The notes beneath the pieces were generated by a model. The model was not told the DNA's origin, made no database searches, and saw only the letters and a list, made by a program, of their open reading frames with translations. The translations under genes and the position numbers were made by a program. Of a DNA stretch of 38,843 nucleotides, positions 1 through 38,843 are shown piece by piece. This stretch comes from Candidatus Methylomirabilales bacterium (lineage in GTDB: Bacteria > Methylomirabilota > Methylomirabilia > Methylomirabilales > CSP1-5), in contig JBHIAH010000018.1 in NCBI GenBank assembly GCA_046758505.1, positions 1-38,843 of the forward strand, read 5' to 3'. Each line of letters begins with the position of its first letter. Position 1 is the first letter of the stretch.

Positions 1-25
1 GGATGGTCAGGAACCTGGGGACCAT
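1..25 (-). CDS. 5' end of a CDS running off the left edge (MVPRFLTI...)
   Basis: Minus strand GGAGGAG-ccg-ATG GTC CCC AGG TTC CTG ACC ATC, downstream of a promoter-like site at 164-193. Product cannot be identified. Confidence 0.5.
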
Positions 26-163
26 CGGCTCCTCCGGGCGCGGGGACGCGGGGCGCGTCTCGTCAGCCTCTAGGAGTGGCCGGTTACTCACGAGCGAGGC
101 CCGTGAGACACATCTCCGGCAAACGCGGGAACCCTTCGGAACCCAGGAGAAAAAAGCCTGGCG

Positions 164-193
164 ACGCTACCACAAGGGAGCGAGGGGTGTCAA
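164..193 (-). promoter_or_regulatory. sigma70-like promoter
   Basis: TTGACA-N18-TAGCGT on the minus strand, followed by a ~130-nt leader. Confidence 0.5.
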
Positions 194-206
194 GGTTTTT
201 TTGGCT

Positions 207-869
207 TTAGTCCTGCTCCATCAAGATGACGGTAAAGCCATGCGTGGCCACTTGTGTGGCGATGGGTCGTGCCCCCCCGCGGCTGTCAAAGCTTCCCACG
301 CGAACCCGATAAAAGGTTGCTCCGCCCACGCTGACCTTACTAATGTAGGCTCCCGAAATCAGCGCATCGAGCTGGGCCTTCAGGGCAACCGCGTTTCGTG
401 CATCCGCAAAGGAACCGACCTGCAATGTAAACCCCCGTGGCGCTTTCACGAGGCGCGACGGAGGAGCCTGGAGAGGCCAGACATGGACCCGCGCCACCCC
501 TTGCTTCACCATGCCGATGGCCCGGGCCGCCGCGTACGAGAGATCGATGATCCGACCCCGGACAAAAGGCCCCCGATCGTTCACCCGGACCTGAATCGAG
601 CGGCCGTTTTCCAGGTTCGTAACCGCCACCCACGAGCCGAGTGGAAGGGTTCGGTGCGCGGCCGTGAGCTGGTGCATATCGAAGACCTCCCCACTCGCCG
701 TGCGACGGCCGTGAAACTTCCGCCCGTACCACGAGGCGATTCCCACCTCGCCTCCTCGGACGGGCGGCCTGATCCGGGGACCCGCACAGGCAGCCACGGC
801 AAGGAGAAAGAGAAGGAGGCCCCCTCCCCGGCTGAGCAAATACAGTCGTCCGCCGACGCGACCGCCCAT
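207..869 (-). CDS. rlpA: Septal ring lytic transglycosylase RlpA (DPBB + SPOR lipoprotein)
   Basis: Motifs GIASWYG, TASGEVFDMHQLTAAHRTLP and VRVNDRGPF..RIIDLS; C-terminal SPOR (LQVGSF..YRVRVGSF); lipobox VAAC; GGAGG before the ATG at 869. Confidence 0.92.
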   Translation of the reverse strand: MGGRVGGRLYLLSRGGGLLLFLLAVAACAGPRIRPPVRGGEVGIASWYGRKFHGRRTASGEVFDMHQLTAAHRTLPLGSWVAVTNLENGRSIQVRVNDRGPFVRGRIIDLSYAAARAIGMVKQGVARVHVWPLQAPPSRLVKAPRGFTLQVGSFADARNAVALKAQLDALISGAYISKVSVGGATFYRVRVGSFDSRGGARPIATQVATHGFTVILMEQD

Positions 870-909
870 ACTCGCCAACCTCCCTCCCCCTTGTATCGAC
901 ATCCTGCCA

Positions 910-938
910 AATGTACTGGCCCCTCCCTCTTCTGTCAA
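910..938 (-). promoter_or_regulatory. sigma70 promoter of rlpA
   Basis: TTGACA-N17-TACATT on the minus strand. Confidence 0.6.
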
Positions 939-1008
939 GGCGAGGAACCGGGGAATTGGATTGCCTCTTGCATACTGGGGCGTGGCGGAAGAAGATGATA
1001 AACGCATT

Positions 1009-1035
1009 TAACCTTTCGCCTCCTCCAGCGTCTAA
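1009..1035 (+). promoter_or_regulatory. ECF-type promoter, likely autoregulatory
   Basis: TAACC-N15-CGTCTAA immediately before the RBS of the ECF sigma gene; AAC...CGT(C) is the typical ECF promoter signature. Confidence 0.5.
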
Positions 1036-1050
1036 ACGGGCAGGAGGGAG

Positions 1051-1623
1051 GTGAAGCGGCCTTCGGAGGGACCCGAGGTGAAGGAGGGGGATCGTGCCCT
1101 GATTGCACAAATCCGGCAGGGCGACCAGACCGCCTTCGACACCCTGGTCCGCCGGCACCAAAAGGATCTGTACCGATTGGCCTATCGGATGACGCGAAAC
1201 GCTGACGATGCAAAGGATCTTTCCCAGGAGGCCTTCATCCGGGCCTACCGGGGCCTGGCGAGCTTCGATGGACGCTCGAGCCTCTCGACGTGGCTCTATC
1301 GGATCACGGTGAATCTGTGCCTCACCCATCTCAGACACCAGAGCACCTCGGGTGAGGGGAAGCTGCCCGAGTCCTATCCGGATCCGTCTCCCAAGCCCCT
1401 GGTTGTACTGGAGGAGCGAGAGCTCTACCGGGCCGTCGGCGAGGCCGTTGCGGGGTTGCCGCCGCAACAGCAAGCCACCCTCGTGCTTCGCGTTCACCAT
1501 GGCCTCCCTTACCGGGAGATCGCCGAGATCCTTGAGAGCACGGAAGGGACGGTGCGGGCGAACTACTTCCATGCGGTCGCGAACTTGCGATCCCAGCTCA
1601 CGGACCTCCGTGAGCGTACGTGA
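1051..1623 (+). CDS. ECF-family RNA polymerase sigma factor
   Basis: DAKDLSQEAFIRAY, STWLYRITVN and LPYREIAEILESTEGTV region 2/4 motifs; GGAGG RBS. Confidence 0.93.
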   Translation: MKRPSEGPEVKEGDRALIAQIRQGDQTAFDTLVRRHQKDLYRLAYRMTRNADDAKDLSQEAFIRAYRGLASFDGRSSLSTWLYRITVNLCLTHLRHQSTSGEGKLPESYPDPSPKPLVVLEERELYRAVGEAVAGLPPQQQATLVLRVHHGLPYREIAEILESTEGTVRANYFHAVANLRSQLTDLRERT

Positions 1624-2150
1624 GGGCTGTCATGCAATGTGATGCCTGCCGAAGCAAGCTTTTCGAATACCTGGACGGGGGCCTGACCGGGGCCGACCAG
1701 GCCGAATTGGAAGCCCATCTGAGCCACTGTCCCGGGTGTCGAGCAGAGTTGCAAGACCTCCGAGAGACGGTGGCACTCGTTGCGGGGCTGCCGGCGCCGG
1801 AGCCGCCCGAGGCCTTCTGGCAACAGTATCTTCGAGAGCTTCGACAGAGGGTCGCGCCGGCCCCGCGGCTCCCTCGGCTGCGGAACTGGTTTGCCGGACT
1901 GGCGATGCGCCCCGTTCCGGCCCTGGCGGTCGGGATCGCGGTGATATTGGCAGTCTTCCTGACGTGGACCGGCGGCCCGGAGCGGCCGCCGATGCCAGAA
2001 CTCGCGTCGCTCAACCTAGCCCAACAGGTGGCCCTGAGCGAGGACCTCGACCTGCTCCGGGAGATGGACTTGCTGGAGGCGATCGAGCTCCTCGAAGACT
2101 GGGACGTGATTCGCTCCAGCGCCATCTCGAGTCCGCGAAGGGCGACTTGA
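1620..2150 (+). CDS. Zinc-binding (ZAS/zf-HC2) transmembrane anti-sigma factor
   Basis: HLSHCPGC (HxxxCxxC), one TM helix, overlaps the sigma stop codon (GTGA); alternative ATG at 1632. Confidence 0.85.
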   Translation: MRAVMQCDACRSKLFEYLDGGLTGADQAELEAHLSHCPGCRAELQDLRETVALVAGLPAPEPPEAFWQQYLRELRQRVAPAPRLPRLRNWFAGLAMRPVPALAVGIAVILAVFLTWTGGPERPPMPELASLNLAQQVALSEDLDLLREMDLLEAIELLEDWDVIRSSAISSPRRAT

Positions 2151-2151
2151 G

Positions 2152-2406
2152 ATGCGTCGTGGGTGGACGGTGTTGTTCCTCCTCGGTCTCTTTGGAACGA
2201 TGACGGGGGTACCCGGGTGGAGTGAAGAGCCGAGATCGACCCCCCGGCAAGACACACGGGAGGACGAGACGATCCTCCAGGATTTAGAGATGGTGAAGGA
2301 GCTGGAGATGCTGGACATGCTGACGATGCTTCAAGAAATGGAGATCCTGAGAGAAATGGGTCCCATCCTATCTCCAAGCACGCAGAGAGAGGAAGGGATA
2401 CAATGA
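2152..2406 (+). CDS. Small exported hypothetical protein
   Basis: Signal-peptide-like N-terminus and acidic repeats resembling the anti-sigma C-terminus; tightly coupled to both neighbours. Confidence 0.65.
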   Translation: MRRGWTVLFLLGLFGTMTGVPGWSEEPRSTPRQDTREDETILQDLEMVKELEMLDMLTMLQEMEILREMGPILSPSTQREEGIQ

Positions 2407-3083
2407 GAAGGATCGTGGCATCACTCCTCGGGTGTGCGCTCCTTCTGCCGGCCGCGACTCTCACATGGGCCCAGAACCCCGAGTCCCGCGCACCGCTCCG
2501 GAGGTCCTTTGCGCAATCGCCACCCCCTTCGGGACAAGGGTCTCGGCAGGAGGAGCTCCGCCGGTGGTGGCGAAACCTTTCTCCCGAGGAAAAGCACCGC
2601 CTGAGAAAACTCCATCGACGATGGCAGGGGCTTACCCCAGAGCAACAGCAGGCCCTGCGCAAGCGACTCAAAACCTTCCGGCGCCTTCCACCCGACGAGC
2701 AGCAGCGCATGCGCGAGCGATTCCGCCGGTGGCGGGAGCTTCCTCCGGCGGAGCAGCAACGCATGCGCGAACGGTTCCGCCGGTGGCGGGAGCTTCCCCC
2801 GGAACGACGCCAGGCTCTTCGAGAGCGGTTCCGGCAATTCCGCAACCTGCCCCCCGAGGAGCGGGACCGCATCCGCAAAAGGTGGCGACGCTTCCGGGCG
2901 CTTCCTCCCGAGGAGCGTCAACGCCTGCGCCGGGAGCGGCAAGAGCGCCGGCGGCGTTTCGAGCAACTCCCCCCTGAGGAGCGTCAGCGCCTGCGCCGGG
3001 AGCGGCAAGAGCGACGCCTTCACGAACGCGGACGCGACCGCCCCCGCCGCACCCCGCACGGTCGGCCACACCGCGATCGGTGA
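2403..3083 (+). CDS. DUF3106-like periplasmic repeat protein
   Basis: Signal peptide followed by ~18-aa W/F-xxLPPEERxRxRERxRR repeats; common partner of ECF/anti-sigma operons; ATGA overlap. Confidence 0.8.
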   Translation: MRRIVASLLGCALLLPAATLTWAQNPESRAPLRRSFAQSPPPSGQGSRQEELRRWWRNLSPEEKHRLRKLHRRWQGLTPEQQQALRKRLKTFRRLPPDEQQRMRERFRRWRELPPAEQQRMRERFRRWRELPPERRQALRERFRQFRNLPPEERDRIRKRWRRFRALPPEERQRLRRERQERRRRFEQLPPEERQRLRRERQERRLHERGRDRPRRTPHGRPHRDR

Positions 3084-3237
3084 CCCGCCCAGCGTCCCTT
3101 CCGGCCACGGCACCCGGTTCTCTTCCCGATACTGCTTGTCCCCTACCTTGAACACCCCAAGGCTCCGCAGGGCATGTTCCCGCTTTTCCTTGGCAGATCG
3201 GCGCGGCCATGGTACAGGAACAACGGAGGATAGAGGC

Positions 3238-4389
3238 ATGCGCTGGGAGGACTTCGACCCGGCAATCGAGCGACTCTACACAGCGAACCTCCGGCTCGTC
3301 CCCGGTGAGCGGGTCCTTGTCCTAACCGACCGCATACGGCGGGACGAGGTCCTGAGCCCTCCAGAGCGCACCCGTCGCGACGCGCTGCCCCGCCTCGCCG
3401 AGCGTATCGCCACCCTCGGAAAGCGCTGGGGGAAGACGCGGCTGGTTTCCTACCCCGCAGCCGGCTCCCACGGGGAGGAGCCCCCGACACCGGTCTGGGA
3501 GGCTGGCTTCGGGAGTGCGGCGATTCAGAAATTGACGGAGGAGAAAGTCTTTGCCAAGGTCCTCGCCAAGGAGATCACCGCAGTCGAGTGCGAACAGGTG
3601 GCGGGGTATCTCGAACGCTTCAAAGACGAGGCCGTCGACGTCGTCATCGCCCTCGCCAATTTCTCGACCTCCCACACGCAGTTTCGCACCCTCGTCACGA
3701 CGGCCGGACGGGCCCGGTACGCAAGCATGCCCCTCTTCGCTCCCGAGATGTTCGCAGGCCCTATGGCTGCCGACTGGCCACAGGTCGCCGAGCGGAGCGA
3801 GGCGGTGGCCCGCCGCCTGACGCGGGCTGAGTCGGCAGAGATCCAAACCCCGGCGGGGACCCGCCTTCGGCTGTCACTCGGCAACCGTCAGGGGCATGCG
3901 GATACCGGCCTCCTCTGGCAGGGGGGAAACTTCGGCAACCTGCCAGCCGGCGAGGCCTACATTGCCCCCGTCGAGGAGACTGCCGAGGGGAGGCTGGTCA
4001 TCGAGCACGGGCCCACCGGTCCCCTCGAGGGGCCGATCAGCATCCCCATCCACCGAGGGCGGGCGACGGCGGTCGAGGGGCACGGGGACCACGCCGCCTT
4101 TCTCGCCGGAAAGCTCCAAGACGCTCCCCTGAACGGGACCGTTGCCGAACTGGGCGTGGGGACGAACGATCGAGCCATCAATCCCTACAACATCCTCGAG
4201 GCGGAGAAGATCCTGGGGACGGTGCACGTCGCCTTCGGGGATAATAGCACGTTCGGAGGAACGGTGCGGACTCCGTTCCACCTCGACCACGTCCTCTTCA
4301 GGCCGACCCTGACCCTGTCCTACGCCGACGGCTCCTCCGAGACCCTGCTGAAAGACGGCACGCTCCAGAACGCGCCGCTCCGGGTGTAG
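3238..4389 (+). CDS. Aminopeptidase, peptidase M29 / aminopeptidase T-like
   Basis: GNLPAGEAYIAP, AELGVGTN, EAEKILGTVHVAFGDNSTFGG and HLD motifs; GGAGG..GAGG before the ATG at 3238. Confidence 0.88.
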   Translation: MRWEDFDPAIERLYTANLRLVPGERVLVLTDRIRRDEVLSPPERTRRDALPRLAERIATLGKRWGKTRLVSYPAAGSHGEEPPTPVWEAGFGSAAIQKLTEEKVFAKVLAKEITAVECEQVAGYLERFKDEAVDVVIALANFSTSHTQFRTLVTTAGRARYASMPLFAPEMFAGPMAADWPQVAERSEAVARRLTRAESAEIQTPAGTRLRLSLGNRQGHADTGLLWQGGNFGNLPAGEAYIAPVEETAEGRLVIEHGPTGPLEGPISIPIHRGRATAVEGHGDHAAFLAGKLQDAPLNGTVAELGVGTNDRAINPYNILEAEKILGTVHVAFGDNSTFGGTVRTPFHLDHVLFRPTLTLSYADGSSETLLKDGTLQNAPLRV

Positions 4390-4404
4390 GACAGCGCATC
4401 GTGC

Positions 4405-4584
4405 CTACCGAAAACTCCGCGATCGATACGCCATCCATACCGCCAGCGCGAGCAAGGCCGCCAGGATGACCGAGGCGAGAAGACCGGGATGCAGCTGGGG
4501 CAGCCGATCCTCGATGTCGACAAATTCGACCGCGGGCACCCCGACCAGCACCAGGGCGAGCACCGTGCAGACTGAGACTGCCAT
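4405..4584 (-). CDS. Small 2-TM membrane protein, 59 aa (not in ORF track)
   Basis: Read by hand: MAVSVCTVLALVLVGVPAVEFVDIEDRLPQLHPGLLASVILAALLALAVWMAYRSRSFR; AAAGG before the ATG; GC3-rich codons. Confidence 0.6.
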   Translation of the reverse strand: MAVSVCTVLALVLVGVPAVEFVDIEDRLPQLHPGLLASVILAALLALAVWMAYRSRSFR

Positions 4585-4628
4585 CGCCTTTTCAAACCCC
4601 CATTGTTACGGCGCGTAGACACCGAGTA

Positions 4629-4681
4629 CCCTAAGAACTGGACGACCGGCAGGATGATGAAGGTGGCGCGATCGGTCTGGG
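4629..4681 (-). repeat. Degenerate copy of the 3' end of the HDAC gene (8216-8268)
   Basis: Ungapped 42/53 nt identity by manual alignment; translates QTDRATFIILPVVQFLG versus RTDLATLIIPQVIRRLG. Confidence 0.7.
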
Positions 4682-4710
4682 GACTGCTACCCGACATCGG
4701 GAATCGAGCC

Positions 4711-5115
4711 TCAGCGCAGCCGATCGAGGAATGCTCGCGGAGAGACGATCTGGGTGCCACGAAAGGTCTTGAGGGGTTGAAGGTGCTTCTCATCCCCCGT
4801 TATCAAGAAATCCGCGTGGGCCGCCACCGCGCACTCCAGAATTCGGTGATCTTGGTCATGTACGAGGATACCCGAGAGTCTAACCGATGGTCTCACCAGC
4901 GAGGCGAGCGCCTGTGCCTCAGCCAGGGCGTCCCGGACCTGGGGTGGCGGCCAGCCAAAGGTGTGCGCGAGCACGTCCTTCAGCTCTGTCCGAATCGCCG
5001 GACAAAGAAAAAACTCCACGACCCCCGCCCTCGCGAGTACGAGAATCGCTTCGCACGTCCCCCCAAAGACGATGGCTGACACGTAGACATTCGTGTCTGC
5101 AACGACTCGGATCAC
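4711..5115 (-). CDS. PIN-domain toxin (VapC-like)
   Basis: RVVADTNVYVSA, DQDHRILECAV and LITGDEKHL PIN motifs; overlaps the antitoxin stop. Confidence 0.9.
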   Translation of the reverse strand: MIRVVADTNVYVSAIVFGGTCEAILVLARAGVVEFFLCPAIRTELKDVLAHTFGWPPPQVRDALAEAQALASLVRPSVRLSGILVHDQDHRILECAVAAHADFLITGDEKHLQPLKTFRGTQIVSPRAFLDRLR

Positions 5116-5369
5116 TCCCGGCGCTTCCCCCGCCTGGCCCGCACCTCGTCGAGCAGCAGCTGGAGATCAGCCTCGCTTTTCAGTCCGAGCCGCTCAGCCG
5201 TGTCGGTGCCCCACTGGCGCAGCCGCTGCCAGCGGCGGGAAGCGATGTACTGCCGGAGGGCATCGCGAATCAGTTCACTCCGGGTGCGGGCCTCCTCCTT
5301 GGCAACCCGTTGCGCCTCCTGGAGTAGGTCGGCCGGCAGGGAGATCGTGATCGGTTTGGTGGTGCGCAT
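5112..5369 (-). CDS. Ribbon-helix-helix (CopG-like) antitoxin
   Basis: ITISLP..L....RVAKEEARTRSELIRDALRQY; directly upstream of the PIN gene. Confidence 0.88.
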   Translation of the reverse strand: MRTTKPITISLPADLLQEAQRVAKEEARTRSELIRDALRQYIASRRWQRLRQWGTDTAERLGLKSEADLQLLLDEVRARRGKRRE

Positions 5370-5401
5370 AACACAGCCCTCGTCTGATGTTACTCTGTAA
5401 T

Positions 5402-5429
5402 ACTCTACCCGGCCCCTTGTGGTTTGTCA
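5402..5429 (-). promoter_or_regulatory. sigma70 promoter of the TA operon
   Basis: TTGACA-N17-TAGAGT on the minus strand. Confidence 0.6.
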
Positions 5430-5588
5430 AGGCGAAACCCTTCCTCGTCTTCGCCCGAGCGGTGGATCCTCTCAGGAATGATGGGGGTAGCGCGATCGCT
5501 CCAGGACCTTGCCCTTTTTGATCCGCCTCGGTACGCGAGAGCCCCGTAATCCGTCTGAACAGGCCGCGCCCCTCCAGCCGGTCCCAAG

Positions 5589-7406
5589 TTACACGCCGGC
5601 TTTGCCCGGGGAAGGGGTCGCACCATCCGAATCGGGGGGCTCGAGGAGGCGCGGATCGGGATGACGCCACCGCTCCAACTCCTGGTCGCCGGCGTGCACT
5701 TCCTCGAGGACCTTCACCGCATCAGCGATGATCTCTTGATCTTTCTCCACAACAAGCGCGAGCTCCAGGGCCTTCTCGAAATATCGATAGCCCTCGTCGA
5801 ACGCCCCATACCGCACGAGGCTCAGGGCGAGGTCCCGATGCCCGTTGATATAGCCGGGGTCCAGCCGGATGGCCATACGGCCATGGTAACGGCACCGATC
5901 CAGGTACGTCTCCCCCTTCTGCTTTCGGTACCACGGGGCCGCATAGAGGAGGCACAGATTCGCATGGGTGAGCTTGTTCCTGTCGTTCAGGCTGAGGGAG
6001 TTGCGAAAGTATTTCTCGGCATTGACGGCGGGATTTCCTACGAGCTCCGGAGGGATCCCGTCCTCCGGTTTCAGCTCTTCCACGCCCCACTCCGCCAACT
6101 TGAGCAACACCCAGCCCAGGTTGTTGTGAAACGTCCCGTTGTCCGGTTCTCGCGCGATGGCCTGGAGGTACAAACCGGCCGCGCCCAGAAACCGCTTCCT
6201 CGCATCCTCGCGGGTTTCCTCGGTCCCCTCGTCCACGTGCTGAACCAGGGCGAGGCTCGAGAGGATCCACGGATGCAGAGGCTCTGTGCCCGCCGCCTCC
6301 ACCCAGTCCCGCCGGGCTTGCTCGGCGTGGAGAGAGGCTTTCGCCAGCACATCCGCGTCGCGCTTGGCCAATCGATGAAACCCCTGCGCGTAACAGTGCG
6401 CCAACCCCGTGTTCACGAGGGCCCTCAGCTTTACCTTGTCTGTCTTCAGCGCACGCGTGAAGAGCTGTGTCGCCGTGGCGATCGATTCCCGGGTCCGGTC
6501 GAGCAGGAGCATCGAGCCATAAAAGTAGAGGGCCTCACAATTATCCGCGTCGGCCGCCACCGCACGGGCAAAGCTCTCCTTGGCCTCCGCCATCGCCTGC
6601 TCGCTCGCTGTACGTCGATACCGGTCGAGGCCATCGAGCCCATCCGCAAAATATTTCATGCTCCGCCCCCGCCGCCCCGGGAATGCCTTGCCGTGGACCT
6701 CCAGAACCACGAAGGCGGTCTCCCGCAACAGATCGGCGAGGTCCGTCAGCGTCGTGACGGTCCTGGTCTGGGCGACCACGGTCGCCCCATCACCCGTCTG
6801 CCCATCGCCGTGCGGCGGGACCCTCTCGGGCGAGGCGGGGCGTGATCCCTCGCGGTGAACGAGCAGTTGCGTTTCGTCACCCACGGACACCAGCGAGACA
6901 TGGATCAGGGAAGCCATGTAGCGCCTGCGGAAGGGAACCGGCAGCACCCGGAGGAGTGCCACGAAGAGATTGATGATGGCGCCGACGGGAATCTGGAATG
7001 CTCCCACCTTCACGATCAACTCTTCCTTCAGCTTGAGTTCAGAGAGGGCCGTGATCTCGAGCCCCAGGGGGGCGCTCTCTAATGCACGGCTGATGAGGCG
7101 GAAGCGATCGCCGACGGCTGCGGCCGTATAGAGAGAGGCGTGCCCCCTTCTGTCCTGCCGGAAGGTCTCGACGATCGAGGACAACTGAGCCCGAAGCAGC
7201 AGGCCGGCCTCGCGGGCCCCGAGCTGGTTCGAGATGCCGCCCTTGACCGAGATGGGGGCAAGCCGCATCGCATCCCCCGCCCCCCGCGTCAACCGGCAAT
7301 ACCGGTACGTCGCGTACAGGTACGCGGCGACCACGGTGGTGATGAGCCACCAGTAATTGGTCGACCAGTTCCCAACCAGGGCCAGAACGCGATCCATGCC
7401 CTCCAT
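5589..7406 (-). CDS. Membrane-anchored TPR-repeat protein
   Basis: N-terminal TM; TPR-like helices (EALYFYG, HNNLGWVL, HANLCLLY, HRDLALSL); ATG at 7406 overlaps the upstream stop (TGATG). Confidence 0.75.
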   Translation of the reverse strand: MEGMDRVLALVGNWSTNYWWLITTVVAAYLYATYRYCRLTRGAGDAMRLAPISVKGGISNQLGAREAGLLLRAQLSSIVETFRQDRRGHASLYTAAAVGDRFRLISRALESAPLGLEITALSELKLKEELIVKVGAFQIPVGAIINLFVALLRVLPVPFRRRYMASLIHVSLVSVGDETQLLVHREGSRPASPERVPPHGDGQTGDGATVVAQTRTVTTLTDLADLLRETAFVVLEVHGKAFPGRRGRSMKYFADGLDGLDRYRRTASEQAMAEAKESFARAVAADADNCEALYFYGSMLLLDRTRESIATATQLFTRALKTDKVKLRALVNTGLAHCYAQGFHRLAKRDADVLAKASLHAEQARRDWVEAAGTEPLHPWILSSLALVQHVDEGTEETREDARKRFLGAAGLYLQAIAREPDNGTFHNNLGWVLLKLAEWGVEELKPEDGIPPELVGNPAVNAEKYFRNSLSLNDRNKLTHANLCLLYAAPWYRKQKGETYLDRCRYHGRMAIRLDPGYINGHRDLALSLVRYGAFDEGYRYFEKALELALVVEKDQEIIADAVKVLEEVHAGDQELERWRHPDPRLLEPPDSDGATPSPGKAGV

Positions 7407-8167
7407 CACGGTGCCCCCTCGTGTCCGCCGGGACCGCGCAGCCGGGGGAACGCAGTCGCCTCCCACGCTGCCACAGGCGTGACCCCGTCCGCCAGATACG
7501 TCGTCGCGAGCCAAAAGCGCAAGAACGCCGCGCCAAAATCGGCCGCGCCCTCTCGGCACACCTGATAGTACTCCCCATGCGGTTCGATCGCGTCGCTGGT
7601 CCGCCGCTCCCCGTTCCGGACCTCGTCGGGACAGCAGAGGATATGGGCGAGAAAGGGCGGGTCCTCAATTGCGGTCCACCCGAGGCAGGCGACCGGGACG
7701 AGGTCGTACCCCACCTCGCGCGCCCGCATGGCGGGGATATCTCGCAGAGAAGTGTCCAGCACGATCCCGTTCATCACGTCGTTGATCTCGCGCGTCAGAC
7801 GGACGTTGAGGGCCGCCCGGGCGCGAGGATGCGTCGGTGGGGGGTAGCGCTCGACGCCCGGCGGCATCTGATAATTAAAGATCCGGCGCACCCCGAAGGC
7901 GACCACGGGCCGGCGGCGAACCGGACGGTCATCCCGGAGGGTCCGCGCGGCCGACCCCGAGTTGAGGAGGCTTCCGTAGCCGACGATGGGGAAGTGGGAG
8001 AGACCCCGGCGCGCCATCTCCCCCTCTAGCGATTCCCAGGGATAGGGATAGCTCGGTTCGCGGAGGGCCTCGGCCATCTTTTGCTCGATAGCCCTCCTTT
8101 GGGGGGGGGCCAGGTGGAGACCGTGCCGGTTCAGCAGTTCCATCTGTGTCTCCAGCGAGCAGAGCAC
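7406..8167 (-). CDS. Gamma-glutamylcyclotransferase (GGCT/ChaC)-like protein
   Basis: IVGYGSLLN motif, ALNV..VMNGIV, RAREVGYD; start codon uncertain. Confidence 0.65.
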   Translation of the reverse strand: MLCSLETQMELLNRHGLHLAPPQRRAIEQKMAEALREPSYPYPWESLEGEMARRGLSHFPIVGYGSLLNSGSAARTLRDDRPVRRRPVVAFGVRRIFNYQMPPGVERYPPPTHPRARAALNVRLTREINDVMNGIVLDTSLRDIPAMRAREVGYDLVPVACLGWTAIEDPPFLAHILCCPDEVRNGERRTSDAIEPHGEYYQVCREGAADFGAAFLRFWLATTYLADGVTPVAAWEATAFPRLRGPGGHEGAP

Positions 8168-8206
8168 CCGCCATCAGGCATTGGCTTTGTCCCCATCTCC
8201 TGGCGG

Positions 8207-9055
8207 CTACCCGTTCCCTAGGCGGCGGATGACCTGCGGGATGATGAGGGTGGCGAGATCGGTCCGGGACCCTCCCCCCAACACGGTCAGGAGCCTCCCC
8301 CCCGACGCTTCGCCCGCTGCGCTCACCATGAAATCGGCGAGCCCCACGAAGGTCCGAAGCGAAAGCCCCATATCCCCATAATCCCCGCGGTGGCCGTCAA
8401 AGCCGAAGTACCACACCGTGAGATCCGGGCGAAAGACCCGCACCCGCGAGGCAAAGGCGGACTCCGCGGTCCTGAGATACGCCTCATCCGGGTCCCCGCC
8501 CCCCCAGGGGGCGGGGACATCGACGTTGGTCCCGTCGGGAGAAACGGTGCTCATGCCGCAGATGCAAACATGAAGCACGTCCGGGTCTTCCTGGAAAATG
8601 TCCCGGGTCCCATCGCCGTGGTGGGCATCGGTGTCCAGGATCGCGAAGCGGCGGACCCCATACGCTTTCCGGAGGTGGGCAATGGCAATGGCCACATCGT
8701 TGAAGCAGCAGTAGCCGCCGAAAAAGTCCCGCCCCGCATGATGCCCGCCGGCTCCAATGAAGGCGAAGGCCCGGGCGACTTCCCCGCCGCATATCTTCTC
8801 CGCTGCCGCGACCACCCCTCCCACGGAGGTCCGGGCGGTACTTCATAGGGGATCCGCCTCCACTTCCGGGATCAGCCCAGGCGTATGGACCTGGAGGATG
8901 AGCTGGTCGTCGGCCTCCGGACAGCGGTAGAGGCGGAACCGTTCGTCTCGCAAAAGCTCGTCGAGCGCAGCGGGGAAATCGGCCAGCCGCCGACCGATGG
9001 TGAGGTAGCTGCGCCGACTAAAGCTTTCATGATAAAAAATCCCCACGCGGGCCAT
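8207..9055 (-). CDS. Histone deacetylase-family (AcuC/HDAC) protein with in-frame TGA, candidate Sec71
   Basis: ORFs 8843-9073 and 8207-8824 are in one frame, separated by a single TGA (8843-8845); motifs GGHHAG, GYCCFND, ILDTDAHHGDGT and GFDGH. Confidence 0.8.
8811..8842 (-). promoter_or_regulatory. Candidate bacterial SECIS hairpin
   Basis: After UGA: AGU ACCGCC CGGA CCUCC GUG GGAGG GGUGGU. Upper stem CCUCC/GGAGG, loop begins with G 18 nt after UGA, lower stem ACCGCC/GGUGGU. Confidence 0.55.
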
Positions 9056-9058
9056 CTG

Positions 9059-9798
9059 TGGTTCATGGTTCATGGTTCACGATTCATAGACCGATATAAA
9101 AGATACGGTCCTATCGGTTTGTTCAGGGTTCAGAGTTAATGATTCATGGTAGATGGTCCATGGTTTACAGTGAACGCCAGGGCCTCCGTCTGCGGTCTAC
9201 GTCTTTATAAACCATGAACCGTGAACTGTGAACGCACCCAGTGGGGATCTACCAAGGGAATCACTGAAAAGTCAAGTAGTTTCGGTCGGGTAATGGGGTT
9301 TGTTGGGTCTCTGGGGTCGATTGGGTTGATGGGACTGGGGAGCGGAAGGTCAGGACATACGAATTCCGCATGACGGAAGACTGACAGCATGGGGAGTTTG
9401 GACGGGTCGGTATGGACGTACTGCTATCGGGCGGGTGAGTTTCTGATGCGTCGTGATGACGGCTTCTTCGTTGTTCTCTGCCGCGCCGCGGTGAGCCTCA
9501 CGGCTCGAGGATTGCGGCGGCCCAGCCAAGAAAGAAGCCCAAGAGGGCTACTGTGACTGTAATACCGCTCAGTTCCGCACCGGTCATTGCTCCCCCCCTT
9601 TCAATCTCCGACACTTGCAAAAAATGTAGCTTCCAGGGGTGTCGGGCTCAATGACGGCTGTCACCCATTGCCATGATTCGCATCATATATTGTCTTTTCC
9701 AGCCGCTTCCAGGCCTTCGTTCACGCTTCACACTTCATTGATAAGGAAGTACGGGGCACTAATCCCAGGGTCGACCATGAACTGTGAACTATGAATCG
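9059..9798. repeat. Intergenic block of heptamer/nonamer tandem repeats in inverted arrangement
   Basis: (TGGTTCA)n at 9059-9170, (TGAACCG/TGAACTG)n at 9208-9235 and 9775-9798, and 9-mer-spaced GGG repeats at about 9283-9340. Confidence 0.7.
9498..9587 (-). CDS. Candidate 29-aa single-TM small protein (not in ORF track)
   Basis: GGGGGGGAG-ca-ATG; MTGAELSGITVTVALLGFFLGWAAAILEP-TGA. Confidence 0.4.
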   Translation of the reverse strand: MTGAELSGITVTVALLGFFLGWAAAILEP

Positions 9799-9813
9799 TC
9801 CTCTGGTCATCGC

Positions 9814-10845
9814 TCACCGGTCCGTTCCCTCGACACTTACGAGGCCCGGCCCTCCCACGTCCCCCTCCACCCACACTCGACCCGGAAGAAACTGCTCCAC
9901 CACCCACTGACTCGTGCGCAGGTGTTCGGTCACCCGCGTCGTGGTAACCGAGGAGGGGCCGGGGGCAAGAGCCATCGGGAGCAAGAGCTGGTCGGCCAAA
10001 TACGGATCGGCCACGCCTGAGCCCTCAAGATAGGTCAAGGCCTGATCGCAGGCCTCATCCGCCACCCGTTCCGCCGGTTTTCCTTTTTCCCCCAGACCGC
10101 TGAATCCGGCCCGCCCTTCATCACACCTCGCAAGCAGAAAGAGAATCGTCCCCGGGTTTCGTGCCTCCACCGAGCGGAGTTCGATGCGGCACGGAACCTC
10201 GAGCGGCCTGAGGCGCGAGAGGGCCTGATCCCGCTGCCGCTCGGCCACCCGCAACGGCAGCCCCGCCACGGCCGAGAGGCCGATAATCTCCTCCAGGGGA
10301 CCGCGCCGGGTCAGCGTGAGGGGCTGCAGGACGGAAGGTTCGATCTTTCCCTCGACCATCCCTCCCCCCTTCGGGTAGAACCCCCACCGCCGCAGCACGA
10401 GCGTTGCGTGAAGCCCCATCCGCCCGAGGGTTGGAAGGAGGACCTGCTCGATATAGGGAAAGGGAGGGCTCCACGGGACGTGCGTCCCGCCCGTCATGGA
10501 GATGTGGGACGGTGCTGAGGCAAGGGCCAGGGGGATCAGCACCGCTTGCAGGACTAACGAGACGGCCCCGGCCGTCCCCACGTCCCACCGATACTCGGCG
10601 TGGGCAATCCGGGCGGGAACGAACCGGAGCGAGACCGACCCGACCGCCGCCCCCTCGACCTCGGCCCTCGCGATCTCGGCCAGTGCCCTGACGCCAGCCA
10701 GGTGCTGGGCCTGAAGCCCCGGGGTCCTCCGGCCCGCACGGATCTTCTCGATTCTGACCGGCCGGCCGAGCACGACACTCAAGGCTAGGGCCGTCCGGAG
10801 GATCTGCCCTCCCCCCTCCCCATACGAGCCGTCGATGGTCAGCAT
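9814..10845 (-). CDS. rtcA: RNA 3'-terminal phosphate cyclase
   Basis: IDGSYGEGGGQILRTALALS, GGTHVPWSP, GFYPKGGG, LADQLLLP and TEHLRT motifs. Confidence 0.95.
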   Translation of the reverse strand: MLTIDGSYGEGGGQILRTALALSVVLGRPVRIEKIRAGRRTPGLQAQHLAGVRALAEIARAEVEGAAVGSVSLRFVPARIAHAEYRWDVGTAGAVSLVLQAVLIPLALASAPSHISMTGGTHVPWSPPFPYIEQVLLPTLGRMGLHATLVLRRWGFYPKGGGMVEGKIEPSVLQPLTLTRRGPLEEIIGLSAVAGLPLRVAERQRDQALSRLRPLEVPCRIELRSVEARNPGTILFLLARCDEGRAGFSGLGEKGKPAERVADEACDQALTYLEGSGVADPYLADQLLLPMALAPGPSSVTTTRVTEHLRTSQWVVEQFLPGRVWVEGDVGGPGLVSVEGTDR

Positions 10846-10962
10846 CTTCCGGCGACCGGGTACCCACCCTCACCGCTCGGCCCGCCGCTCCACTTCCGCG
10901 TCCCGCTCGGGTCGCAAACAGGGCGGTTCCTCGGGATCGGTGGCCGGGAGGGAGAGGCAGGA

Positions 10963-11355
10963 CTACCCTTTCGCTTTCTCGGCGACCTTATCCATGAAGC
11001 GGCTCTTGGTGACGATGAACCGCTCGTGGTTGCACTCGCTGATCTTCTCTTTTTCGTCATAGCCCTCGACGGAAAAAACAAGCTTCCGCCCATCGATTTC
11101 CCTCAGGGTCGCCGTCACCCGGACCATCATTCCAATGGGTGTTGCCGCGAGGTGTTTCAGCTCGATGCGCGTGCCGACCGTGATCATCCCGGGATCGAGC
11201 CGATCGGTCACCGCGAAAACCGCCGCCTCCTCACTCCATTCACACAGGAGGGGGGTGGTAAAGACATCCACCCCGGGATTCCCATGCTTGTCGGCCGAAT
11301 GTTCCGGTTCAACCCGCCGCTCGATCGTATAGCTCGCTCCGACTTCCAGCCCCAT
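10963..11355 (-). CDS. Hotdog-fold thioesterase, FlK-like
   Basis: VFTTP, E..A, TVGTRIELKHLAATPIG and HERFIV motifs; GGAGG before the ATG at 11355. Confidence 0.88.
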   Translation of the reverse strand: MGLEVGASYTIERRVEPEHSADKHGNPGVDVFTTPLLCEWSEEAAVFAVTDRLDPGMITVGTRIELKHLAATPIGMMVRVTATLREIDGRKLVFSVEGYDEKEKISECNHERFIVTKSRFMDKVAEKAKG

Positions 11356-11401
11356 GTCCCCCTCCTGTTGTCTCGATGAGTCCTCCGCGCCGCGCGGCCC
11401 G

Positions 11402-11491
11402 TTTCTACCATCGGCCCGAAAGCCTGTCAATGGGGAAGGAGGCGGCGTGCGCCGCAAACTCCTTGACAAGTAAAGCACCAGACCGTAGATT
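11402..11491. promoter_or_regulatory. Divergent sigma70 promoter pair
   Basis: Minus: TTGACA-N17-TAGAAA (11402-11430). Plus: TTGACA-N17-TAGATT (11463-11491). Confidence 0.6.
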
Positions 11492-11548
11492 GTGGGCGGC
11501 TTCGACACTGAAACCGGTTTTTACCATCCGAAAAAGGAGGGAAACCCC

Positions 11549-12529
11549 GTGCAACCGAAGGTTTTGGTCACCCGGAAAATTTTTCCTGAATCCCTCGAAC
11601 TGGTGTGCAAATATTGTCAGGTAGAGTCGAACCAGCGGGATGTTCCTTTCACTCCTGCGCAGCTCCTCAAAAAGCTCCAGGGCAAAGACGGGCTCATTTG
11701 CCTCCTGACCGACATCATCGACGACAAGGTCCTGGCGAAAAACCCCCAGCTCAAGATCGTCAGTAACGTCGCCGTGGGCTACAACAACATCGACGTCAAC
11801 GCGGCCACGAAGCGGGGGGTTATGGTGACCAACACCCCCGGGGTTCTCGATGATACCACCGCGGATTTCACCTGGTGCCTCATCCTGGCTACGGCGCGGG
11901 GACTCGTGGATGCCGACAAATATTTTCGTTCCGGCAAATGGAAGTACTGGGGAGTCATGCAATTCCTGGGTCACGACGTCCACCATAAGACACTCGGGAT
12001 CTGCGGTCTGGGCCGAATCGGGAAGGGAGTGGCCAGGCGGGCCGGCGGCTTCGACATGCGGATCCTGTACACGGATACCCGCCGGGTGGATCCGGCCGTC
12101 GAACAGGAGCTGGGTGTGACGTACGTCGACAAGAAGACCCTCTTGCAGGAGTCGGACATCGTCACGCTCCACGTCCCCCTCTTCCCGGAGACCCGCCATT
12201 ACATCTCGGCTCCCGAACTCAGGCTGATGAAGAAGAGCGGCATTCTGATCAACGCCTCTCGCGGTCCGGTGGTGGACGAAAAGGCGCTGGTCAAGGCCTT
12301 GAAAGAGGGATGGATCGCGGCGGCGGGTCTCGACGTGTACGAAAAAGAGCCAAAGCCGGCCCCGGGCCTCACCAAGCTCAAAAACGCGGTCCTGGCCCCC
12401 CACGCCGCCAGCGCGTCCATCGACACCCGGCTCAAGATGTCCAACATGGCTGCTGAAAACTGCGTGGCGGGGTTGACCGGGCGGCGGCCGCCCAATCTGG
12501 TCAATCCCGAGGTCCTCGGCGCACGATAG
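11549..12529 (+). CDS. D-glycerate dehydrogenase / glyoxylate reductase (D-2-hydroxyacid dehydrogenase)
   Basis: AVGYNNID, TNTPGVL, GLGRIG, LINASRGPVVDE, GLDVYEKEP and PHAASA motifs; AGGAGG before the GTG at 11549. Confidence 0.92.
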   Translation: MQPKVLVTRKIFPESLELVCKYCQVESNQRDVPFTPAQLLKKLQGKDGLICLLTDIIDDKVLAKNPQLKIVSNVAVGYNNIDVNAATKRGVMVTNTPGVLDDTTADFTWCLILATARGLVDADKYFRSGKWKYWGVMQFLGHDVHHKTLGICGLGRIGKGVARRAGGFDMRILYTDTRRVDPAVEQELGVTYVDKKTLLQESDIVTLHVPLFPETRHYISAPELRLMKKSGILINASRGPVVDEKALVKALKEGWIAAAGLDVYEKEPKPAPGLTKLKNAVLAPHAASASIDTRLKMSNMAAENCVAGLTGRRPPNLVNPEVLGAR

Positions 12530-12540
12530 CTTACGGTTCA

Positions 12541-12612
12541 CCGTTCAGGGTTTACAGAAATTCGAATTTCGAAATTCGAAATTACAAAGACTCGCGGTCA
12601 CCGGTCGTCGGT
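12541..12612. repeat. Left arm of heptamer inverted repeat flanking garR
   Basis: GTTCAGGGTTTACAGAAATTCGAATTTCGAAATTCGAAATTACAAAGACT..; approximately the reverse complement of 13534-13590. Confidence 0.7.
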
Positions 12613-12636
12613 CGTCGGTAACCGGAGGGGACTACG

Positions 12637-13533
12637 ATGGCGAAGAAAATCGGTTTTATCGGACTCGGGATCATGGGGAAGCCTATGGCCCGGAATCTCC
12701 TGAAGGCTGGCCATGCCCTCACCGTGTACAGCCGCTCCCGGCCGCCCATGGACGAACTGAAACGGGATGGCGCCGCCCTCGGATCGTCCCCCAAGGAGGT
12801 GGCTGCGGCCTCTGAGGTGCTGATCACGATGCTGCCGAACTCTCCGGATGTCGAGGCGGTCGTTCTCGGGGTCAATGGCATCCTCGAGGGGGCCAAATCG
12901 GGCATGATCCTGATCGATATGAGCACCATTTCTCCCCTCGTCTCTCAGAAGATTTACCAGGAAGCCAAGAAAAAGGGGGTGAAGGCCCTCGATGCGCCGG
13001 TCAGCGGCGGGGAGAAGGGGGCCATCGAGGGGATCCTCTCCATCATGGTCGGCGGGGATCAAGAGGTCTTCGAAGCGATGGTCCCCACCTTTCAGGCCAT
13101 GGGGAAGACGATCACGTACATGGGATCCGCGGGGGCAGGGGGCTTCACGAAGCTGGCCAATCAGGTGATCGTGGCCATCAACCTCACCGCGATCGGTGAG
13201 GCCTTGACGCTCGCGGCAAAGGCCGACCTCGACCCCGAACGTCTCATCAAGGCGTTAAGTGGCGGCATGGCGGGGAGCCGGTGCCTGGACATGAAGGGCC
13301 CCCAGATCATCAAGGGGAATTTCCAGCCGGGGTTCAAGGTCGATCTCCACTATAAGGACCTCGGCCTCATCATGGAAGCAGCCCGGGCCCTCCAGGTTCC
13401 GCTGCCGGCCACGGCCCTTGTCCAAGAGCTCTTCTCGGCGCTCCGCGTCAAAGGTCGGGGGAGCCTGGATCACTCGGCCGTCATCACCGTGCTGGAAGAG
13501 CTCGCCGGGGCGCAAGCCCGCACCAAGAGCTGA
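12637..13533 (+). CDS. garR: 2-hydroxy-3-oxopropionate (tartronate semialdehyde) reductase
   Basis: KIGFIGLGIMGKPMA, DAPVSGGEKGA, TKLANQ and PGFKVDLHYKDL motifs. Confidence 0.88.
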   Translation: MAKKIGFIGLGIMGKPMARNLLKAGHALTVYSRSRPPMDELKRDGAALGSSPKEVAAASEVLITMLPNSPDVEAVVLGVNGILEGAKSGMILIDMSTISPLVSQKIYQEAKKKGVKALDAPVSGGEKGAIEGILSIMVGGDQEVFEAMVPTFQAMGKTITYMGSAGAGGFTKLANQVIVAINLTAIGEALTLAAKADLDPERLIKALSGGMAGSRCLDMKGPQIIKGNFQPGFKVDLHYKDLGLIMEAARALQVPLPATALVQELFSALRVKGRGSLDHSAVITVLEELAGAQARTKS

Positions 13534-13590
13534 GCGACGACCACAAGTATTTGCAATTTCGAATTTCGAATTTCTGTGAACCGTGAACAC
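13534..13590. repeat. Right arm of heptamer inverted repeat flanking garR
   Basis: AGTATTTGCAATTTCGAATTTCGAATTTCTGTGAACCGTGAAC. Confidence 0.7.
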
Positions 13591-13593
13591 CCA

Positions 13594-14091
13594 CTAGTCG
13601 AGGGGAATGCGGACCGTAAAGCTCACCGGCGCTCCATCGTCGTGCCGGCCCAGGAACATCAAGGTCTCGACCCCGGTGAGGCTCGGTGCATCCTGTGGAT
13701 TCGAAGAGGCGAGCTGGCCGTGGACCAAGACCTGCGCCTCACTTCCACCCTCGACCCTCACGTTCAAGGGTTGATCCCCGGGCCAGCTCCTCCCCCATAG
13801 GTTCTGGACGGTAAGACGCAGCCGGTCGAGGCTGACCCCGGTAAGCCTCGGATTGGCGATCTTGACCCGGAACTCCCACCGGAAGCCTTCCTTCATCGGA
13901 GACGCCAGCTCCTGGGTGCGCAAGTGACGCTTCTCCATCTCGGTCACTTTGACGAGCAGCGGATCTGCCCCTTCCACCTCCACCACACGTGGCTTCACGA
14001 CGGACGGGACTTGCCTCGGCGCGGCGCACCGAAGGCCGGACAGAGCGACCAACAGGGCCAGGCCGAACACCTTCCACCTTGGGTCTCGCAT
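13594..14091 (-). CDS. Hypothetical exported protein / possible lipoprotein
   Basis: GGAGG before the ATG at 14091; hydrophobic N-terminus ending ..LSGLRC; beta-rich body. Confidence 0.6.
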   Translation of the reverse strand: MRDPRWKVFGLALLVALSGLRCAAPRQVPSVVKPRVVEVEGADPLLVKVTEMEKRHLRTQELASPMKEGFRWEFRVKIANPRLTGVSLDRLRLTVQNLWGRSWPGDQPLNVRVEGGSEAQVLVHGQLASSNPQDAPSLTGVETLMFLGRHDDGAPVSFTVRIPLD

Positions 14092-14468
14092 ACTCACCCC
14101 TCCGTAAGATGCACTCCGTAGAACCCCAGGCCTCTCACCAACCAACTCCGCCACCGGCTCCGGCCTCCCGGGTCCCCCGTGCAGAATACACGGATCAGAC
14201 GGGCCCAGGTTGCCCTGACCGTCTCGAGCCGGATCTCCCGCGGAGGGTACCGCAAAGTCCCCGCGACAGGGAGGCGTTCGGGAGCGTGACCCCCTTCGCG
14301 GGACGGATCCGCGCCAGGGACCCGGCAGGCCCTCCCTGAAAAAGCAAGATCCGTTCCACAGCCACCCCTTCTCGATTCCTGAGTGGTCCGGGGCGCGGAA
14401 GGATGACGATAGCCCAAACCGCCTCACTCGGGTACAATCGGGTGATCCTCAAGAGACGGGAGGTCAAG

Positions 14469-15017
14469 ATGCGACTGCGAGAAAAGGTCCTCACCCGACG
14501 GGTCGTCTATGCCGGCAGCTACCTCACCACGTACCAGTATCGGGTCCGCCTGCCGGACGGGAATGCGACGACACGCGATATCGTCCGACCCCCCGATGCG
14601 GTGGCGGTGGTCCCTCTTGACGGCGCGGGCAACATCCATCTGGTGCGCCAGTACCGACCCGCCGTCGGCCGGATCCTCTACGAGCTTCCCGCCGGCATCA
14701 TCGACCGGGGGGAGTCCCCGGCCCGGACGGCCAGGCGGGAATGCGAAGAGGAGATCGGCATGCGCCCGAAGCGCCTCAAGAAGCTCTGCGTCGCCTACCA
14801 CGCCACCGGGTTCTCTACCGGATGCGTCCACATCTACCTGGCGACGGGACTGATTCCAGTACGGCGACGTCCGCACGATGGGTCCGAATTCGTCGAGCCG
14901 GTCCGCCTCCCCCTCGACCGGGCCTATCGCATGGCCTTGCTGAACCAGATTGTGGATGCCCAAAGTCTCATCGGTCTCTTGTGGACACAACGGCTCCGCG
15001 CCCAGGAGGCCCTCTGA
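14469..15017 (+). CDS. NUDIX hydrolase, ADP-ribose pyrophosphatase-like
   Basis: LVRQYRP and the Nudix box ELPAGIIDRGESPARTARRECEEEIG. Confidence 0.9.
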   Translation: MRLREKVLTRRVVYAGSYLTTYQYRVRLPDGNATTRDIVRPPDAVAVVPLDGAGNIHLVRQYRPAVGRILYELPAGIIDRGESPARTARRECEEEIGMRPKRLKKLCVAYHATGFSTGCVHIYLATGLIPVRRRPHDGSEFVEPVRLPLDRAYRMALLNQIVDAQSLIGLLWTQRLRAQEAL

Positions 15018-15065
15018 TTGCAGGGGCCGACGGGCCGCCCACGCGGACCTTTTTGTGGACCGGCG

Positions 15066-15668
15066 CTAGCGCACTCGCTGGCCCACCCGGTGCTCCGTCC
15101 CGGCCCACAGGCGCTTGATGTTGTCCCGGTGGCGGACAAAGATGAGGAACGCCGCAAGGAGAGAGAAGATGAAATACGGGCCGGCCCCGCTGGAGAAAAA
15201 GATGAGGGGTGGGACGCAGACACTGGCGGCGAGAGCCCCGAGCGAGGTGTAGCGGAGGACCAGGATGACGCCGAGCCACACCAGCAGTCCGAGGAGGGCG
15301 GGAAGCGGCGTCATGGCGAGGAGCGCCCCGAAGCTGGTGGCCACGCCCTTTCCCCCGGCGAATCGGAGATAGATCGGCCAGTTGTGGCCCAGGACCGCCG
15401 CCATCCCCACGCCGGCCACCAAGAGCTCCGATCCTCCGAGAAGCACGGTTACCAGTGCGGGAAGAAAGCCCTTGAGCAAATCACCCAACAGGGTGAGAAG
15501 CGCAGCCCGCTTCCCCACGGTGCGTAAGACGTTGGCGGTCCCGATATTGCCGCTTCCGTGCCGCCGGATGTCCACCTGCCCCACTGCCTGGGAGACCAAG
15601 AGACCAAACGGGATGGAGCCGATCAGATACGCGATGCAGACGAGACTCAGCTCCTGCAAGCCCGACAT
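15066..15668 (-). CDS. plsY: Glycerol-3-phosphate acyltransferase PlsY
   Basis: YLIGSIPFG, GSGNIGTANVLR, DLLKG, GHNWP, GGKGVATSFG and RHRDNIKRL motifs. Confidence 0.95.
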   Translation of the reverse strand: MSGLQELSLVCIAYLIGSIPFGLLVSQAVGQVDIRRHGSGNIGTANVLRTVGKRAALLTLLGDLLKGFLPALVTVLLGGSELLVAGVGMAAVLGHNWPIYLRFAGGKGVATSFGALLAMTPLPALLGLLVWLGVILVLRYTSLGALAASVCVPPLIFFSSGAGPYFIFSLLAAFLIFVRHRDNIKRLWAGTEHRVGQRVR

Positions 15669-15670
15669 CC

Positions 15671-16678
15671 CTAACTCCTCCCCGAGGCGAGGCGCGGGAG
15701 CGGGCGTTTCACGTGCCCCGCGTGCACATACCAGGCGACGATCCGGACCACCATCTCCCGGAAGGGGGTAAAAGAGAGCTTGAGGTCTCGCTCCGCCTTG
15801 GAGCTGTCGTACCGTCCGCCGTGGAGGATGGTCCGGATCAACTCCCGGCAGAACCGGGGCCGGCGTCCCCTGAGGCGGCCGGCACATTCCATCCCCGCTC
15901 CCAGGGCCAGGGCGAGCCTGGGACCCACCGGCCAGAGTCGCCGGTGCAATCCGGTTACCTCCTCCAACGTCTCGAGCAGCTCCCGGGTGTTTACCGATGC
16001 TCCGCTCAGCAGGTACCGTTCCCCGATCCGCCCCATCTCCCGGGCGCTGAGATGGGCCTCGACGCAGTCTTCAATATAGAGGAAGCTGAACCAATCCCCG
16101 CAGATGAAGGGTAACCGCCCATTCAGGTAATCGAGAAAGATCCGGGCGGTCCCGTGCAGGCGGCCCGGCCCCTGGACCGAGCAGGGATTCAGGATCACCA
16201 CGGGGAGTCCCTGGCCGGCAAGATCCAGCGCGACCTGTTCGGCCTCGTACTTCGCCCGCTCGTAGTGGGAGAGGAACGTCCCCCGGTGCGGCGTCGCCTC
16301 ATGCGCCACACCGCCGGCGGCTTCGCCGATCGTCACAGCAGAGCTTGTGTACACGATTCGCTTGACCCCCATCTCCCCCGCCGCCCGCAACAGGGCCCGG
16401 GTCCCCTCAACGTTCACTGCGTACAGGGGTCGCGGGTCGACCAAGCAGAAGGCGTTGAGCCCGGCGGCGTGGATCACGAGATCAGATCCCCGGAGCGCGT
16501 CCCGATACGTCCCGGGGCTCAAGAGGTCCCCGAGAACCGGCTGCACCCCCTTGGCCGCCAATTGACGGGCCGACTCCTCGCGGCGAAGCAGCGCCAGCAC
16601 CCGTCCCCCTTCCTGGAGCAGCCGGTCGAGAATGGCGCCGCCAACAAAGCCCGTGGCACCCGTCAGAAAGGTGACCAT
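15671..16678 (-). CDS. NAD-dependent epimerase/dehydratase (HpnA/dihydroflavonol reductase-like)
   Basis: TGATGFVG, VNVEGT, YTSS and YERAK (YxxxK) motifs. Confidence 0.88.
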   Translation of the reverse strand: MVTFLTGATGFVGGAILDRLLQEGGRVLALLRREESARQLAAKGVQPVLGDLLSPGTYRDALRGSDLVIHAAGLNAFCLVDPRPLYAVNVEGTRALLRAAGEMGVKRIVYTSSAVTIGEAAGGVAHEATPHRGTFLSHYERAKYEAEQVALDLAGQGLPVVILNPCSVQGPGRLHGTARIFLDYLNGRLPFICGDWFSFLYIEDCVEAHLSAREMGRIGERYLLSGASVNTRELLETLEEVTGLHRRLWPVGPRLALALGAGMECAGRLRGRRPRFCRELIRTILHGGRYDSSKAERDLKLSFTPFREMVVRIVAWYVHAGHVKRPLPRLASGRS

Positions 16679-16814
16679 CGTGACTCCTTAACGTCCAGCA
16701 CTGTTGCCAGGCGCCCGGCCCGAGCCAACGCGGAAGCCCCCGATGACCTGACGATGGGTGGACCGGACGTTGGCCAGCCGCGACACCGAGTACAGGGAAC
16801 GTGACTGCGGGGGA

Positions 16815-18173
16815 CTATGCGAGGCCTTCTGCCTGCAGCATCCGAAGGGCTTTCTCGAAGGCCCGAACCGTCAGGGCAATATCCTCTTCGCTGTGGACGG
16901 ACGAGATCCACCCGTGAAACGGCGGGATGTCCACCCCATTGAGGATCATGGCCACTCGCAGTTTGTGGTGAAGCTTCAGGTTATGGGTTTGCAGCACCCG
17001 ATGGTCCGTCCGGGGCGAGGGCTCGAGTGCGGCGAGGCCAAGCCGGCCCGGACCCACGAAGTAGTTAAAGACCGAGCCCTCCCCATACACCAGGACATCG
17101 GCACCCGTGCGGGCGATTGCTTCTCTCATCCCATCCCGCAAGAGCTCGCCCATCCGGTTGGCCCGCCGCTGAGCCTCCCCATCGCCGATCCGCTCTAGGG
17201 TGGCGATCCCTGCTGCGGCCGCCAGCGGATTCGCGTTGTAGGTCCCGGCATGGGCGACCCGCTGGTGGCGGTCCCAATCGCGGTCCCCCCGAAACGCAAG
17301 GAGGTCCATGATCCCCGCCTGCCCGGCCACCGCCCCCCCCGGCATCCCCCCCGCCAGGATCTTCGCCAGCGCGGTAACGTCCGGCGTCACCCCGTAGTAT
17401 TGCTGAGCGCCCCCCGGCGCATACCGGAAACCAGAAATGACCTCGTCAAAGATCAGAGCCACTCCCTGCTTCCGGGTCACGTCCCTGAGCTCGTGGAGAA
17501 AGGTGCGATCGGTGGGAATGGTTCCCGAGGTTCCCCCGGCCGGCTCGAGGATGACCGTCCCGACCTCCTCCCCCAGAACTTTCTCCAGCGCGCGAATGTC
17601 GTTGGGGGGGCAGAGGACGATCTGACCCAAGGCCTCTTCCGGCACTCCACGGGACACCGGGGCCTGGTACGGAGGCCTGACCCCGACCGTGGCAACGTCG
17701 TGCCACCCGTGGAAGTGTCCCTCGAACTTCACCACCTTGTCTTTTCCAGTTGCCGCTCGGGCGAGGCGCAGGGCGAGGTGGGTGGCCTCGGTCCCAGAGC
17801 CGGTGAAGCGAACCCGCTCGGCCGACGGGACCAACTGTTGCACCAGTTCGGCCCAGCGCACTTCCAAGGGATGGCACGCCCCGAGATGGGTTCCTTTCTC
17901 GAGCTGGGCCCGAACCGCGCGCGTCACCTCGGGGTGCAGATGCCCGAGGAAGAGCGACCCATGTCCCATCCAGTAGTCGATGAGCTCCTGGCCGTCCACC
18001 GCCCATTTCCGGGTCCCCTCGGCCCGCTCGATGTAGACCGGGAAGGGGGTCAGATACCGGATGTCATGGGTGATGCCGCCCGGAATAAGTTCCCGCGCCC
18101 GCTCGAACAGCTTACAGGAGGTGGGATGGGCGTCGAGATACCGGGCATCGATTGTCGAAGACGCAGGCTCCAC
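16815..18173 (-). CDS. Class III PLP aminotransferase, glutamate-1-semialdehyde aminomutase-like
   Basis: LIPGG, RFTGSGTEA, FEGHFHGWHD, LIFDEVISGFR, AKILAGG and GTYNANP motifs. Confidence 0.9.
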   Translation of the reverse strand: MEPASSTIDARYLDAHPTSCKLFERARELIPGGITHDIRYLTPFPVYIERAEGTRKWAVDGQELIDYWMGHGSLFLGHLHPEVTRAVRAQLEKGTHLGACHPLEVRWAELVQQLVPSAERVRFTGSGTEATHLALRLARAATGKDKVVKFEGHFHGWHDVATVGVRPPYQAPVSRGVPEEALGQIVLCPPNDIRALEKVLGEEVGTVILEPAGGTSGTIPTDRTFLHELRDVTRKQGVALIFDEVISGFRYAPGGAQQYYGVTPDVTALAKILAGGMPGGAVAGQAGIMDLLAFRGDRDWDRHQRVAHAGTYNANPLAAAAGIATLERIGDGEAQRRANRMGELLRDGMREAIARTGADVLVYGEGSVFNYFVGPGRLGLAALEPSPRTDHRVLQTHNLKLHHKLRVAMILNGVDIPPFHGWISSVHSEEDIALTVRAFEKALRMLQAEGLA

Positions 18174-18182
18174 GGTGTATCC

Positions 18183-18485
18183 TCAGCCGGATGGCGAAGT
18201 CGTGATGCTTTCCTTCCTCAACAGGACTTGCTCCAGCCGCGTGCGAAGTGCTGTCTCGGTGACCCGATACTTGAAGGCCTTCCGCCCTTCAATGAAAAGC
18301 ACGGGAACCTCCTGATCGAATTGTGCGTGAAGGTCCCGATCCTGATCGATATCCAGCTCGGCGAGATCCACGGGATAGCTCTGGCTGACCGTGCGCACCA
18401 CGCTCTTCATCTCTTCACACAAGCGGCAGTCGCGCCGCGTGTAGAGCGTAACCTGAATCCTCACCGTCGAATTCGAGGAGCCCAT
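18183..18485 (-). CDS. Glutaredoxin-like protein (DUF836)
   Basis: VTLYTRRDCRLC (CxxC), ELDID and EVPVLFIEG. Confidence 0.85.
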   Translation of the reverse strand: MGSSNSTVRIQVTLYTRRDCRLCEEMKSVVRTVSQSYPVDLAELDIDQDRDLHAQFDQEVPVLFIEGRKAFKYRVTETALRTRLEQVLLRKESITTSPSG

Positions 18486-18615
18486 GTGGGAGACCGTAAC
18501 ACACGAGGCAGGGGCTGTCAAACCAGCGCGGACCGCCCTCACATCAGGAAAAACGCTCGCGTTCCCTTCTCCGTGCTCCGCACGAGCCTGGCCCGATCCC
18601 ACCGTCCGCACGTCC

Positions 18616-19116
18616 CTACGGTAACGGGTTCTCGTCTGCGCTCGGCCCGTAGATGGTGGGAACGGGGACGTTCAGGAGGCGGAGATAGACCGACAGCTGG
18701 CCACGATGGTGGTACCAGTGATTCAGCATGAGGGAACGGACGACCCCGATCCGGGGAACGGCAAGCAGCGTCTTGCCGTTCTTGGTCAGCTTCCAGGTAG
18801 ACATGGCGGTCTCGTCGTCCAGATCGTTTAGCACCGTTGTGGCCTGAGCGACGCTCTGCTCGAGGGCTGGCAAAAGTTCGGCTGCGCTCGTGGCCGTCGG
18901 AAACTCGCTCAAATCCGGCACCTCCTGTTCGCTGTGGGAGACGAGGCCTGCGACCTGCCCCGGCGTCGTCGCCACATGCAGCGCGAGCTGGCCAAGCGAC
19001 ATCGACTTCGCGTGCGGCTTCCACGTCAGCTTGTCGTTCGGCACGCGGTCGAGCACTCTCCTCGTTGTCGCCGCTTCCTGTTCGAGCTCCATGAGAATCG
19101 GATCAACGATGCGCAT
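18616..19116 (-). CDS. DinB-family protein
   Basis: WKPHAKSMSLGQLALHVA and NHWYHHRGQLSVYLRL..YGPSAD. Confidence 0.9.
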   Translation of the reverse strand: MRIVDPILMELEQEAATTRRVLDRVPNDKLTWKPHAKSMSLGQLALHVATTPGQVAGLVSHSEQEVPDLSEFPTATSAAELLPALEQSVAQATTVLNDLDDETAMSTWKLTKNGKTLLAVPRIGVVRSLMLNHWYHHRGQLSVYLRLLNVPVPTIYGPSADENPLP

Positions 19117-19273
19117 GATGTGATCTCCTCGGTGGTGTGGATTTCATGAAAAGGGCAAACACATTCCTCGCGGGCGGAGCATATCAGGAGGGTATCCTGT
19201 CCGCCGAGTTCCGTCAACCGGGGACGTGATGCCACCAGGGATCCCGCAGGTACTCCTGTGTCATGCGCAGACT

Positions 19274-20122
19274 TTAATCGCCGACCAGAGGACCGGGAGG
19301 GTGCGGCACGAACACGGAATACTGCGGGAGAGGCTGGAGCGGCCGGGGGGACGGTGCGCTCGGTCGGCTCACGGTGAGCTTGGCGTGGAATCCGAGCCGG
19401 CCGATGAATGGGAGCTTCAGGGCGGGTCGCACAGGGTCGACCCCAAAGCTGAGGCCGAGCAGGTTCAGTTCTATGCCTTCTCGCTTCGCGATGAGCAGGC
19501 CGGCGAGACCGTAGATAGAGAGCTGGTACCCGGTGCCGCTCGGGGCGCGGTCTACGAGGCCGCTGTGGATTGGATAATCTTTGCCCATCGCGGTGACCGG
19601 AAGGCTGAGCCGCAGCTCGGGAACGCGCCGCGCCACATAGGCGGTAAAGGTGTTGCTGTTGGGGCCGGGCCAGAGGTGGTATGCATGGGTGTACGGGTAG
19701 GCCTCCATCGCGTCCATGATCTTGCCGATGGCGTCTGCTGCCTCCGAGTCGCGCAGGTCGGCGAGGATCTCCGGCGGGTTCCCGCCCCAATACCTGTCCG
19801 GGATGTCAGGTCTCGAACTGACCACCGCGAGGCCGTGAAATAACCGCCAGCCGATCACCTGATGAACCGTGAAGTGCGGCGCGTGTGCGGGCTTGGTGGC
19901 GATCCACGTGTGCACGCCAAAGAGGCCCCGCCAACTGAAGGCCCTGGCGGCATAGACCTGGACGACCGCTTCGAGTGTCTTCGCCGGGTCGGGGGCGAGC
20001 CCGGCGCTGTCCCACCGCACCGCGCGCCAGTCGTGACCGAGATGGACGGTGCCAGAGAAGACCATGAACACCGGGCTGGCAAAGAGAATGAGGAGGAACG
20101 CTACTACGAGCCGCAAACGCAT
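19274..20122 (-). CDS. DUF3750 domain protein
   Basis: AVVQVYAARAFSWRGLFGVHTWIATK, WPGPNSNTF and APSGTGYQLS motifs. Confidence 0.8.
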   Translation of the reverse strand: MRLRLVVAFLLILFASPVFMVFSGTVHLGHDWRAVRWDSAGLAPDPAKTLEAVVQVYAARAFSWRGLFGVHTWIATKPAHAPHFTVHQVIGWRLFHGLAVVSSRPDIPDRYWGGNPPEILADLRDSEAADAIGKIMDAMEAYPYTHAYHLWPGPNSNTFTAYVARRVPELRLSLPVTAMGKDYPIHSGLVDRAPSGTGYQLSIYGLAGLLIAKREGIELNLLGLSFGVDPVRPALKLPFIGRLGFHAKLTVSRPSAPSPRPLQPLPQYSVFVPHPPGPLVGD

Positions 20123-20320
20123 GGTTGTCACCCACAAGGGGGGTTACCACTTACTATCTGCAAAAGCCGAAGCGCCGCACGGCCTCGACGCGGCCCAAGA
20201 CGCTCCCGGCCTGAAGCGCCCGCAGTACGTCTCAGTATCTTCCACCCCGTCCGGGGTGTCAACCCGTCGGAAGGAGCGGCCGGGGCCGACGGTTCATCGG
20301 GCGACACCCTCTGCAACCGG

Positions 20321-20336
20321 TGGCACGGAGATTGCT
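20321..20336 (+). promoter_or_regulatory. sigma54 (-24/-12) promoter
   Basis: TGGCACG-GAGA-TTGCT, an exact consensus, 43 nt upstream of the ATG at 20380. Confidence 0.7.
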
Positions 20337-20379
20337 ACTTCGCAGGGCACAGGGAAGTACCGCGGCAAAGGATTCTCCG

Positions 20380-21147
20380 ATGCGCTGCCCGGATTGCGGA
20401 TTCGTCCAGATGCCAGAGACCCGCTGTAAACGCTGTGGGGCCGCACTGCATGCGACCCTCTCACCGGCTCACTCGTCTCCGGACACATTCGTCGTCGAGT
20501 CACACGAGAAGGCAGGATGGCGTGAAGGGGAATGGTGGGCGTGGGCCAAGGAGTTACTGTTTCATGTGGAGCCGCCGATCAACCCCCTTGCCTTTTACGG
20601 TCGCGCCGCTTTGTACCTCATCTTTCTCCTGTGGGGGTGGCAGTTCATTTCCATGGAGTATGAGAAGGTTGTGGGCGGTTACCCCCCGATTAACCAGTCC
20701 TTCATGCACAGCGTGAACCTCGTCTTCCACGAGGCCGGCCACGTCATCTTCACCCCCTTCGGTCGCTTTCTGACCGTCCTCGGCGGCACCCTGGGTCAAT
20801 GGCTGATCCCCTTCATCGTGCTCTGCACGTTCTTACTGAAAACGCGGGATACGTTCGGCGCGGCCATAGGCCTCTGGTGGCTGGGGCAGAGTTTCCTGGA
20901 CATCGCACCCTACATCAACGACGCCCGCGCCGGCCAGCTGATCTTGTTGGGTGGCGTGACCGGCCGTGACACACCGGGGTATCACGATTGGGAGAATATC
21001 CTTCGGGACCTCGGGTGGTTACAATACGATCACACCCTCGCCGGCATCGTACACGCCGTCGGCGTCAGCTTGATGCTTCTGTCATTTCTCTGGGGCGCGT
21101 ACGTGCTCTACCTCCAGTACACGCATCTCGATCGTCCTTCCTCCTAA
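20380..21147 (+). CDS. Zn-ribbon membrane protein with HExxH motif (peptidase M50-like)
   Basis: CPDC..CKRC, multiple TMs, FHEAGH, GG....HDW. Confidence 0.75.
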   Translation: MRCPDCGFVQMPETRCKRCGAALHATLSPAHSSPDTFVVESHEKAGWREGEWWAWAKELLFHVEPPINPLAFYGRAALYLIFLLWGWQFISMEYEKVVGGYPPINQSFMHSVNLVFHEAGHVIFTPFGRFLTVLGGTLGQWLIPFIVLCTFLLKTRDTFGAAIGLWWLGQSFLDIAPYINDARAGQLILLGGVTGRDTPGYHDWENILRDLGWLQYDHTLAGIVHAVGVSLMLLSFLWGAYVLYLQYTHLDRPSS

Positions 21148-21308
21148 TCGCAACCCCTCCCGTCAGCTCGGTGAAATTGGCGACACCCTTCCCATCAGCT
21201 GGAAAGAGAACTATCTCGGGTATTTCTCTCTCATCCGTGAGCCTGAATCAGACAAGGCGTCAATGGACTAGCAGGGGAATTCCGAAGAAAGAAGAATGGG
21301 CGCTGTCC

Positions 21309-21587
21309 CTATTTTGACCGGGGAGGGAGCGGCTTTCGCCCTCGCCATTTCTCCGGGCGGTACTGGCGGTCGATGAGATGGGCCGGCCGGAAGATCAACT
21401 CGGCCACCGAGCCCCCCAGTACGTATCGCGGCCTCACCTCGTAAATTACAGTGGAACCCTGCATTGTGAGCGTGATCGGGCCGGGTCTTACGAGAAGGTA
21501 GTAGCACCCGCCGTATGCGGCCAAAACAGCCATTGCGGCAACGATGAGCAAGAACGTTCTGAGGATCGGCCGACCCCGACGCACCAT
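21309..21587 (-). CDS. Hypothetical single-TM protein
   Basis: 92-aa ORF with an N-terminal TM segment. Confidence 0.5.
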   Translation of the reverse strand: MVRRGRPILRTFLLIVAAMAVLAAYGGCYYLLVRPGPITLTMQGSTVIYEVRPRYVLGGSVAELIFRPAHLIDRQYRPEKWRGRKPLPPRSK

Positions 21588-21723
21588 CTGTTATGAACCC
21601 TCACAAGAGAATGAGACTGCCCGATGTACAAGGCAAACCGTGCAATTTTCGAGCCGAACAACGTCACCCCGCTTTTCCGGCAACTCCCTGCCAAGGATGC
21701 TGCGCCGATGTCTCGCGATGTTG

Positions 21724-22790
21724 TCAACCTCCTCCTCCTCGCGGGATTCGGCGTCTCTGCCTGGGATTTCCTTGTGTTGGAACAAGAACGTCTCGGTCAA
21801 AAGAGACGTAGGTTACCCGGAGGTACTCGTTACTGAGACCTCTGGCAACGTGTCCCAACGCTCTTCTCATATCATTCGGATGCTTTTCGAGAATGGCGCC
21901 TACGTCCGATAATGCGTAAGAGATCCGCGTTTTCATATACGTATCAAAACCAAACCGTCCGGCCTCTCCTTCCATGCCATCACTCTCCAATCGGTCTTTC
22001 CCTTCTTCAGTCAAGGAATACTCGACGATTCCATATGGTGTCACAACTCTGTTCCGTATCTTTCCTCCCCCGTGATGATATTCGTCGAATTCCCGAGAAA
22101 TATCCATCATAAATGCGATATCAATCGGACTTGGCATTGAATATCTTACATTAGAAATTAATGCCTTCTCGAAGCCTCCCCGCATATTCGTTGGACCAGT
22201 CGGCCGCTTGCAGATCACATCATCTGTACATTGTTCAAAGTAGACCAACGGATGATAGTGATAGAGATGTAATCTGTGATGGTCACGCATAAGTTGCGCC
22301 AGATATTCTCTATCGACATCAACGCTGACGTCTTCAGCGCGGTCACCATATTCACCCCTTCCGATTTCAATCCACTGACACTGACCCGGATTCCCGTCAT
22401 CAGGTATATACACCAACATTACCTCAAAGTGAGAGCGCCGCATGAGGGCAATTATTCTCTGGAGTCCTGCTGATTCGCATGCGTTTTCAGGTATTGCTCT
22501 ACCAGCGTCTGCAAAAGTGACACCCGACTTGCCGGGACCGCTCATTGGCGACCCTGATTGCCCTTGCTGGGCATACGGACGACGTCTACCATCATTACTA
22601 ACAATGTCAGGACACCCGCTCAAAGCCACACCGGCAACGAGTAAAACGCTTGCGAACGCCAGTCGTCCTCTCTGGGGTCGATTTTCCAACGCACACACGC
22701 GCTGAGTCTCTCGCCCTGCGATCTCGCGTCTCACACTCAAGAATGATACGACGATGGCGACACCCCGCGGGGTCACCTTGAATCGGGCCA
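21724..22790 (-). CDS. Hypothetical lipoprotein, lower GC, JAB/MPN-like residues
   Basis: Long ORF in a low-GC stretch; lipobox ALSGC; HFE..HYHP..PSPID; start uncertain. Confidence 0.6.
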
Positions 22791-22923
22791 TGTGTACCCT
22801 TCGCTGCATGCCTTGTGTCAAGTCCAATCTGCGCACGAGCACTCCAGTCTCAGGAGGAACTTGCGGAGGTGCGTGAGCAGGTTAAGACCAAGCAGCAGGA
22901 CGGAGAAAGGGGTGGCAATCCGT

Positions 22924-23157
22924 TCAGCGTGACCGTTTGAGCCAGACAGTGTCAGGTGAAAGGAAGGGGTAAAGCCCGGTGGTGTATTGAAAGCTCTCTT
23001 GATAGGCGTGGGGATCGATGCCGGGTGATGACGCCCTCTGGTAAGTTACATGTTGCGACGGAGGGGGGATCGCCGGGACGTTCAGATAGAGATGAATCTG
23101 GGCCAGAATGTGCAGTATCGTCACAGCAATGAGAAGCAGCCTGTCTGTGCGCTCCAT
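22924..23157 (-). CDS. Hypothetical small protein
   Basis: MERTDRLLLIAVTILHIL.. hydrophobic N-terminus; weak support. Confidence 0.35.
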   Translation of the reverse strand: MERTDRLLLIAVTILHILAQIHLYLNVPAIPPPSQHVTYQRASSPGIDPHAYQESFQYTTGLYPFLSPDTVWLKRSR

Positions 23158-23287
23158 GGCCCCAACCGGATGATGAGGTTGACGTCTCACCCTTCGAGAC
23201 GCCCCTCACTCCTCAAGTGTTAACCGTTCTCACTCCAGAACTATTCCCCGAACTTCGCGCTTTCACGCTCGCGCCGCCTGCGAAGCT

Positions 23288-23815
23288 TCAGGCAACCTTT
23301 TGATTACAGTGCCTACCCACACAAGACCCGCCGCGCTCGCCACGCGGCCCGAAACCCTCCGTGGCCGACACGCCGTCCTCGAATTCCAACACCACGTAGC
23401 CCGGGATCGATCCGTCTGCCTCGCGGAGCCGGAAACGCACCTCGACCGAGTTGGCGCGCTGGCACTTCCCGGCGTCCGAGCACCGAACGGCCACTCCGAT
23501 TGATCGGTTGTCCCCGCGCCAGCGAATAATCCGGCCTGCCACCTCAGCGGCAGAACGCCAAATGGAGATCCGGAGGTGGGGATACGGCACGGTGTTGCCT
23601 TCCGGGTGCGCGTCCACGAGATAGATGGCGACGGCAGCCCCGTCCCACGGGGCACACTCAGGCTCGGCAAACGCCACCGGGTACCCCGCAGGAGGATTCG
23701 GGATCGCGCCCACCTCTGCGGATCCCGAACATCCAAGAAGGGCGCCCGCGCGGAGAACCTGAATCAGTGCCCTCGGAAGAATCCTAGTCAAAAAACGATC
23801 TGATCCCTTTCGCAT
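23288..23815 (-). CDS. Hypothetical lipoprotein
   Basis: ALLGC lipobox; CAPWDG motif; Cys pairs. Confidence 0.55.
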   Translation of the reverse strand: MRKGSDRFLTRILPRALIQVLRAGALLGCSGSAEVGAIPNPPAGYPVAFAEPECAPWDGAAVAIYLVDAHPEGNTVPYPHLRISIWRSAAEVAGRIIRWRGDNRSIGVAVRCSDAGKCQRANSVEVRFRLREADGSIPGYVVLEFEDGVSATEGFGPRGERGGSCVGRHCNQKVA

Positions 23816-23861
23816 GACCTGCGCAAATGGACATAACAATCCCCCGTTCCACCACACACGC

Positions 23862-24251
23862 TCAATTGACGGCGGTCCAGGAGCCGTCAGGCTGGCGCTT
23901 GTACACGGTGTTGTAGTTCTTCTTCACGAAGAACGGACCGAGCTTGAAGTTTACCTTCTCCGCCATGATAACCATGGTGTTGTAGTTCCCGTTCTCCGCT
24001 TGGCCCTTCAACGCTCCCGCAAATTCATCGGCGGCTTCTCGAAGAACGGTGCGATCGCTCATATCGACGACACGGTACTTGAGAGTCAGCGCGCGCTCCC
24101 CAGAGGTGGACGAGAACCACCCCTGTCCCACAATCTCATACGACCGACCAGAAGGTCCGGTCCACCTGCTCGTCTGTTCACCCGTACAGGCCAAGAGTAC
24201 CGTGCTCAACACCAGGAAGCAAGCCGCCCATTTTGTGTAGGATCTGATCAT
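23862..24251 (-). CDS. Hypothetical lipoprotein
   Basis: MIRSYTKW..VLLAC lipobox; GC3-biased codons. Confidence 0.7.
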   Translation of the reverse strand: MIRSYTKWAACFLVLSTVLLACTGEQTSRWTGPSGRSYEIVGQGWFSSTSGERALTLKYRVVDMSDRTVLREAADEFAGALKGQAENGNYNTMVIMAEKVNFKLGPFFVKKNYNTVYKRQPDGSWTAVN

Positions 24252-24282
24252 CGCCGACACCCCTGTCACGTCTAATTCCTCA

Positions 24283-24370
24283 CAAACACAGCGCCCACCC
24301 GGGTCCCGTTTCACCCGAGAGGGCGCCGCAAGGGCTGTGCCGGAGGGGGGGCTATCGTCAGGGCGGGTTT
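24283..24370 (-). ncRNA. Repeated leader module, degenerate partial copy A
   Basis: Minus strand TGAcgATAGCCCCCCCTCCGG.. then hairpin GCGCCCTCTCGGG..CCCGGGTGGGCGC, similar to the 3' part of copy G. Confidence 0.45.
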
Positions 24371-24414
24371 ACTGCCACTCGCTATAAGCCAAGTGTTACT
24401 GGGTATGTGCCCAC

Positions 24415-25122
24415 TCATTCATTGCTGCGGCGACTTCTTTCGATCACCACCCACCAGAGGAACCAGCCGGCAACTGCGGCAACAAGCAGCCAGAGCCAGG
24501 CACGCGTCTCGCCGGACCAGATGCCGTCACCCATCAACACCATCATGATCGTGAGCGGCAGGATGCCTAACCCGGTGGTCCAGGTGAACGTCCACCAGGA
24601 AATCGTGGTGAGTCCCGCCGCGTAGTTGATCAGGTTGAACGAGATTACCGGCAGCAGGCGGCTGAAGAGCAGCGCCCCGCCGCCCTGCCTCACCGCCCAG
24701 TGGTCGACGGTCGCCCGATGCCGCTCCGCCACCATCCCCAGTACGAACGGCCTGCCCAGCCACCGCGCAAGGCCGAAGGCGACATAGGCACCGAGCATGG
24801 CGCCGGTCCAGGTAATCACACTCCCCCAAAGCGGACCGTACACCATGCCGTTGGCCATGGCGAGAAATTCCGCCGGGAACGGGATGAAGCTGTGCACGAT
24901 CATCAGAAGGATCGATCCGGCGGCTCCCCAGGCACCCCACGCGTGGATCCGCCTCTCGGCGGCCTCCGATGACATCTCGAATCCTGGCAGGGCAGGAACC
25001 ATGTCCCACAGTGCAAAGACCCATACGACACCCGTAACCAGGACGAGGGCGACGAGCGCCAGCACCGCAAGGTTTATGCGGCGGAACCGCGTCGATGTCA
25101 CTCGAGGAGGCTCGACACCCAT
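24415..25122 (-). CDS. TVP38/TMEM64 (DedA/VTT) membrane protein
   Basis: PFPAEFLAMANG..YG, GA..AF.LAR.LG and RLLPVISFNLINYAAG motifs. Confidence 0.9.
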   Translation of the reverse strand: MGVEPPRVTSTRFRRINLAVLALVALVLVTGVVWVFALWDMVPALPGFEMSSEAAERRIHAWGAWGAAGSILLMIVHSFIPFPAEFLAMANGMVYGPLWGSVITWTGAMLGAYVAFGLARWLGRPFVLGMVAERHRATVDHWAVRQGGGALLFSRLLPVISFNLINYAAGLTTISWWTFTWTTGLGILPLTIMMVLMGDGIWSGETRAWLWLLVAAVAGWFLWWVVIERSRRSNE

Positions 25123-25172
25123 CGACAACCCGTATGATTTGACATTACATGGCCGAATCTGAACGCTGCCCC

Positions 25173-25419
25173 AAGAAAAACGCCTTCCCGGCCGACGCTG
25201 CGCCGGGAAGGGCGTCCGATTGTCCGGTCCGCCGTTGATTGCGCCTCAGATGGGCCGGGAGCTACGGTCACCCCGGTTTTATTAATAGTACCTGCTGGGG
25301 CCTAAGGGTTGAGAGTTGAATGTTCTCTTTACCGGCCAACCACGGGATAACACGAAGGGTTGGCTGAAGGCGGGTCTTTTCTACCTCAAAAGGCATGCTC
25401 CCTGTCAAGCCCAAACTGC
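25173..25419 (-). ncRNA. Repeated leader module copy B
   Basis: GCAGTTTGGGCTTGACA-N19-TAGAAAAGAC; ATA AAA CCG GGG TGA (25268-25282); GGCG-N15-CGCC; GC hairpin followed by a T-tract. Confidence 0.7.
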
Positions 25420-25520
25420 GGGAGCACCCGGGTCATCTCTTTCTTCAACATTCTTCAATGCTTCCCATTGGCGCATATCACGATTCAAGACCGTAACCCC
25501 GCCTTTTTCCATCCGCCCAG

Positions 25521-26306
25521 TTACCACGACAGGGTGAGCATTAACGCGACGTGGCGGCCATCCGAATACGGAAGAATGGTGATCCTGCCCGGGTCTTCCT
25601 TTTTGTGGATTCTGGCGACTCCCCTTCCGATGACCGTCCCAAGGGCTGCGCCAAAGACGACATCGGATAAGAAGTGTTTGTCATCGGAGAGCCGTGAGAA
25701 TCCCACGAATCCCGCAAACAGATAAAGCGGAATTCCGATCTCATGGCCGTACATGGCATCCACCGTGGCGGCCAGGGCAAAGCTGCCCGAGGCGTGGCCG
25801 GAGGGAAACGACGACGTAATGCGGTCGCCGCTTCCGTCCGGTCTTTCCCTCCCCGTCGACACCTTGAGGAGGCTGGTCAGCGCCTGCGTGATGATCTGGG
25901 ACTCGATCAGCGCCTTGCCGGTTTCGATCACTTTGTCCTCCTCGGCGACCCGCCCCAGGATATAGGTGGAGAGGGCGATCCCACCCAGGGTCAGTCCATG
26001 CCCGCCGATGTTGCCGATCCCCGCAAAATCTCCGATGGAATCGTCGGCCCCCTCCCGGACCTCATCGTCGGCATCGGTCTGCGACAGGCCCATGGCGGCT
26101 CCACCGCCGACGCCCAGGATCGCGAGATTCCACCCCGTGAAGCTTTCCTGGGTTCCCTGCAGCACGTTCCTGGGAAGCTCGTGCAGGAGGTACTTCGGAA
26201 AACTCTCCTCCCGTGCCTGAACCGTCTTCTCCGGCTCTGCGTGGGCAGGGAATCCAGGCAAGAGCAGGAAGAGAGTCGCGAACACGATCCATGGCTTTCT
26301 CACCAT
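25521..26306 (-). CDS. PAP2-family phosphatase
   Basis: K....RERP, SFPSGH and SRL...KH..SDV motifs; signal peptide. Confidence 0.9.
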   Translation of the reverse strand: MVRKPWIVFATLFLLLPGFPAHAEPEKTVQAREESFPKYLLHELPRNVLQGTQESFTGWNLAILGVGGGAAMGLSQTDADDEVREGADDSIGDFAGIGNIGGHGLTLGGIALSTYILGRVAEEDKVIETGKALIESQIITQALTSLLKVSTGRERPDGSGDRITSSFPSGHASGSFALAATVDAMYGHEIGIPLYLFAGFVGFSRLSDDKHFLSDVVFGAALGTVIGRGVARIHKKEDPGRITILPYSDGRHVALMLTLSW

Positions 26307-26337
26307 TGCAAAGACCCTATCCACAGCGTGACTCGGG

Positions 26338-26585
26338 AAACCGAAACGCCCTCGAGGGCCATACTGCACCCGGGAGGGCGTGCGAATTTGCACTGCGCCG
26401 TCGGTGGTGCCGCGGTTAGGCGTGGGGCTATATTCACCCCGGGTTCATTGTGCGACCCGTTGACAGATGAGTGTTGAGAGCCAAGAGCTCCGCCTCTGTC
26501 CGTTACCCCCGCGACAGCCCGAAGGGTCCCCTGGGGCTGGGTCTTTTCTACCCCGAGAGGCTCACCCCTTTCAAGCTCAAACTGC
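26338..26585 (-). ncRNA. Repeated leader module copy C
   Basis: GCAGTTTGAGCTTGAAA-N18-TAGAAAAGAC; ATG AAC CCG GGG TGA (26434-26448); GGCG-N15-CGCC; ACGCCCTC/GAGGGCGT hairpin. Confidence 0.7.
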
Positions 26586-26681
26586 CCTTGCGTCGATCGG
26601 CGCAGCATCGGGGACCCCGGCCTGTCGAAAAAGGAGCGTGTCCTTTTCCCCCGCGGACGGCCGGGAGCCGGGAAGGAAAGA

Positions 26682-27746
26682 TCACGGAGAGAACCGGTAC
26701 GAAGCGGAGAGGAAGAAGCCGAAGTCGGCCCCGGCATCGGCCAAGGTGATGAGGTTCTCCATGATTCCCCACTGGAGGCCGAAGGCGGGGGTCAAGGCCC
26801 AGCTCAGGCCGAAGGCGGACCAATCGCTCCATTCGTCGAAAAAGTCGAGGCCGGTATTGCGAAACGGGGCGCTATTGGCGCCGATCTGTCCCACGAACGC
26901 GAGCCGGGTGGTGATGCGGTACTCCGCCCCGAGTAGTCCCGAATAGATCGGGCGCACGGTCAGGCGGCTGCCGGCGAACCGGTCCCCAAGGGGAAACGTC
27001 GCGTTAAGATTGCCGTACAGCGTCCAGCGTGTGAGGGTCTTCTCGAACGCGAGGCCGACCCCGATGTCCGGATGGCCGCTCCCCAGCGCGGCGTCGGCAT
27101 CGCCCGTCGGGACCTTGAGCGCCAGCCGCACGGCCACCGCGGGAGTCGAGCCGGTCTCGCGGAACGGGGGCGGGGCCCACTTCACCTGAAGTGCCAGGTC
27201 CCCCACCCCGACGCGGCCCTGGTCGCCCTGCAGGACGGTCTCACCGTTCCGGGAGACACGATAGGTAAACTCATTGCGCGTATTCTCCCGGTCCTCCCGA
27301 TCCCGGATGCTTCGTTCGTACATGATGAGTTCTTCAAACCGGTCGATGAAGCCGTCCATGAAACCCCCGTGCGTGGCGATGATCGGCAGGTCCATCCCCG
27401 CTTCCCAATCCTCCCCGAGTCCGATGCGCGCCTGAAGATTCGCGTGGGTCATCTCCAGGTCGAGACGCCCGCTGAGGCCATCCTGGCCCGTGTCGGCCGT
27501 GAGGGAATTGGTTTCGGCGACGTCCACGCGCAGGCGGATCTGTTTGTGGCCCAGGGGGACCGCCCGCTCCGGCACAAACTGAAAGAAGAGGAGCTGGATG
27601 GGCGATTGGTGGCGAATCGCCAGGGGGCCGTGGATCAGCACCTTTTCCGTTTTCGTCTGTGCCGCCGCCCCGCCCGCGCCGAGAAAGATCCACGCCGCGA
27701 GGCCGGTCCCGACCGCCGCGCGGGCGCATGTCCTTCCCCACGGCAC
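26682..27746 (-). CDS. DUF3187-like outer-membrane beta-barrel protein
   Basis: GPLAIRHQSPIQLLF, GGFMD.FI and LKVPTGD..LGSG motifs; C-terminal ..SYRF; start uncertain. Confidence 0.7.
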   Translation of the reverse strand: MPWGRTCARAAVGTGLAAWIFLGAGGAAAQTKTEKVLIHGPLAIRHQSPIQLLFFQFVPERAVPLGHKQIRLRVDVAETNSLTADTGQDGLSGRLDLEMTHANLQARIGLGEDWEAGMDLPIIATHGGFMDGFIDRFEELIMYERSIRDREDRENTRNEFTYRVSRNGETVLQGDQGRVGVGDLALQVKWAPPPFRETGSTPAVAVRLALKVPTGDADAALGSGHPDIGVGLAFEKTLTRWTLYGNLNATFPLGDRFAGSRLTVRPIYSGLLGAEYRITTRLAFVGQIGANSAPFRNTGLDFFDEWSDWSAFGLSWALTPAFGLQWGIMENLITLADAGADFGFFLSASYRFSP

Positions 27747-28291
27747 GATGACCGCGCCTTTGGTCACCTGCGACCGGCCAGACGCCCGTCCTCGCGAATG
27801 TCCGGTCCGAACACCGGCACTTTCCCCGCCCGACCAGAAAATGTGAGATCCTCCCGACTCCCGCGTGGTATCGGCCAGGCGGGACCGCTCGGTTGACCGG
27901 CTCAAGATGGATGCGGCCTCGCCAGACATTACTACTTGGGAACAACGAAAAGCAACTTCGATGCCAAGCCATCCCGGGACGCGGCGCATCACGCCCCGAA
28001 TATAAAAGCCCTCCCGGACTCAATCGTCCGACAGGGCCCCTGGAACTTTCGTCCACCGTCGATGGTGCCGGAGATGCGCCGGGGACTTCATTCATCCCGG
28101 TTCCATCAATACTTACCCCGAGCCACATTTACGGGCCACGCGCCGTTTTTGATGCACCCCCTGTCGATCCCAATCTGCGCCCATATTCATGGAGGGTAGA
28201 GAGAAAAGCAATGATGTGTTATAGCAAGACATGAACCCCAAACAGTCATGGGGGGGCGACCCGGCCACGATCTTTTGACACGGGTGAGGAC

Positions 28292-29059
28292 ATGACGATG
28301 GCGATGGAGACGGGTACCCTGCACCTGACGACAGCTGGGTATCGCGGGCAGCCGGTCCGGTACGAGGTCCCATTCATGGCCTTCCCGACGGTGTCCGCCA
28401 GGCTCATCATCCAGGCGCCCGGGACGGGGGAACCGATGGAAGGCGGCGGGAACCGGTTCGTGCGACTCGCCGAATACCTGCAGAGCCGGAGCCTCGCGAC
28501 GTTCGTGACCTTTACCCCGCCCACGCCGGATGGCCAATTCGACCACCCGGACGAGCCGTACTCGTACCGAGGGGCGAGCTGGAACCGGATCTTCGTCGAG
28601 GGGATGGCCTCTCTGGTGGAGCACTGCCTGACCAACGCGGAGGCGCTGTGCGGCGTGAAGGAGCCCGAGGTGTGCCTGGCCGGCTTCTCCTCCGGGGGAT
28701 CGGTGGTCGTAACCGTGGCCCCCTTCTTTGCGGCGGTGAAGAAGATCCTGCTGGTCTCCACATACGACAGCGTGGGTGTGGGATCCATGGGGTGGTACTA
28801 CCTGAACGGCCTCAGGCGGTACACCGGGGAGGTGTACGTAGCCTATGGGGAGGAGGACGGCCCGGCCGCCATGTTCGCCATGACCCTGCCTGCCCTGGCC
28901 CGGAGCGCCAGCGCGGTCCACGCGCGGGGGGTCCCCCACTGCGGGCACAGCTTTGGCGGAGAGGCGAACGGCAAAATTTTCAGCAAGGCGTACCTGTGGG
29001 CCTTCGCCGGGGACGACAGCTTTCCCTCACCGGATGGTGGCGTCCCCCTGTACGAGTGA
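28292..29059 (+). CDS. Alpha/beta hydrolase-fold protein
   Basis: GFSSGG nucleophile elbow; YGEED and GHSF as candidate Asp/His. Confidence 0.75.
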   Translation: MTMAMETGTLHLTTAGYRGQPVRYEVPFMAFPTVSARLIIQAPGTGEPMEGGGNRFVRLAEYLQSRSLATFVTFTPPTPDGQFDHPDEPYSYRGASWNRIFVEGMASLVEHCLTNAEALCGVKEPEVCLAGFSSGGSVVVTVAPFFAAVKKILLVSTYDSVGVGSMGWYYLNGLRRYTGEVYVAYGEEDGPAAMFAMTLPALARSASAVHARGVPHCGHSFGGEANGKIFSKAYLWAFAGDDSFPSPDGGVPLYE

Positions 29060-29104
29060 GTTGAGCGTTGAGGGTTGAGGGTGAGGAACGAAGCGGAAAT
29101 GGGG

Positions 29105-29833
29105 TCAGACGCCATTGTCAGTACTAGTGCGTTCCCAGAGGCGCCAGGCTACCCAAAGATTGGTCAGCACGAATAGCGGAACGCCAATCATTGGCGCAAT
29201 CGACATCGGATAGGTAAAAACCACTCGGGCGTCGGGTAAACTCGTGAATACTTGGACTGGACCTGGTAAACCGAGCTGCAACAGGATGGGTGCAGAAGGT
29301 ACGATAATTAATGCTCCGATCAGATTCCAAAGCATGAAACTTTTTGTACTGATCGCGCCACGCCTCGTTTTGCTGGCGATCCAAAATGCAGAGACTCCAA
29401 ACAGAAAGTCGGGAACGCCAACAAGAAGTTCGAAATAAACCGGGAACTCGCCGATGATTGTCTTGTAGGTAGTGCCAAGAGCCAAAATGCGCAGTCCGTG
29501 GAAATAACCAAACCAGTGCCATGGCGTCGTATCGACAATGTATCGCATGCCGTTGCGCACTTCAGCAAATAAGACAATCGGCAGCACACAGACTGCCACT
29601 GTAATCAGTTGAAGCCAAAACCCCGGTAGGAATTTGAGTAATTCTTCGGAAACGTAAACGCCGCGTGCCCCAAGAATGCCTGTGACGACGGCGTAGGCCG
29701 TGACCCATAGCACATAGATATAGACCGGCCCCATATTTCTTTCTGACGGAGCAGCGTGGGCGGAACGCCGCGCCAATACGAACACAAAGCCCAATTGGAC
29801 AGCCAGTAAGAATGGTGTCAACGATAGTTGCAC
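29105..29833 (-). CDS. Hypothetical polytopic membrane protein (low GC)
   Basis: 242-aa hydrophobic ORF; WNLIG and YPMSIAP; GC visibly lower than flanks. Confidence 0.75.
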   Translation of the reverse strand: MQLSLTPFLLAVQLGFVFVLARRSAHAAPSERNMGPVYIYVLWVTAYAVVTGILGARGVYVSEELLKFLPGFWLQLITVAVCVLPIVLFAEVRNGMRYIVDTTPWHWFGYFHGLRILALGTTYKTIIGEFPVYFELLVGVPDFLFGVSAFWIASKTRRGAISTKSFMLWNLIGALIIVPSAPILLQLGLPGPVQVFTSLPDARVVFTYPMSIAPMIGVPLFVLTNLWVAWRLWERTSTDNGV

Positions 29834-29949
29834 GCTGCACCTGCCTTCTAGGGTTGTTGCCCTTTGCGCCTAACTTTGGATTATCTTGTTCAGCATAAGA
29901 CCCGAAGCCTTCCGCGGGCTCATCCCACCCTAAGTCCCCTCTTTCCTGT

Positions 29950-30056
29950 AAAGCAAAATGCCTTCGCGGGCCATACTTCGGCTGCGAAGGCGTCGGAATT
30001 GTCTGACCCGCCGTCAATGGTGCCCACGGTGTGTCGGGGGCGATGCTCACGCCCAT
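29950..30056 (-). ncRNA. Repeated leader module, partial copy D (3' half only)
   Basis: GGGCGTGAGCATCGCCC, GGCG-N16-CGCC, and the GCCTTCGC/GCGAAGGC hairpin with T-tract; begins right after the methyltransferase stop. Confidence 0.6.
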
Positions 30057-30058
30057 CC

Positions 30059-30922
30059 CTAATTTCCCCAATTTCCTTCCTTTTCCTTCTCACTGAACCG
30101 TGTGGGACGCACGGCTAAGTACGCGTAGTAGTTACACGCCGCGAAAAATGTCCCTTCCTTGATTGCTCGGTGCTGGTCTGTGAGCCACCTCTCTACCTGC
30201 TCCTCCGGCAACAGGCCGATACGGGACACCAATGGCGCATAGGTTTCGGCAAAGCTCTTGAAATAACTTCCAGTGCCGATCTCCGCATGGGCATGGGGAA
30301 GAGTGCCGGCGAGCTCGAGCCCCACCTCTCGAAGGAGGCGGGGGAGATTCGACATCACACGGGGATTCGTAAACACGGCGGTTTTCAGAGCTTCGTCCAT
30401 GGCTTTGCCAAGCTCGGGGTCAGCGCACGCGAAGGTCAATGACCCGTAGTCACCGTCAAAAATGATGACTATCCCTCCTCTACGGACAACCCGGGCGGAC
30501 TCCCTTAACACAGCGAGGGGGTCCGTGACATGACTGATCAACGTGTGGGCGATCACGATATCAAAGCTTTCAGCCGCGTACTCCAGGGCATGTGCGTCCC
30601 CGACCTGGAACTCCATCCGATCACCGAGGCCTTCCTCTGCCGCAAGCCGGCGTGCTGTCTCAATGAGCAAAGGATTCTGATCGACACCCGTCGATCGCCC
30701 CGCAAAACCCGCACGGCGGGCCACCGCTCGCGCCACAACGCCTGTACCACAGCCAAGATCGAGCACGTGCACCGCGGGCGTGAGTGGTAGCTTATCCAAG
30801 TAGGCATCTCGCAGCTGCGCAAACGCAGGATCCTTCCCCCGCGTCTCCATGCGCGTGATCAAATTCTGGATTGTGGTCTCATCAGCCTCATTGATAAAGC
30901 GATGGACGTCTCGTATGGCCAT
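30059..30922 (-). CDS. Class I SAM-dependent methyltransferase (UbiE-like)
   Basis: VLDLGCGTG, GDAHAL..ESFDIV and RVVRRGG motifs. Confidence 0.9.
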   Translation of the reverse strand: MAIRDVHRFINEADETTIQNLITRMETRGKDPAFAQLRDAYLDKLPLTPAVHVLDLGCGTGVVARAVARRAGFAGRSTGVDQNPLLIETARRLAAEEGLGDRMEFQVGDAHALEYAAESFDIVIAHTLISHVTDPLAVLRESARVVRRGGIVIIFDGDYGSLTFACADPELGKAMDEALKTAVFTNPRVMSNLPRLLREVGLELAGTLPHAHAEIGTGSYFKSFAETYAPLVSRIGLLPEEQVERWLTDQHRAIKEGTFFAACNYYAYLAVRPTRFSEKEKEGNWGN

Positions 30923-30935
30923 GCCCTATCCCCCA

Positions 30936-31172
30936 CAAAAAGAAAACGCCTTCGCGGGCCGAGCGGCCCCCGCGAAGGCGTCGGAGTCATCTGAACCGCC
31001 AGTGTGTCCGCCGGAGGTGGGCCACGGAGGTATACTCACCCCGGTTCCATCTAACCATTACCTCAGGGAGCTTGCCGCTCCCCTAATCTATCGATCGCGC
31101 ACGCGACACCCTGAAGGCTCGCCCAAGGGTGCTCTTTTCTACCCCGACCGGTCTCCCCCCTGTCAAGCCCAA
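30936..31172 (-). ncRNA. Repeated leader module copy E
   Basis: TTGACA-N19-TAGAAA; GAGGT-N9-ATG GAA CCG GGG TGA (31036-31050); 13-bp terminator stem followed by TTTCTTTTT. Confidence 0.8.
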
Positions 31173-31184
31173 GCTGCGGCCATC

Positions 31185-32519
31185 TTAAGCTTGGCCTCCG
31201 GGGGAGACCTTAGGTCTACTAGCCAGCCGCTGGAATAAGCGGACGCGTTCCCCTGCACCAAGATCATCGCGCCAACGCAAGAGCTCAATCTTCGGCCCGG
31301 CGCGGTCAATTAGGACATAAACGAACTCGCTCTCTTCCTTAAGAAGCCTTTCCTCGACATTCTCCGCAAAGACCTTAGTCCACGTCCCCGAATTGACGTA
31401 CTCGGCCCCCGGTGGGCCATTGGACAAGGGTTGGAGATCGGCCTCGTGAGTATGGCCGAAGACCACGTATCGGACATCAAGTAGCGCGCTGATACGATTG
31501 GCAAAGGAGGTCAAGGGATCATCGCCTCCTGCTGCACCAAGGAAGGCAAGAAACAGACGCCACTTGGGGGCGTGATGGATCGCGGATTGCACCCAGAGAG
31601 CCTGGAGCTCGCTGAGTCTATCTACAGGTAATCCCGTTTGACCAGAGAGGGCACGCAGCCGCTCAGCCTGTTCTTGTTCCAACTGTTCTCGCCACTCGGG
31701 TTTGATGGGACCAGCTTTCTTTAGTGTCTCATTGAAAAACCGGAGATATTTTGGGATATTCCGCCATCCTTCAATTCGCTTCAGGGCCCAGCAGATGAAT
31801 GCCGTCGATGGCTTCATATTGTCAGCGAACGGAAAGGATAATTCCACCTTGTTAAAGAGATAACGCACGAAGAAGGAGCCAGCTGGCAGGTCAATTCTTC
31901 CGTCCGAAAGATAAGGATGTAGGAAGTGATCAAATGAGTTCAAGCGGTCGTACTGGTGGCCATGATCGACATAAATGAGGTTCGGTTCCAGGTAGAACCA
32001 TGGTAAGAACCGGATTCGCTCGGCAACCCCTTTCTCCGCCCCAGCTGGCGCACGGGTAGCCATCTCAGATACGAAGGTCGCCTGAACCTCGGGGATGACC
32101 CACTCGATGTCGTGATTGCCTGGTAAGATCACGAGATCGTGGCCTCCACTCAGAAAACGGGCGAGGGCGTCAAAAAAAACCCGGTGACCGCTCATAATCC
32201 GCTTCAGTTTCCAGCAGGTGTGGGCAGAACTCGTCCCCAGGCCAAATTGACGATGCCGCGGCTCGATCGGCTCGCCGTCCAGGCGGTCGCCGGAGGGGAC
32301 AGTCGTGACCTGAAGGAAATCAACGAGATCTCCCGGAATGAGCAGCCGCAGCCGGTACCCTCCCTGGGCTGCGATCTCCACCTGCTTCGAGAGGAAGCGG
32401 AAAAACGCGGTGTCAAAGAAGAAATCCTCATTGCGCGACAAGTGTTTCGTCTCCTCATCCCATCCCTCGCTGAGATGAAAGTCGCTCACAATGATAAGAA
32501 AGCGGTGGTCATCCATCAT
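31185..32519 (-). CDS. Calcineurin-like metallophosphoesterase
   Basis: SDFH, GDLVD, GNHD, HGHQYD, FGHTH and YVNSGTW motifs. Confidence 0.88.
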   Translation of the reverse strand: MMDDHRFLIIVSDFHLSEGWDEETKHLSRNEDFFFDTAFFRFLSKQVEIAAQGGYRLRLLIPGDLVDFLQVTTVPSGDRLDGEPIEPRHRQFGLGTSSAHTCWKLKRIMSGHRVFFDALARFLSGGHDLVILPGNHDIEWVIPEVQATFVSEMATRAPAGAEKGVAERIRFLPWFYLEPNLIYVDHGHQYDRLNSFDHFLHPYLSDGRIDLPAGSFFVRYLFNKVELSFPFADNMKPSTAFICWALKRIEGWRNIPKYLRFFNETLKKAGPIKPEWREQLEQEQAERLRALSGQTGLPVDRLSELQALWVQSAIHHAPKWRLFLAFLGAAGGDDPLTSFANRISALLDVRYVVFGHTHEADLQPLSNGPPGAEYVNSGTWTKVFAENVEERLLKEESEFVYVLIDRAGPKIELLRWRDDLGAGERVRLFQRLASRPKVSPGGQA

Positions 32520-32535
32520 AGATTGCCTTTCCGCT

Positions 32536-32772
32536 CAAAAAGAAAACGCCTTCGCGGGCCGAGCGGCCCCCGCGAAGGCGTCGGAGTCATCTGAACCGCC
32601 AGTGTGTCCGCCGGAGGTGGGCCACGGAGGTATACTCACCCCGGTTCCATCTAACCATTACCTCAGGGAGCTTGCCGCTCCCCTAATCTATCGATCGCGC
32701 ACGCGACACCCTGAAGGCTCGCCCAAGGGTGCTCTTTTCTACCCCGACCGGTCTCCCCCCTGCCAAGCCCAA
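32536..32772 (-). ncRNA. Repeated leader module copy F
   Basis: 236/237 identical to 30936-31172; the only difference turns TTGACA into TTGGCA. Confidence 0.8.
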
Positions 32773-32853
32773 TCTACGGTTCTCGCAAGGGAGCAATCCG
32801 AGACGCCGCTTTACGGAATGCCAACACTCAAGACCCGATCCTCTCTCCGCTCA

Positions 32854-33594
32854 CTACCCGACCAGGCTGCGTAGCACGAGGCTGACTCCCGCCACCGAGA
32901 GGATCACGAGTACCGCCCGCCGGAAGGTTGCCTCGGGCAGGCGCATCTGGATGCGGCGACCACACCAATACCCCGCCAGGGCAACCACCACCAACGGGAG
33001 CGACAGCGCCGCGAGCCTGCCCGTCCACAGCGCAAAGTGGTACGTGGCCGCGACCTGCGTCAGCTTGAAGGCGAGGAATACGGCGCCGAGCGACTGGACG
33101 AAGGCGGCCTTGTCCAGCCCCAGTGTGTAAAAGAAGATCGCCACCGGACTGAAGACGTTCGTCACCCCGCCCATCACCCCCGTCGCTGCCCCGGCTGCTG
33201 TTACCCACAGCAGGCGGTTCGATCGGGGCAGCGTGGGCTTCCACGGCGTGAGCTGGGACAGCGCGAACGCCAGGATCATCAGTCCGAGAGCGAGGCGAAG
33301 CGTTGGCCCGGGTAAGGTGGCCAGGAGCTTGGTCCCCACGAGGATCCCGGCCACCCCCGGCAGGATCAGCGGGAGGACCCGGCGGACATCCTCCTGTTCC
33401 CAGGGCCGGCTGAAAGACTGGTAGAGGTCCATGCAGATGTTGGGGATGAGCGTGAGGACGACGGCCGTCGGGACATCGACCAGCAGGGCGATGAGCGGGG
33501 TGGCAACGAGCGGAAAGCCCATCCCGAAGGTCCCCTTATTGAGTCCGGCAATGAAGATCGCCCCCGCGCATCCCCAGAAAAAAGGGTCCCCCAT
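32854..33594 (-). CDS. Sulfite exporter TauE/SafE (TSUP) family protein
   Basis: AG..KG..GMGFPL..TP, about 8 TMs, G..GG repeat in the second half. Confidence 0.85.
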   Translation of the reverse strand: MGDPFFWGCAGAIFIAGLNKGTFGMGFPLVATPLIALLVDVPTAVVLTLIPNICMDLYQSFSRPWEQEDVRRVLPLILPGVAGILVGTKLLATLPGPTLRLALGLMILAFALSQLTPWKPTLPRSNRLLWVTAAGAATGVMGGVTNVFSPVAIFFYTLGLDKAAFVQSLGAVFLAFKLTQVAATYHFALWTGRLAALSLPLVVVALAGYWCGRRIQMRLPEATFRRAVLVILSVAGVSLVLRSLVG

Positions 33595-34033
33595 CCCCCC
33601 GATCTCCTCCCTCCGATCGTCGTCACCCGTCCGGGCGGCATTGATCCCCCCCCTCGGGACGGCTCAGTATCCCCAGGGCGGCCAGGGGTGTCAAGCAGGG
33701 GGACCGCCCCGTCTTCTCACTCACGGGCTGTGTGTCCGGGGAGGGGTCCTTGTTCAATGCAACAGGGAGGAGTGCGGCGCGATCCTGATCGCAGAGAGAA
33801 TCCGCACACGATCCCGTACAGAGAGCGGCTCATGCCGTCATGCCGTGAGAAATCCCGGCTGAGAGTTGAGAGTCAAGTGCCTAGACCCAAATGCCACAGG
33901 GCAGGCGTTCCGTATTCCCTCTATGCCTCGATAGCTCTCTCCCCTCTCAGGCCCAAAGCCCGGTTGCGTTCAGCAAACGCAACGGGCGGGGACGCCCGAT
34001 GGGCGACTGCAAGCCATGATCCGCGCTTCTCCC

Positions 34034-34531
34034 TCACGGACCGATGCGCTTTCGTCCCGCGGCACGGCGCGCATCGGCGACCTGTCCCCGGTGCATCATC
34101 CAGTGGAGCGCCGTCATCAGGAAACACTGGCGGACCGTCCCGAAGTTCGCCTGCCGCTGTGCGGGAGCCTTGCTCGTCTTGTCGAGGTCGGCCTCGCTGA
34201 ACGAATCGAGGAGCTTCAGCGTTCCCTCCCGCACTGCGTGGCTTTTCGCCATCACCTCATCGAAGGGGGGATATGTGGCGGGGTCGGCAACCGGTTCCGT
34301 CCCGGCGCCGAAGATCGCGTTCCACTCGGCGAGCGGATTCGGTTCCCCCACGATCCATTCGCGGACGAACCTGGCTTCGGAAAGCGTTGCGTTTCCCAGC
34401 ACCCACAGCGGGTGGCATCCGCCGTTTGGCGTCGGAAAGGTCACGGGCGCATCCTTCATATCCTCAATGAGCGGAAGTACGATGCCCCTGGTCATTTCCA
34501 GGGTCATTCTGAGCAGCTCTTTGGATTGCAT
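34034..34531 (-). CDS. DinB-family protein
   Basis: HPLWVLG, YPPFDE and HWMMHRGQ motifs; AGGAG before the ATG at 34531. Confidence 0.8.
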   Translation of the reverse strand: MQSKELLRMTLEMTRGIVLPLIEDMKDAPVTFPTPNGGCHPLWVLGNATLSEARFVREWIVGEPNPLAEWNAIFGAGTEPVADPATYPPFDEVMAKSHAVREGTLKLLDSFSEADLDKTSKAPAQRQANFGTVRQCFLMTALHWMMHRGQVADARRAAGRKRIGP

Positions 34532-34747
34532 CGGTAGACTCCTTTCAATTCGGGCCCTCCTCGTCTCGATGCGCGGCACACCCCCCGATCAACGACTCTA
34601 TTGTAAAGGCAGCACCCCGCCCGCGTCTACCCTGTATGACAAACCAGAATGCCCTCCCGGGCCATCCTATGCCCGAGAGGGCCTCTGGGACGATGGTGCC
34701 GCAGGTGGGCCAGGAGACTTTACTCACCGCGGCTCTATCCTTCGGGT

Positions 34748-34774
34748 AATGTCAAGATTCAAGACCTGACCCTC
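34748..34774 (+). repeat. 27-bp direct repeat, copy 1 (REP / Y1-transposase-end-like)
   Basis: AATGTCAAGATTCAAGACCTGACCCTC, identical at 38752-38778. Confidence 0.75.
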
Positions 34775-34838
34775 AGCCTGACCCTGACCCTCAGCCTGAC
34801 CCTCAGCCTCTCAGCCTCTGCTCAGCCTCTCAGCCTGC
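34772..34838 (+). repeat. Short tandem repeat (CTCAGC / CTGACC / CTCAGCCT units)
   Basis: Visible low-complexity run abutting the putA fragment. Confidence 0.7.
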
Positions 34839-34840
34839 TC

Positions 34841-35092
34841 GGAGGCCTCTACTCCCGAAGCCCCGCCCACATCCAGCGGGCCAAGGAAGCCTTTCGGGTG
34901 GGGAACCTCTACATCAACCGAAAGATCACCGCAGCCCTGGTCGGTCGCCAGCCCTTTGGGGGTTTTAGGATGTCGGGGATCGGCTCGAAGGTTGGCGGTC
35001 CCGACTATCTCCTTCAGTTCATGGAGCCCCGGACTATCACGGAAAATAACCTTCGCCGGGGCTTCGCGCCTCCACGGTCAGATGTCTCATGA
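34841..35092 (+). pseudogene. putA: C-terminal fragment of PutA/PruA (P5C dehydrogenase)
   Basis: GGLYSRSP..FRVGNLYINRKIT.A.V.RQPFGGF.MSG.GSK.GGPDYLLQF..RRGFAP; no start codon or N-terminal domains. Confidence 0.85.
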
Positions 35093-35100
35093 TCCCAAAT

Positions 35101-35946
35101 CTACTGACTCATCCGGAGGACGAGGCACTTCGCCGCCCCTCCCGCCTTGAGGAACTCGGAAAGGTGGCGCTCGTAGAGCTCAAACCCCCGCCGCGCAAGC
35201 TCTTTGCGCAGTGGCTTTGACACTCCGCCGTGTAGGATCACCGCGCGATCGATCACAATGGCGTTGCAGCAAAACCTGAGCGCATCGGCCGTGGAAACGG
35301 GCACCGGATCCTGGACATGCGTCTTGATAACCTTCCAGCCGTAGCGGTCAAACGCCCCGGGATACCAGAGGGCCGACGTGGCATCAAGCGGACAGAAGCA
35401 GGTATCGAGATGATAAAAGCGCTTGTCGACCAGCTCGAGCGGCAGGACCCGACGATCCAGGGTCTTTGCGAGGTGCTCATGGGCTCCGGCGTCAGAGCGG
35501 AACCGAAAGCCAAGGAACAACGTTTCGCCCACCCATAACGCATCGCCTTCGCCTTCGAAGTTGAACTGTCGGGGCATCGTTACTACCCGATAGCCCTGTC
35601 GCCGGAAGTACCGCTCGAAGATCGCCTCTTCTCCGCGGCGCTCGGGATGCCGGAAGTTCGTGCGAATAAATGTGCCTCCCGCCAGGAGGCCTGCATTCGC
35701 CGTAAAGACCAGATCTGGTAAGCCCTTGACCGGCCGGACGAGCCGGACTGGCAGCCGGAGCGTCCGGGTCAACAGGTCATACAGGGCTTGCCACTGTCGC
35801 GCGGCCACTGGCTGAGACACCTGTCTGGTGATGCTCATCCAGGGGTTGATTTCGTACGCGATGGTGTAGTAACTGGGGCGGGACATCAGAAACGCCAGTG
35901 ATGAAAGGGACTTGGCACCTCTAGCGTCGGGCCAGTTTGAGGTCAT
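35101..35946 (-). CDS. Amidinotransferase-superfamily enzyme, arginine dihydrolase-like (ArgZ/AgrE N-domain)
   Basis: YEINPWM, PDLVFTANAG, FEGEGD, FYHLDTCF and EFLKAGGAAKC motifs; start uncertain. Confidence 0.85.
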   Translation of the reverse strand: MTSNWPDARGAKSLSSLAFLMSRPSYYTIAYEINPWMSITRQVSQPVAARQWQALYDLLTRTLRLPVRLVRPVKGLPDLVFTANAGLLAGGTFIRTNFRHPERRGEEAIFERYFRRQGYRVVTMPRQFNFEGEGDALWVGETLFLGFRFRSDAGAHEHLAKTLDRRVLPLELVDKRFYHLDTCFCPLDATSALWYPGAFDRYGWKVIKTHVQDPVPVSTADALRFCCNAIVIDRAVILHGGVSKPLRKELARRGFELYERHLSEFLKAGGAAKCLVLRMSQ

Positions 35947-37144
35947 GGCAGAGCTCCCGCAGGAAAGAGGCCGCATCGGAGACGATGCCAATCCCCTGGA
36001 AGGTCCCCCGATCGGCGAGCTTCGTCACGACTGCCGGATTGATGTCCACGCAGATGGTCTTAACCGTGGCGCGAAGGAGGTTCCCCGTAGCAATCGCATG
36101 GAGGGTCGAGCCGATCATAAGGGCCAGGCCCACCTCTTTCAGGTTGCGGCGCATCTCGTCCTGGGCTCTCAGCACGTCGGTGATCACGTCCGGTAGGGGG
36201 CCATCGTCTCTGATGGACCCGGCCAACACAAACGGAACGCGGTGCGTGACGCACGCGTGCATGATGCCCCTGGCCAGAAGGCCTTTGCGCACCGCCTGAC
36301 GGATCCCGCCGCAGGCGCGAATCGTGTTGATGGCGCGCATGTGATGGTCATGCGCGTCCCTGGCCGGGACCCCCCGATCGAGCGAGACGCCAAGCGAGGT
36401 GCCAAACAGCGCCGACTCGATGTCATGGACGGCGAGCCCATTTCCGCCAAACAGGACATCAACATATTTGGCCTCGATCAGCCGCTCCAAGTCCGGTCCG
36501 CCTCCGGTATGGACGATGGCTGGGCCTCCGACGACGAGGATCTTTCCCCCCGCGTGCTTGGTGGCCCGCATCGCCCTTGCCACGCCATCGATGAGTAGGG
36601 CCTTCGGCTTCTCTGAGGAAACAGCGCTTCCCATGAACTGGAAGACATCCTTATGCCGCGATCGCTCGAGCGGGGTGACTTGGACTCCGGCTGTGCCGCA
36701 GACCACAAGATCCCCTTTCTTGACGTGGGACAGGGGCACGCAGGAGGCGCGAGCGGTCCGGGGATCGATCACAATACCGGAGTCCATCTCGATATTCTCC
36801 ACCGGCCGCCAGCTTCCCTGATACCGCACAGAGGTGGGCAGATTCGTTGTTGAGTAGAACTTTGATGGGAAGACCCCGTCTTGGCGTGCGCGGACTAGAT
36901 GGACGTCGCGCAGGGCCAGCGGTGTGGCTCCCAACCTGGCCAGGCGTTTCAGCATCGCCTGGAGCTTGTGCTGGGAACTTGCACTGACTTTCAGCTGGGC
37001 TGTCGAGCTATCCGTTTTGCGTTTGCCGATGGCAATCTCGAGGATCTCGAATGTTCCCTCGAGATCAATAATCTCATCAAGAATCTTTGGGAGGGTCAGT
37101 GAATCGAGAATATGCCCACTGACCTGGACTGTTTCAGAGACCAT
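35921..37144 (-). CDS. TIGR00300-like ornithine cyclodeaminase (ArgZ/AgrE C-domain type)
   Basis: GHILDSL, FYSTTN, EMD, FMGSAVSSEKP, GN.LAVHDIE, LAGSIRDDGPLPD and DRG motifs. Confidence 0.88.
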   Translation of the reverse strand: MVSETVQVSGHILDSLTLPKILDEIIDLEGTFEILEIAIGKRKTDSSTAQLKVSASSQHKLQAMLKRLARLGATPLALRDVHLVRARQDGVFPSKFYSTTNLPTSVRYQGSWRPVENIEMDSGIVIDPRTARASCVPLSHVKKGDLVVCGTAGVQVTPLERSRHKDVFQFMGSAVSSEKPKALLIDGVARAMRATKHAGGKILVVGGPAIVHTGGGPDLERLIEAKYVDVLFGGNGLAVHDIESALFGTSLGVSLDRGVPARDAHDHHMRAINTIRACGGIRQAVRKGLLARGIMHACVTHRVPFVLAGSIRDDGPLPDVITDVLRAQDEMRRNLKEVGLALMIGSTLHAIATGNLLRATVKTICVDINPAVVTKLADRGTFQGIGIVSDAASFLRELCHDLKLARR

Positions 37145-37274
37145 CTTCCGTCGCAGCATAGTTTGTGCGCTCTGGCCCGGGAGGTGCATTCACCGGTTGA
37201 GGGTCTACGGTACCTATCCACCGCGGAATTGCGGTTCGAAATGAGCCCACGGATCTCCCCGCACTCCTTGCTCG

Positions 37275-37358
37275 CTAGTATAGCACCTCCACCCCCGCCT
37301 CGAGGCTATTTGCCAGTCGGGCAGCGAGGCGGTATCCGACCCCCGCCACCCGGCTCAT
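37275..37358 (-). CDS. Candidate 27-aa ORF with strong RBS (small protein or gene stub)
   Basis: AGGAGGAGG-gga-ATG; MSRVAGVGYRLAARLANSLEAGVEVLY-TAG; directly downstream of leader copy G. Confidence 0.35.
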   Translation of the reverse strand: MSRVAGVGYRLAARLANSLEAGVEVLY

Positions 37359-37400
37359 TCCCCTCCTCCTACCTTTGAGGCGATGGGCGGTCGCCCGTCT

Positions 37401-37602
37401 CAAAATGTAAAACGCCCTCCCGGGCTTTAATTCGCCCGAGAGGCCGTCTGAATGCTTGGTGCGCCAACGATTGTCCCGGAGGGGGGCCGGGAGCTATGAT
37501 CACCCCGGATTCATTAATAGTACCTGTTGAGAGTTGAGTGCTTGTTCCGGAATCAGCCACGCGACACGCCTAAGGGCCGCCAACCGTCCTCAAAAACTAC
37601 CC
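37401..37602 (-). ncRNA. Repeated leader module copy G
   Basis: CCCTTAGGCGTGTCGCGTG; CAGGTACTATTA ATG AAT CCG GGG TGA (37500-37514); hairpin with T-tract; promoter block diverged. Confidence 0.65.
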
Positions 37603-37732
37603 TCTTCCTTTGCCCCTGGCGGTTTCTTGATCTCTCTTCCGATAATCTGCACGCCAGAAATGGAAAATGAGGTCCCAGGAAATCAGTCAGTTACCTCTTC
37701 AAAGGTGTCCGGTACCTTTAGCCGCATACAGG

Positions 37733-38638
37733 CTAGAGCCGATTTGAGCCGCTGAACCGATTCTTTTTTAGGATCTTGAGGGCAGCCTTTTGAACCTTGA
37801 TGTCCGAGTCCTTGAGGAGGGGTTCAATGTCGCCTCGCAATGATTCCAGAACACCCTCGCCCACGTGTTCGGCCAGTCTCTTTAGTGCCAGTTCTCGAAT
37901 CCGGCCGTCTTTGTCCTTCAGGCATCTCCGGTACACCTCAAGGGACTTTTGGACCTCGGTCACCGGTCTCAAACAGACCAAAACCTCAAAGCGGAGTTCG
38001 GGATCCTCGTGCTCCAAGTACCTGAGATAGACCTCCCTGACTTCTTCCTCCTTGGAAGTGAATCGCCAGAGGTTGAAGAGGATGCTGCTCTTTTGTGCTC
38101 CGGACCCATGGTCCAGTCGGTCCACAAGCAGTCCCAGGATCCGATCGTCCCGCAGATTGCACAGCGCATTCACCGCGGTTTGCTGAATGCGCACATCGCT
38201 GTCATAGAGCCGCTCGATCAACGGAATCGCCGCCTGAACATTCCCCTCCCATCCCAGGGCGAAGGTCGCATGGAGCCTCCGCTCCGCATCTGCGCTTTCG
38301 ATCTCTTGGAGCAATCTGGCGGTGAGCGGCTGGGGGTCCTTCACAAACCGACCGATCACACTCAACTGAACGGCGGCATCGTGGCGCACTTCTTCGTCCT
38401 CCGAAGGATCGGTCATCATGTCGTAGAGCGGCCACACGACCGCCTCCTTCGCGAAGCTCCCGAGCAGGACCATGATGCTCCGCTTCAAATCCCGGTCGGC
38501 GAACTTCATGGCCTTGAGCAGCAGCGGGATGGCCTGATCGGCCTCCTCCGCAAATAATGCGACGGATTCGACGTATTGCTTGGCCTTCTCAAGAATACGC
38601 GCTCTCGGGTCGAATTCGATGACACGCTTCTTTTTCAT
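37733..38638 (-). CDS. HEAT-repeat protein
   Basis: Repeated ~31-aa units (AIPLL..L.D.D..VR..A..AL). Confidence 0.85.
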   Translation of the reverse strand: MKKKRVIEFDPRARILEKAKQYVESVALFAEEADQAIPLLLKAMKFADRDLKRSIMVLLGSFAKEAVVWPLYDMMTDPSEDEEVRHDAAVQLSVIGRFVKDPQPLTARLLQEIESADAERRLHATFALGWEGNVQAAIPLIERLYDSDVRIQQTAVNALCNLRDDRILGLLVDRLDHGSGAQKSSILFNLWRFTSKEEEVREVYLRYLEHEDPELRFEVLVCLRPVTEVQKSLEVYRRCLKDKDGRIRELALKRLAEHVGEGVLESLRGDIEPLLKDSDIKVQKAALKILKKNRFSGSNRL

Positions 38639-38843
38639 CGCGTTGGCCTTCCGTACGCACAAGGGGTCGGGAGTCTTTTTATCGGCTTCAACCCCTGCAA
38701 AGCCCAATGTGCGGCTGTCTCAACCGACCGATCTGACGTAGCAGGTTCGGGAATGTCAAGATTCAAGACCTGACCCTCGATCCTCTCTCGCGCGACGCCG
38801 CGATCCAGCAGGGCCGCTGTCATCTCGATGGCGTGGCTCGGCA
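38635..38843 (-). CDS. Possible 3' end of a CDS entering from the right edge
   Basis: Open frame from the window edge to a TGA overlapping the HEAT gene ATG (ATGA); no recognisable motif. Confidence 0.3.
   Translation of the reverse strand, partial: PSHAIEMTAALLDRGVARERIEGQVLNLDIPEPATSDRSVETAAHWALQGLKPIKRLPTPCAYGRPTR
38752..38778 (+). repeat. 27-bp direct repeat, copy 2
   Basis: Identical to 34748-34774. Confidence 0.75.

Follow-up and report, generated by a model that had tools for sequence, protein, structure and literature searches.

A multi-copy leader module with a four-codon uORF and an open -1 frame as a candidate ribosome-coupled attenuator in Methylomirabilales

The window, i.e. 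the whole 38,843-nt stretch of Methylomirabilales DNA analysed here, contains ten copies or remnants of one module, all tabulated ones lying on the minus strand. The module has the order promoter-like site with a conserved -35 box, Shine-Dalgarno sequence, start-NNN-CCG-GGG-stop (a uORF of four codons, Met-x-Pro-Gly), 50-55 nt and intrinsic terminator. Two copies of type A, 98% identical to each other, enclose a metallophosphoesterase gene (31185..32519, minus strand). The copy at 32536..32779 (uORF MEPG-stop 32636-32650, terminator 32537-32581) has a gene start 17 nt beyond its terminator, and the copy at 30936..31179 (uORF MEPG-stop 31036-31050, terminator 30937-30981) has one at 14 nt. For a SAM methyltransferase gene (30059..30922, minus strand), the 65 other genomes of the order yielded no match at E<=1e-50. 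Two further type A copies stand upstream of a PAP2 gene (25521-26306; copy 26338..26588, uORF MNPG-stop 26434-26448, terminator 26338-26381) and of a VTT/DedA gene (24415-25128; copy 25173..25420, ATA-start uORF 25268-25282, terminator 25173-25215). The copy at 27999..28179 (uORF MEPG-stop 28092-28106, terminator 27999-28038) lies upstream of a DUF3187 gene (26682-27767), and the GGA TGA at its uORF end gives an ATGA overlap. At 37402..37587 the promoter has diverged, uORF MNPG-stop (37500-37514) and terminator (37402-37447) are present, and the -1 frame is open up to position 144. A shortened copy (34641..34743; ATA start, CCG CGG TGA 34724-34738, terminator 34641-34684) is located upstream of a DinB-like gene (34034-34531); ATA is the start in two of the seven window uORFs. 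The partial copy at 29950..30067, upstream of a membrane protein gene (29105-29833), has no promoter and carries an ATG (30056) directly in the -1 frame, which reads through the terminator; judged by this layout it is predicted to be a locked-on variant. A decayed remnant (24281..24370), in which the uORF is lost and the terminator retained, lies upstream of a lipoprotein-like ORF ending at 23862, and a type A promoter half without leader core occupies 22753..22834.

A sequence-only reading of this DNA had listed five near-full and two partial minus-strand copies, and all were recovered in place, the partial copy at 24283-24370 with a weak score (E 0.05); the copies at 27999-28179 and 34641-34743 and the promoter-only half come in addition. 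Its -35 hexamer TTGACA is exact in two of the four copies with TAGAAAAGA (31161-31166 and 25403-25408), the others having TTGGCA (32761-32766) and TTGAAA (26574). The gene calls VTT/DedA, PAP2, methyltransferase and metallophosphoesterase were upheld. The two features that proved most constrained, a putatively translated four-codon uORF and an open -1 frame, did not form part of that reading.

Using an iterated profile, 47 matches were found in the genome at E<=1e-4 and none in the reversed genome. Homologues occur in 27 of 66 Methylomirabilales genomes, and copy number within one genus ranges from 0 to 50 or more. The long type A promoter is as first described, yet it is the minority form (55 copies, compared to 116 with the short type B). 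Five pattern matches lie outside the phylum, of which three are due to chance; the other two, both in one Binatia bin, are genuine members that may stem from transfer or mis-binning. Carriage by phage or plasmid was rejected, as viral contigs, plasmids and phages gave 0 matches. Rfam covariance models yielded one chance match in the window (E 0.62, outside the copies) and only tRNAs at 20 homologue loci, and no description of the motif was found in the open-access literature, subscription journals and motif-discovery supplements being outside the scope of this search.

The nearest downstream gene is on the same strand for 39 of the 47 genome matches, in some cases 14-17 nt away, and the copies are not randomly oriented. 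The downstream genes share no common function, their 424 candidate ORFs falling into 343 clusters; recurrent among them are genes for PilZ, response-regulator and PAS proteins. The leader is kept in VTT/DedA orthologues (3/3) and often not kept in others (Usp 3/16 loci, DUF3187 3/9); it is absent (0/4) from the orthologues of the presumed ornithine cyclodeaminase, which is instead an ArgZ-like/LOR-SDH protein. In some cases a separate promoter-like site of the downstream gene follows the terminator (at 27951-27966 and at about 37280). A stand-alone multi-copy small RNA or small-peptide gene of 110-210 nt, to which the neighbours are incidental, would suit the complete promoter-to-terminator unit, the copies separated from the next gene by 200-350 nt or placed ahead of another promoter-like site, and a -1 frame that could encode a peptide of 30-50 residues, with Pro-Pro in 123 of 197 copies. 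We regard it as improbable, considering the strand bias of the downstream genes, which are sometimes too near to leave room for a promoter, a -1 frame without synonymous excess (0.28 vs 0.31 and 0.26), and whole-leader folding z-scores of -0.8 to -1.9 in four of five window copies.

Same-strand arrays account for 19 of 22 neighbouring copies. Near-identical pairs with different flanks show where the unit stops sharply, namely at the U-tract and at either GCAG(A/T)TT or a 27-bp palindrome. In relatives the left and right forms of the palindrome flank some whole units and abut. We infer spread by recombination among copies, possibly via a site-specific or transposase system. DNA contigs (four runs, one study) break at duplicated copies; the joints are short-sided and have no bearing on excision. 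The arrays, the unit ends, the abutting palindromes, the variable copy number and the mobile attenuators on record (described in a passage of PMC2965389) would also agree with a MITE, a cargo transposon end or a 'mobile attenuator', i.e. with a mobile element that is non-autonomous and retains promoter, uORF and terminator as transposase-leader relics without current switching. This we consider quite unlikely, since neither the target duplication nor the cognate transposase of a MITE or cargo transposon was found: six complete units show no target duplication, no enzyme recurs between sites in 44 integrase, rve and IS110 loci, and the palindrome is absent from the window with three matches in the genome. 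Moreover, the orientation is non-random, and start, stop and -1 frame are selected at codon level across paralogues. A mobile element accounts for the spread and not for the constraint, and is compatible with a ribosome-coupled attenuator. The same passage describes related terminator sequences before unrelated genes in a few related species, to which, as to cargo MITEs, the module is similar; those are exapted IS terminators, whereas the module has its own promoter and a uORF under selection, and no IS is tied to it. Other mobile identities were rejected as well, namely an integron cassette array, in which attC sites separate promoter-less genes near IntI (the repeat carries promoter, uORF and terminator, and IntI-like fragments lie on other contigs), an IS110 bridge RNA (the genome has no Transposase_20 match, and the relatives' IS110 genes near copies vary in position) and dif/pdif (the canonical dif is elsewhere, at C4:44139, and differs from the palindrome). 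Integron attC, REP, T-box and ANTAR motifs are not matched by the module. Overall, the proposal of an uncatalogued cis-acting promoter-leader-terminator module, which moves as a unit and heads unrelated, often acquired genes, is retained.

The terminator stem keeps its pairing across copies, as the sequence-only reading had it, with 90.5% paired and two-sided change in 5 of 14 pairs (0/500 shuffles). Its mean energy is -24.5 kcal/mol, with at least six T within 10 nt in 70/80. No covariation was found in any helix tested outside the terminator, and 55 type A 5' regions folded jointly gave no consensus structure. Two further stems said to covary do not, because CACCCT/AGGGTG is confined to two 98%-identical copies and for CAGCCCC/GGGGCTG there are 0 matches, only a 6-bp CAGCCC/GGGCTG being present; GGCG-N15/16-CGCC is present in five copies, but without covariation. 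The riboswitch-like, mutually exclusive hairpins originally suggested are likewise not borne out, since only the terminator helix covaries and the best competing structure has 3-6 kcal/mol to open vs -25 for the terminator in equilibrium folding and hardly reacts to a ribosome mask. The middle of the leader is unrelated in distant copies, which retain mini-ORF and terminator. An RNA antiterminator is hence not supported.

With Shine-Dalgarno sequence, conserved start, in-frame stop and a terminator before the main gene, the module has the features of short-uORF attenuators such as vmlR (MIN), cplR (MRI) and lsaA (MAGN), in which a 3-4-codon uORF and an intrinsic terminator share the 5' leader. 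The sections consulted of 10.1101/2022.12.05.519065 and PMC9226507 describe this same layout, with the uORF in a hairpin. As in vmlR and cplR, a stalled ribosome might free an antiterminator by alternative RNA folds, the uORF pairing with CCACC-U-CCGG and the antiterminator being either an extended GGCG:CGCC or the uORF GGGGU with the terminator arm. Between 79% and 98% of copies could fold into the candidate helices; however, for every helix the pairing equals the expectation from column composition, and duplex energies do not exceed those of shuffles. Masking by a ribosome shifts arm sequestration by about 0.5 kcal/mol, toward less sequestration (equilibrium folding), and neither this nor covariation supports a ribosome-switched antiterminator fold. 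Moreover, six distant copies have unrelated middles and alternative folds would not account for the open -1 frame, so that we consider this mechanism unlikely. A further difference is that vmlR, cplR and lsaA use anti-antiterminator/antiterminator folds before one resistance gene family, whereas the module genes are unrelated. Still less probable, in our view, is a ligand-binding riboswitch or a protein-bound antiterminator RNA. Unpaired AUAG (18-21) and GCAC repeats are conserved at fixed spacing, signalling genes (PilZ, response-regulator, PAS) recur downstream, and multi-copy riboswitch regulons over signalling genes exist; against this, there is no Rfam match and no covarying aptamer, which led us to reject a ligand-binding class, and distant copies can do without the middle but not without the uORF.

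The uORF begins with ATG, GTG or TTG in 175 of 189 copies of the first family, which is that of the window, and in 64 of 68 copies of a second one. It is preceded by a Shine-Dalgarno sequence in 111/182 (control 24) and 57/63 (control 12) copies, respectively, mostly 5-8 nt before the start, i.e. 10-13 nt from the heptamer at its end. Stop codons swap among TAG, TGA and TAA, with 39 of 53 tree changes being stop-to-stop, and TGG occupies the stop position in 2 of 168 copies compared to 28 expected. Judged by these patterns, start and stop of the uORF are under purifying selection. Codon 2 is GAA in 110, AAA in 33 and GAC in 20 copies of the window's own family (n=189) and unconstrained in the second. 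The T-box look-alike TGGAACC varies as codon 2, while the T-box hallmark is an invariant UGGNACC bulge with a specifier stem, and this identity was therefore rejected. So was selenocysteine/pyrrolysine read-through: although the genome has a tRNA-Sec, 124 of the 171 stops in the window's own family are TAG or TAA. Within the G-run, G9 (a synonymous position) changed once on the tree, G10 twice, G11 never and G12 twelve times, mostly to A, which is the pattern that re-pairing of tRNA-Gly in the -1 frame predicts.

From the GGGG run to the terminator arm, the -1 frame is free of stops in 130/135 and 36/40 copies of the two families. Beyond the arm it is open in 7/7 window copies and in 9/9 diverged copies, six of which have unrelated middles. 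The raw contrast between frames is partly due to inherited stops at 19 and 26, beyond which 96 of 135 copies are open in frame 0 and 114 in frame +1; as these inherited stops bias a shuffle control, a tree-aware count was used instead. Hereby the -1 frame shows 5 stop gains vs 22.5 expected in the first family and 5 vs 11.1 in the second (10 vs 34 in total), the latter depletion depending on frame counting in the real sequence, because frames taken from alignment columns show none (7 vs 7.5; first family 4 vs 10.7). In frames 0 and +1 stop gains are not depleted. The heptamer C CCG GGG occurs in 34/52 second-family copies and 17/156 own-family copies; the latter mostly have A CCG GGG (114/156), which is not a canonical X XXY YYZ heptamer, and the GGGG run permits a single-tRNA slip in both families. 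A passage of PMC5009743 states that -1 stimulation requires a Shine-Dalgarno sequence 9-14 nt upstream and that in one IS a single such sequence serves both initiation and shifting; in the module the distance is mostly within this range, as expected for dnaX/IS911-type -1 shifts. The codon pair CCG-GGG was isolated as hyper-slow in the his leader of Salmonella, according to the part of PMC4046918 concerned. No covarying stem-loop or pseudoknot follows the putative slip site, and only 7 of 118 copies show a fusion of the -1 frame with the gene downstream.

With about equal weight for and against, we read the module from these constraints as a ribosome-coupled transcription attenuator gated by entry into the -1 frame, with the terminator blocked sterically. 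The leader would be transcribed and translated, and a ribosome terminating at the uORF stop would leave the terminator free. If instead a ribosome moved into the -1 frame at the GGGG run, it would continue translating as far as the hairpin and block the terminator, turning the next gene on. For entry, P-site tRNA-Gly may slip from GGG(10-12) to GGG(9-11) with a stop codon waiting in the A site, aided by the initiating Shine-Dalgarno sequence, which lies 10-13 nt upstream. Alternatively, ribosomes might reach the same frame by re-initiating, either at the GUGA/AUGA overlap or at the conserved AUA of positions 18-20. Translational stress would be the signal, in the form of slow termination, recycling or Pro-Gly bond formation, and the spreading unit would put acquired genes under one control.

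Steric read-through of this kind would resemble E. coli pyrBI, where the ribosome translating pyrL has to trail RNA polymerase over an intrinsic terminator to keep the hairpin from forming, and no RNA antiterminator is involved (in the portions concerned of PMC5021804 and PMC4824070). An excerpt of PMC4824070 reports that moving the stop from 28 to 5 nt before the terminator by one inserted base lowered termination from ~90% to <10%; since it also states that a terminator located within the first 100 bp of coding sequence can be efficient despite translation, an RNA polymerase pause would be needed. pyrL is read in one frame, gated by polymerase pausing and found at one locus, whereas the module leader stops after four codons, has an open frame up to the hairpin in the -1 register only, and is present at dozens of loci. 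Leader-ORF frameshifts that let ribosomes continue and unfold downstream RNA are named in a section of PMC5009743 for ermCL (ketolides) and pheL only; the ermCL shift is drug-induced and controls translation initiation, and the pheL shift is called incidental, whereas the shifted frame of the module appears to be under selection and faces a transcription terminator. The +1 shift of prfB and the -1 shifts of dnaX and IS911 make protein, while the -1 frame here shows no selection at the peptide level.

To our knowledge, the productive frameshifts known so far make proteins. A wider claim, which we put forward as possible but doubtful, is that a programmed -1 frameshift in a uORF serves as a natural terminator gate, and that this gate heads a mobile promoter cassette which, at up to about 80 copies per genome, would place newly acquired NC10 genes under one translational-stress control. 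If true, this would be a new use of recoding, the shifted frame being open solely to carry the ribosome across a terminator, as well as a sensor that reports directly on how efficiently termination or elongation proceeds. A core of only 130 nt lends itself to tests in E. coli and could serve as a compact synthetic switch. The regulon would have been built by copying an RNA switch and not by a transcription factor, and its copy number would place it among the largest RNA-level regulons. Module arrays would give a slow-growing lineage a way to domesticate foreign genes.

All seven module copies listed in the sequence-only reading are present in the window, each on the minus strand, and three further pieces lie at 27999-28179, at 34641-34743 and, as a promoter half, at 22753-22834. 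In the genome holding the window (2.99 Mb, 149 contigs, 63% G+C) an iterated nucleotide profile yields 47 matches (E<=1e-4) vs 0 in the reversed genome, and the exact 15-mer ATGNNNCCGGGGTRR occurs 24 times there and 78 times in a second genome (G006), the backwards control giving 0-2. The module cores of the window are 50-69% identical to one another, except for two copies, at 31050 and 32650, whose cores are identical and which agree at 98% over 249 nt, a stretch reaching from just 5' of the -35 box through the whole U-tract; read-derived contigs are interrupted at this pair, the behaviour expected of a true repeat. The proposed Rfam comparison of the module returned no match.

In the core an SD is followed by start-NNN-CCG-GGG-stop; a spacer of about 52 nt then leads to a 14-bp hairpin, after which comes a broken U-tract. 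Full copies number 189 in the window's own sequence family, the group seen in genus g1, and 68 in a second family, seen in f7/g8; the uORF starts with ATG, GTG or TTG in 175/189 and 64/68 of these, respectively, and an SD is found in 111/182 (control 24) and 57/63 (control 12). Own-family copies use TAG (102), TGA (47) or TAA (22) as stop, with TGG in 2, and the second family has TGA in 56 and TGG in 4. Codon 2 is E, K, D or N in one family, the other placing no restriction on it. In a 178-copy tree, stop-codon changes lead from stop to stop in 39 of 53 cases, although A-to-G changes are frequent elsewhere; chance pattern matches in genomes devoid of the module family carry TGG in 40/64 among the matches listed.

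One core is served by two promoter forms. TTGAC lies within 200 nt upstream of 177/238 copies (control 19/206), the short form (TTGACA-17-GATACT, 5' UTR of ~25 nt) preceding 116 copies and the long form, as described earlier, 55. Because the short promoter is also found free of the leader (28/38 sites in the window's genome), it is probably the ordinary consensus. In the long form G(G/A)TA(C/G)A, the hexamer at 17 nt, would correspond to GATACT; the TAGAAA described earlier lies at 18-19 nt. A short-form promoter lacking the leader core sits at 33666-33694 (minus strand), ahead of a TauE gene. A sigma-54-like -24/-12 site, TGGCAT-N5-TTGCT, lies at 27951-27966 (minus strand), in the stretch that separates a leader copy from the DUF3187 gene.

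The terminator stem covaries, as had been claimed. The mutually exclusive RNA antiterminator proposed along with it is not supported: ten candidate helices, including GGCG:CGCC, pair only as base composition predicts, and the top covarying columns of the leader alignment track subfamilies, not base pairs. Equilibrium calculations on 80 and 36 sampled copies give -24.5 and -25.6 kcal/mol for the terminator hairpin and a cost of 5.7 and 3.9 kcal/mol for opening its arm in the nascent prefix, vs 5.6 and 5.5 kcal/mol in shuffles; a ribosome mask lowers this cost by ~0.5 kcal/mol.

Covariance-model matches occur in 27/66 genomes of the order Methylomirabilales; 12/13 other genomes of the same genus are matched, with up to at least 50 matches scored per genome, as are 9/20 genomes of family f7 and 0/21 of family f5. 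In a phylum sample 23/151 genomes match, every one from the same order, and searches of viral, phage and plasmid collections did not find the module. A bin that carries the label Candidatus Binatia contains two genuine copies (L165 and L190, 91-103 bits), explained either by inter-phylum transfer or by mis-binning. Six distant copies (L450, L458, L480, L494, L507, L525), overlooked by profiles and chosen by eye from the pattern and from orthologue loci, retain SD and M-x-P-G-stop with unrelated middles, and five have the full terminator. L480:1373-1620 and L494, from two f7 genomes with zero covariance-model matches, each have a diverged single copy immediately after a tRNA gene, with a response-regulator gene downstream.

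With genes as predicted in this analysis, 39 of the 47 matches share their strand with the nearest downstream gene, the upstream gene being on the same strand in 29, opposite in 15 and missing in 3. The downstream products are heterogeneous (424 candidate ORFs behind 287 copies form 343 clusters, the largest of 7 copies), 28% of the downstream stretches vs 6% of genes are below 58% G+C, and the window methyltransferase has no close match among 65 other genomes. The link between leader and gene is kept for VTT (3/3) and partly for DUF3187 (3/9, two weak), Usp (3/16 loci) and CBS-BON (15 loci, of which two give weak profile matches and two have diverged leaders); 0/4 ArgZ orthologues carry the leader. 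Within 25101-25141, between terminator and VTT start, run X4 has five substitutions, with 0 in the leader among the rows listed. An ECF sigma/zf-HC2 anti-sigma/DUF3106 cluster occupies 1051-3083 (plus) and 35921-37189 (minus); the ArgZ-like gene of two relatives is immediately preceded by a DUF3106-like repeat gene, which suggests rearrangement around the accessory array. An RNA 3'-terminal phosphate cyclase gene (9814-10845, minus) lies amid accessory genes. Short low-complexity repeats of 6-7 nt, in inverted or direct pairs, are seen at 12543-13588, 9039-9248, 34745-34830 and 38749-38778, one inverted pair flanking an NAD-binding dehydrogenase gene (12637-13533).

Near-identical copies with different flanks, a group in which some pairs simply lack flanks, have common boundaries at the U-tract and at either GCAG(A/T)TT or a 27-bp palindrome, GTGYAGATT-9-AATCTRCAC. 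The palindrome has left and right forms, numbers 0-24 per genome, flanks units such as site-promoter-leader-gene-site and also abuts back to back with 1-3 nt between (palindrome loci L376:5710-6761, L372:4857-6233, L081:153-471, L080, L380); the complete genome G036 has two sites at the edges of accessory islands. It may be a recombination site or a transposon end. Target duplication around the flanked units and a recurring enzyme near the sites were sought and not found, and the window holds no full 27-bp palindrome. The arrays would be explained best by recombination among copies, whether or not a site-specific system takes part. At L400:3-2866 a tyrosine recombinase pair (~370 and ~660 aa), presumably Tn554 TnpA/TnpB-like, lies directly ahead of palindrome, promoter and leader. 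Elsewhere in the window's genome are two C-terminal integrase fragments (L137:1450-1782 on C23 and L138:1273-1677 on C86), probably integron-integrase-like, one adjoining a toxin-antitoxin-like pair, and a single canonical dif-like site (contig C4:44139, arm TTATGTAAACT).

Counting the A of the uORF start as 1, the tree records 1 change at the silent third position of CCG (G9), 2 at G10, 0 at G11 and 12 at G12. By this pattern a run of G, and not proline, is kept. Codon 12-14, the next read if tRNA-Gly re-pairs one base back, is GTA, GTG, ATA or ATG in 211/211 aligned copies with a stop. The -1 frame is stop-free up to the terminator arm in 130/135 own-family and 36/40 second-family copies, frame 0 in 31/135 and 6/40 and frame +1 in 63/135 and 28/40, inherited stops at 19 and 26 accounting for much of this raw contrast; beyond these, frame 0 is open in 96/135 and 27/40 and frame +1 in 114/135 and 32/40. 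Further tests score new stops only. With substituted bases redrawn, 12 new -1 stops are observed vs 30.1 expected, and 9 vs 19.6, the other frames having no deficit. Tree-aware -1 stop gains are 4 vs 10.7 and 7 vs 7.5 expected in alignment columns 16-56, and 5 vs 22.5 and 5 vs 11.1 with frames taken from real sequences up to the arm, where the other frames pooled give 45 vs 39.7 and 36 vs 29.5. Beyond the arm the -1 frame is open in 7/7 window copies and in 9/9 diverged copies, frames 0 and +1 being open in 6/9 each of the latter. The partial copy at 30056 has an ATG directly in the -1 frame, open through the terminator. The -1 frame shows no synonymous excess, one-base indels 5' of the arm are common, and the frame is seldom fused to the next gene (7/118 copies): what seems to be kept is ribosome passage and not a peptide.

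Termination is suppressed when a ribosome finishes translation only a few bases away from the terminator, and a one-base frame change took termination from ~90% to <10% (PMC4824070). In the mechanism we propose, the majority of ribosomes would terminate after four codons, 50 nt before the hairpin, and transcription would end, while a fraction set by the waiting time of the stop would enter the -1 frame and, trailing the polymerase, would cause read-through into the downstream gene. Early terminators can resist translation (PMC4824070), and the model therefore requires a polymerase pause. Entry could occur by a slip, P-site tRNA-Gly re-pairing one base back, which fits all three stop types; that a true slip is the main route is a tentative and somewhat doubtful proposal. 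Ribosomal -1 shifting is stimulated by an SD 9-14 nt upstream (PMC5009743); the SD of the uORF itself is 10-13 nt 5' of the heptamer. A his-leader screen placed CCG-GGG among its 16 hyper-slow pairs (PMC4046918), and release-factor defects raise prfB shifting and alter attenuation (PMC5373646). Re-initiation at GUGA/AUGA would fit TGA copies only (45/166 and 44/45), and a possible third route would start from the conserved AUA (18-20), GGGGU acting as its SD (121/166, 32/45). A sensor for a single release factor is argued against by the use of all three stops. Pro-Pro, encoded in the -1 frame of 102/154 and 21/43 copies, could add an EF-P checkpoint; EF-P is present in the window's genome. The pyrL leader operates by ribosome-polymerase coupling, which poly-proline stalls break when EF-P is missing (PMC5021804).

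The module would work like pyrBI, by coupling attenuation, its recoding gate resembling those of prfB and ermCL, its layout that of the vmlR/cplR leaders (10.1101/2022.12.05.519065, PMC9226507) and its genomics that of 'mobile attenuators' (PMC2965389); as tested, it is a member of none of these classes. In PMC11109978 multi-copy motifs are classed as selfish and uORF candidates must have a constant downstream gene, and no mention of the module's lineage was found there. We consider it likely that the module is, in general, a translated-uORF attenuator, and the chances stand about even that this attenuator is gated by its -1 frame.
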